DNA of 64,000 nucleotides. Source: Ranitomeya imitator (taxonomy: Eukaryota). This document shows, one piece after another, positions 1-64,000 of the stretch. The notes beneath the pieces are model-generated. The model was not told the origin of the DNA. It ran no database searches and saw only the letters and a program-made list of their open reading frames with translations. How positions within the stretch are numbered: position 1 is the stretch's first letter; every line of letters starts with the position of its first letter. The DNA lies in the NCBI RefSeq assembly GCF_032444005.1, contig NW_027193546.1, positions 372,001 through 436,000 on the forward strand, read 5' to 3'. The translations under genes and the position numbers were made by a program.

Positions 1-1453
1 CTGCGGGGAGGAGGTGGTGGCACTGATCATACAGCTCTGCGGGGAGGAGGAGGTGGCACTGATCATACAGCTCTGCGGGGAGGAGGTGGTGGCACTGATC
101 ATACAGCTCTGCTGGGAGGAGGTGGTGGCACTGATCATACAGCTCTGCGGGGTGGAGGTGATTTATCTGATCATACAGCTCTGCAGGGAGGAGTAGGTGG
201 TGGCACTGATGATACAGCTCTGCGGGGAGGAGGTGGTGGCACTGATCATACAGCTCTGCGGGGAGGAGGTGGTGGCACTGATCATACAGCTCTGCGGGGA
301 GGAGGTGGTGGCACTGATCATACAGCTCTGCGGGGAGGAGGTGGTGGCACTGATCGTACAGCTCTGCGGGGAGGAGGTGGTGGCACTGATCATACAGCTC
401 TGCAGGGAGGAGGTGGTGGCACTGATCATACAGCTCTGCGGGGAGAAGGTGTTGGCACTGATCATACAGCTCTCCGGGGAGGAGGTGATTTCTCTGATCA
501 TACAGCTCTGCAGGGAGGATGAGGTTATGGCTCTGATCATACAGGTCTGAGGGGAGTAGGTGGTGGCTCTGATCATACAGCTCTGCGGGGAGAGGGTGGT
601 GGCACTGATCATACAGCTCTGCGGGGAGGAGGTGATGGCTCTGATCCTACAGCTCTGCGGGGAGAATGTGGTGGCTCTGATCATACAGCTCTGCGGGGAG
701 AAGGTGGTGGCACTGATCATACGGCTCTCCGGGGAGGAGGTGATTTCTCTGATCATACAGCTCTGCAGGGAGGAGGTGGTGGCTCTGATCATACAGCTCT
801 GCGGAGAGGAGGTGGTGGCTCTGATCATGCAGCTCTGCCGGGAGGAGGTGGTGGCACTTATCATACAGCTGTGCGGGGAGGAGGTGGTGGCACTGATCAT
901 ACAGCTCTGCGGGGAGGAGGTGGTGGTACTGATCATACAGCTGTGCGGGGAGGAGGTGATTTCTCTGATCATACAGCTCTGCAGGGAGGAGGTGGTGGTA
1001 CTGATCATACAGCTCTGCGGGGGAGAAGGTGGTGGCACTGATCATACAGCTCTGCGGGGTGGAGGTGATTTCTCTGATCATACAGCTCTGCAGGGAGGAG
1101 TAGGTGGTGGCACTGATGATACAGCTCTGCGGGGAGGAGGTGGTGGCACTGATCATACAGCTCTGCGGGGAGGAGGAGGTGGCACTGATCATACAGCTCT
1201 GCGGGGAGGAGGTGGTGGCACTGATCATACAGCTCTGCTGGGAGGAGGTGGTGGCACTGATCATACAGCTCTGCGGGGTGGAGGTGATTTCTCTGATCAT
1301 ACAGCTCTGCAGGGAGGAGTAGGTGGTGGCACTGATGATACAGCTCTGCGGGGAGGAGGTGGTGGCACTGATCATACAGCTCTGCGGGGAGGAGGAGGTG
1401 GCACTGATCATACAGCTCTGCGGGGAGGAGGTGGTGGCTCTGATCATACAGCT
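1..1453. repeat. 36-bp tandem satellite (array runs off the left window edge)
   Basis: Consensus CTCTGCGGGGAGGAGGTGGTGGCACTGATCATACAG repeated with variants; ends abruptly at ...tgatcatacagct|ccacattctcgg. Confidence 0.98.
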
Positions 1454-2396
1454 CCACATTCTCGGAACTTCTACATGTGGGCAAAACAGAATTCATTGTC
1501 TTTCCCACATCACACGCAACCCCCCAACGAACCTATCCATTACAGGAAACGGCTGCCCACTCTCCTCAGTCCAATTTCGCTGCCTCGGGGTAATCCTTGA
1601 CACTCATCTCTCCTTCAAACCTCATATCCAAGCCCTTTCCACTTCCTGCCGCCTTCAACTCAAAATATTTTAAGGATCTGTAGATTTCTAAACCAAGAAT
1701 CTGCAAAAACCCTAGTCTATGCCCTCATCATCTCCCGCCTGGACTACTGTAACCTCCTGCTCTGTGGCCTCCCCTCTAACACTCTCGCACCCCTCCTATC
1801 TATTCTAAACTCTCCTGCCCGACTAACCAACCTGTCCCCCGCTATTCCCCGGCCTCTCCCCTCTGTCAATCCCTTCACTGGCTCCCCATTACCCAGAGAC
1901 TCCAGTACAAAAGCCTAACCATGACATACAAAGCCATCCACAAAATGTCTCCTTTATACATCTGTGACCTCCTCTCCCGGTACTTTCCTGCAACCTCCGA
2001 TCCTCACAAGATCTCCTTCTCTACTCCCCTCTTATCTCCTCTTCCCACAATAGCATACAAGATTTCTCCTGCGCATCACCCCTACTCTGGAACCCTCTAC
2101 CACAACACATCAGACTCTCACCTACCATGGAAACCTTCAAAAAGAGCCTAAAGACCCACCTCTTCCGACAAGCCTACAACCTGCAGTAACCACCACTGAT
2201 CGACCAGCTCTACCTTCACCTACTGTATCCTCATCCATCCATTGTAGATTGCGAGCCCTCGTGGGCAGGGTCCTCTCTCCTCCTGTACCAGTTATGACTT
2301 GTATTGTTCAAGATCATTGTACCTGTTATTATGTATACCCCTCCTCACATGTAAAGCGCCATGGAATAAATGGCGCTATAATAATAAATAATAATA
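1452..2396 (+). mobile_element. 5'-truncated, degenerate L2/CR1-clade LINE 3' fragment
   Basis: Frameshifted RT C-terminal motifs (RCLGVILDTHLSFKPHI, ISRLDYCN, SLHWLP, LWNPL, KTHLFRQAY across frames), ending in a (TAA)n-like tail at about 2378-2396. Confidence 0.8.
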
Positions 2397-3046
2397 TTGC
2401 CCGAGAGCCGCCAGTCCTGACACTAGATGAAGCGGGGGAGGAAAAGTGATAGAACAGAAGGACGATCAGTAACTGAGCAGGGATCCTGTGAGGAGGATGT
2501 GACGGCCGATAATGTAACTGCCTGACCTGTGAGATCCTGACACCACAGGGTAATGTTCTGAGCAGGGACACTCCGCAATCTTCTACACATGATCCTACAT
2601 TTCCCATCACAGACCTCCTGCCTGCAGCCGTAGGACTGATCTGTAATGGGGAGACATGGTGGGATCTGCTGGGAAGGGCAGAATTGGTCTTCCCTGAAAT
2701 GTCTCTTGTAGGATATGTCCCTGACCAGTATATCGTCTCCACAATACGGATTGTGACGGGAAAGGGACGATCTGATCGTCTCCAGGTCAGACACACGGGA
2801 ACATCACAGCATGTGGAGAACACGAATCATTCTCTATATCCATGAGAGGAAACCGGAGCGGATACAGCGCCGCTAACCTGGAAATCTGCAGATTCCTGTG
2901 TGGGATGTAAGAGACCAATGATCGCTCAACACAAGCAGATTTCCCGATATCGGTCCTGGGACCAGGTGTTATATGAAGACAAAAGACGGAAAAAAGCGGG
3001 AACCGTAAACGTGTTACCATTGGAAACATTAGCTCCTCCCTCTGCT

Positions 3047-3088
3047 GATTGGCTGAACACAGGACGGTTGGGGGTTTGAATTTCCCGC
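3047..3088. promoter_or_regulatory. CCAAT + MYB-like + CHR (TTTGAA) + E2F (TTTCCCGC) composite module
   Basis: gattgg 3047, cggttg 3065, tttgaa 3075, tttcccgc 3081; similar modules recur elsewhere in the unit. Function is inferred. Confidence 0.45.
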
Positions 3089-3424
3089 CGCTTCTAAATG
3101 TAATGACGTCACTTACACTGTAAAAAGAATCCAGATTAGGCTCTAGATCAACTCCACCACAAATGGCTCCTGTTACCTGAGAAACGAGAGTAATGAACTA
3201 ATAAACGAGACCCCAGAATGCCGAGATCTGTGCAGCAAGGAGTTAAATAAGAAGTCCCTGAATACACATCAACTCGCTGAGCAATGCCCAGATTATTCCT
3301 GAGATTTTCTCACCATCTCCCTCGTCACCAGGCGCAGAGCCCCGGGCGGAGCGAGCAGACACCTCGGGAAGACGGGAGAGGACACCGGAGCAGTGTGGGT
3401 GGCTCTTATAGTGAGGGTGTGGGT

Positions 3425-3440
3425 GGCTCTTAGAAGAGCC
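3425..3440 (-). terminator. Histone 3' stem-loop of H2B
   Basis: Minus strand GGCTCT-TCTA-AGAGCC followed by ACCCA. Confidence 0.93.
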
Positions 3441-3470
3441 TTTGGGGTGAGGAGCGGAGCACGGANNNNN

Positions 3471-3869
<399 letters not shown>

Positions 3870-3919
3870 TCAGCACAAGTGAGAAGAATAATGATCCTGC
3901 GCCTCCAAGAGCGGCGGAA

Positions 3920-4022
3920 TTTATAGCCCGGCCATGCAGATGAGCACTGCTGTCAGACCGCCGTTCTATTGGGTGATGAAGTCATGTGACCAACGAGAAC
4001 GTTAGACCACTGCAGCTGATTG
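3920..4022 (-). promoter_or_regulatory. H2B promoter: TATA, octamer-like element, CCAAT boxes
   Basis: Minus strand TATAAA (3920-3925) with adjacent ATCTGCAT (one mismatch to the H2B octamer ATTTGCAT, 3934-3941); ATTGG boxes near 3969 and 4019. Confidence 0.7.
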
Positions 4023-4653
4023 GTGGTTTCCCAAATCATTGCTTCATCTTTGCAGCGGGGATGCTGTATAGCGATGTAAAACCCTGTATAATGCTCTATA
4101 CATCTAAATAGTGCTGTGAAGCTCCATATACCGCAGTGCACCCTCATACAGCGCTGTATGTGTTCATGTTCTATTTACCCTTCATAGTGCTGTTATTCAT
4201 CTGAATAGTGCAGAGTACCCCCATATACTGCAACCTACTGACAAATGACTGTGCCACATTATGCAGGCAGTTACAGTACAGCGCCCGACATGTTACACTC
4301 CGTATAGTGCAGTAATATCTCCAGATGGTGCTGGAAACCCCAGCTAGTCAGCTGTGCCAGGACTGCAAACCCTGTGAATTCAGTGAGATGTTTCGGTAGT
4401 AGCCGCACCCAGTTTTCTAGGAAGAGCCGGCTTCCCTCAGGAGCTGTGTCCCCTGTATAAACTGCACTTATCCCTCCTGTGTGTGATCTCAGTAACATGA
4501 AGCCGGATCAGTCACTTCAGCCACGAATCTCTGCTCTGTGGTGACCGCAGTACAGTGGAGCACGGATCGTGTATAGTGACCTCTATATACCGCCTGGTGC
4601 AGTGTGAACCATCAGTGTGATCAGCGGTGCGGCTCTTAGGAGGAGGATGTGGG

Positions 4654-4669
4654 GGCTCTTAGAAGAGCC
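4654..4669 (-). terminator. Orphan histone-type 3' stem-loop
   Basis: Minus strand CAAAGGCTCT-TCTA-AGAGCC-CCCACA with a downstream TAAGAGCC; no histone ORF upstream. Confidence 0.8.
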
Positions 4670-6278
4670 TTTGAGTGTGTGGACAGATGTGGAGGAGCGG
4701 AGTTTACAGTCCTGGCACAGCAGACTAGCCGCTTCCTGGATCTACGAGGAAACGGCCATTATCTGTCCCAATCACTGCACAAAGTCCTCCTTCAATAAGG
4801 GCTAATTTCCAGCTATCTGCAGATTATTCCGAGGCTGAGTTCTGCGAGCGACACTCAATTTGCACTGACAGTCTGGCGGGTGAGGGGTCAATCCCTGTCA
4901 GTGTTTCTCCTCCGCTCCATCTGCACAGGAGGCGGCTCCTCACTCACCCGCGTATTATCCTGTGCAGATCCCCTGTGGTGTCCGCGCTGATCCTATCACA
5001 GCCTGACTGAGACAAGTCTCCTATGTTCTGCCCGGAGCCTGATGTGACGCTGCCGGGTCTCGGGTGGGGGAAGTCGCCGCTTCTATAAAGCGAGTGAGTA
5101 GTGGGGGTCAGCACACACGGACACTAAGGAGTTAATGGGGGCGGATGTTCCTGTATCTGGGATTGGTCGGCGCCTGTGGATGTCTCTCGCTCATTGGCTG
5201 ATTACAGATCCGTTGCTGGTTTTGAATTTCCCGCTCAATCGCTTTTCTTTGTCCGTCGGATTATTACCGGCCCCTCTGCTGGAGCGGCGATCGCTGTGTA
5301 TACCGGTGGGAGCAGCTCTACCCCGCTGATAATACCGGGTCCTGTCCTCCCAACTGTCTGCCCCCAAACACGGGGATCAGTCGCCATTATTATTCTGAGG
5401 AGGTTATAATAGTCTTCAGAGGCGACATCCATCCGACACATTAGTGTCCAGGACTTGGTCATCACACAGGAGCCTCCGTACCCGGTACACAGGGCGTCCA
5501 TCTATCCAGCTGCCTCTTACAGCCACATTCCCTGTACACGGATCTGATCAGGAAATTATCACTGCGGCCCAGTGCGGATATATATCCCCCATGAATCCAT
5601 GTTATCTTTGTAGGTCAATGAGAAGAAACCGCATCACCCGAAGTCCGCGGTGAAAGACGGGGGAGCAGACACGGCCCCAGTATGTCAGGACCCGGGAGCA
5701 TACAACTAGCACGTCCCAGGCTGAGGCCGGTACTACAGGCAGCCGCACAGGGGATATTTTGCCCTGCAGAGACGCTGAGCCGGATACTAATCAATCAGCG
5801 CCCAATAAGAACAGGATCTTAAATGTCTAGACAGAATATTAACCTACATTTGGAAACCGCCCGGAACACCCCCTGATTAGAGCTGTAGAGAGATCTGCTT
5901 CCAATAAGCCTTTCCACGTCAGGATATCCTTCGGAAACTGAATGTGTGGGAATATGGTTAAAGAGACCCTACTCCCAGATCATACACACACGGAATCCGT
6001 CGGGTACAAAACAGGATTTGCAAATAGGTCTCACAACCAAAAGCAGCGACAGAACCATCCGCCCAAAAACGGCATCAGAGGACGTTACCGAACTGCGGAT
6101 CAGGGTCAGAATTACCATTCCCCACAATTATTTGGCCGATGGTAGTTTTCGACTATTCAGTATTCGGAGCGTAAATTCGGCACCGATGAGTGTTCTACTA
6201 ACATTACAGCGACATCACCACAGCAGAGAAATGAGATCCTAGCAGTCAGGTGCAGCCTCTCACTTAGAAGATGTGGGT

Positions 6279-6294
6279 GGCTCTGAAAAGAGCC
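6279..6294 (-). terminator. Histone 3' stem-loop of H4
   Basis: GGCTCT-TTTC-AGAGCC-ACCCA on the minus strand, with purine-rich AAGTGAGAGGCTG downstream. Confidence 0.95.
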
Positions 6295-6324
6295 TTTGGG
6301 TTGTGAAGACAGAAGAGAACACAA

Positions 6325-6645
<321 letters not shown>

Positions 6646-6687
6646 TTAATGAGCAAAAACTGATTCCTGAGCCTCAGGGACTGCACC

Positions 6688-6830
6688 TTTATATGGAGGG
6701 AGAATGGACCAGAGAGAGAACTGCAGAGATGACGCACTTCCGGGACGGGGCTTACAGAATCTACATTAGCTCCTCCCTTTCTCTGCTGATTGGCTAAATA
6801 CTAAACTGTAGGGAAGTTTGATTTTCCAGC
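6688..6830 (-). promoter_or_regulatory. H4 promoter (TATA, TCTGGTCC H4 element, CCAAT, degenerate CHR/E2F)
   Basis: TATAAA 6688-6693; TCTGGTCC (HINFP/site II-like) 6706-6713; gattgg 6788. Confidence 0.65.
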
Positions 6831-6957
6831 TCATTGCTCAGTTTCTGCAATTATCTTTCCAGCTTCTATTATGTGTAATTTCCTTCCCTTATGATTGAGG
6901 GTATCCTAAATATTGTCATTACTGTTCCAGATCATGGTGGATCATATCTTCCACAAC

Positions 6958-7145
6958 AGATGATGCCCCCAGTTACCCTCCACACAGTATGATGCCTCCT
7001 ACACAGTAAGATACCCACACAGCAGGATGTCCCCACAGTTACTGTGTGGGGGTATAATACCCCCAGTAACTCCCCAAACAGTATGATGCCCTAAGTCCCC
7101 CCCACACACACACACACTTTGATGCACCCACAGTTATCCCCTATA
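6958..7145. repeat. Degenerate short tandem repeat (cacagtatgatgcc-like)
   Basis: Several imperfect copies of ccacacagtatgatgccc. Confidence 0.45.
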
Positions 7146-7149
7146 CAAT

Positions 7150-7664
7150 GTAACACAGTAACATAGTTAGTAAGGCCGAAAAAATACATTTGTCCTTCCA
7201 GTTCAGCCTATATTCCATCATAATAAATCCCCAGATCTACGTCCTTCTACAGAACCTAATAATTGTATGATACAATATTGTTCTGCTCCAGGAAGACATC
7301 CAGGCCTCTCTTGAACCCCTCGACTGAGTTCGCCATCACCACCTCCTCAGGCAAGCAATTCCAGATTCTCACTGCCCTAACAGTAAAGAATCCTCTTCTA
7401 TGTTGGTGGAAAAACCTTCTCTCTTCCAGACCCAAAGAATGCCCCCTTGTGCCCGTCACCTTCCTTGGTATAAACAGATCCTCAGCGAGATATTTGTATT
7501 GTCCCCTTATATACTTATACATGGTTATTAGATCGCCCCGTCTTTTTTCTAGACTAAATAATCCTAATTTCGCTAACCTATCTGGGTATTGTAGTTCTCC
7601 CATTCCCTTTATTAATTTTGTTGGCCTCCTTTGTACTCTCTCTAGTTCCATTATATCCTTCCTG
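7150..7664 (-). mobile_element. 5'-truncated CR1 3' fragment, same family as the long copies
   Basis: Near-identical to 10249-10770, including the gtaacatagttagtaaggccg tail; encodes ...FLEQNNIVSYNY. Confidence 0.92.
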
Positions 7665-8089
7665 TGGATGTGATACCCCCAGAGCGTCCCAACCTCAGCG
7701 TAATGCAATGATAGACATTTGTTCATTTTCTGATGAAGAACTTCCATAAATGGAGATTTGGAAGGACGAAAGAAGCAAGTGAAATTAGAAGAGATTTCCC
7801 ATCATTTAATCACCAGATGATGGTACTTCATTTATGCCGTTACCTCATGTACCAATTACAACCCAGAAAGACATTTTATGCATTTTTTTTTATATAAAAT
7901 ATCATGCTTTAATGCAAAATTACAGGAACCTGCTCATAATTGTAAAGTACAAATTAGTTTGTTGGTGTTTTTTTTTAATTCATTGCTTTAATGTAAAAAC
8001 TGTACAGGCAGCAAGAGGGTTAAACACCAGTGTAACTGAAAAATAATCCTTACTACATCGCCCTCTATAGTGCCAGAGGCATTTCCCTT

Positions 8090-8500
8090 ATACATTCGAG
8101 TATAATCTGAGATTTGCAGCCATTTTTTTTAGGCTGAAAGTGCCCCTCTCGTCTTATACTGGAGTCATTGTACCAGGGGGTCGGCGGCTGGCACATCATA
8201 CTCACCTCATACTGGCGCGGTCTCTGCTTCTCAGATAGTCTCTGGCGCCTGCATCTCTTCCTGTAATGAGTGGTACCACGTGACCACTAAACAAAGTAAT
8301 GAATACATACGTGGCTCCACTCCCACAGGCGTGGAGCGCATATTCATTACTTTAATGAGCGGTACCATGACGAACACAGGAACAAGTTGCTGGCACCAGA
8401 GACCATCGGAGAAGCAGGGACTTGCAGAGACGCTGCCAGGAGGGTGAGTATGACGGGGGAGGGTGAGCCATGCATATTCACCTGTTCCGACGCGTATCCG
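8090..8500. mobile_element. Possible non-autonomous DNA-transposon (MITE-like) fragment
   Basis: cgagtataa/ttatactgg inverted motifs and an internal hairpin taatgaata...ctccac/gtggag...tattcatta (8297-8349); family not identified. Confidence 0.3.
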
Positions 8501-9245
8501 GGGGAGATTGCTAGTAGAAATTTTGTAATTAGCTCCTATCTCCTCCCTTTCGTCTGATTGGTTGAGCACAGAACGGTTGGAGATTTTGAATTTTCCACTT
8601 ATTGTGCTCTTCTTTTCCCGCTTCTCTATTCTTCTCATCTCAGCGTCGCTTAGATCTGTTGGTTATTTTGATTTTTACTTCCGTTGTAGTTTCGGTTGTT
8701 ATTTTCCAGCTTGTTATAAAGTAGAATAAAAAATACATTTTAAGGACACTGATCTACAGATAACTCATCTGATCCCCGGCAGTCACTCATCATTACACGT
8801 GGTGCCCGACTGGTGGCCATTACCGGTCACTGCAGAGCAGGGAGCTGTATGTAACCAGACCCCCGGCGGCACCAGCCACAGATAAGATGAGAAAACTCAA
8901 ATATATGATAATTACAACCTAAAGCCGCAAGACTGCAGAGGCGGCACTAGGACCCCATTTACGTCTGCGCTGTACAGAAACCGCGCCTCCACCACCAAAG
9001 ACCCGGGCTGTGCACAGCGCACACTTTACCCTGTCCTTATAAAACGTCAGTCATGTAATTGATGTCGCACTTTTGGACTTGGTGAGAATAAAGGATGCGC
9101 GGAGCGGTAACTGGAATATCGCGGATCACCTACAATATCGGACACAGCAGCCGGCTATTACCTTTCCTGACCGCGCTCCGTATATGGAGAATACGCGCAG
9201 AAGAGAAACCGTTCAGGACTCGGCTCATTTGTGGGAGGATTTGGT

Positions 9246-9261
9246 GGCTCTGAAAAGAGCC
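9246..9261 (-). terminator. Histone 3' stem-loop of H3
   Basis: GGCTCT-TTTC-AGAGCC-ACCAA on the minus strand. Confidence 0.95.
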
Positions 9262-9290
9262 TTTGTGTTGTGGTCGCAGCCGGGGCAGAT

Positions 9291-9938
<648 letters not shown>

Positions 9939-10109
9939 TCAGATCACTCATTTGCCGCTGCTGGAGCAGCTGATGTATCTGCGTTGAAATGTCCCCGTGT
10001 ATAGCGCTGTACAGTGCAGCTCCCACATTATCGTCAGATCACACAAACCCCCCATCCTGAGACTGCGCCCAGCATCAGTTATATTAAAAACATTACAAGT
10101 AGGAAAACC

Positions 10110-10248
10110 GATCATACAGCTCTGCGGGGAGGAGGTGGTGGCACTGATCATACAGCTCTGCGGGGGAGAAGGTGGTGGCACTGATCATACAGCTCTGCGG
10201 GGTGGAGGTGATTTCTCTGATCATACAGCTCTGCAGGGAGGAGTAGGT
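10110..10248. repeat. 36-bp satellite, about 4 units (left end of the array split by CR1 copy 1)
   Basis: gatcatacagctctgcgggg units directly abutting the CR1 tail. Confidence 0.95.
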
Positions 10249-10356
10249 AACATAGTTAGTAACATAGTTAGTAAGGCCGAAAATAGACATTTGTCCATCC
10301 AGTTCAGCCTATATTCCATCATAATAAATACCCAGATCTACGTCCTTCTACAGAAC

Positions 10357-13137
10357 CTAATAATTGTATGATACAATATTGTTCTGCTCCAGGAAGACAT
10401 CCAGGCCTCTCTTGAACCCCTCGACTGAGTTCGCCATCACCACCTCCTCAGGCAAGCAATTCCAGATTCTCACTGCCCTAACAGTAAAGAATCCTCTTCT
10501 ATGTTGGTGGAAAAACCTTCTCTCCTCCAGACGCAAAGAATGCCCCCTTGTGCCCGTCACCTTCCTTGGTATAAACAGATCCTCAGCGAGATATTTGTAT
10601 TGTCCCCTTATATACTTATACATGGTTATTAGATCGCCCCTCAGTCGTCTTTTTTCTAGACTAAATAATCCTAATTTCGCTAATCTATCTGGGTATTGTA
10701 GTTCTCCCATCCCCTTTATTAATTTTGTTGCCCTCCTTTGTACTCTCTCTAGTTCCATTATATCCTTCCTGAGCACTGGTGCCCAAAACTGGACACAGTA
10801 CTCCATGTGCGGTCTAACTAGGGATTTGTACAGAGGCAGTATAATGCTCTCATCATGTGTATCCAGACCTCTTTTAATGCACCCCATGATCCTGTTTGCC
10901 TTGGCAGCTGCTGCCTGGCACTGGCTGCTCCAGGTAAGTTTATCATTAACTAGGATCCCCAAGTCCTTCTCCCTGTCAGATTTACCCAGTGGTTTCCCGT
11001 TCAGTGTGTAATGGTGATATTGATTCCCTCTTCCCATGTGTATAACCTTACATTTATCATTGTTAAACCTCATCTGCCACCTTTCAGCCCAAGTTTCCAA
11101 CTTATCCAGATCCATCTGTAGCAGAATACTATCTTCTCTTGTATTAACTGCTTTACATAGTTTTGTATCATCTGCAAATATCGATATTTTACTGTGTAAA
11201 CCTTCTACCAGATCATTAATGAATATGTTGAAGAGAACAGGTCCCAATACTGACCCCTGCGGTACCCCACTGGTCACAGCGACCCAGTTAGAGACTATAC
11301 CATTTATAACCACCCTCTGCTTTCTATCACTAAGCCAGTTACTAACCCATTTACACACATTTTCCCCCAGACCAAGCATTCTCATTTTGTGTACCAACCT
11401 CTTGTGCGGCACGGTATCAAACGCTTTGGAAAAATCGAGATATACCACGTCCAATGACTCACCGTGGTCCAGTCTATAGCTTACCTCTTCATAAAAACTG
11501 ATTAGATTGGTTTGACAGGAGCGATTTCTCATAAACCCATGCTGATATGGAGTTAAACAGTTATTCTCATTGAGATAATCCAGAATAACATCCCTCAGAA
11601 ACCCTTCAAATATTTTACCAACAATAGAGGTTAGACTTACTGGCCTATAATTTCCAGGTTCACTTTTAGAGCCCTTTTTGAATATTGGCACCACATTTGC
11701 TATGCGCCAGTCCTGCGGAACAGACCCTGTCGCTATAGAGTCACTAAAAATAAGAAATAATGGTTTATCTATTACATTACTTAGTTCTCTTAGTACTCGT
11801 GGGTGTATGCCATCCGGACCCGGAGATTTATCTATTTTAATCTTATTTAGCCGGTTTCGCACCTCTTCTTGGGTTAGATTGGTGACCCTTAATATAGGGT
11901 TTTCATGGTTTCTTGGGATTTCACCTAGCATTTCATTTTCCACCGTGAATACCGTGGAGAAGAAGGTGTTTAATATGTTAGCTTTTTCCTCGTCATCTAC
12001 AACCATTCTTTCCTCACTATTTTTTAAGGGGCCTACATTTTCAGTTTTTATTCTTTTACTATTGATATAGTTGAAGAACAGTTTGGGATTAGTTTTACTC
12101 TCCTTAGCAATGTGCTTCTCTGTTTCCTTTTTGGCAGCTTTAATTAGTTTTTTAGATAAAGTATTTTTCTCCCTATAGTTTTTTAGAGCTTCAATGGTGC
12201 CATCCTGCTTTAGTAGTGCAAATGCTTTCTTTTTACTGTTAATTGCCTGTCTTACTTCTTTGTTTAGCCACATTGGGTTTTTCCTATTTCTAGTCCTTTT
12301 ATTCCCACAAGGTATAAACCGCTTACACTGCCTATTTAGGATGTTCTTAAACATTTCCCATTTATTATCTGTATTCTCATTTCTGAGGATTTTGTCCCAG
12401 TCTACCAGATTAAGGGCATCTCTAAGCTGTTCAAACTTTGCCTTCCTAAAGTTCAATGTTTTTGTGACTCCCTGACAAGTCCCCCTAGTGAAAGACAGGT
12501 GAAACTGCACAATATTGTGGTCGCTATTTCCTAAATGCCCAACCACCTGCAGATTTGTTATTCTGTCAGGTCTATTAGATAGTATTAGGTCTAAAAGTGC
12601 TGCTCCTCTGGTTGGATTCTGCACCAATTGTGAAAGATAATTTTTCTTGGTTATTAGCAGAAACCTGTTGCCTTTATGGGTTTCACAGGTTTCTGTTTCC
12701 CAGTTAATATCCGGGTAGTTAAAGTCCCCCATAACCAGGACCTCATTATAGGTTGCAGTTTCATCTATCTGCTTTAGAAGTAGACTTTCCATGCTTTCTG
12801 TTATATTTGGGGGTTTGTAACAGACCCCAATGAGAATTTTGTTACCATTTTTGCCTCCATGAATTTCAACCCATATGGACTCGACATCCTCATTCCCTTC
12901 GCTAATATCCTCCCTTAAAGTGGACTTTAGACAAGACTTTACATAGAGACAAACCCCTCCTCCTCTCCGAATTTTACGATCCTTTCTAAACAGACTGTAA
13001 CCCTGTAAGTTAACTGCCCAGTCATAGCTTTCATCTAACCATGTCTCGGTTATTCCCACTATGTCAAAGTTACCTGTAGATATTTCTGCTTCTAGTTCTT
13101 CCATCTTGTTTGTCAGGCTTCTGGCGTTTGCGAGCAT
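10357..13137 (-). CDS. CR1 ORF2p: APE endonuclease + reverse transcriptase (926 aa from ATG)
   Basis: EN motifs NARSL, GITETW, GDFN, SDHN; RT motifs YRPVSL, DFSKAFD, GVPQGSVLGP, FADD; no internal stops. Confidence 0.95.
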   Translation of the reverse strand: MLANARSLTNKMEELEAEISTGNFDIVGITETWLDESYDWAVNLQGYSLFRKDRKIRRGGGVCLYVKSCLKSTLREDISEGNEDVESIWVEIHGGKNGNKILIGVCYKPPNITESMESLLLKQIDETATYNEVLVMGDFNYPDINWETETCETHKGNRFLLITKKNYLSQLVQNPTRGAALLDLILSNRPDRITNLQVVGHLGNSDHNIVQFHLSFTRGTCQGVTKTLNFRKAKFEQLRDALNLVDWDKILRNENTDNKWEMFKNILNRQCKRFIPCGNKRTRNRKNPMWLNKEVRQAINSKKKAFALLKQDGTIEALKNYREKNTLSKKLIKAAKKETEKHIAKESKTNPKLFFNYINSKRIKTENVGPLKNSEERMVVDDEEKANILNTFFSTVFTVENEMLGEIPRNHENPILRVTNLTQEEVRNRLNKIKIDKSPGPDGIHPRVLRELSNVIDKPLFLIFSDSIATGSVPQDWRIANVVPIFKKGSKSEPGNYRPVSLTSIVGKIFEGFLRDVILDYLNENNCLTPYQHGFMRNRSCQTNLISFYEEVSYRLDHGESLDVVYLDFSKAFDTVPHKRLVHKMRMLGLGENVCKWVSNWLSDRKQRVVINGIVSNWVAVTSGVPQGSVLGPVLFNIFINDLVEGLHSKISIFADDTKLCKAVNTREDSILLQMDLDKLETWAERWQMRFNNDKCKVIHMGRGNQYHHYTLNGKPLGKSDREKDLGILVNDKLTWSSQCQAAAAKANRIMGCIKRGLDTHDESIILPLYKSLVRPHMEYCVQFWAPVLRKDIMELERVQRRATKLIKGMGELQYPDRLAKLGLFSLEKRRLRGDLITMYKYIRGQYKYLAEDLFIPRKVTGTRGHSLRLEERRFFHQHRRGFFTVRAVRIWNCLPEEVVMANSVEGFKRGLDVFLEQNNIVSYNY

Positions 13138-13274
13138 GCAGTTTAGAGGATTTTGTTTTGTTCCAATCTCCTCACTGTGGATTGTTTTAGAAATGTTCTT
13201 ACCTCCCTTCTGAGTATGTTTTCCTGGGTCGTCTTTGTTCGAGTCTAATTTTTTTCTTCCCGTCCCCTCTTCTT

Positions 13275-14228
13275 CTAGTTTAACGCCCTCCTGATGAGTG
13301 TAGCGAGTCTTCTGGCGAATGTGTGTTTCCCAGGTTTGTTGAGGTGTAGTCCGTCTCTGGCGAGGAGTCCATCATACCAGTAATTCACACCGTGGTCCAG
13401 GAATCCAAATCCTTGTTGTCTGCACCATCGTCTTAGCCAGTTGTTTGCATCAAGGATCCTGTTCCATCTCCTGGTGCCATGCCCGTCTACTGGAAGGATA
13501 GAAGAAAAAACTACCTGTGCATCCAGTTCCTTTACTTTCTTCCCCAACTCTTCAAAGTCCTTGCAGATTGTCGGTAGGTCCTTCCTTGCCGTGTCATTGG
13601 TGCCAACATGTATCAGAAGAAATGGGTGGACGTCCTTGGAGCTGAAGAGCTTTGGTATCCTATCGGTCACATCCTTGATCATCGCACCTGGAAGGCAGCA
13701 TACTTCTCTTGCAGTTATGTCCGGTCTGCAGATGGCTGCTTCGGTGCCTCTCAGTAGTGAGTCTCCCACCACCACCACTCTTCGTTGCTTCTTGGCTGTA
13801 CTTTTTGCTGTCACTTGTTGCTGTGTGCCCTTTTCTTTTTTGCTTGCTGGTATTGCTTCATTCTTAGGTGTGCCATCTTCATCCTCTACAAAGATTTGAT
13901 ATCGGTTCTTCAGTTGTGTGGTTGGTGATTTCTCCATGGTCTTCTTGCTTCTTTTGGTCACATGCTTCCACTCATCTGCTTTTGGAGGTTCTCTGACACT
14001 TTTTGCACCTTCTGTGACCAGTAGAGATGCTTCTGTTCTGTCTAGAAAGTCTTCATTCTCTTTGATGAGTTTCAAAGTTGCTATTCTTTCTTCCAGACCC
14101 CGCACCTTTTCTTCTAAAAGGGCCACTAGTCTACACTTCTGACAGGTGAAATTGGATTCTTCTTCTGGTCGATCTGTGAACATGTAGCACATGCTGCAGC
14201 TCACCATGTAGGTTGTCACATCTGCCAT
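13275..14228 (-). CDS. CR1 ORF1p: Zn-finger/coiled-coil + SGNH/GDSL esterase domain (317 aa)
   Basis: ATG at 14228 (MADVTTYMVSCSMC...CQKC), heptad segment LEEKVRGLEERIATL, esterase motifs GDSL, GTND, DGLH. Confidence 0.9.
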   Translation of the reverse strand: MADVTTYMVSCSMCYMFTDRPEEESNFTCQKCRLVALLEEKVRGLEERIATLKLIKENEDFLDRTEASLLVTEGAKSVREPPKADEWKHVTKRSKKTMEKSPTTQLKNRYQIFVEDEDGTPKNEAIPASKKEKGTQQQVTAKSTAKKQRRVVVVGDSLLRGTEAAICRPDITAREVCCLPGAMIKDVTDRIPKLFSSKDVHPFLLIHVGTNDTARKDLPTICKDFEELGKKVKELDAQVVFSSILPVDGHGTRRWNRILDANNWLRRWCRQQGFGFLDHGVNYWYDGLLARDGLHLNKPGKHTFARRLATLIRRALN

Positions 14229-14247
14229 GTTGCTCCTAGATCCTGCT

Positions 14248-17200
14248 GGTGGTGGCACTGATGATACAGCTCTGCGGGGAGGAGGTGGTGGCACTGATCA
14301 TACAGCTCTGCGGGGAGGAGGAGGTGGCACTGATCATACAGCTCTGCGGGGAGGAGGTGGTGGCACTGATCATACAGCTCTGCGGGGAGGAGGTGGTGGC
14401 ACTGATCATACAGCTCTGCGGGGAGGAGGTGGTGGCACTGATCATACAGCTCTGCGGGGAGGAGGTGGTGGCACTGATCGTACAGCTCTGCGGGGAGGAG
14501 GTGGTGGCACTGATCATACAGCTCTGCAGGGAGGAGGTGGTGGCACTGATCATACAGCTCTGCGGGGAGAAGGTGTTGGCACTGATCATACAGCTCTCCG
14601 GGGAGGAGGTGATTTCTCTGATCATACAGCTCTGCAGGGAGGAGGAGGTTATGGCTCTGATCATACAGGTCTGAGGGGAGTAGGTGGTGGCTCTGATCAT
14701 ACAGCTCTGCGGGGAGAGGGTGGTGGCACTGATCATACAGCTCTGCGGGGAGGAGGTGGTGGCACTGATCCTACAGCTCTGCGGGGAGGAGGTGGTGGCA
14801 CTGATCATACAGCTCTGCGGGGAGGAGGTGGTGGCACTGATTATACAGCTCTGCGGGGAGAGGGTGGTGGCACTGATCATACAGCTCTGCGGGGAGGAGG
14901 TGGTGGCTCTGATCATACAGCTCTGCGGGGAGGAGGTGGTGGCTCTGATCATACAGCTCTGCGGGGTGGAGGTGATTTATCTGATCATACAGCTCTGCGG
15001 GGTGGAGGTGGTGGCACTGATTATACAGCTCTGCGGGGAGGAAGTGGTGGCTCTGATCATACAGCTCTGCGGGGGAGAAGGTGGTGGCACTGATCATACA
15101 GCTCTGCGGGGTGGAGGTGATTTCTCTGATCATACAGCTCTGCAGGGAGGAGTAGGTGGTGGCACTGATGATACAGCTCTGCGGGGAGGAGGTGGTGGCA
15201 CTGATCATACAGCTCTGCGGGGTGGAGGTGATTTCTCTGATCATACAGCTCTGCGGGGAGGAGGAGGTGGCACTGATCATACAGCTCTGCGGGGAGGAGG
15301 TGGTGGCACTGATCATACAGCTCTGCGGGGAGGAGGTGGTGGCACTGATCATACAGCTCTGCGGGGAGGAGGTGGTGGCACTGATTATACAGCTCTGCGG
15401 GGAGAGGGTGGTGGCTCTGATCATACAGCTCTGCGGGGAGGAGGTGGTGGCTCTGATCATACAGCTCTGCGGGGTGGAGGTGATTTCTCTGATCATACAG
15501 CTCTGCAGGGAGGAGTAGGTGGTGGCACTGATGATACAGCTCTGCGGGGAGGAGGTGGTGGCACTGATCATACAGCTCTGCGGGGTGGAGGTGATTTCTC
15601 TGATCATACAGCTCTGCAGGGAGGAGTAGGTGGTGGCACTGATGATACAGCTCTGCGGGGAGGAGGTGGTGGCACTGATCATACAGCTCTGCGGGGAGGA
15701 GGTGGTGGCACTGATCATACAGCTCTGCGGGGAGGAGGAGGTGGCACTGATCATACAGCTCTGCGGGGTGGAGGTGATTTCTCTGATCATACAGCTCTGC
15801 AGGGAGGAGTAGGTGGTGGCACTGATGATACAGCTCTGCGGGGAGGAGGTGGTGGCACTGATCATACAGCTCTGCGGGGTGGAGGTGATTTCTCTGATCA
15901 TACAGCTCTGCAGGGAGGAGTAGGTGGTGGCACTGATGATACAGCTCTGCGGGGAGGAGGTGGTGGCACTGATCATACAGCTCTGCGGGGAGGAGGTGGT
16001 GGCACTGATCATACAGCTCTGCGGGGAGGAGGAGGTGGCACTGATCATACAGCTCTGCGGGGAGGAGGTGGTGGCACTGATCATACAGCTGTGCGGGGAG
16101 GAGGTGATTTCTCTGATCATACAGCTCTGCAGGGAGGAGGTGGTGGCACTGATCATACAGCTCTGCGGGGAGGAGGTGGTGGCACTGATCATACAGCTCT
16201 GCGGGGAGGAGGTGGTGGCACTGATCATACAGCTCTGCGGGAAGGAGGTGGTGGCACTGATCATACAGCTCTGCGGGGAGGAGGTGATTTATCTGATCAT
16301 ACAGCTCTGCAGGGAGGAGGTGGTGGCTCTGATCATACATCTCTGCGGGGAGGAGGTGGTGGCACTGATCATACAGCTCTGCGGGGAGGAGGTGGTGGCA
16401 CTGATCATACAGCTCTGCGGGGAGGAGGAGGTGGCTCTGATCATACAGCTCTGCGGGGAGTAGGAGGTGGCACTGATCATACAGCTCTGCGGGGAGGAGG
16501 TGGTGGCACTGATCATACAGCTCTGCGGGGAGGAGATGGTGGCACTGATCATACAGCTCTGCGGGGAGGAGGAGGTGGCACTGATCATACAGCTCTGCGG
16601 GGAGGAGGTGGTGGCACTGATCATACAGCTCTGCGGGGAGGAGGTGGTGGCACTGATCATACAGCTCTGCGGGGAGGAGGAGGTGGCACTGATCATACAG
16701 CTCTGCGGGGAGGAGGTGGTGGCACTGATCATACAGCTCTGCGGGGAGGAGGTGGTGGCACTGATCATACAGCTCTGCGGGGAGGAGGTGGTGGCACTGA
16801 TCATACAGCTCTGCGGGGACGAGGTGGTGGCACTGATCGTACAGCTCTGCGGGGAGGAGGTGGTGGCACTGATCATACAGCTCTGCAGGGAGGAGGTGGT
16901 GGCACTGATCATACAGCTCTGCGGGGAGAAGGTGTTGGCACTGATCATACAGCTCTCCGGGGAGGAGGTGATTTCTCTGATCATACAGCTCTGCAGGGAG
17001 GAGGAGGTTATGGCTCTGATCATACAGGTCTGAGGGGAGTAGGTGGTGGCTCTGATCATACAGCTCTGCGGGGAGAGGGTGGTGGCACTGATCATACAGC
17101 TCTGCGGGGAGGAGGTGATGGCTCTGATCCTACAGCTCTGCGGGGAGAATGTGGTGGCTCTGATCATACAGCTCTGCGGGGAGAAGGTGGTGGCACTGAT

Positions 17201-20200
17201 CATACGGCTCTCCGGGGAGGAGGTGATTTCTCTGATCATACAGCTCTGCAGGGAGGAGGTGGTGGCTCTGATCATACAGCTCTGCGGGGAGAGGGTGGTG
17301 GCACTGATCATACAGCTCTGCGGGGAGGAGGTGATGGCTCTGATCCTACAGCTCTGCGGGGAGAATGTGGTGGCTCTGATCATACAGCTCTGCGGGGAGA
17401 AGGTGGTGGCACTGATCATACGGCTCTCCGGGGAGGAGGTGATTTCTCTGATCATACAGCTCTGCAGGGAGGAGTAGGTGGTGGCACTGATCATACAGCT
17501 CTGCGGGGAGAAGGTGTTGGCACTGATCATACAGCTCTCCGGGGAGGAGGTGATTTCTCTGATCATACAGCTCTGCAGGGAGGATGAGGTTATGGCTCTG
17601 ATCATACAGCTCTGCGGGGAGAGGGTGGTGGCACTGATCATACAGCTCTGCGGGGAGGAGGTGATGGCTCTGATCCTACAGCTCTGCGGGGAGAATGTGG
17701 TGGCTCTGATCATACAGCTCTGCGGGGAGAAGGTGGTGGCACTGATCATACGGCTCTCCGGGGAGGAGGTGATTTCTCTGATCATACAGCTCTGCAGGGA
17801 GGAGGTGGTGGCTCTGATCATACAGCTCTGCGGAGAGGAGGTGGTGGCTCTGATCATGCAGCTCTGCGGGGAGGAGGTGGTGGCACTGATCATACAGCTG
17901 TGCGGGGATTAGGTGGTGGCACTGATCATACAGCTCTGCGGGGAGGAGGTGGTGGTACTGATCATACAGCTGTGCGGGGAGGAGGTGATTTCTCTGATCA
18001 TACAGCTCTGCAGGGAGGAGGTGGTGGTACTGATCATACAGCTCTGCGGGGGAGAAGGTGGTGGCACTGATCATACAGCTCTGCGGGGTGGAGGTGATTT
18101 CTCTGATCATACAGCTCTGCAGGGAGGAGTAGGTGGTGGCACTGATGATACAGCTCTGCGGGGAGGAGGTGGTGGCACTGATCATACAGCTCTGCGGGGA
18201 GGAGGAGGTGGCACTGATCATACAGCTCTGCGGGGAGGAGGTGGTGGCACTGATCATACAGCTCTGCTGGGAGGAGGTGGTGGCACTGATCATACAGCTC
18301 TGCGGGGTGGAGGTGATTTCTCTGATCATACAGCTCTGCAGGGAGGAGTAGGTGGTGGCACTGATGATACAGCTCTGCGGGGAGGAGGTGGTGGCACTGA
18401 TCATACAGCTCTGCGGGGAGGAGGAGGTGGCACTGATCATACAGCTCTGCGGGGAGGAGGTGGTGGCACTGATCATACAGCTCTGCGGGGAGGAGGTGGT
18501 GGCACTGATCATACAGCTCTGCGGGGAGGAGGTGGTGGCACTGATCATACAGCTCTGCGGGGAGGAGGTGGTGGCACTGATCGTACAGCTCTGCGGGGAG
18601 GAGGTGGTGGCACTGATCATACAGCTCTGCAGGGAGGAGGTGGTGGCACTGATCATACAGCTCTGCGGGGAGAAGGTGTTGGCACTGATCATACAGCTCT
18701 CCGGGGAGGAGGTGATTTCTCTGATCATACAGCTCTGCAGGGAGGATGAGGTTATGGCTCTGATCATACAGGTCTGAGGGGAGTAGGTGGTGGCTCTGAT
18801 CATACAGCTCTGCGGGGAGAGGGTGGTGGCACTGATCATACAGCTCTGCGGGGAGGAGGTGATGGCTCTGATCCTACAGCTCTGCGGGGAGAATGTGGTG
18901 GCTCTGATCATACAGCTCTGCGGGGAGAACGTGGTGGCACTGATCATACGGCTCTCCGGGGAGGAGGTGATTTCTCTGATCATACAGCTCTGCAGGGAGG
19001 AGGTGGTGGCTCTGATCATACAGCTCTGCGGAGAGGAGGTGGTGGCTCTGATCATGCAGCTCTGCGGGGAGGAGGTGGTGGCACTGATCATACAGCTGTG
19101 CGGGGAGGAGGTGGTGGCACTGATCATACAGCTCTGCGGGGAGGAGGTGGTGGTACTGATCATACAGCTGTGCGGGGAGGAGGTGATTTATCTGATCATA
19201 CAGCTCTGCAGGGAGGAGGTGGTGGTACTGATCATACAGCTGTGCGGGGAGGAGGTGATTTCTCTGATCATACAGCTCTGCAGGGAGGAGGTGGTGGCAC
19301 TGATCATACAGCTCTGCGGGGAGGAGGTGGTGGCACTGATCATACAGCTCTGCGGGGAGGAGGTGGTGGCACTGATCATACAGCTCTGCGGGGAGGAGGT
19401 GGTGGCACTGATCATACAGCTCTGCGGGGAGGAGGTGATTTCTCTGATCATACAGCTCTGCAGGGAGGAGTAGGTGGTGGCACTGATGATACAGCTCTGC
19501 GGGGAGGAGGTGGTGGCACTGATCATACAGCTCTGCGGGGTGGAGGTGATTTCTCTGATCATACAGCTCTGCGGGGAGGAGGAGGTGGCTCTGATCATAC
19601 TGCTCTGCGGGGAGGAGGTGGTGGTACTGATCATACAGCTGTGCGGGGAGGAGGTGATTTCTCTGATCATACAGCTCTGCAGGGAGGAGGTGGTAGCTCT
19701 GATCATACAGCTCTGCGGGGAGGAGGTGGTGGCTCTGATCATACAGCTCTGCGGGGAGGAGGTGGTGGCACTGATCATACAGCTCTGCGAGGAGGAGGAG
19801 GTGGCTCTGATCATACAGCTCTGCGGGGAGGAGGAGGTGGCACTGATCATACAGCTCTGCGGGGAGGAGGTGGTGGCACTGATCATACAGCTCTGCGGGG
19901 AGGAGGTGGTGGCACTGATCATACAGCTCTGCGGGGAGGAGGTGGTGGCACTGATTATACAGCTCTGCGGGGAGAGGGAGGTGGCTCTGATCATACAGCT
20001 CTGCGGGGAGGAGGTGGTGGCTCTGATCATACAGCTCTGCGAGGAGGAGGAGGTGGCTCTGATCATACAGCTCTGCGGGGAGGAGGAGGTGGCACTGATC
20101 ATACAGCTCTGCGGGGAGGAGGTGGTGGCACAGATCATACAGCTCTGCGGGGAGGAGGTGGTGGCACTGATCATACAGCTCTGCGGGGAGGAGGTGGTGG

Positions 20201-23200
20201 CACTGATTATACAGCTCTGCGGGGAGAGGGAGGTGGCTCTGATCATACAGCTCTGCGGGGAGGAGGTGGTGGCACTGATCATACAGCTCTGCGGGGAGGA
20301 GGTGGTGGCTCTGATCATACTGCTCTGCGGGGAGGAGGTGGTGGTACTGATCATACAGCTGTGCGGGGAGGAGGTGATTTCTCTGATCATACAGCTCTGC
20401 AGGGAGGAGGTGGTAGCTCTGATCATACAGCTCTGCGGGGAGGAGGTGGTGGCTCTGATCATACAGCTCTGCGGGGAGGAGGTGGTGGCACTGATCATAC
20501 AGCTCTGCGAGGAGGAGGAGGTGGCTCTGATCATACAGCTCTGCGGGGAGGAGGAGGTGGCACTGATCATACAGCTCTGCGGGGAGGAGGTGGTGGCACT
20601 GATCATACAGCTCTGCGGGGGAGAAGGTGGTGGCACTGATCATACAGCTCTGCGGGGTGGAGGTGATTTCTCTGATCATACAGCTCTGCAGGGAGGAGTA
20701 TGTGGTGGCACTGATGATACAGCTCTGCGGGGAGGAGGTGGTGGCACTGATTATACAGCTCTGCGGGGAGGAAGTGGTGGCTCTGATCATACAGCTCTGC
20801 GGGGGAGAAGGTGGTGGCACTGATCATACAGCTCTGCGGGGTGGAGGTGCTTTCTCTGATCATACAGCTCTGCAGGGAGGAGTAGGTGGTGGCATTGATG
20901 ATACAGCTCTGCGGGGAGGAGGTGGTGGCACTGATCATACAGCTCTGCGGGGTGGAGGTGATTTCTCTGATCATACAGCTCTGCGGGGAGGAGGAGGTGG
21001 CACTGATCATACAGCTCTGCGGGGAGGAGGTGGTGGCACTGATCATACAGCTCTGCGGGGAGGAGGTGGTGGCACTGATCATACAGCTCTGCGGGGAGGA
21101 GGTGGTGGCACTGATTATACAGCTCTGCGGGGAGAGGGTGGTGGCTCTGATCATACAGCTCTGCGGGGAGGAGGTGGTGGCTCTGATCATACAGCTCTGC
21201 GGGGTGGAGGTGATTTCTCTGATCATACAGCTCTGCGGGGTGGAGGTGGTGGCACTGATTATACAGCTCTGCGGGGAGGAAGTGGTGGCTCTGATCATAC
21301 AGCTCTGCGGGGGAGAAGGTGGTGGCACTGATCATACAGCTCTGCGGGGTGGAGGTGATTTCTCTGATCATACAGCTCTGCAGGGAGGAGTAGGTGGTGG
21401 CACTGATGATACAGCTCTGCGGGGAGGAGGTGGTGGCACTGATCATACAGCTCTGCGGGGTGGAGGTGATTTCTCTGATCATACAGCTCTGCAGGGAGGA
21501 GTAGGTGGTGGCACTGATGATACAGCTCTGCGGGGAGGAGGTGGTGGCACTGATCATACAGCTCTGCGGGGAGGAGGTGGTGGCTCTGATCATACAGCTC
21601 TGCGGGGAGGAGGTGGTGGCTCTGATCATGCAGCTCTGCGGGGAGGAGGTGGTGGCACTGATCATACAGCTGTGCGGGGAGGAGGTGGTGGCACTGATCA
21701 TACAGCTCTGCGGGGAGGAGGTGGTGGCTCTGATCATACAGCTCTGCGGGGAGGAGGTGGTGGTACTGATCATACAGCTGTGCGGGGAGGAGGTGATTTC
21801 TCTGATCATACAGCTCTGCAGGGAGGAGGTGGTGGCTCTGATCATACAGCTCTGCGGGGAGGAGGTGGTGGCACTGATCATACAGCTCTGCGGGGGAGGA
21901 GGTGGTGGCACTGATCATACAGCTCTGCGGGGTGGAGGTGATTTCTCTGATCATACAGCTCTGCAGGGAGGAGTAGGTGGTGGCACTGATCATACAGCTC
22001 TGCGGGGAGGAGGAGGTGGCACTGATCATACAGCTCTGCGGGGAGGAGGTGGTGGCACTGATCATACAGCTCTGCGGGGAGGAGGTGGTGGCACTGATCA
22101 TACAGCTCTGCGGGGAGGAGGTGGTGGCACTGATCATACAGCTCTGCGGGGAGGAGGTGGTGGCACTGATCGTACAGCTCTGCGGGGAGGAGGTGGTGGC
22201 ACTGATCATACAGCTGTGCGGGGAGGAGGTGGTGGCACTGATCATACAGCTCTGCGGGGAGAAGGTGTTGGCACTGATCATACAGCTCTGCGGGGAGGAG
22301 GTGGTGGTACTGATCATACAGCTGTGCGGGGAGGAGGTGATTTCTCTGATCATACAGCTCTGCAGGGAGGAGGTGGTGGCTCTGATCATACAGCTCTGCG
22401 GGGAGGAGGTGGTGGCACTGATCATACAGCTCTGCGGGGGAGAAGGTGGTGGCACTGATCATACAGCTCTGCGGGGTGGAGGTGATTTCTCTGATCATAC
22501 AGCTCTGCAGGGAGGAGTAGGTGGTGGCACTGATCATACAGCTCTGCGGGGAGGAGGAGGTGGCACTGATCATACAGCTCTGCGGGGAGGAGGTGGTGGC
22601 ACTGATCATACAGCTCTGCGGGGAGGAGGTGGTGGCACTGATCATACAGCTCTGCGGGGAGGAGGTGGTGGCACTGATCATACAGCTCTGCGGGGAGGAG
22701 GTGGTGGCACTGATCGTACAGCTCTGCAGGGAGGAGGTGGTGGCACTGATCATACAGCTCTGCGGGGAGAAGGTGTTGGCACTGATCATACAGCTCTCCG
22801 GGGAGGAGGTGATTTCTCTGATCATAGAGCTCTGCAGGGAGGATGAGGTTATGGCTCTGATCATACAGGTCTGAGGGGAGTAGGTGGTGGCTCTGATCAT
22901 ACAGCTCTGCGGGGAGAGGGTGGTGGCACTGATCATACAGCTCTGCGGGGAGGAGGTGATGGCTCTGATCCTACAGCTCTGCGGGGAGAATGTGGTGGCT
23001 CTGATCATACAGCTCTGCGGGGAGAAGGTGGTGGCACTGATCATACGGCTCTCCGGGGAGGAGGTGATTTCTCTGATCATACAGCTCTGCAGGGAGGAGG
23101 TGGTGGCTCTGATCATACAGCTCTGCGGAGAGGAGGTGGTGGCTCTGATCATGCAGCTCTGCGGGGAGGAGGTGGTGGCACTGATCATACAGCTGTGCGG

Positions 23201-25163
23201 GGAGGAGGTGGTGGCACTGATCATACAGCTCTGCGGGGAGGAGGTGGTGGTACTGATCATACAGCTGTGCGGGGAGGAGGTGATTTCTCTGATCATACAG
23301 CTCTGCAGGGAGGAGGTGGTGGTACTGATCATACAGCTCTGCGGGGGAGAAGGTGGTGGCACTGATCATACAGCTCTGCGGGGTGGAGGTGATTTCTCTG
23401 ATCATACAGCTCTGCAGGGAGGAGTAGGTGGTTGCACTGATGATACAGCTCTGCGGGGAGGAGGTGGTGGCACTGATCATACAGCTCTGCGGGGAGGAGG
23501 AGGTGGCACTGATCATACAGCTCTGCGGGGAGGAGGTGGTGGCACTGATCATACAGCTCAGCTGGGAGGAGGTGGTGGCACTGATCATACAGCTCTGCGG
23601 GGTGGAGGTGATTTCTCTGATCATACAGCTCTGCAGGGAGGAGTAGGTGGTGGCACTGATGATACAGCTCTGCGGGGAGGAGGTGGTGGCACTGATCATA
23701 CAGCTCTGCGGGGAGGAGGAGGTGGCACTGATCATATAGCTCTGCGGGGAGGAGGTGGTGGCACTGATCATACAGCTCTGCGGGGAGGAGGTGGTGGCAC
23801 TGATCATACAGCTCTGCGGGGAGGAGGTGGTGGCACTGATCATACAGCTCTGCGGGGAGGAGGTGGTGGCACTGATCGTACAGCTCTGCGGGGAGGAGGT
23901 GGTGGCACTGATCATACAGCTCTGCAGGGAAGAGGTGGTGGCACTGATCATACAGCTCTGCGGGGAGAAGGTGTTGGCACTGATCATACAGCTCTCCGGG
24001 GAGGAGGTGATTTCTCTGATCATACAGCTCTGCAGGGAGGATGAGGTTATGGCTCTGATCATACAGGTCTGAGGGGAGTAGGTGGTGGCTCTGATCATAC
24101 AGCTCTGCGGGGAGAGGGTGGTGGCACTGATCATACAGCTCTGCGGGGAGGAGGTGATGGCTCTGATCCTACAGCTCTGCGGGGAGAATGTGGTGGCTCT
24201 GATCATACAGCTCTGCGGGGAGAAGGTGGTGGCACTGATCATACGGCTCTCCGGGGAGGAGGTGATTTCTCTGATCATACAGCTCTGCAGGGAGGAGGTG
24301 GTGGCTCTGATCATACAGCTCTGCGGAGAGGAGGTGGTGGCTCTGATCATGCAGCTCTGCGGGGAGGAGGTGGTGGCACTGATCATACAGCTGTGCGGGG
24401 AGTAGGTGGTGGCACTGATGATACAGCTCTGCGGGGAGGAGGTGGTGGCACTGATCATACAGCTCTGCGGGGTGGAGGTGATTTCTCTGATCATACAGCT
24501 CTGCGGGGAGGAGGAGGTGGCACTGATCATACAGCTCTGCGGGGAGGAGGTGGTGGCACTGATCATACAGCTCTGCGGGGAGGAGGTGGTGGCTCTGATC
24601 ATACTGCTCTGCGGGGAGGAGGTGGTGGTACTGATCATACAGCTGTGCGGGGAGGAGGTGATTTCTCTGATCATACAGCTCTGCAGGGAGGAGGTGGTAG
24701 CTCTGATCATACAGCTCTGCGGGGAGGAGGTGGTGGCTCTGATCATACAGCTCTGCGGGGAGGAGGTGGTGGCACTGATCATACAGCTCTGCGAGGAGGA
24801 GGAGGTGGCTCTGATCATACAGCTCTGCGGGGAGGAGGAGGTGGCACTGATCATACAGCTCTGCGGGGAGGAGGTGGTGGCACTGATCATACAGCTCTGC
24901 GGGGAGGAGGTGGTGGCACTGATCATACAGCTCTGCGGGGTGGAGGTGATTTCTCTGATCATACAGCTCTGCGGGGTGGAGGTGGTGGCACTGATCATAC
25001 AGCTCTGCGAGGAGGAGGAGGTGGCTCTGATCATACAGCTCTGCGGGGAGGAGGTGGTGGCACTGATTATACAGCTCTGCGGGGAGAGGGAGGTGGCTCT
25101 GATCATACAGCTCTGCGGGGAGGAGGTGGTGGCTCTGATCATACAGCTCTGCGGGGTGGAGGT
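14248..25163. repeat. 36-bp satellite array (~10.9 kb)
   Basis: Continuous 36-bp units with 37- and 39-bp variants. Confidence 0.98.
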
Positions 25164-28100
25164 AACATAGTAACATAGTAACATAGTAACATAGTTAGTA
25201 AGGCCGAAAAAAGACATTTGTCCATCCAGTTCAGCCTATATTCCATCATAATAAATACCCAGATCTACGTCCTTCTACAGAACCTAATAATTGTATGATA
25301 CAATATTGTTCTGCTCCAGGAAGACATCCAGGCCTCTCTTGAACCCCTCGACTGAGTTCGCCATCACCACCTCCTCAGGCAAGCAATTCCAGATTCTCAC
25401 TGCCCTAACAGTAAAGAATCCTCTTCTATGTTGGTGGAAAAACCTTCTCTCCTCCAGACGCAAAGAATGCCCCCTTGTGCCCGTCACCTTCCTTGGTATA
25501 AACAGATCCTCAGCGAGATATTTGTATTGTCCCCTTATATACTTATACATGGTTATTAGATCGCCCCTCAGTCGTCTTTTTTCTAGACTAAATAATCCTA
25601 ATTTCGCTAATCTATCTGGGTATTGTAGTTCTCCCATCCCCTTTATTAGTTTTGTTGCCCTCCTTTGTACTCTCTCTAGTTCCATTATATCCTTCCTGAG
25701 CACCGGTGCCCAAAACTGGACACAGTACTCCATGTGCGGTCTAACTAGGGATTTGTACAGAGGCAGTATAATGCTCTCATCATGTGTATCCAGACCTCTT
25801 TTAATGCACCCCATGATCCTGTTTGCCTTGGCAGCTGCTGCCTGGCACTGGCTGCTCCAGGTAAGTTTATCATTAACTAGGATCCCCAAGTCCTTCTCCC
25901 TGTCAGATTTACCCAGTGGTTTCCCGTTCAGTGTGTAATGGTGATATTGATTCCCTCTTCCCATGTGTATAACCTTACATTTATCATTGTTAAACCTCAT
26001 CTGCCACCTTTCAGCCCAAGTTTCCAACTTATCCAGATCCATCTGTAGCAGAATACTATCTTCTCTTGTATTAACTGCTTTACATAGTTTTGTATCATCT
26101 GCAAATATCGATATTTTACTGTGTAAACCTTCTACCAGATCATTAATGAATATGTTGAAGAGAACAGGTCCCAATACTGACCCCTGCGGTACCCCACTGG
26201 TCACAGCGACCCAGTTAGAGACTATACCATTTATAACCACCCTCTGCTTTCTATCACTAAGCCAGTTACTAACCCATTTACACACATTTTCCCCCAGGCC
26301 AAGCATTCTCATTTTGTGTACCAACCTCTTGTGTGGCACGGTATCAAACGCTTTGGAAAAATCGAGATATACCACGTCCAATGACTCACCGTGGTCCAGC
26401 CTATAGCTTACCTCTTCATAAAAACTGATTAGATTGGTTTGACAGGAGCGATTTCTCATAAACCCATGCTGATATGGAGTTAAACAGTTATTCTCATTGA
26501 GATAATCCAGAATAACATCCCTCAGAAACCCTTCAAATATTTTACCAACAATAGAGGTTAGACTTACTGGCCTATAATTTCCAGGTTCACTTTTAGAGCC
26601 CTTTTTGAATATTGGCACCACATTTGCTATGCGCCAGTCCTGCGGAACAGACCCTGTCGCTATAGAGTCACTAAAAATAAGAAATAATGGTTTATCTATT
26701 ACATTACTTAGTTCTCTTAGTACTCGTGGGTGTATGCCATCCGGACCGGAGATTTATCTATTTTAATCTTATTTAGCCGGTTTCGCACCTCTTCTTGGGT
26801 TAGATTGGTGACCCGTAATATAGGGTTTTCATTGTTTCTTGGGATTTCACCTAGCATTTCATTTTCCACCGTGAATACCGTGGAGAAGAAGGTGTTTAAT
26901 ATGTTAGCTTTTTCCTCGTCATCTACAACCATTCTTTCCTCACTATTTTTTAAGGGGCCTACATTTTCAGTTTTTATTCTTTTACTATTGATATAGTTGA
27001 AGAACAGTTTGGGATTAGTTTTACTCTCCTTAGCAATGTGCTTCTCTGTTTCCTTTTTGGCAGCTTTAATTAGTTTTTTAGATAAAGTATTTTTCTCCCT
27101 ATAGTTTTTTAGAGCTTCAATGGTGCCATCCTGCTTTAGTAGTGCAAATGCTTTCTTTTTACTGTTAATTGCCTGTCTTACTTCTTTGTTTAGCCACATT
27201 GGGTTTTTCCTATTTCTAGTCCTTTTATTCCCACAAGGTATAAACCGCTTACACTGCCTCTTTAGGATGTTCTTAAACATTTCCCATTTATTATCTGTAT
27301 TCTCATTTCTGAGGATATTGTCCCAGTCTACCAGATTAAGGGCATCTCTAAGCTGGTCAAACTTTGCCTTCCTAAAGTTCAGTGTTTTTGTGACTCCCTG
27401 ACAAGTCCCCCTAGTGAAAGACAGGTGAAACTGTACAATATTGTGGTCGCTATTTCCTAGATGCCCGACCACCTGCAGATTTGTTATTCTGTCAGGTCTA
27501 TTAGATAGTATTAGGTCTAAAAGTGCTGCTCCTCTGGTTGGATTCTGCACCAATTGTGAAAGATAATTTTTCTTGGTTATTAGCAGAAACCTGTTGCCTT
27601 TATGGGTTTCACAGGTTTCTGTTTCCCAGTTAATATCCGGGTAGTTAAAGTCCCCCATAACCAGGACCTCATTATGGGTTGCAGCTTCATCTATCTGCTT
27701 TAGAAGTAGACTTTCCATGCTTTCTGTTATATTTGGGGGTTTGTAACAGACCCCAATGAGAATTTTGTTACCATTTTTCCCTCCATGAATTTCAACCCAT
27801 ATGGACTCGACATCCTCATTCCCTTCGCTAATATCCTCCCTTAAAGTGGACTTTAGACAAGACTTTACATAGAGACAAACCCCTCCTCCTCTCCGATTTT
27901 TACGATCCTTTCTAAACAGACTGTAACCCTGTAAGTTAACTGCCCAGTCATAGCTTTCATCTAACCATGTCTCGGTTATTCCCACTATGTCAAAGTTACC
28001 TGTAGATATTTCTGCTTCTAGTTCTTCCATCTTGTTTGTCAGGCTTCTGGCGTTTGCGAGCATGCAGTTTAGAGGATTTTGTTTTGTTCCAATCTCCTCA

Positions 28101-28986
28101 CTGTGGATTGTTTTAGAAATGTTCTTACCTCCCTTCTGAGTATGTTTTCCTGGGTCGTCTTTGTTCAAGTCTAATGTTTTTCTTCCCGTCCCCTCTTCTT
28201 CTAGTTTAACGCCCTCCTGATGAGTGTAGCGAGTCTTCTGGCGAATGTGTGTTTCCCAGGTTTGTTGAGGTGTAGTCCGTCTCTGGCGAGGAGTCCATCA
28301 TACCAGTAATTCACACCGTGGTCCAGGAATCCAAATCCTTGTTGTCTGCACCATCGTCTTAGCCAGTTGTTTGCATCAAGGATCCTGTTCCATCTCCTGG
28401 TGCCATGCCCGTCTACTGGAAGGATAGAAGAAAAAACTACCTGTGCATCCAGTTCCTTTATTTTCTTCCCCAACTCTTCAAAGTCCTTGCAGATTGTCGG
28501 TAGGTCCTTCCTTGCCGTGTCATTGGTGCCAACATGTATCAGAAGAAATGGGTGGACGTCCTTGGAGCTGAAGAGCTTTGGTATCCTATCGGTCACATCC
28601 TTGATCATCGCACCTGGAAGGCAGCATACTTCTCTTGCAGTTATGTCCGGTCTGCAGATGGCTGCTTCTGTGCCTCTCAGTAGTGAGTCTCCCACCACCA
28701 CCACTCTTCGTTGCTTCTTGGCTGTACTTTTTGCTGTCACTTGTTGCTGTGTGCCCTTTTCTTTTTTGCTTGCTGGTATTGCTTCATTCTTAGGTGTGCC
28801 ACCTTCATCCTCTACAAAGATTTGATATCGGTTCTTCAGTTGTGTGGTTGGTGATTTCTCCATGGTCTTCTTGCTTCTTTTGGTCACATGCTTCCACTCA
28901 TCTGCTTTTGGAGGTTCTCTGACACTTTTTTCACCTTCTGTGACCAGTAGAGATGCTTCTGTTCTGTCTAGAAAGTCTTCATTCTC
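25164..28986 (-). mobile_element. CR1 LINE copy 2, 5'-truncated in ORF1, 1-bp frameshift in ORF2
   Basis: Nearly identical to copy 1; tail (gtaacata)n; ORF2 split into 26717-28168 and 25284-26621 by loss of one C at about 26746; ORF1 remnant 28201-28986; AGGT duplicated at both ends. Confidence 0.96.
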
Positions 28987-31900
28987 AGGTGATTTCTCTG
29001 ATCATACAGCTCTGCGGGGTGGAGGTGGTGGCACTGATTATACAGCTCTGCGGGGAGGAAGTGGTGGCTCTGATCATACAGCTCTGCGGGGGAGAAGGTG
29101 GTGGCACTGATCATACAGCTCTGCGGGGTGGAGGTGATTTCTCTGATCATACAGCTCTGCAGGGAGGAGTAGGTGGTGGCACTGATGATACAGCTCTGCG
29201 GGGAGGAGGTGGTGGCACTGATCATACAGCTCTGCGGGGTGGAGGTGATTTCTCTGATCATACAGCTCTGCGGGGAGGAGGAGGTGGCACTGATCATACA
29301 GCTCTGCGGGGAGGAGGTGGTGGCACTGATCATACAGCTCTGCGGGGAGGAGGTGGTGGCACTGATCATACAGCTCTGCGGGGAGGAGGTGGTGGCACTG
29401 ATTATACAGCTCTGCGGGGAGAGGGTGGTGGCTCTGATCATACAGCTCTGCGGGGAGGAGGTGGTGGCTCTGATCATACAGCTCTGCGGGGAGGAGGTGG
29501 TGGCTCTGATCATACAGCTCTGCGGGGAGGAGGTGGTGGTACTGATCATACAGCTGTGCGGGGAGGAGGTGATTTCTCTGATCATACAGCTCTGCAGGGA
29601 GGAGGTGGTGGCTCTGATCATACAGCTCTGCGGGGAGGAGGTGGTGGCACTGATCATACATCTCTGCGGGGGAGAAGGTGGTGGCACTGATCATACAGCT
29701 CTGCGGGGTGGAGGTGATTTCTCTGATCATACAGCTCTGCAGGGAGGAGTAGGTGGTGGCACTGATCATACAGCTCTGCGGGGAGGAGGAGGTGGCACTG
29801 ATCATACAGCTCTGCGGGGAGGAGGTGGTGGCACTGATCATACAGCTCTGCGGGGAGGAGGTGGTGGCACTGATCATACAGCTCTGCGGGGAGGAGGTGG
29901 TGGCACTGATCATACAGCTCTGCGGGGAGGAGGTGGTGGCACTGATCGTACAGCTCTGCGGGGAGGAGGTGGTGGCACTGATCATACAGCTCTGCAGGGA
30001 GGAGGTCGTGGCACTTATCATACAGCTCTGCGGGGAGAATCTGTTGGCACTGATCATACAGCTCTGCGGGGAGGAGGTGGTGGTACTGATCATACAGCTG
30101 TGCGGGGAGGAGGTGATTTCTCTGATCATACAGCTCTGCAGGGAGGAGGTGGTGGCTCTGATCATACAGCTCTGCGGGGAGGAGGTGGTGGCACTGATCA
30201 TACAGCTCTGCGGGGGAGAAGGTGGTGGCACTGATCATACAGCTCTGCGGGGTGGAGGTGATTTCTCTGATCATACAGCTCTGCAGGGAGGAGTAGGTGG
30301 TGGCACTGATCATACAGCTCTGCGGGGAGGAGGAGGTGGCACTGATCATACAGCTCTGCGGGGAGGAGGTGGTGGCACTGATCATACAGCTCTGCGGGGA
30401 GGAGGTGGTGGCACTGATCATACAGCTCTGCGGGGAGGAGGTGGTGGCACTGATCATACAGCTCTGCGGGGAGGAGGTGGTGGCACTGATCGTACAGCTC
30501 TGCGGGGAGGAGGTGGTGGCACTGATCATACAGCTCTGCAGGGAGGAGGTGGTGGCACTGATCATACAGCTCTGCGGGGAGAAGGTGTTGGCACTGATCA
30601 TACAGCTCTCCGGGGAGGAGGTGATTTCTCTGATCATAGAGCTCTGCAGGGAGGATGAGGTTATGGCTCTGATCATACAGGTCTGAGGGGAGTAGGTGGT
30701 GGCTCTGATCATACAGCTCTGCGGGGAGAGGGTGGTGGCACTGATCATACAGCTCTGCGGGGAGGAGGTGATGGCTCTGATCCTACAGCTCTGCGGGGAG
30801 AATGTGGTGGCTCTGATCATACAGCTCTGCGGGGAGAAGGTGGTGGCACTGATCATACGGCTCTCCGGGGAGGAGGTGATTTCTCTGATCATACAGCTCT
30901 GCAGGGAGGAGGTGGTGGCTCTGATCATACAGCTCTGCGGAGAGGAGGTGGTGGCTCTGATCATGCAGCTCTGCGGGGAGGAGGTGGTGGCACTGATCAT
31001 ACAGCTGTGCGGGGAGGAGGTGGTGGCACTGATCATACAGCTCTGCGGGGAGGAGGTGGTGGTACTGATCATACAGCTGTGCGGGGAGGAGGTGATTTCT
31101 CTGATCATACAGCTCTGCAGGGAGGAGGTGGTGGTACTGATCATACAGCTCTGCGGGGGAGAAGGTGGTGGCACTGATCATACAGCTCTGCGGGGTGGAG
31201 GTGATTTCTCTGATCATACAGCTCTGCAGGGAGGAGTAGGTGGTGGCACTGATGATACAGCTCTGCGGGGAGGAGGTGGTGGCACTGATCATACAGCTCT
31301 GCGGGGAGGAGGAGGTGGCACTGATTATACAGCTCTGCGGGGAGGAGGTGGTGGCACTGATCATACAGCTCTGCTGGGAGGAGGTGGTGGCACTGATCAT
31401 ACAGCTCTGCGGGGTGGAGGTGATTTCTCTGATCATACAGCTCTGCAGGGAGGAGTAGGTGGTGGCACTGATGATACAGCTCTGCGGGGAGGAGGTGGTG
31501 GCACTGATCATACAGCTCTGCGGGGAGGAGGAGGTGGCACTGATCATACAGCTCTGCGGGGAGGAGGTGGTGGCACTGATCATACAGCTCTGCGGGGAGG
31601 AGGTGGTGGCACTGATCATACAGCTCTGCGGGGAGGAGGTGGTGGCACTGATCATACAGCTCTGCGGGGAGGAGGTGGTGGCACTGATCGTACAGCTCTG
31701 CGGGGAGGAGGTGGTGGCACTGATCATACAGCTCTGCAGGGAGGAGGTGGTGGCACTGATCATACAGCTCTGCGGGGAGAAGGTGTTGGCACTGATCATA
31801 CAGCTCTCCGGGGAGGAGGTGATTTCTCTGATCATACAGCTCTGCAGGGAGGATGAGGTTATGGCTCTGATCATACAGGTCTGAGGGGAGTAGGTGGTGG

Positions 31901-34870
31901 CTCTGATCATACAGCTCTGCGGGGAGAGGGTGGTGGCACTGATCATACAGCTCTGCGGGGAGGAGGTGATGGCTCTGATCCTACAGCTCTGCGGGGAGAA
32001 TGTGGTGGCTCTGATCATACAGCTCTGCGGGGAGAAGGTGGTGGCACTGATCATACGGCTCTCCGGGGAGGAGGTGATTTCTCTGATCATACAGCTCTGC
32101 AGGGAGGAGGTGGTGGCTCTGATCATACAGCTCTGCGGAGAGGAGGTGGTGGCTCTGATCATGCAGCTCTGCGGGGAGGAGGTGGTGGCACTGATCATAC
32201 AGCTGTGCGGGGAGGAGGTGGTGGCACTGATCATACAGCTCTGCGGGGAGGAGGTGGTGGTACTGATCATACAGCTGTGCGGGGAGGAGGTGATTTCTCT
32301 GATCATACAGCTCTGCAGGGAGGAGGTGGTGGTACTGATCATACAGCTGTGCGGGGAGGAGGTGATTTCTCTGATCATACAGCTCTGCAGGGAGGAGGTG
32401 GTGGCACTGATCATACAGCTCTGCGGGGAGGAGGTGGTGGCACTGATCATACAGCTCTGCGGGGAGGAGGTGGTGGCACTGATCATACAGCTCTGCGGGG
32501 AGGAGGTTGTGGCACTGATCATACAGCTCTGCGGGGAGGAGGTGATTTCTCTGATCATACAGCTCTGCAGGGAGGAGTAGGTGGTGGCACTGATGATACA
32601 GCTCTGCGGGGAGGAGGTGGTGGCACTGATCATACAGCTCTGCGGGGTGGAGGTGATTTCTCTGATCATACAGCTCTGCGGGGAGGAGGAGGTGGCACTG
32701 ATCATACAGCTCTGCGGGGAGGAGGTGGTGGCACTGATCATACAGCTCTGCGGGGAGGAGGTGGTGGCTCTGATCATACTGCTCTGCGGGGAGGAGGTGG
32801 TGGTACTGATCATACAGCTGTGCGGGGAGGAGGTGCTTTCTCTGATCATACAGCTCTGCAGGGAGGAGGTGGTGGCTCTGATCATACAGCTCTGCGGGGA
32901 GGAGGTGGTGGCTCTGATCATACAGCTCTGCGGGGAGGAGGTGGTGGCACTGATCATACAGCTCTGCGAGGAGGAGGAGGTGGCTCTGATCATACAGCTC
33001 TGCGGGGAGGAGGAGGTGGCACTGATCATACAGCTCTGCGGGGAGGAGGTGGTGGCACTGATCATACAGCTCTGCGGGGAGGAGGTGGTGGCACTGATCA
33101 TACAGCTCTGCGGGGAGGAGGTGGTGGCACTGATTATACAGCTCTGCGGGGAGAGGGAGGTGGCTCTGATCATACAGCTCTGCGGGGAGGAGGTGGTGGC
33201 TCTGATCATACAGCTCTGCGGGGTGGAGGTGATTTCTCTGATCATACAGCTCTGCGGGGTGGAGGTGGTTGCACTGATTATACAGCTCTGCGGGGAGGAA
33301 GTGGTGGCTCTGATCATACAGCTCTGCGGGGGAGAAGGTGGTGGCACTGATCATACAGCTCTGCGGGGTGGAGGTGATTTCTCTGATCATACAGCTCTGC
33401 AGGGAGGAGTAGGTGGTGGCACTGATGATACAGCTCTGCGGGGAGGAGGTGGTGGCACTGATCATACAGCTCTGCGGGGTGGAGGTGATTTCTCTGATCA
33501 TACAGCTCTGCAGGGAGGAGGAGGTGGCACTGATCATACAGCTCTGCGGGGAGGAGGTGGTGGCACTGATCATACAGTTCTGCGGGGAGGAGGTGGTGGC
33601 ACTGATCATACAGCTCTCCGGGGAGGAGGTGGTGGCACTGATTATACAGCTCTGCGGGGAGAGGGTGGTGGCTCTGATCATACAGCTCTGCGGGGAGGAG
33701 GTGGTGGCTCTGATCATACAGCTCTGCGGGGTGGAGGTGATTTCTCTGATCATACAGCTCTGCGGGGTGGAGGTGGTGGCACTGATTATACAGCTCTGCG
33801 GGGAGGAAGTGGTGGCTCTGATCATACAGCTCTGCGGGGAGGAGGTGGTGGCACTGATCATACAGCTCTGCGGGGTGGAGGTGATTTCTCTGATCATACA
33901 GCTCTGCAGGGAGGAGTAGGTGGTGGCACTGATGATACAGCTCTGCGGGGAGGAGGTGGTGGCACTGATCATACAGCTCTGCGGGGAGGAGGTGGTGGCA
34001 CTGATCATACAGCTCTGCGGGGAGGAGGTGGTGGCACTGATCGTACAGCTCTGCGGGGAGGAGGTGGTGGCACTGATCATACAGCTCTGCAGGGAGGAGG
34101 TGGTGGCACTGATCATACAGCTCTGCGGGGAGAAGGTGTTGGCACTGATCATACAGCTCTGCGGGGAGGAGGTGGTGGTACTGATCATACAGCTGTGCGG
34201 GGAGGAGGTGATTTCTCTGATCATACAGCTCTGCAGGGAGGAGGTGGTGGCTCTGATCATACAGCTCTGCGGGGAGGAGGTGGTGGCACTGATCATACAG
34301 CTCTTCGGGGGAGAAGGTGGTGGCACTGATCATACAGCTCTGCGGGGTGGAGGTGATTTCTCTGATCATACAGCTCTGCAGGGAGGAGTAGGTGGTGGCA
34401 CTGATCATACAGCTCTGCGGGGAGGAGGAGGTGGCACTGATCATACAGCTCTGCGGGGAGGAGGTGGTGGCACTGATCATACAGCTCTGCGGGGAGGAGG
34501 TGGTGGCACTGATCATACAGCTCTGCGGGGAGGAGGTGGTGGCACTGATCATACAGCTCTGCGGGGAGGAGGTGGTGGCACTGATCGTACAGCTCTGCGG
34601 GGAGGAGGTGGTGGCACTGATCATACAGCTCTGCAGGGAGGAGGTGGTGGCACTGATCATACAGCTCTGCGGGGAGAAGGTGTTGGCACTGATCATACAG
34701 CTCTCCGGGGAGGAGGTGATTTCTCTGATCATAGAGCTCTGCAGGGAGGAGGTGGTGGCACTGATCATACAGGTCTGAGGGGAGTAGGTGGTGGCTCTGA
34801 TCATACAGCTCTGCGGGGAGAGGGTGGTGGCACTGATCATACAGCTCTGCGGGGAGGAGGTGGTGGCTCT
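28987..34870. repeat. 36-bp satellite array (~5.9 kb) ending in the H1 stem-loop
   Basis: The last unit ...ggaggaggtggtggctct is continuous with tataagagcc. Confidence 0.98.
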
Positions 34871-34880
34871 TATAAGAGCC
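34865..34880 (-). terminator. Histone 3' stem-loop of H1 copy 1
   Basis: GGCTCT-TATA-AGAGCC-ACCAC, then AGAGCTGTA 16 nt after the stem. Confidence 0.93.
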
Positions 34881-34908
34881 TTTGTGGTAACAGAACAGGG
34901 GCTGCAGC

Positions 34909-35547
34909 TTATTTCTTAGCCGCGGGCTTCTTGGCTTTCGCAGCCTTCTTAGCCGGACTCTTGGCGGGTTTGGCCGCCTTCTTAGCCGGACTCTTCGTCA
35001 CCTTCTTGGGCTTGGGAGCGGCTTTCGGCTTCTTGGGGCTCTTGGCCGCTTTCTTGGCCGCTGCGGGCTTCTTGGCCTTTTTCGGGCTCTTCTTGGCCGC
35101 AGTCGGAGCCTTCTTGGGCTTCTTCGGAGATTTGGCGGCTTTCTTGGCAGCAGCGGGTTTCTTAGGTTTGGCCGCAGCTGCTGGCTTCGTCTTGGCCACT
35201 TTGTCCTTCGTCTCCTGCTTCTTGTTCAGCTTGAAGGACCCGGAGGCGCCGCTGCCTTTCACCTGGAGGAGGGCGCCCTTGGTGACCAGAGCCTTGACGG
35301 CCAGCTTCAGGCGGCTGTTGTTCTTCTCTACATCGTATCCTCCAGCAGACAGAGCCTTCTTCAGGGCGGCCAGAGACACCCCGCTGCGCTCCTTGGAGGC
35401 GGACACGGCTTTCACGATCAGCTCGGAGACGCTGGGGCCGGAGGGTTTATTGCTCTTCTTGGCAGCAGATTTCTTCGGCTGCTTCTTGGATTTGGCGGCC
35501 GGTTCTGCGGGAGGGGGAGCGGCGGCTGGCGCGGTCTCTGCCATCAT
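34909..35547 (-). CDS. H1: Linker histone H1, copy 1 (212 aa; second ATG at 35544)
   Basis: [11 protein letters not shown]-terminus, globular domain [26 protein letters not shown]...[11 protein letters not shown], Lys/Ala/Pro-rich tail with SPKK motifs. Confidence 0.97.
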
Positions 35548-35619
35548 GTGCTGCTGAAGCTAAATGAAAATATTTCCTGATAGGAAGGAAAACACTGAGG
35601 CCGGAGCTGGAGGCGCCTG

Positions 35620-35754
35620 TTATATGTACAGGCTTACTGCGCACTGATTGGCTGCTGAGCAGCACCGTCCTGAGCTTCTATTGGCTGACACTGGACACAG
35701 GCCCCGCCCCCTCCCAGCTGAGTCCGAGTGAAGCTCCGCTCTCCCCTTGTGCTT
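35620..35754 (-). promoter_or_regulatory. H1 promoter (TATA, 2 CCAAT, GC box, AC-box-like)
   Basis: ATATAA 35620-35625; attgg 35647 and 35680; gccccgcccc 35701; AAGCACA (AAACACA-like) 35748-35754. Confidence 0.65.
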
Positions 35755-36547
35755 CCCTGCCCGGGATAAAAGCCCTTTACCGGCTAACACCGGACAGCAG
35801 AGCGCGATTCCTCCGTCGCCTCCCCTTCTCCAACATCTCCACCGGCCATTTGTAGCCGTCACTAGCAGAGATGCCGGGAAAGAGCGGAGAGGAAATCCCG
35901 GGATCATCGCCGCCGTCCTCCCGATCTGCACCTCACTGTGTACCGGGGAGATAAATCTGCTGCGGGAGCTCGTTCCTCCTATTCCCGGCTCCTGTCACCA
36001 TCACAGGGATCTTTACTCCTATGTCTATCGCACAGGAAGCTGATTGTACGATGTGGGGACGAGCTGGAGCTGCTGAGAACCCAGAAGGGTAACACAGGCG
36101 ACGGCCTCCGCTGACTGCCACCTCCCTGACCTGTGGTGTCACTGTACCCCGTATGTGCAGAGGATTGGGGGGACACGTGTTCCACATCAGTAGATGATCC
36201 ACATCGGTGGCTGATTGCAATCACCTGCCTGATATCGTGTCTTACCCAGTGTGAAGCTGTGACCGCTGCGGCCTGTCATGGTGCGAAGAGCTCTGATGAG
36301 GCGACAGCTGCACACTGCGACTCCCCAACCAAACACATAAACATCTCCGGGGAGAAAACTGAAATATTAATGGATTTATGTGACCCCCACTATTGTGTAA
36401 AAGGGGAATATTGGGAGAAAAGCGGAGACACAAAATCCAGCGTCTACACAGAGAACACAGCTGTACATAGTTTATATAGTGCACAACATCACATCTGCAC
36501 AGCCCAGATCAGCAGTGTAATAAGTGTCACTGATACTAGAGGAGAGG

Positions 36548-36839
36548 GTACAGTATATACAGCAGAGTGTACAGTATATACAGCAGAGTACACAGTATAT
36601 AGAGCAGAGTGTACAGTATATACAGCAGAGTACACAGTATATAGAGCAGAGTGTACAGTATATACAGCAGTGTGCACAGTATATAGAGCCAGTGTGTACA
36701 GTATATACAGCAGTGTGTACAGTATATAGAGCAGTGTGTAAAGTATATACAGCAGTGTGTACAGTATATAGAGCAGTGTGTAAAGTATATACAGCAGTGT
36801 GTACAATTTATAGACCAGAGTGTACAGTATATAGAGCAG
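36548..36839. repeat. 21-bp minisatellite (gtacagtatatacagcagagt)
   Basis: About 14 imperfect tandem units. Confidence 0.9.
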
Positions 36840-37220
36840 TCTCCCCTCTCTTCTTCTTTCTCTCTCTCTCTCTCTCTCCCTCTTTCTTAATCTCTATTTC
36901 TCTCTCCTCTCTTTCATTATTTCCTTCTCTCCTTTCTCTCTTCGCTCTCCTCTCTTTCTTTCTCTCTTCTTTTTTCTCTAAATATTTCTCTCACTCTTAC
37001 TCTTTCTTCCTTTCTATTTCTCTCTCTCCCTCTCTTTCCCTTGCTTTCTCTTTTTCTTACTTTATATCTATCTCTCTCCTTCTCTCTTTCTTTATCTCTC
37101 TTCTCTCTCTCTCTCTTTATGTCTCTTTGTCTCTCTTTCTCTCTTTCTCCCTTTCTTTCTCTCTATCTCCTTCTTTCTCATTCTCTCTCTTTCACTTTAT
37201 CTCTCTCTTTCTCTCTCTCA
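36840..37220. repeat. CT-rich low-complexity polypyrimidine tract
   Basis: About 380 nt almost entirely C/T, ending in tctcag. Confidence 0.9.
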
Positions 37221-37546
37221 GGGAGAGATGATCAATCCTTCATGTCAGCAGTGCACCTCTCCAAAATGAGGCAGATGTACTAGATTTTCTAGGCACCGCC
37301 ATCTGCACGTGGGGTGCTGCTGTAATCCCTGTCATCATCCTCGTTTTTCCTCTCCACGTTTCCATATCCAGCCAAGTGATCGCTGGGCCCAGTATTCTCA
37401 TCAGCATTGCCGATACTTCGAGCTGTAGCAAAGGAGAAGGCACAAGTGATGATAACCCGCCTCTATGTGCCCTCAAGTGTCTCCGCTGTGGTGCGGGATG
37501 ATATGCTATGGAAGGTTAATAATCAATAATTGTGTCCTTCCTACAG

Positions 37547-37613
37547 GCTCTGGTGCCCCATGGAATGAAAGGTTTCCCCAGGAGGGCGGTGGTAAAGATG
37601 TTTAATGACTTGC
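37547..37613 (+). pseudogene. BRAT1: Truncated copy of the BRAT1-like exon, cut by the satellite junction
   Basis: Identical to 53872-53938 (ALVPHGMKGFPRRAVVKMFNDL), then caccacc and satellite. Confidence 0.7.
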
Positions 37614-37620
37614 CACCACC

Positions 37621-40600
37621 AGCTCTGCGGGGAGAGGGTGGTGGCACTGATCATACAGCTCTGCGGGGAGGAGGTGATGGCTCTGATCCTACAGCTCTGC
37701 GGGGAGAATGTGGTGGCTCTGATCATACAGCTCTGCGGGGAGAAGGTGGTGGCACTGATCATACGGCTCTCCGGGGAGGAGGTGATTTCTCTGATCATAC
37801 AGCTCTGCAGGGAGGAGGTGGTGGCTCTGATCATACAGCTCTGCGGAGAGGAGGTGGTGGCTCTGATCATGCAGCTCTGCGGGGAGGAGGTGGTGGCACT
37901 GATCATACAGCTGTGCGGGGAGGAGGTGGTGGCACTGATCATACAGCTCTGCGGGGAGGAGGTGGTGGTACTGATCATACAGCTGTGCGGGGAGGAGGTG
38001 ATTTCTCTGATCATACAGCTCTGCAGGGAGGAGGTGGTGGTACTGATCATACAGCTCTGCGGGGGAGAAGGTGGTGGCACTGATCATACAGCTCTGCGGG
38101 GTGGAGGTGATTTCTCTGATCATACAGCTCTGCAGGGAGGAGTAGGTGGTGGCACTGATGATACAGCTCTGCGGGGAGGAGGTGGTGGCACTGATCATAC
38201 AGCTCTGCGGGGAGGAGGAGGTGGCACTGATCATACAGCTCTGCGGGGAGGAGGTGGTGGCACTGATCATACAGCTCTGCTGGGAGGAGGTGGTGGCACT
38301 GATCATACAGCTCTGCGGGGTGGAGGTGATTTCTCTGATCATACAGCTCTGCAGGGAGGAGTAGGTGGTGGCACTGATGATACAGCTCTGCGGGGAGGAG
38401 GTGGTGGCACTGATCATACAGCTCTGCGGGGAGGAGGAGGTGGCACTGATCATACAGCTCTGCGGGGAGGAGGTGGTGGCACTGATCATACAGCTCTGCG
38501 GGGAGGAGGTGGTGGCACTGATCATACAGGTCTGCGGGGAGGAGGTGGTGGCACTGATCATACAGCTCTGCGGGGAGGAGGTGGTGGCACTGATCGTACA
38601 GCTCTGCGGGGAGGAGGTGGTGGCACTGATCATACAGCTCTGCAGGGAGGAGGTGGTGGCACTGATCATACAGCTCTGCGGGGAGAAGGTGTTGGCACTG
38701 ATCATACAGCTCTCCGGGGAGGAGGTGATTTCTCTGATCATACAGCTCTGCAGGGAGGATGAGGTTATGGCTCTGATCATACAGGTCTGAGGGGAGTAGG
38801 TGGTGGCTCTGATCATACAGCTCTGCGGGGAGAGGGTGGTGGCACTGATCATACAGCTCTGCGGGGAGGAGGTCATGGCTCTGATCCTACAGCTCTGCGG
38901 GGAGAATGTGGTGGCTCTGATCATACAGCTCTGCGGGGAGAAGGTGGTGGCACTGATCATACGGCTCTCCGGGGAGGAGGTGATTTCTCTGATCATACAG
39001 CTCTGCGGAGAGGAGGTGGTGGCTCTGATCATGCAGCTCTGCGGGGAGGAGGTGGTGGCACTGATCATACAGCTGTGCGGGGAGGAGGTGGTGGCACTGA
39101 TCACACAGCTCTGCGGGGAGGAGGTGGTGGTACTGATCATACAGCTGTGCGGGGAGGAGGTGATTTCTCTGATCATACAGCTCTGCAGGGAGGAGGTGGT
39201 GGTACTGATCATACAGCTGTGCGGGGAGGAGGTGATTTCTCTGATCATACAGCTCTGCAGGGAGGAGGTGGTGGCACTGATCATACAGCTCTGCGGGGAG
39301 GAGGTGGTGGCACTGATCATACAGCTCTGCGGGGAGGAGGTGGTGGCACTGATCATACAGCTCTGCGGGGAGGAGGTGGTGGCACTGATCATACAGCTCT
39401 GCGGGGAGGAGGTGATTTCTCTGATCATACAGCTCTGCAGGGAGGAGGTGGTAGCTCTGATCATACAGCTCTGCGGGGAGGAGGTGGTGGCTCTGATCAT
39501 ACAGCTCTGCGGGGAGGAGGTGGTGGCACTGATCATACAGCTCTGCGAGGAGGAGGAGGTGGCTCTGATCATACAGCTCTGCGGGGAGGAGGAGGTGGCA
39601 CTGATCATACAGCTCTGCGGGGAGGAGGTGGTGGCACTGATCATACAGCTCTGCGGGGAGGAGGTGGTGGCACTGATCATACAGCTCTGCGGGGAGGAGG
39701 TGGTGGCACTGATTATACAGCTCTGCGGGGAGAGGGAGGTGGCTCTGATCATACAGCTCTGCGGGGAGGAGGAGGTGGCACTGATCATACAGCTCTGCGG
39801 GGAGGAGGTGGTGGCACTGATCATACAGCTCTGCGGGGGAGAAGGTGGTGGCACTGATCATACAGCTCTGCGGGGTGGAGGTGATTTCTCTGATCATACA
39901 GCTCTGCAGGGAGGAGTATGTGGTGGCACTGATGATACAGCTCTGCGGGGAGGAGGTGGTGGCACTGATTATACAGCTCTGCGGGGGAGAAGGTGGTGGC
40001 ACTGATCATACAGCTCTGCGGGGTGGAGGTGATTTCTCTGATCATACAGCTCTGCAGGGAGGAGTAGGTGGTGGCACTGATGATACAGCTCTGAGGGGAG
40101 GAGGTGGTGGCACTGATCATACAGCTCTGCGGGGTGGAGGTGATTTCTCTGATCATACAGCTCTGCGGGGAGGAGGAGGTGGCACTGATCATACAGCTCT
40201 GCGGGGAGGAGGTGGTGGCACTGATCATACAGCTCTGCGGGGAGGAGGTGGTGGCACTGATCATACAGCTCTGCGGGGAGGAGGTGGTGGCACTGATTAT
40301 ACAGCTCTGCGGGGAGAGGGTGGTGGCTCTGATCATGCAGCTCTGCGGGGAGGAGGTGGTGGCTCTGATCATACAGCTCTGCGGGGTGGAGGAGATTTCT
40401 CTGATCATACAGCTCTGCGGGGTGGAGGTGGTGGCACTGATTATACAGCTCTGCGGGGAGGAAGTGGTGGCTCTGATCATACAGCTCTGCGGGGGAGAAG
40501 GTGGTGGCACTGGTCATACAGCTCTGCGGGGTGGAGGTGATTTCTCTGATCATACAGCTCTGCAGGGAGGAGTAGGTGGTGGCACTGATGATACAGCTCT

Positions 40601-43600
40601 GCGGGGAGGAGGTGGTGGCACTGATCATACAGCTCTGCGGGGTGGAGGTGATTTCTCTGATCATACAGCTCTGCAGGGAGGAGTAGGTGGTGGCACTAAT
40701 GATACAGCTCTGCGGGGAGGAGGTGGTGGCACTGATCATACAGCTCTGCGGGGAGGAGGTGGTGGCTCTGATCATACAGCTCTGCGGGGAGGAGGTGGTG
40801 GCTCTGATCATGCAGCTCTGCGGGGAGGAGGTGGTGGCACTGATCATACAGCTGTGCGGGGAGGAGGTGGTGGCACTGATCATACAGCTCTGCGGGGAGG
40901 AGGTGGTGGCTCTGATCATACAGCTCTGCGGGGAGGAGGTGGTGGTACTGATCATACAGCTGTGCGGGGAGGAGGTGATTTCTCTGATCATACAGCTCTG
41001 CAGGGAGGAGGTGGTGGCTCTGATCATACAGCTCTGCGGGGAGGAGGTGGTGGCACTGATCATACAGCTCTGCGGGGGAGGAGGTGGTGGCACTGATCAT
41101 ACAGCTCTGCGGGGTGGAGGTGATTTCTCTGATCATACAGCTCTGCAGGGAGGAGTAGGTGGTGGCACTGATCATACAGCTCTGCGGGGAGGAGGAGGTG
41201 GCACTGATCATACAGCTCTGCGGGGAGGAGGTGGTGGCACTGATCATACAGCTCTGCGGGGAGGAGGTGGTGGCACTGATCATACAGCTCTGCGGGGAGG
41301 AGGTGGTGGCACTGATCATACAGCTCTGCGGGGAGGAGGTGGTGGCACTGATCGTACAGCTCTGCGGGGAGGAGGTGGTGGCACTGATCATACAGCTCTG
41401 CAGTGAGGAGGTGGTGGCACTGATCATACAGCTCTGCGGGGAGAAGGTGTTGGCACTGATCATACAGCTCTGCGGGGAGGAGGTGGTGGTACTGATCATA
41501 CAGCTGTGCGGGGAGGAGGTGATTTCTCTGATCATACAGCTCTGCAGGGAGGAGGTGGTGGCTCTGATCATACAGCTCTGCGGGGAGGAGGTGGTGGCAC
41601 TGATCATACAGCTCTGCGGGGGAGAAGGTGGTGGCACTGATCATACAGCTCTGCGGGGTGGAGGTGATTTCTCTGATCATACAGCTCTGCAGGGAGGAGT
41701 AGGTGGTGGCACTGATCATACAGCTCTGCGGGGAGGAGGAGGTGGCACTGATCATACAGCTCTGCGGGGAGGAGGTGGTGGCACTGATCATACAGCTCTG
41801 CGGGGAGGAGGTGGTGGCACTGATCATACAGCTCTGCGGGGAGGAGGTGGTGGCACTGATCATACAGCTCTGCGGGGAGGAGGTGGTGGCACTGATCGTA
41901 CAGCTCTGCAGGGAGGAGGTGGTGGCACTGATCATACAGCTCTGCGGGGAGAAGGTGTTGGCACTGATCATACAGCTCTCCGGGGAGGAGGTGATTTCTC
42001 TGATCATAGAGCTCTGCAGGGAGGATGAGGTTATGGCTCTGATCATACAGGTCTGAGGGGAGTAGGTGGTGGCTCTGATCATACAGCTCTGCGGGGAGAG
42101 GGTGGTGGCACTGATCATACAGCTCTGCGGGGAGGAGGTGATGGCTCTGATCCTACAGCTCTGCGGGGAGAATGTGGTGGCTCTGATCATACAGCTCTGC
42201 GGGGAGAAGGTGGTGGCACTGATCATACGGCTCTCCGGGGAGGAGGTGATTTCTCTGATCATACAGCTCTGCAGGGAGGAGGTGGTGGCTCTGATCATAC
42301 AGCTCTGCGGAGAGGAGGTGGTGGCTCTGATCATGCAGCTCTGCGGGGAGGAGGTGGTGGCACTGATCATACAGCTGTGCGGGGAGGAGGTGGTGGCACT
42401 GATCATACAGCTCTGCGGGGAGGAGGTGGTGGTACTGATCATACAGCTGTGCGGGGAGGAGGTGATTTCTCTGATCATACAGCTCTGCAGGGAGGAGGTG
42501 GTGGTACTGATCATACAGCTCTGCGGGGGAGAAGGTGGTGGCACTGATCATACAGCTCTGCGGGGTGGAGGTGATTTCTCTGATCATACAGCTCTGCAGG
42601 GAGGAGTAGGTGGTTGCACTGATGATACAGCTCTGCGGGGAGGAGGTGGTGGCACTGATCATACAGCTCTGCGGGGAGGAGGAGGTGGCACTGATCATAC
42701 AGCTCTGCGGGGAGGAGGTGGTGGCACTGATCATACAGCTCTGCTGGGAGGAGGTGGTGGCACTGATCATACAGCTCTGCGGGGTGGAGGTGATTTCTCT
42801 GATCATACAGCTCTGCAGGGAGGAGTAGGTGGTGGCACTGATGATACAGCTCTGCGGGGAGGAGGTGGTGGCACTGATCATGCAGCTCTGCGGGGAGGAG
42901 GAGGTGGCACTGATCATACAGCTCTGCGGGGAGGAGGTGGTGGCACTGATCATACAGCTCTGCGGGGAGGAGGTGGTGGCACTGATCATACAGCTCTGCG
43001 GGGAGGAGGTGGTGGCACTGATCATACAGCTCTGCGGGGAGGAGGTGGTGGCACTGATCGTACAGCTCTGCGGGGAGGAGGTGGTGGCACTGATCATACA
43101 GCTCTGCAGGGAAGAGGTGGTGGCACTGATCATACAGCTCTGCGGGGAGAAGGTGTTGGCACTGATCATACAGCTCTCCGGGGAGGAGGTGATTTCTCTG
43201 ATCATACAGCTCTGCAGGGAGGAGGTGGTGGCTCTGATCATACAGCTCTGCGGAGAGGAGGTGGTGGCTCTGATCATGCAGCTCTGCGGGGAGGAGGTGG
43301 TGGCACTGATCATACAGCTGTGCGGGGAGGAGGTGGTGGCACTGATCATACAGCTCTGCGGGGAGGAGGTGGTGGTACTGATCATACAGCTGTGCGGGGA
43401 GGAGGTGATTTCTCTGATCATACAGCTCTGCAGGGAGGAGGTGGTGGTACTGATCATACAGCTCTGCGGGGGAGAAGGTGGTGGCACTGATCATACAGCT
43501 CTGCGGGGTGGAGGTGATTTCTCTGATCATACAGCTCTGCAGGGAGGAGTAGGTGGTTGCACTGATGATACAGCTCTGCGGGGAGGAGGTGGTGGCACTG

Positions 43601-46600
43601 ATCATACAGCTCTGCGGGGAGGAGGAGGTGGCACTGATCATACAGCTCTGCGGGGAGGAGGTGGTGGCACTGATCATACAGCTCTGCTGGGAGGAGGTGG
43701 TGGCACTGATCATACAGCTCTGCGGGGTGGAGGTGATTTCTCTGATCATACAGCTCTGCAGGGAGGAGTAGGTGGTGGCACTGATGATACAGCTCTGCGG
43801 GGAGGAGGTGGTGGCACTGATCATACAGCTCTGCGGGGAGGAGGAGGTGGCACTGATCATACAGCTCTGCGGGGAGGAGGTGGTGGCACTGATCATACAG
43901 CTCTGCGGGGAGGAGGTGGTGGCACTGATCATACAGCTCTGCGGGGAGGAGGTGGTGGCACTGATCATACAGCTCTGCGGGGAGGAGGTGGTGGCACTGA
44001 TCGTACAGCTCTGCGGGGAGGAGGTGGTGGCACTGATCATACAGCTCTGCAGGGAAGAGGTGGTGGCACTGATCATACAGCTCTGCGGGGAGAAGGTGTT
44101 GGCACTGATCATACAGCTCTCCGGGGAGGAGGTGATTTCTCTGATCATACAGCTCTGCAGGGAGGATGAGGTTATGGCTCTGATCATACAGGTCTGAGGG
44201 GAGTAGGTGGTGGCTCTGATCATACAGCTCTGCGGGGAGAGGGTGGTGGCACTGATCATACAGCTCTGCGGGGAGGAGGTGATGGCTCTGATCCTACAGC
44301 TCTGCGGGGAGAATGTGGTGGCTCTGATCATACAGCTCTGCGGGGAGAAGGTGGTGGCACTGATCATACGGCTCTCCGGGGAGGAGGTGATTTCTCTGAT
44401 CATACAGCTCTGCAGGGAGGAGGTGGTGGCTCTGATCATACAGCTCTGCGGAGAGGAGGTGGTGGCTCTGATCATGCAGCTCTGCGGGGAGGAGGTGGTG
44501 GCACTGATCATACAGCTGTGCGGGGAGTAGGTGGTGGCACTGATGATACAGCTCTGCGGGGAGGAGGTGGTGGCACTGATCATACAGCTCTGCGGGGTGG
44601 AGGTGATTTCTCTGATCATACAGCTCTGCGGGGAGGAGGAGGTGGCACTGATCATACAGCTCTGCGGGGAGGAGGTGGTGGCACTGATCATACAGCTCTG
44701 CGGGGAGGAGGTGGTGGCTCTGATCATACTGCTCTGCGGGGAGGAGGTGGTGGTACTGATCATACAGCTGTGCGGGGAGGAGGTGATTTCTCTGATCATT
44801 CAGCTCTGCAGGGAGGAGGTGGTAGCTCTGATCATACAGCTCTGCGGGGAGGAGGTGGTGGCTCTGATCATACAGCTCTGCGGGGAGGAGGTGGTGGCAC
44901 TGATCATACAGCTCTGCGAGGAGGAGGAGGTGGCTCTGATCATACAGCTCTGCGGGGAGGAGGAGGTGGCACTGATCATACAGCTCTGCGGGGAGGAGGT
45001 GGTGGCACTGATCATACAGCTCTGCGGGGAGGAGGTGGTGGCACTGATCATACAGCTCTGCGGGGAGGAGGTGGTGGCACTGATTATACAGCTCTGCGGG
45101 GAGAGGGAGGTGGCTCTGATCATACAGCTCTGCGGGGAGGAGGTGGTGGCTCTGATCATACAGCTCTGCGGGGTGGAGGTGATTTCTCTGATCATACAGC
45201 TCTGCGGGGTGGAGGTGGTGGCACTGATTATACAGCTCTGCGGGGAGGAAGTGGTGGCTCTGATCATACAGCTCTGCGGGGGAGAAGGTGGTGGCACTGA
45301 TCATACAGCTCTGCGGGGTGGAGGTGATTTCTCTGATCATACAGCTCTGCAGGGAGGAGTAGGTGGTGGCACTGATGATACAGCTCTGCGGGGAGGAGGT
45401 GGTGGCACTGATCATACAGCTCTGCGGGGTGGAGGTGATTTCTCTGATCATACAGCTCTGCGGGGAGGAGGAGGTGGCACTGATCATACAGCTCTGCGGG
45501 GAGGAGGTGGTGGCACTGATCATACAGCTCTGCGGGGAGGAGGTGGTGGCACTGATCATACAGCTCTGCGGGGAGGAGGTGGTGGCACTGATTATACAGC
45601 TCTGCGGGGAGAGGGTGGTGGCTCTGATCATACAGCTCTGCGGGGAGGAGGTGGTGGCTCTGATCATACAGCTCTGCGGGGAGGAGGTGGTGGCTCTGAT
45701 CATACAGCTCTGCGGGGAGGAGGTGGTGGTACTGATCATACAGCTGTGCGGGGAGGAGGTGATTTCTCTGATCATACAGCTCTGCAGGGAGGAGGTGGTG
45801 GCTCTGATCATACAGCTCTGCGGGGAGGAGGTGGTGGCACTGATCATACAGCTCTGCGGGGGAGAAGGTGGTGGCACTGATCATACAGCTCTGCGGGGTG
45901 GAGGTGATTTCTCTGATCATACAGCTCTGCAGGGAGGAGTAGGTGGTGGCACTGATCATACAGCTCTGCGGGGAGGAGGAGGTGGCACTGATCATACAGC
46001 TCTGCGGGGAGGAGGTGGTGGCACTGATCATACAGCTCTGCGGGGAGGAGGTGGTGGCACTGATCATACAGCTCTGCGGGGAGGAGGTGGTGGCACTGAT
46101 CATACAGCTCTGCGGGGAGGAGGTGGTGGCACTGATCGTACAGCTCTGCGGGGAGGAGGTGGTGGCACTGATCATACAGCTCTGCAGGGAGGAGGTCGTG
46201 GCACTTATCATACAGCTCTGCGGGGAGAATCTGTTGGCACTGATCATACAGCTCTGCGGGGAGGAGGTGGTGGTACTGATCATACAGCTGTGCGGGGAGG
46301 AGGTGATTTCTCTGATCATACAGCTCTGCAGGGAGGAGGTGGTGGCTCTGATCATACAGCTCTGCGGGGAGGAGGTGGTGGCACTGATCATACAGCTCTG
46401 CGGGGGAGAAGGTGGTGGCACTGATCATACAGCTCTGCGGGGTGGAGGTGATTTCTCTGATCATACAGCTCTGCAGGGAGGAGTAGGTGGTGGCACTGAT
46501 CATACAGCTCTGCGGGGAGGAGGAGGTGGCACTGATCATACAGCTCTGCGGGGAGGAGGTGGTGGCACTGATCATACAGCTCTGCGGGGAGGAGGTGGTG

Positions 46601-49600
46601 GCACTGATCATACAGCTCTGCGGGGAGGAGGTGGTGGCACTGATCATACAGCTCTGCGGGGAGGAGGTGGTGGCACTGATCGTACAGCTCTGCGGGGAGG
46701 AGGTGGTGGCACTGATCATACAGCTCTGCAGGGAGGAGGTGGTGGCACTGATCATACAGCTCTGCGGAGAGGAGGTGGTGGCTCTGATCATGCAGCTCTG
46801 CGGGGAGGAGGTGGTGGCACTGATCATAGAGCTCTGCAGGGAGGATGAGGTTATGGCTCTGATCATACAGGTCTGAGGGGAGTAGGTGGTGGCTCTGATC
46901 ATACAGCTCTGCGGGGAGAGGGTGGTGGCACTGATCATACAGCTCTGCGGGGAGGAGGTGATGGTTCTGATCCTACAGCTCTGCGGGGAGAATGTGGTGG
47001 CTCTGATCATACAGCTCTGCGGGGAGAAGGTGGTGGCACTGATCATACGGCTCTCCGGGGAGGAGGTGATTTCTCTGATCATACAGCTCTGCAGGGAGGA
47101 GGTGGTGGCTCTGATCATACAGCTCTGCGGAGAGGAGGTGGTGGCTCTGATCATGCAGCTCTGCGGGGAGGAGGTGGTGGCACTGATCATACAGCTGTGC
47201 GGGGAGGAGGTGGTGGCACTGATCATACAGCTCTGCGGGGAGGAGGTGGTGGTACTGATCATACAGCTGTGCGGGGAGGAGGTGATTTCTCTGATCATAC
47301 AGCTCTGCAGGGAGGAGGTGGTGGTACTGATCATACAGCTCTGCGGGGGAGAAGGTGGTGGCACTGATCATACAGCTCTGCGGGGTGGAGGTGATTTCTC
47401 TGATCATACAGCTCTGCAGGGAGGAGTAGGTGGTGGCACTGATGATACAGCTCTGCGGGGAGGAGGTGGTGGCAATGATCATACAGCTCTGCGGGGAGGA
47501 GGAGGTGGCACTGATTATACAGCTCTGCGGGGAGGAGGTGGTGGCACTGATCATACAGCTCTGCTGGGAGGAGGTGGTGGCACTGATCATACAGCTCTGC
47601 GGGGTGGAGGTGATTTCTCTGATCATACAGCTCTGCAGGGAGGAGTAGGTGGTGGCACTGATGATACAGCTCTGCGGGGAGGAGGTGGTGGCACTGATCA
47701 TACAGCTCTGCGGGGAGGAGGAGGTGGCACTGATCATACAGCTCTGCGGGGAGGAGGTGGTGGCACTGATCATACAGCTCTGCGGGGAGGAGGTGGTGGC
47801 ACTGATCATACAGCTCTGCGGGGAGGAGGTGGTGGCACTGATCATACAGCTCTGCGGGGAGGAGGTGGTGGCACTGATCGTACAGCTCTGCGGGGAGGAG
47901 GTGGTGGCACTGATCATACAGCTCTGCAGGGAGGAGGTGGTGGCACTGATCATACAGCTCTGCGGGGAGAAGGTGTTGGCACTGATCATACAGCTCTCCG
48001 GGGAGGAGGTGATTTCTCTGATCATACAGCTCTGCAGGGAGGATGAGGTTATGGCTCTGATCATACAGGTCTGAGGGGAGTAGGTGGTGGCTCTGATCAT
48101 ACAGCTCTGCGGGGAGAGGGTGGTGGCACTGATCATACAGCTCTGCGGGGAGGAGGTGATGGCTCTGATCCTACAGCTCTGCAGGGAGGAGGTGGTGGCT
48201 CTGATCATACAGCTCTGCGGAGAGGAGGTGGTGGCTCTGATCATGCAGCTCTGCGGGGAGGAGGTGGTGGCACTGATCATACAGCTGTGCGGGGAGGAGG
48301 TGGTGGCACTGATCATACAGCTCTGCGGGGAGGAGGTGGTGGTACTGATCATACAGCTGTGCGGGGAGGAGGTGATTTCTCTGATCATACAGCTCTGCAG
48401 GGAGGAGGTGGTGGTACTGATCATACAGCTGTGCGGGGAGGAGGTGATTTCTCTGATCATACAGCTCTGCGGGGAGGAGGTGGTGGCACTGATCATACAG
48501 CTGTGCGGGGAGGAGGTGGTGGCACTGATCATACAGCTCTGCGGGGAGGAGGTGGTGGTACTGATCATACAGCTGTGCGGGGAGGAGGTGATTTCTCTGA
48601 TCATACAGCTCTGCGGGGAGGAGGTGGTGGCACTGATCATACAGCTCTGCGGGGAGGAGGTTGTGGCACTGATCATACAGCTCTGCGGGGAGGAGGTGAT
48701 TTCTCTGATCATACAGCTCTGCAGGGAGGAGTAGGTGGTACTGATCATACAGCTGTGCGGGGAGGAGGTGATTTCTCTGATCCTACAGCTCTGCAGGGAG
48801 GAGGTGGTGGCTCTGATCATACAGCTCTGCGGAGAGGAGGTGGTGGCTCTGATCATGCAGCTCTGCGGGGAGGAGGTGGTGGCACTGATCATACAGCTGT
48901 GCGGGGAGGAGGTGGTGGCACTGATCATACAGCTCTGCGGGGAGGAGGTGGTGGTACTGATCATACAGCTGTGCGGGGAGGAGGTGATTTCTCTGATCAT
49001 ACAGCTCTGCGGGGAGGAGGTGGTGGCACTGATCATACAGCTCTGCGGGGAGGAGGTTGTGGCACTGATCATACAGCTCTGCGGGGAGGAGGTGATTTCT
49101 CTGATCATACAGCTCTGCAGGGAGGAGTAGGTGGTGGCACTGATGATACAGCTCTGCGGGGAGGAGGTGGTGGCACTGATCATACAGCTCTGCGGGGTGG
49201 AGGTGATTTCTCTGATCATACAGCTCTGCGGGGAGGAGGAGGTGGCACTGATCATACAGCTCTGCGGGGAGGAGGTGGTGGCACTGATCATACAGCTCTG
49301 CGGGGAGGAGGTGGTGGCTCTGATCATACTGCTCTGCGGGGAGGAGGTGGTGGTACTGATCATACAGCTGTGCGGGGAGGAGGTGATTTCTCTGATCATA
49401 CAGCTCTGCAGGGAGGAGGTGGTGGCTCTGATCATACAGCTCTGCGGGGAGGAGGTGGTGGCTCTGATCATACAGCTCTGCGGGGAGGAGGTGGTGGCAC
49501 TGATCATACAGCTCTGCGAGGAGGAGGTGGCTCTGATCATACAGCTCTGCGGGGAGGAGGAGGTGGCACTGATCATACAGCTCTGCGGGGAGGAGGTGGT

Positions 49601-51278
49601 GGCACTGATCATACAGCTCTGCGGGGAGGAGGTGGTGGCACTGATCATACAGCTCTGCGGGGAGGAGGTGGTGGCACTGATTATACAGCTCTGCGGGGAG
49701 AGGGAGGTGGCTCTGATCATACAGCTCTGCGGGGAGGAGGTGGTGGCTCTGATCATACAGCTCTGCGGGGTGGAGGTGATTTCTCTGATCATACAGCTCT
49801 GCGGGGTGGAGGTGGTGGCACTGATTATACAGCTCTGCGGGGAGGAAGTGGTGGCTCTGATCATACAGCTCTGCGGGGGAGAAGGTGGTGGCACTGATCA
49901 TACAGCTCTGCGGGGTGGAGGTGATTTCTCTGATCATACAGCTCTGCAGGGAGGAGTAGGTGGTGGCACTGATGATACAGCTCTGCGGGGAGGAGGTGGT
50001 GGCACTGATCATACAGCTCTGCGGGGTGGAGGTGATTTCTCTGATCATACAGCTCTGCAGGGAGGAGGAGGTGGCACTGATCATACAGCTCTGCGGGGAG
50101 GAGGTGGTGGCACTGATCATACAGCTCTGCGGGGAGGAGGTGATGGCACTGATCATACAGCTCTCCGGGGAGGAGGTGGTGGCACTGATTATACAGCTCT
50201 GCGGGGAGAGGGTGGTGGCTCTGATCATACAGCTCTGCGGGGAGGAGGTGGTGGCTCTGATCATACAGCTCTGCGGGGTGGAGGTGATTTCTCTGATCAT
50301 ACAGCTCTGCGGGGTGGAGGTGGTGGCACTGATTATACAGCTCTGCGGGGAGGAAGTGGTGGCTCTGATCATACAGCTCTGCGGGGGAGAAGGTGGTGGC
50401 ACTGATCATACAGCTCTGCGGGGTGGAGGTGATTTCTCTGATCATACAGCTCTGCAGGGAGGAGTAGGTGGTCGCACTGATGATACAGCTCTGCGGGGAG
50501 GAGGTGGTGGCACTGATCATACAGCTCTGCGGGGTGGAGGTGATTTCTCTGATCATACAGCTCTGCAGGGAGGAGTAGGTGGTGGCACTGATGATACAGC
50601 TCTGCGGGGAGGAGGTGGTGGCACTGATCATACAGCTCTGCGGGGAGGAGGTGGTGGCACTGATCATACAGCTCTGCGGGGAGGAGGTGGTGGCACTGAT
50701 CGTACAGCTCTGCGGGGAGGAGGTGGTGGCACTGATCATACAGCTCTGCAGGGAGGAGGTGGTGGCACTGATCATACAGCTCTGCGGGGAGAAGGTGTTG
50801 GCACTGATCATACAGCTCTGCGGGGAGGAGGTGGTGGTACTGATCATACAGCTGTGCGGGGAGGAGGTGATTTCTCTGATCATACAGCTCTGCAGGGAGG
50901 AGGTGGTGGCTCTGATCATACAGCTCTGCGGGGAGGAGGTGGTAGCACTGATCATACAGCTCTGCGGGGGAGAAGGTGGTGGCACTGATCATACAGCTCT
51001 GCGGGGTGGAGGTGATTTCTCTGATCATACAGCTCTGCAGGGAGGAGTAGGTGGTGGCACTGATCATACAGCTCTGCGGGGGAGAAGGTGGTGGCACTGA
51101 TCATACAGCTCTCCGGGGAGGAGGTGATTTCTCTGATCATAGAGCTCTGCAGGGAGGAGGTGGTGGCACTGATCATACAGGTCTGAGGGGAGTAGGTGGT
51201 GGCTCTGATCATACAGCTCTGCGGGGAGAGGGTGGTGGCACTGATCATACAGCTCTGCGGGGAGGAGGTGGTGGCTCT
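37621..51278. repeat. 36-bp satellite array (~13.7 kb) ending in the H1 stem-loop
   Basis: Continuous units; last unit fused to GGCTCTTATAAGAGCC. Confidence 0.98.
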
Positions 51279-51288
51279 TATAAGAGCC
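51273..51288 (-). terminator. Histone 3' stem-loop of H1 copy 2
   Basis: GGCTCT-TATA-AGAGCC-ACCAC. Confidence 0.93.
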
Positions 51289-51316
51289 TTTGTGGTAACA
51301 GAACAGGGGCTGCAGC

Positions 51317-51955
51317 TTATTTCTTAGCCGCGGGCTTCTTGGCTTTCGCAGCCTTCTTAGCCGGACTCTTGGCGGGTTTGGCCGCCTTCTTAGCCGGACT
51401 CTTCGTCACCTTCTTGGGCTTGGGAGCGGCTTTCGGCTTCTTGGGGCTCTTGGCCGCTTTCTTGGCCGCTGCGGGCTTCTTGGCCTTTTTCGGGCTCTTC
51501 TTGGCCGCAGTCGGAGCCTTCTTGGGCTTCTTCGGAGATTTGGCGGCTTTCTTGGCAGCAGCGGGTTTCTTAGGTTTGGCCGCAGCTGCTGGCTTCGTCT
51601 TGGCCACTTTGTCCTTCGTCTCCTGCTTCTTGTTCAGCTTGAAGGACCCGGAGGCGCCGCTGCCTTTCACCTGGAGGAGGGCGCCCTTGGTGACCAGAGC
51701 CTTGACGGCCAGCTTCAGGCGGCTGTTGTTCTTCTCTACATCGTATCCTCCAGCAGACAGAGCCTTCTTCAGGGCGGCCAGAGACACCCCGCTGCGCTCC
51801 TTGGAGGCGGACACGGCTTTCACGATCAGCTCGGAGACGCTGGGGCCGGAGGGTTTATTGCTCTTCTTGGCAGCAGATTTCTTCGGCTGCTTCTTGGATT
51901 TGGCGGCCGGTTCTGCGGGAGGGGGAGCGGCGGCTGGCGCGGTCTCTGCCATCAT
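51317..51955 (-). CDS. H1: Linker histone H1, copy 2
   Basis: Same protein as copy 1 from the ATG at 51955; the ORF track's longer N-terminus uses a non-ATG start. Confidence 0.97.
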
Positions 51956-52957
51956 GTGCTGCGGAAAAACAAAATGAAAATATTTCCTGATAGGAAGGAA
52001 AACACTGAGGCCGGAGCTGGAGGCGCCTGTTATATGTACAGGCTTACTGCGCACTGATTGGCTGCTGAGCAGCACCGTCCTGAGCTTCTATTGGCTGACA
52101 CTGGACACAGGCCCCGCCCCCTCCCAGCTGAGTCCGAGTGAAGCTCCGCTCTCCCCTTGTGCTTCCCTGCCCGGGATAAAAGCCCTTTACCGGCTAACAC
52201 CGGACAGCAGAGCGCGATTCCTCCGTCGCCTCCCCTTCTCCAACATCTCCACCGGCCATTTGTAGCCGTCACTAGCAGAGATGCCGGGAAAGAGCGGAGA
52301 GGAAATCCCGGGATCATCGCCGCCGTCCTCCCGATCTGCACATCACTGTGTATCCGGGGAGATAAATCTGCTGCGGGAGCTCGTTCCTCCTATTCCCGGC
52401 TCCTGTCACCATCACAGGGATCTTTACTCCTATGTCTATCGCACAGGAAGCTGATTGTACGATGTGGGGACGAGCTGGAGCTGCTGACAACCCAGAAGGG
52501 TAACACAGGCGACGGCCTCCGCTGACTGCCACCTCCTTGACCTGTGGTGTCACTGTACCCCGTATGTGCAGAGGATTGGGGGGACACGTGTTCCACATCA
52601 GTAGATGATCCACATCGGTGGCTGATTGCAATCACCTGCCTGATATCGTGTCTTACCCAGTGTGAAGCTGTGACCGCTGCGGCCTGTCATGGTGCGAAGA
52701 GCTCTGATGAGGCGACAGCTGCACACTGCGACTCCCCAACCAAACACATAAACATCTCCGGGGAGAAAACTGAAATATTAATGGATTTATGTGACCCCCA
52801 CTATTGTGTAAAAGGGGAATATTGGGAGAAAAGCGGAGACACAAAATCCAGCGTCTACACAGAGAACACAGCTGTACATAGTTTATATAGTGCACAACAT
52901 CACATCTGCACAGCCCAGATCAGCAGTGTAATAAGTGTCACTGATACTAGAGGAGAG

Positions 52958-53166
52958 GGTACAGTATATACAGCAGAGTGTACAGTATATACAGCAGAGT
53001 ACACAGTATATAGAGCAGAGTGTACAGTATATACAGCAGTGTGCACAGTATATAGAGCCAGTGTGTACAGTACATACAGCAGTGTGTACAGTATATAGAG
53101 CAGTGTGTAAAGTATATACAGCAGTGTGTACAATTTATAGACCAGAGTGTACAGTATATAGAGCAG
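52958..53166. repeat. 21-bp minisatellite, shorter paralog
   Basis: Same unit as 36548-36839, about 4 units fewer. Confidence 0.88.
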
Positions 53167-53546
53167 TCTCCCCTCTCTTCTTCTTTCTCTCTCTCTCTCT
53201 CTCCCTCTTTCTTAATCTCTATTTCTCTCTCCTCTCTTTCATTATTTCCTTCTCTCCTTTCTCTCTTCGCTCTCCTCTCTTTCTTTCTCTCTTCTTTTTT
53301 CTCTAAATATTTCTCTCACTCTTACTCTTTCTTCCTTTCTATTTCTCTCTCTCCCTCTCTTTCCCTTGCTTTCTCTTTTTCTTACTTTATATCTATCTCT
53401 CTCCTTCTCTCTTTCTTTATCTCTCTTCTCTCTCTCTCTCTTTATGTCTCTTTGTCTCTCTTTCTCTCTTTCTCCCTTTCTTTCTCTCTATCTCCTTCTT
53501 TCTCATTCTCTCTCTTTCACTTTATCTCTCTCTTTCTCTCTCTCAG
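53167..53546. repeat. CT-rich polypyrimidine tract
   Basis: Paralog of 36840-37220. Confidence 0.9.
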
Positions 53547-53871
53547 GGAGAGATGATCAATCCTTCATGTCAGCAGTGCACCTCTCCAAAATGAGGCAGA
53601 TGTACTAGATTTTCTAGGCACCGCCATCTGCACGTGGGGTGCTGCTGTAATCCCTGTCATCATCCTCGTTTTTCCTCTCCACGTTTCCATATCCAGCCAA
53701 GTGATCGCTGGGCCCAGTATTCTCATCAGCATTGCCGATACTTCGAGCTGTAGCAAAGGAGAAGGCACAAGTGATGATAACCCGCCTCTATGTGCCCTCA
53801 AGTGTCTCCGCTGTGGTGCGGGATGATATGCTATGGAAGGTTAATAATCAATAATTGTGTCCTTCCTACAG

Positions 53872-54549
53872 GCTCTGGTGCCCCATGGAATGAAAGGTTT
53901 CCCCAGGAGGGCGGTGGTAAAGATGTTTAATGACTTGCTAAGGAATGGTCGCATGCAAAAACTCCAAGACTCGGACACCGTGCTGTCCCAGATTTTGGAG
54001 ATGACGTGCAGTGACTTGGATTGGGAGGTGAAGGTGAACGCATTGGACCTGGCACATTCCTATATGTCCCAAACATTGGAGATGGGACCGTCCCTAACGT
54101 GCCCTTACACTATAGGGCTGCCATCTAGCAGAAGCTCAGGTTCCATCTCCGACGCTCTGGTTACATGTGAATGAGTCGGGCTTTTTCCGGCCTTATTGAC
54201 TTGTCTGTGTGACTGTGACCGGCCAGTGGCATCAAAGGCGTGTGAAATACTTCTCGCTGTGAAGCCCAATCTGTGCAATGGGGACACTGATCCCTCCGAA
54301 GAGTATGGAAGAGACTGGCTGGAGCACACGATAAAAGAGAAGCAAATGGCAGGCGGGGACGGTGCTGGGGACCGGCAGGGTCGCCCACCAGAATGGGCCA
54401 CTGGGGTCATAAAGAAGATGGATTTGGATAACATAAAATGTTCCCTGCCGAAATACAGCGATTATGTACACGAGACTCCCCGGTCACTGCTGCAGGACGT
54501 CAAAGCCACCTTATGGGGGGAAGAAATGCACGATGCAGATTGCTACTGA
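53872..54549 (+). pseudogene. BRAT1: BRAT1 terminal coding exon, disabled by an in-frame TGA at 54172-54174
   Basis: Acceptor ccttcctacag|; translation GFPRRAVVKMF...DLDWEVK...CPY...C.*VGLF...DCDRPVASKAC...PRSLLQD...DADCY recognised from memory as the BRAT1 C-terminus (human GFPRRAV, DLDWEVR, DCDRPVAQKSC, SLLQD, EADCY). Both ORF halves share one frame. Confidence 0.82.
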
Positions 54550-55190
54550 TGCGGAAGTTTAAGGGACTTTTCTGCTGCAGATCTCATTGCGGAAATGCCT
54601 TTTGTGCTGTGATTTGTAGTGGATCCAACCTGTTTTTTTCCTACAGTGTCCTACTGGGACCCAGAAGCCCTCCTGGCCATCCGACAGCTACTCAGGCCCC
54701 AATTTCGAAGAAGCACGTCCTGGTTATAAGAAAGCAAATGCCTTTGGCACTATAGAGGGTGATGTAGTAGGGATTATTTTTCTATTTTGGTTTGCTTCCA
54801 GTACAGTTTTCACATTAAATCAGAACAATTAAAGAAAACAAACAAAAAAAAAAAACACGGCACATTCCTGTAATTTTCAATTAAAGCATAACATTTTATA
54901 TAAACAATGCATAAAAATGTGTCTTTCTGGGTTGTGATTGGTACATGAGGTAATGGCATAAATTAACATTCAATCACCTGATGTTGATATGATGAAAAAT
55001 CTCTCCTAATTTCACTTGCTGCTTTCAACCGTGTATTGGGATTAACTGTGGGGGCATCATACATTGTGGAGAGTATGATCCACTCTGATCTGGCATGGTC
55101 ATGACAATAGTCGGGATACCTGCCGCTACAGGGAAGGAAATTGTATATAATAAAGAAGCTGGAAAAATAATTGCAGAAACTGTACAATTG

Positions 55191-55330
55191 GCGGGAAATT
55201 CAAACTTCCCAACAGTTCTGTGTTCAGCCAATCAGCAGAGGAAGGGAGGAGCTAATGATTCTGTAAGCCCCGCCCCGGATAGCGTCATCTCTCCAGTTCT
55301 CTCTCTGGTCCATTCTTCCTCCATAGAAAG
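55191..55330 (+). promoter_or_regulatory. Promoter of the second H4 (E2F, CHR, CCAAT, TCTGGTCC; TATA mutated)
   Basis: gcgggaaa 55191, ttcaaa 55199, ccaat 55228, tctggtcc 55304, TAGAAA 55324 in place of TATAAA. Confidence 0.6.
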
Positions 55331-55371
55331 GAGCAGTCCCTGAGGCTCAGGAATCAGTTTTTGCTCATTGA

Positions 55372-55692
<321 letters not shown>

Positions 55693-55722
55693 TTGTGTTC
55701 TCTTCTGTCCTCACAACCCAAA

Positions 55723-55738
55723 GGCTCTTTTCAGAGCC
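55723..55738 (+). terminator. Histone 3' stem-loop of the second H4
   Basis: GGCTCT-TTTC-AGAGCC-ACCCA. Confidence 0.95.
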
Positions 55739-56518
55739 ACCCACATCTTCTAAGTGAGGGCTGCACCTGACTGCTAGGATCTGATTTCTCTGCTTTGGTG
55801 ATGTCGCTGTAATGTTAGAACACTCATCGGTGCCAACGTTCGCTCCGAATACTGAATAGTCCCAAGGATATCCTGACGTGGAAAGACTAAACGGCTTACC
55901 CGAAGCAGATCCCTCTACAGCTCTAATCAGGGGGGTGTTCAGGGCGGTTTCCAAATGTAGGTTAATATTCTGTCTAGACATTTAATATCCTGTTCTTATT
56001 GGGCGCTGATTAGTAGATTTATGGGGGATATATATCCGCACTGGGCCGCAGTGATAATTTCCTGATCAGATCCGTGTACAGGGAATGTGGCTGTAGGAGG
56101 CAGCTGGATAGATGGACGCCCTGTGTGTCATCACATAGGGTACGGAGACTCCTATGTGATGACCACGTCCTGGACACTAATGTTTCGGGTGGATGGCGCC
56201 TCTGAAGACTATTATAACCTCCTCAGAATAATGATGGGCTGTTTGAGGTCTGATAGCCACGGCTGCGCGTTTTGAGGTCCTGTCATGTATTTATATATAT
56301 CCGGTGTGTGCAGTGTATGGGGGGACACAGGTGTTGGTTCTGTTCCCTACAGCTCCTGTCCTGTATATGTATATACAAAGCGTATACATTGTGTGCAGTG
56401 TATGGGGGACACAGCGCTGCCGGGGCCTGGGGTGAAGGTGCCGCATCTGTGGATACTCTGGTAAAGAAAAGATCAGCTGGAAAACGGCACGTAAGAAGTT
56501 AAACGGGAGAGGAAAGAC

Positions 56519-56995
56519 GGGCAACAAAATTAATAAAGGGGATGGGAGAACTACAATACCCAGATAGATTAGCGAAATTAGGATTATTTAGTCTAGAAAA
56601 AAGACGACTGAGGGGCGATCTAATAACCATGTATAAGTATATAAGGGGACAATACAAATATCTCGCTGAGGATCTGTTTATACCAAGGAAGGTGACGGGC
56701 ACAAGGGGGCATTCTTTGCGTCTGGAGGAGAGAAGGTTTTTCCACCAACATAGAAGAGGATTCTTTACTGTTAGGGCAGTGAGAATCTGGAATTGCTTGC
56801 CTGAGGAGGTGGTGATGGCGAACTCAGTCGAGGGGTTCAAGAGAGGCCTGGATGTCTTCCTGGAGCAGAACAATATTGTATCATACAATTAGGTTCTGTA
56901 GAGGGACGTAGATCTGGGGATTTATTATGATGGAATATAGGCTGAACTGGATGGACAGATGTCTTTTTTCGGCCTTACTAACTATGTTACTATGT
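56519..56995 (+). mobile_element. 5'-truncated CR1 3' fragment
   Basis: Matches the CR1 ORF2 C-terminus and 3' UTR, ending ttactaactatgttactatgt. Confidence 0.92.
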
Positions 56996-57388
56996 ACATC
57001 ACTGAAGGCTGAGCGTTACCAAGGTTTCTCGCTCATTGTCTGATCACAGAATCCGTTGGGGAATTTGAATTCCCCGCTCATAATCTCCGGAGGATTGTTA
57101 CAGGTCACTGATAGCGACAACCATCCCCCACCCCCTTACTGCGGGACCTGCTAACTACATGTAGACCTCACCGCGGAGTATCAGACACTAAGGAGGGGAC
57201 ATTTCCTGCGAGCTTGGCAGACGACACTCCACCTGAGGGTCTGAGACTTCATGTGGGATTGACCCATTCATCTCCTGTTATTCTGTGGATATGTGCACCA
57301 ACAATGGCGGCAATGGTGTATGAACTATCAGCCTCATGCGAGGACCCCCGAGATAGGCGGCGCCGGCTCTTGTGGTGACGGTGTGGGT

Positions 57389-57404
57389 GGCTCTTAGAAG
57401 AGCC
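57389..57404 (-). terminator. Histone 3' stem-loop of H2A
   Basis: GGCTCT-TCTA-AGAGCC-ACCCA with ACAAGAGCC downstream. Confidence 0.94.
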
Positions 57405-57433
57405 TTTGGTTTTGTAGAGATTGGCGGCAGCGC

Positions 57434-57826
57434 TCACTTGCTCTTGCTCGCCTTGCTGCTCTCGGTCTTCTTGGGCAGCAGCACGGCCTGGATGTTGGGC
57501 AGGACGCCCCCCTGGGCAATGGTCACCCCACCCAGCAGCCTGTTCAGCTCCTCGTCATTGCGCACCGCCAGCTGCAGGTGACGGGGGATGATGCGGGTCT
57601 TCTTGTTGTCCCGGGCAGCATTGCCGGCCAATTCCAGGATCTCAGCGGTCAGATACTCCAGCACAGCGGCCAGATAGACCGGAGCGCCGGCGCCGACTCT
57701 CTCAGCGTAGTTGCCCTTGCGGAGAAGCCTGTGCACACGGCCGACTGGGAACTGCAGTCCTGCCCGGGATGAGCGGGTCTTGGCCTTAGCACGGACCTTT
57801 CCTCCTTGTTTGCCGCGTCCAGACAT
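57434..57826 (-). CDS. H2A: Histone H2A, replication-dependent
   Basis: 130-aa canonical H2A (SGRGKQGGK...LLPKKTES); TATATAA at 57883-57889. Confidence 0.98.
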
Positions 57827-58617
57827 GATGCCGATAACTAATGACGGAAAATCGTGTAGAGAAGAGTCTGTGCTGTGTCGCCTTATATAGTCCGTTGCTC
57901 CGCCCTCCTCTCCTGTCGTTGGACGGATCTGAAGATGAAAATGGAGAAGAGTATTGGAGATCCACCAATGAGCTACAGAGGGCGGAGCTTATTATTGCTC
58001 CTTGCTCAAATGAGTTTCTCACCCAATAGAAAACGTTCGCTTTGGACAGAATAGATAAGGGGTGAAAACAGATATCTGTCCTGGAGCAGAAGGAAATGCA
58101 GAAATATTCTGTTGACTTGTTGTTTGCACTTGTTGGACTTGTGTCTTCTATCAGCCATATATTGCACTGACAGTCTGGCGGGTGAGGGGTTAATTCCTGT
58201 CAGGAGGAGGCTCCTCACTCACCCGCTTATTATCCTGTGCAGATCCCCTGTGGTGTCCGCGCTTATACTATCACAGCCTGACTGAGACAAGTCTCCTATG
58301 TTCTGCCCGGAGCCTGATGTGACGCTGCCGGGTCTCGGGTGGGGGAAGTCGCCGCTTCTGTAAAGCGAGTGTGTAGTGGGGGGTCAGCACACACGGACAC
58401 TGAGGAGTTAAATGGAGGCGGATATTCCTGTATCTGGGATTGGTCGGCGCCTGCGGATGTCTCTCGCTCATTGGCTGATTACAGATCCGTTGCTGGTTTT
58501 GAATTCCCCGCTCAGTTTCTGCTCTTTGTCCGTCGGGTTTATTACCGGCCCCTCTGCTGGAGCGGCGATCGCTGATAATACCGGGTCCTGTCATCCCAGC
58601 TGTCTGCCCCCAAACAC

Positions 58618-59512
58618 CTCCGTGTCCTTGACCTGAGTGCACACCATTATCCTTGTTCATGTGATTTTTTGCTTGGTGTAGCACCGGTTTACCAGATGAC
58701 GTCTGACATCTTCGCATACGACGACGCAACCAGTTCCAGCATCTTATCGCAAGTTTCAAACTCAAGTGAATTCTTGAAAACCCCTCCCCATGAGTTGAGG
58801 ACGAGGGACTACGAGAAGGAGCGACGAAAATTAATCTCATATGATTTACACTGCATAACTTTGGCAGAACATCATAAACAGGGCAAGATCCCGAGAGGTC
58901 TTAGGTGCAACCTGCGCCCAACACTTTTTTCTGAAGATCCCGATTACTGTGACAAATACAAGAGAATACTAAATAAATGTTCTTTAGACATCATTATTCT
59001 GACCATTGAATTTCTACAAAAGGCTATTACGGAAACAAAGGACAGTATTAGAGCAATTGAAACACAACTATCTTCTACATTGGCATCCACAGACTCTTAC
59101 TTTTCGCTGCTCCGGACAGTATTCCCTTCATCGCCTCTGGTTGCCTTGTAAATATTGTACATATTATATTTTATATTTTGGTGTATGTTTATTATTTTGT
59201 CTTTTTTGTTCTTATTCGTTTTCTATTACATATAATGTTATGTCACATACAGTTACTTATACTGTTTATTTGCTTTCCTAGTAACCCCATGAATAAGACC
59301 CGGGAGGGTCGAAACGTCGGGTTTCTATCTACGAATTATCACAGTGGCAATTGTTGACTTGTTTTCGTGAATAAATCTGGCATATACCTTTTGCATCATA
59401 CCAGTTTCGAGTGTGCGGTATTTTTTCTTCTACTATTAACTTGACCACACGGTCTGTTTTACCAGCACCTCCGTGTCCTTGACCTGAGTGCACACCATTA
59501 TCCTTGTTCATG
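58618..59512 (+). mobile_element. Short Penelope-like retroelement insertion with terminal direct repeats
   Basis: 44-bp direct repeats (58618-58661, 59469-59512), 13-bp flanking duplication tgcccccaaacac, a truncated ORF 58696-59151 (LHCITLAE...IPRGLR...ILNKCSLDI) resembling Penelope N-terminal regions, and a hammerhead-like fold. Confidence 0.68.
59279..59327 (+). ncRNA. Minimal hammerhead-ribozyme-like motif with degenerate core
   Basis: Stem I TAGTAACCC/GGGTTTCTA, core CATGAATAA, stem II GACCC-GGGA-GGGTC, GAAAC then a GTC triplet. Confidence 0.5.
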
Positions 59513-60013
59513 CCCCCAAACACGGGCGGGGATCGGTCGCCATTATTACTCTGGGGAGGTTATAATAACCTTCATAGGCGCCATCCATCCGAAACATTAG
59601 TGTCCGGGACGTGGTCATCACATAGGAGTCTCCGTACCCGGTACACAGGGCGTCCATCTATCCAGCTGCCTCAGACAGCCACATTCCCTGTGAATATTCG
59701 CTGCCCTATTCACCCCACACGGATCTGATCAGGAGAATATTACTGTACAGCCCATTTCCCTGTAAATCCGTGTTCTATTTATTTTATATATCAATAAGAA
59801 GAAACCGCATTTGTGCTGTGATGGGAGTCACCAGTACTTGGGGCATCTTACAGTCAGACTTGTGATCGGATCTCTCTGCACTGCAGTGGTTTTATCTCAC
59901 GTCATATTAACCCTATGAGATCTATGGCATTCGTTTTACATTATTACATCTAGTGCTAGAGGATCCTATCCTGCAATTGTATTGGGATATTTCTCCCATG
60001 ATTCGTTGTTCCC

Positions 60014-60958
60014 CTCCACATTCTCGGAACTTCTACATGTGGGCAAAACAGAATTCATTGTCTTTCCCACATCACACGCAACCCCCCAACGAACCTATCC
60101 ATTACAGGAAACGGCTGCCCACTCTCCTCAGTCCAAGTTCGCTGCCTCGGGGTAATCCTTGACACTCATCTCTCCTTCAAACCTCATATCCAAGCCCTTT
60201 CCACTTCCTGCCGCCTTCAACTCAAAATATTTCAAGGATCTGTAGATTTCTAAACCAAGAATCTGCAAAAACCCTAGTCTATGCCCTCATCATCTCCCGC
60301 CTGGACTACTGTAACCTCCTGCTCTGTGGCCTCCCCTCTAACACTCTCGCACCCCTCCTATCTATTCTAAACTCTCCTGCCCGACTAACCAACCTGTCCC
60401 CCGCTATTCCCCGGCCTCTCCCCTCTGTCAATCCCTTCACTGGCTCCCCATTACCCAGAGACTCCAGTACAAAAGCCTAACCATGACATACAAAGCCATC
60501 CACAAAATGTCTCCTTTATACATCTGTGACCTCCTCTCCCGGTACTTTCCTGCAACCTCCGATCCTCACAAGATCTCCTTCTCTACTCCCCTCTTATCTC
60601 CTCTTCCCACAATCGCATACAAGATTTCTCTTGCGCATCACCCCTACTCTGGAACCCTCTACCACAACACATCAGACTCTCACCTACCATGGAAACCTTC
60701 AAAAAGAGCCTAAAGACCCACCTCTTCCGACAAGCCTACAACCTGCAGTAACCACCACTGATCGACCAGCTCTACCTTCACCTACTGTATCCTCATCCAT
60801 CCATTGTAGATTGCGAGCCCTCGTGGGCAGGGTCCTCTCTCCTCCTGTACCAGTTATGACTTGTATTGTTCAAGATCATTGTACCTGTTATTATGTATAC
60901 CCCTCCTCACATGTAAAGCGCCATGGAATAAATGGCGCTATAATAATAAATAATAATA
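60014..60958 (+). mobile_element. L2/CR1-clade LINE fragment (paralog of 1452-2396)
   Basis: Near-identical at offset 58,562. Confidence 0.8.
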
Positions 60959-61986
60959 TTGCCCGAGAGCCGCCAGTCCTGACACTAGATGAAGCGGGGG
61001 AGGAAAAGTGATAGAACAGAAGGACGATCAGTAACTGAGCAGGGATCCTGTGAGGAGGATGTGACGGCCGATAATGTAACTGCCTGACCTGTGAGATCCT
61101 GACACCACAGGGTAATGTTCTGAGCAGGGACACTCCGCAATCTTCTACACATGATCCTACATTTCCCATCACAGACCTCCTGCCTGCAGCCGTAGGACTG
61201 ATCTGTAATGGGGAGACATGGTGGGATCTGCTGGGAAGGGCAGAATTGGTCTTCCCTGAAATGTCTCTTGTAGGATATGTCCCTGACCAGTATATCGTCT
61301 CCACAATACGGATTGTGACGGGAAAGGGACGATCTGATCGTCTCCAGGTCAGACACACGGGAACATCACAGCATGTGGAGAACACGAATCATTCTCTATA
61401 TCCATGAGAGGAAACCGGAGCGGATACAGCGCCGCTAACCTGGAAATCTGCAGATTCCTGTGTGGGATGTAAGAGACCAATGATCGCTCAACACAAGCAG
61501 ATTTCCCGATATCGGTCCTGGGACCAGGTGTTATATGAAGACAAAAGACGGAAAAAAGCGGGAACCGTAAACGTGTTACCATTGGAAACATTAGCTCCTC
61601 CCTCTGCTGATTGGCTGAACACAGGACGGTTGGGGGTTTGAATTTCCCGCCGCTTCTAAATGTAATGACGTCACTTACACTGTAAAAAGAATCCAGATTA
61701 GGCTCTAGATCAACTCCACCACAAATGGCTCCTGTTACCTGAGAAACGAGAGTAATGAACTAATAAACGAGACCCCAGAATGCCGAGATCTGTGCAGCAA
61801 GGAGTTAAATAAGAAGTCCCTGAATACACATCAACTCGCTGAGCAATGCCCAGATTATTCCTGAGATTTTCTCACCATCTCCCTCGTCACCAGGCGCAGA
61901 GCCCCGGGCGGAGCGAGCAGACACCTCGGGGAGACGGGAGAGGACACCGGAGCAGTGTGGGTGGCTCTTATAGTGAGGGTGTGGGT

Positions 61987-62002
61987 GGCTCTTAGAAGAG
62001 CC
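61987..62002 (-). terminator. Histone 3' stem-loop of H2B, second unit
   Basis: Paralog of 3425-3440. Confidence 0.92.
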
Positions 62003-62032
62003 TTTGGGGTGAGGAGCGGAGCACGGANNNNN

Positions 62033-62482
<450 letters not shown>

Positions 62483-63215
62483 TTATAGCCCGGCCATGCA
62501 GATGAGCACTGCTGTCAGACCGCCGTTCTATTGGGTGATGAAGTCATGTGACCAACGAGAACGTTAGACCACTGCAGCTGATTGGTGGTTTCCCAAATCA
62601 TTGCTTCATCTTTGCAGCGGGGATGCTGTATAGCGATGCAAAACCCTGTATAATGCTCTATACATCTAAATAGTGCTGTGAAGCTCCATATACCGCAGTG
62701 CACCCTCATACAGCGCTGTATGTGTTCATGTTCTATTTACCCTTCATAGTGCTGTTATTCATCTGAATAGTGCAGAGTACCCCCATATACTGCAACCTAC
62801 TGACAAATGACTGTGCCACATTATGCAGGCAGTTACAGTACAGCGCCCGACATGTTACACTCCGTATAGTGCAGTAATATCTCCAGATGGTGCTGGAAAC
62901 CCCAGCTAGTCAGCTGTGCCAGGACTGCAAACCCTGTGAATTCAGTGAGATGTTTCGGTAGTAGCCGCACCCAGTTTTCTAGGAAGAGCCGGCTTCCCTC
63001 AGGAGCTGTGTCCCCTGTATAAACTGCACTTATCCCTCCTGTGTGTGATCTCAGTAACATGAAGCCGGATCAGTCACTTCAGCCACGAATCTCTGCTCTG
63101 TGGTGACCGCAGTACAGTGGAGCACGGATCGTGTATAGTGACCTCTATATACCGCCTGGTGCAGTGTGAACCATCAGTGTGATCAGCGGTGCGGCTCTTA
63201 GGAGGAGGATGTGGG

Positions 63216-63231
63216 GGCTCTTAGAAGAGCC
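63216..63231 (-). terminator. Orphan histone-type stem-loop, second unit
   Basis: Paralog of 4654-4669. Confidence 0.8.
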
Positions 63232-64000
63232 TTTGAGTGTGTGGACAGATGTGGAGGAGCGGAGTTTACAGTCCTGGCACAGCAGACTAGCCGCTTCCTG
63301 GATCTACGAGGAAACGGCCATTATCTGTCCCAATCACTGCACAAAGTCCTCCTTCAATAAGGGCTAATTTCCAGCTATCTGCAGATTATTCCGAGGCTGA
63401 GTTCTGCGAGCGACACTCAATTTGCACTGACAGTCTGGCGGGTGAGGGGTTAATCCCTGTCAGTGTTTCTCCTCCGCTCCATCTGCACAGGAGGCGGCTC
63501 CTCACTCACCCGCGTATTATCCTGTGCAGATCCCCTGTGGTGTCCGCGCTGATCCTATCACAGCCTGACTGAGACAAGTCTCCTATGTTCTGCCCGGAGC
63601 CTGATGTGACGCTGCCGGGTCTCGGGTGGGGGGAAGTCGCCGCTTCTATAAAGCGAGTGAGTAGTGGGGGTCAGCACACACGGACACTAAGGAGTTAATG
63701 GGGGCGGATGTTCCTGTATCTGGGATTGGTCGGCGCCTGTGGATGTCTCTCGCTCATTGGCTGATTACAGATCCGTTGCTGGTTTTGAATTTCCCGCTCA
63801 ATCGCTTTTCTTTGTCCGTCGGATTATTACCGGCCCCTCTGCTGGAGCGGCGATCGCTGTGTATACCGGTGGGAGCAGCTCTACCCCGCTGATAATACCG
63901 GGTCCTGTCCTCCCAACTGTCTGCCCCCAAACACGGGGATCAGTCGCCATTATTATTCTGAGGAGGTTATAATAGTCTTCAGAGGCGACATCCATCCGAC

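Follow-up and report, generated by a model that had tools for sequence, protein, structure and literature searches.

The question raised by this poison-frog histone gene cluster (Ranitomeya imitator) is where the 36-bp tandem repeat that lies directly behind its H1 genes came from, and whether the repeat does anything there. We analyzed the window, a stretch of 64,000 nucleotides. Wrap-around alignment to a 36-mer consensus gave 891 tandem units covering 32,064 bp of it, near the ~880 that a sequence-only reading of this DNA had estimated from array length divided by 36, and TRF returned the same 36-bp period. The answer we favor is that the repeat probably arose in place, as the 3′-processing signal of a dendrobatid frog's replication-dependent H1 gene became amplified in tandem, with the inner units as a by-product.

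The arrays and their junction with histone H1

All 891 units lie head to tail in the H1-sense orientation, and the longest single array extends over 13.7 kb. Unit length is 36 bp in 782 of them, 37 bp in 33 and 39 bp in 65. We distinguished 100 unit variants. A unit shows ~2.2 differences, its divergence from the consensus being ~6%; the first hexamer is AGTGCC in 63% of units and AGAGCC in 36%. Long head-to-tail arrays, a short unit, homogenization of variants and the presence of length variants are the properties of satellite or minisatellite DNA. Identical units come back at lags of 113–149 units, and across the arrays we found neither a short higher-order repeat nor a gradient of divergence from edge to center. 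The exact 9-mer AGAGCTGTA, which had been said to be carried by every canonical unit, is intact in 758 of the 891 (85%) and thus not in every one. The spacing from the ACCA context to this element is 16 nt in every unit. Behind H1, units 3 and 4 already carry mutated elements.

The repeat is divided into several segments (window coordinates; features lie on the minus strand unless stated otherwise). The segment adjoining H1 copy 1 (29005–34870) was found by wrap-around alignment and TRF to hold ~164 units, and is followed by the second of two LINE insertions inside the array (LINE 2, 25143–29004), which is 5′-truncated, with a broken ORF2 and a 3′ tail of (ACTATGTT)n. Beyond it, another ~302 units identified by the same two methods (14248–25142) lead to LINE 1 (10250–14247), a full-length element with an ORF1 of 339 aa and an ORF2 of 926 aa that shares 99.3% identity with LINE 2. 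The distal end of the array consists of four units (10110–10249) and stops exactly after TGATC at 10110. An array of ~379 units, delimited by wrap-around alignment, lies behind H1 copy 2 (37620–51278). Its distal end at ~37620 is a duplication breakpoint (AGAGCTG / GTGGTG / GCAAGTCATT..), and the flank found there occurs again at ~53940, where it runs on into unique DNA; by this pair of positions, H1 copy 2 and its array are a segmental duplicate. Forty-one further units (1–1454) run off the start of the window and begin mid-unit at a rearrangement junction. The flank at this junction (1452–5437) is 99.7% identical to 60014–64000, and the second copy enters unique DNA after a shared GAG.

Where does the repeat begin? 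H1 copy 1 (34909–35547, stop codon included) is an open reading frame of 212 aa that contains PF00538 and whose closest protein hits, at 91–99% identity, are H1 proteins of dendrobatids. RNA-like contigs over this gene end at ~35570–35576, once with adapter sequence next, and this is likely the 5′ end of its mRNA. H1 copy 2 (51317–51955), also an open reading frame, encodes an identical protein. Read in the sense direction, copy 1 ends with its stop codon (TAA, 34909–34911), a 3′ UTR of 28 nt, the stem-loop, ACCACCTCCTCCCCGC, AGAGCTGTA and TGATC, and past this first TGATC the sequence AG(T/A)GCC-ACCACC... repeats. The stem-loop, GGCTCT-UAUA-AGAGCC (34865–34880), is a 16-nt hairpin with a 6-bp stem and a 4-nt loop, placed 28 nt past the stop codon (canonical distance, 25–60 nt). 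A local search with Rfam RF00032 matched 34839–34885 at 29.9 bits (E 6.6e-07), short of the gathering score of 34 because the UAUA loop is unusual. The 3′ arm of the hairpin (34865–34870) is at the same time the first six bases of unit 1 (34835–34870), which continues with the ACCA cleavage context, the C-rich spacer, AGAGCTGTA (34840–34848) and TGATC. At copy 2 the stem-loop (51273–51288) reads the same, and unit 1 spans 51243–51278. At both genes, as the sequence-only reading had proposed, the array begins inside the 3′ arm of the stem-loop (at 34870 and 51278), so that the cleavage site, spacer and U7-complementary element belonging to the gene itself make up unit 1. Units 1 to 5 do not differ between the two genes, and the two junctions are one event copied by segmental duplication, not independent events.

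Single-copy counterparts in other frogs

A lone ...AGAGCC ACCACC..CCCCGC AGAGCTGTA TGATC, expected by the earlier reading behind H1 of related frogs, is present once in both Leptodactylus and Rhinoderma. In Leptodactylus fuscus (L003:2406 onward) and in Rhinoderma darwinii (L004:2197 onward) exactly one copy lies directly 3′ of the H1 stem-loop, reading AGAGCC-ACCACCTT(G/C)TCCC(C)GGC-AGAGCTGTA-TGATC. The window species, Leptodactylus and Rhinoderma agree at 32 of the 36 unit positions, and divergence sets in straight past TGATC. The monomer is homologous to a single-copy functional sequence in outgroups, the property that marks a gene-derived satellite. In the more distant Mixophyes fleayi, AGAGCTATA lies 17 nt past the H1 stem, and the position of the H1 element past the stem agrees between the window and the other frogs. 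The Eleutherodactylus coqui locus (L002) has neither a canonical stem-loop nor an array and is uninformative here, and one Phyllobates terribilis H1, which bears on gene spacing only, has an H3 gene ~1 kb past it. The lone 36-nt stretches behind H1 in Leptodactylus and Rhinoderma point to the satellite being an in-place amplification of the H1 3′-processing signal, and these single-copy versions support the original proposal that it arose by amplifying an mRNA-processing signal. That proposal had come with the remark that no description of a satellite of such origin was known; when we searched the literature for a satellite that stems from a histone processing signal, we found none.

A transcript contig from run X9 looks like an empty site. 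It carries an H1 of 97.4% identity, one stem-loop, one element and no array, and it continues into sequence matching 27 of 30 bases at 10005–10034 (plus strand), in the flank beyond the far end of the array (one match, against 0.00 expected). Splicing was considered as the cause of the contig junction and rejected because GT..AG boundaries, judged by eye, are absent. A 75-bp segment (10035–10109) separates the array end from the X9-like flank, and we count it against in-place amplification. When the far flank (9850–10109) was compared with the H1 downstream flanks of the outgroups, no significant similarity was found (z = −0.5 and 1.2; sensitive blastn empty). The Rhinoderma and Leptodactylus H1 downstream flanks share a block (z = 13.6).

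The history of such an amplification can be outlined in steps. The progenitor is the segment that starts with AGAGCC, the 3′ arm of the hairpin behind H1, and passes through ACCA, the C-rich spacer and AGAGCTGTA to TGATC, the segment seen singly in other hyloid frogs. A first duplication probably took place by slippage or unequal exchange between AGAGCC and the similar hexamer AGTGC. located just past TGATC, and an exchange of this kind would explain the mixture of AGTGCC and AGAGCC unit starts (63% and 36%). Later growth, as the breakpoints show, came from unequal crossing-over together with duplications, some internal and multi-kb in size, others segmental and on the scale of the cluster. 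Unit 1 alone completes the hairpin and would constitute the full processing signal; as the only unit to do so, it presumably makes the 3′ end of H1 mRNA. The other ~890 units would most likely be weak, non-productive sites with a 9-bp U7 duplex and no hairpin, and the array a by-product of repeat dynamics, not a purpose-built device. In our view the repeat is a gene-derived satellite whose function, if any, is putative.

U7 pairing and the inner units

Can the repeated element be recognized by U7 snRNA? Human and mouse U7 read ..GUGUUACAGCUCUUUU.. (PMC7026596), and the claim that the U7 5′ region is complementary to the element holds for these published sequences, which stand here as a proxy for the U7 of this frog; no U7 gene was found within the window. 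AGAGCUGUA, which begins 16 nt past the stem, pairs with UACAGCUCU of the human/mouse proxy in 9 contiguous base pairs at a computed −14.0 kcal/mol, and the duplex energy of unit 1 is equalled by 0.7% of shuffles. With human/mouse U7 as the proxy, unit 1 has a downstream element within the canonical distance of ~10–20 nt from the stem. The element of H1 had also been called the best U7 match of any histone gene here. It does form the sole uninterrupted 9-bp helix; in energy, however, H2B (−14.3) and H4 (−12.4 to −13.9) are similar to H1 through interrupted pairings. In the remaining frog histone genes the elements have (A)GAGCTGTA(A) in common, consistent with conservation of the U7 5′ end.

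Inside all arrays the 5′ stem arm, GGCTCT, has zero occurrences on the H1-sense strand, and inner units 2 to 891 therefore form no SLBP-binding hairpin. Folding of the array RNA was not significant (z = −0.57). The poly(A) hexamer is absent from both strands of the arrays. Over the 5.8 and 13.7 kb that follow the two H1 genes, no 3′-end motifs other than the repeated elements are recognizable, a point that we set against the by-product explanation. Within the unit, the GCAGAGCTGTATGATCAG block is the least variable (intact in 79–85% of units, as compared with 49–69% for other 9-nt windows), and the block may accordingly be under constraint, which also weighs against our preferred explanation. 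Its lower variability is weak, with a Mann-Whitney p of ~0.05 for copy-weighted counts and of 0.27 for distinct substitutions. The proposed check of whether the 9-mer varies less than the rest of the unit placed it in the least variable part, but the difference is marginal and is shared with the adjoining TGATCAG, for which the known U7 5′ end offers no complement.

Could the array nevertheless be functional? Read-through H1 transcripts would then display hundreds of U7 sites, as a fail-safe for cleavage or termination or as a U7 snRNP platform that seeds the histone locus body. The exact 9-mer in 85% of units, the low variability of the element block, the 16-nt spacing kept from unit to unit and the lack of a poly(A) signal in the arrays are all consistent with such a role, as is the presence of the array in runs of several organism labels. 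RNA-like assembled contigs continue past the H1 cleavage site as far as the end of unit 1, and satellite contigs occur in three of the four RNA-like runs, these RNA runs being assembled contigs from which molecule ends are not readable. Both kinds of contig would speak for function, as does the published finding that a histone locus body can be nucleated de novo by a histone pre-mRNA and that its equivalent in amphibian oocytes, the C snurposome, contains U7 (PMC3771687). Against it, the hairpin-less inner units offer no SLBP anchor, and their 9-bp duplex is weak for SLBP-independent processing: such cleavage needs a strong duplex of ~16 bp, and processing fell below 5% with a substrate reduced to 9 uninterrupted pairs (PMC7026596). 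In addition, TGATCAG is equally invariant yet without a U7 partner, the element is not significantly less variable when mutation types are counted (p = 0.27), the units closest to H1 already have mutated elements, and LINE insertions have been tolerated. With a repeat of such high copy number, carried-over genomic DNA could also account for the satellite depth in the RNA-like runs. On balance a functional array seems unlikely. That the read-through RNA acts as a cis-linked multivalent scaffold, concentrating U7 snRNP and seeding or enlarging the histone locus body, or provides a zone of fail-safe cleavage or termination, strikes us as quite improbable.

It is very unlikely that the array or its size is an artifact of long-read assembly. 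Long, near-uniform tandem arrays are hard to assemble, and the duplications at lags of 113–149 units could include collapsed or expanded stretches. However, satellite words occur in 20 runs from 10 studies under six organism labels, contigs of independent runs span the junction of H1 with unit 1, and within the arrays the units come in many distinct variants and in several lengths, and the two LINE junctions differ. The six organism labels suggest that the array persists, and this persistence we again count against a mere by-product of amplification. Scarcely credible, finally, is an unrelated satellite that landed by H1 or replaced its 3′ flank, its resemblance to the signal being a coincidence of the junction: the array at 1–1454 follows unrelated DNA and not H1, and the far flank has no detectable orthology to the outgroup H1 flanks, but the whole unit, not the junction alone, is single behind H1 in two other frog families, the 1454 junction is a secondary duplication breakpoint with GAG microhomology, the stem arm, ACCA and element stand at canonical spacing within the unit, and the outgroup single copies appear largely to have refuted this explanation already.

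Comparison with known systems

A satellite origin that can be traced base by base is rare. Here the progenitor, the probable microhomology, the attached unit 1 and the single-copy outgroup states are all visible, which would make amplification of the H1 signal a clear textbook example of how a cis-regulatory RNA signal gives birth to a satellite. For histone mRNA biology the locus is also a natural experiment: an expressed H1 gene is followed immediately by hundreds of U7 target sites that lack a hairpin, and in oocytes of this vertebrate group histone locus bodies are seen attached to the histone loci. It raises for these frogs the questions of U7 snRNP titration, of back-up cleavage and of an effect on body formation. 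The multivalent scaffold, if true, would be a natural satellite selected for the recruitment of an RNA-processing factor. Even an inert array would have consequences for annotation, since in related assemblies the gene models seem to run across it.

How does the array compare with systems already described? On the lampbrush loops of newts, read-through transcription extends into satellite DNA around the histone clusters (Gall, Stephenson, Diaz and colleagues, 1981; cited in PMC2114352, PMC7151628). Newt and poison frog alike have long satellite arrays immediately 3′ of clustered histone genes. The newt units are a few hundred bp long and do not come from a histone processing signal, whereas here the unit is the signal; read-through from a histone promoter is documented there and only hinted at by contigs here. 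Hairpin-less U7-binding RNAs, engineered or natural, share with the inner units a U7-complementary element and an upstream cleavage context with no stem-loop, but efficient SLBP-independent substrates form a duplex of ~16 bp and the satellite unit one of 9 bp (PMC7026596).

Unit 1 together with the 5′ arm resembles the canonical histone 3′ signal (stem-loop, ACCCA and a U7-paired element; RF00032) in having a 6-bp stem, a 4-nt loop, ACCA and the 9-mer 16 nt past the stem. It differs in its UAUA loop, in a purine core of AGAG rather than AAAGAG, and in being followed by ~890 further copies that lack the 5′ arm. Gene-derived satellites exist, an example in frogs being PcP190, which comes from 5S rDNA. 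There, as here, the monomer can be followed back to a functional gene segment of which relatives still carry one or a few copies. Unlike PcP190, the progenitor in this cluster is a 36-nt cis-acting RNA-processing signal and not a transcribed gene body, and the array is still attached, in phase, to its progenitor gene.

The H1 gene and its satellite

The window is a histone gene cluster from a dendrobatid (poison) frog, half of which consists of a 36-bp tandem repeat. Two identical H1 genes lie on the minus strand (34909-35547 and 51317-51955), as do genes for H2B, H4 and H3, with further H4, H2A and H2B genes beyond. Against H1 proteins of Ranitomeya and Phyllobates, the H1 protein shows 91-99% identity, and a 1.02-Mb contig of one public assembly encodes the identical protein five times or more. 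The satellite occupies 1-1454, 10110-34870 (broken by LINEs at 10250-14247 and 25143-29004) and 37620-51278. Each H1 gene is preceded, ~1 kb upstream, by a 21/42-bp minisatellite of 7-14 copies (36543-37219 and 52954-53544), directly followed by ~370 bp of imperfect (CT)n; its copy number is unequal between the two duplicated H1 segments. In an H4 pair (55381-55692, plus strand; 6325-6636, minus strand), one gene codes GGVKSISG and the other the canonical GGVKRISG, an Arg-to-Ser change in a protein that is otherwise invariant.

In H1 sense, 28 nt of 3' UTR separate the stop codon from the hairpin GGCTCT-TATA-AGAGCC (34865-34880); then come ACCACCTCCTCCCCGC, the U7-complementary element AGAGCTGTA (34840-34848) and TGATC, after which the second unit opens AGTGCC-ACCACC. 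The second H1 gene reads identically. Alignment of the arrays to a cyclic consensus gave 891 units over 32,064 bp, all in H1 orientation. An earlier sequence-only reading had described this junction and estimated ~880 units; both were borne out. Unit lengths are 36 bp (n = 782), 37 bp (n = 33) and 39 bp (n = 65). There are 100 distinct variants, the consensus itself accounting for 19% of units, and the mean divergence from it is ~2.2 bases per unit. At position 3, 63% of units have T and 36% have A. The exact 9-mer AGAGCTGTA is retained in 85%.

Origin and expansion of the array

We compared the H1 loci of three other frogs, Leptodactylus fuscus, Rhinoderma darwinii and Mixophyes fleayi. After the H1 stem-loop, Leptodactylus carries one copy of ACCACCTTGTCCCGGC-AGAGCTGTA-TGATC and Rhinoderma one copy of ACCACCTTCTCCCCGGC-AGAGCTGTA-TGATC. 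When these are aligned with a poison-frog unit, 32 of the 36 positions are invariant and the similarity stops right past TGATC. The more distant Mixophyes has AGAGCTATA 17 nt past the H1 stem. These single-copy signals identify the satellite unit as the processing signal of the ancestral H1 gene, running from the stem 3' arm to the point where the conserved block ends. The sequence-only reading had proposed that the satellite arose by amplification of this signal, and had pointed to related frogs as the place to look for a single-copy unit behind H1. Both Leptodactylus and Rhinoderma have one, and the alignment thus supports such an origin. Directly past TGATC stands ACTGGCC in Rhinoderma and A-ATGC in an array-less H1 contig from sequencing run X9, suggesting that an AGTGC-like hexamer may once have stood just beyond the signal. 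In the first duplication, the AGAGCC stem arm and this hexamer would have provided microhomology spaced 36 bp, which would also account for the T/A split at position 3. The far array flank showed no significant similarity to the outgroup H1 flanks.

Contigs of four sequencing runs were placed on 34620-35720. None covers the promoter; coverage ends at 35558-35576, and in run X25 adapter sequence lies just beyond this end, so the runs behave as RNA. The interval 35558-35576 is likely the transcription start of H1. Record 25 of run X9 (on 34842-35576) is a transcript contig with H1 at 97.4% identity that continues through the stem-loop, the spacer and one element into at least 182 nt of non-satellite sequence. 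Over the 30 nt of this sequence compared, 27 bases match window positions 10005-10034, beyond the far end of the large array; the number of such matches expected by chance was 0.00. The two array flanks are thus contiguous in some copy or species, as in-place expansion predicts, and an array-less, read-through H1 copy exists. Between the X9-matching flank and the exact array end (TGATC, 10110) lie 75 AT-rich bp (10035-10109), with no resemblance to the unit or to the outgroup flanks. An exact-match contig from run X26 extends from the coding sequence past the cleavage site to 34838. Satellite contigs appear in three of the four runs, although at such a repeat copy number they may be carry-over of genomic DNA.

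Units 1-5 are identical behind both H1 genes, mutations included, and the arrays diverge beyond. The second array ends distally at a breakpoint, consisting of AGAGCTG, six additional bases and then GCAAGTCATTAAAC; the same flank recurs at ~53940, where it runs on into unique DNA. This shared flank shows that a tandem duplication copied the H1 gene together with 2.7 kb upstream of it and a portion of the array, and the two H1-satellite junctions are therefore a single event. The array at 1-1454 starts mid-unit and is preceded by unrelated DNA. Its flank (1452-5437) is 99.7% identical to 60014-64000, and this second copy has unique sequence past a shared GAG; this array edge is another secondary breakpoint and not an independent origin.

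U7 pairing and the inner units

Human and mouse U7 both contain ..GUGUUACAGCUCUUUUAG.. at the 5' end (PMC7026596). With UACAGCUCU of this RNA, the unit forms 9 contiguous base pairs at -14.0 kcal/mol, a value equalled by 0.7% of shuffles. The sequence-only reading had called this the best U7 match of any histone gene here. Indeed, of the histone genes in the window H1 alone forms a 9-bp helix without interruption, but interrupted pairings bring H2B (-14.3) and H4 (-12.4 to -13.9) to similar energies; H3 pairs weakly (-6.8). The elements of the Mixophyes core histone genes have (A)GAGCTGTA(A) in common, as would be expected if the U7 5' end is conserved among frogs.

The extra copies may have a function, though on present evidence neutral repeat dynamics are the likelier explanation. 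In favour of a function, variability within the unit is lowest in the block GCAGAGCTGTATGATCAG, which is intact in 79-85% of units versus 49-69% elsewhere. Whether the 9-mer varies less than the rest of the unit had been raised earlier, and its block does, but the effect is marginal (p ~0.05 copy-weighted; p = 0.27 by distinct substitutions) and the block takes in TGATCAG, a stretch that pairs with nothing in the known U7 5' end. Against a function, the 5' arm GGCTCT is absent from the sense strand throughout the arrays and the array RNA has no significant structure, so the inner units (2 to 891) have no SLBP site. Hairpin-independent cleavage requires a strong duplex of ~16 bp, and a substrate cut down to nine uninterrupted pairs was processed at <5% (PMC7026596). 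On the side of a function, the arrays are free of poly(A) hexamers, and the X26 contig and satellite contigs described above would point the same way.

Related events, other taxa and known systems

The two LINEs (10250-14247 and 25143-29004, minus strand) are 99.3% identical, one full length with intact ORFs and the other 5'-truncated. Each carries an (ACTATGTT)n 3' tail and encodes a GDSL-esterase-like motif in its ORF1. The two insertion points fall between unit positions 12 and 13 of two different variants, after AGTGCCACCACC and after AGAGAAATCACC, which suggests two independent insertions with a target preference within the unit. Behind the H2B stem-loop (3401-3445 and 61963-62007, minus strand), TAAGAGCC-ACCCACAC, a motif that takes in the end of the loop, the 3' arm and the cleavage context, is present in two copies 24 nt apart. 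In H2B, the "downstream element" thus resembles a second stem-arm copy, and this flank is a two-copy version of the type of duplication that started the H1 satellite. At 4638-4672 and 63200-63234 (minus strand) there is an orphan histone-type stem-loop, AAAGGCTCTTCTAAGAGCC, with a second TAAGAGCC 23 nt later and no histone ORF upstream on the same strand; it may be the relic of a histone gene that has been lost.

Satellite words were found in 20 runs, which come from 10 studies and bear six organism labels. A contig from organism E covers the H1 3' UTR, stem-loop and element; over ~154 nt it differs by 12 substitutions and 9 gap positions, so the arrangement is common to at least one other, moderately diverged taxon. 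In Ranitomeya variabilis the annotated H1 gene model stretches over 13.6 kb to encode 240 aa, and in Anomaloglossus over 1.8 kb to encode 203 aa; these models may be the product of automatic annotation that splices across a repeat beside H1.

Gene-derived satellites are a known class, and the novelty here is an RNA-processing signal as progenitor. In the literature on satellites with the histone downstream element, U7, histone clusters, dendrobatids and the Ranitomeya genome, we found no description of a satellite derived from a histone processing signal. The C snurposomes of Xenopus oocytes are histone locus bodies with U7 inside, and a histone pre-mRNA is capable of nucleating one of these bodies (PMC3771687). 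The histone clusters of newts, likewise amphibians, lie within satellite DNA, and transcription there reads through on lampbrush loops (as cited in PMC2114352 and PMC7151628).
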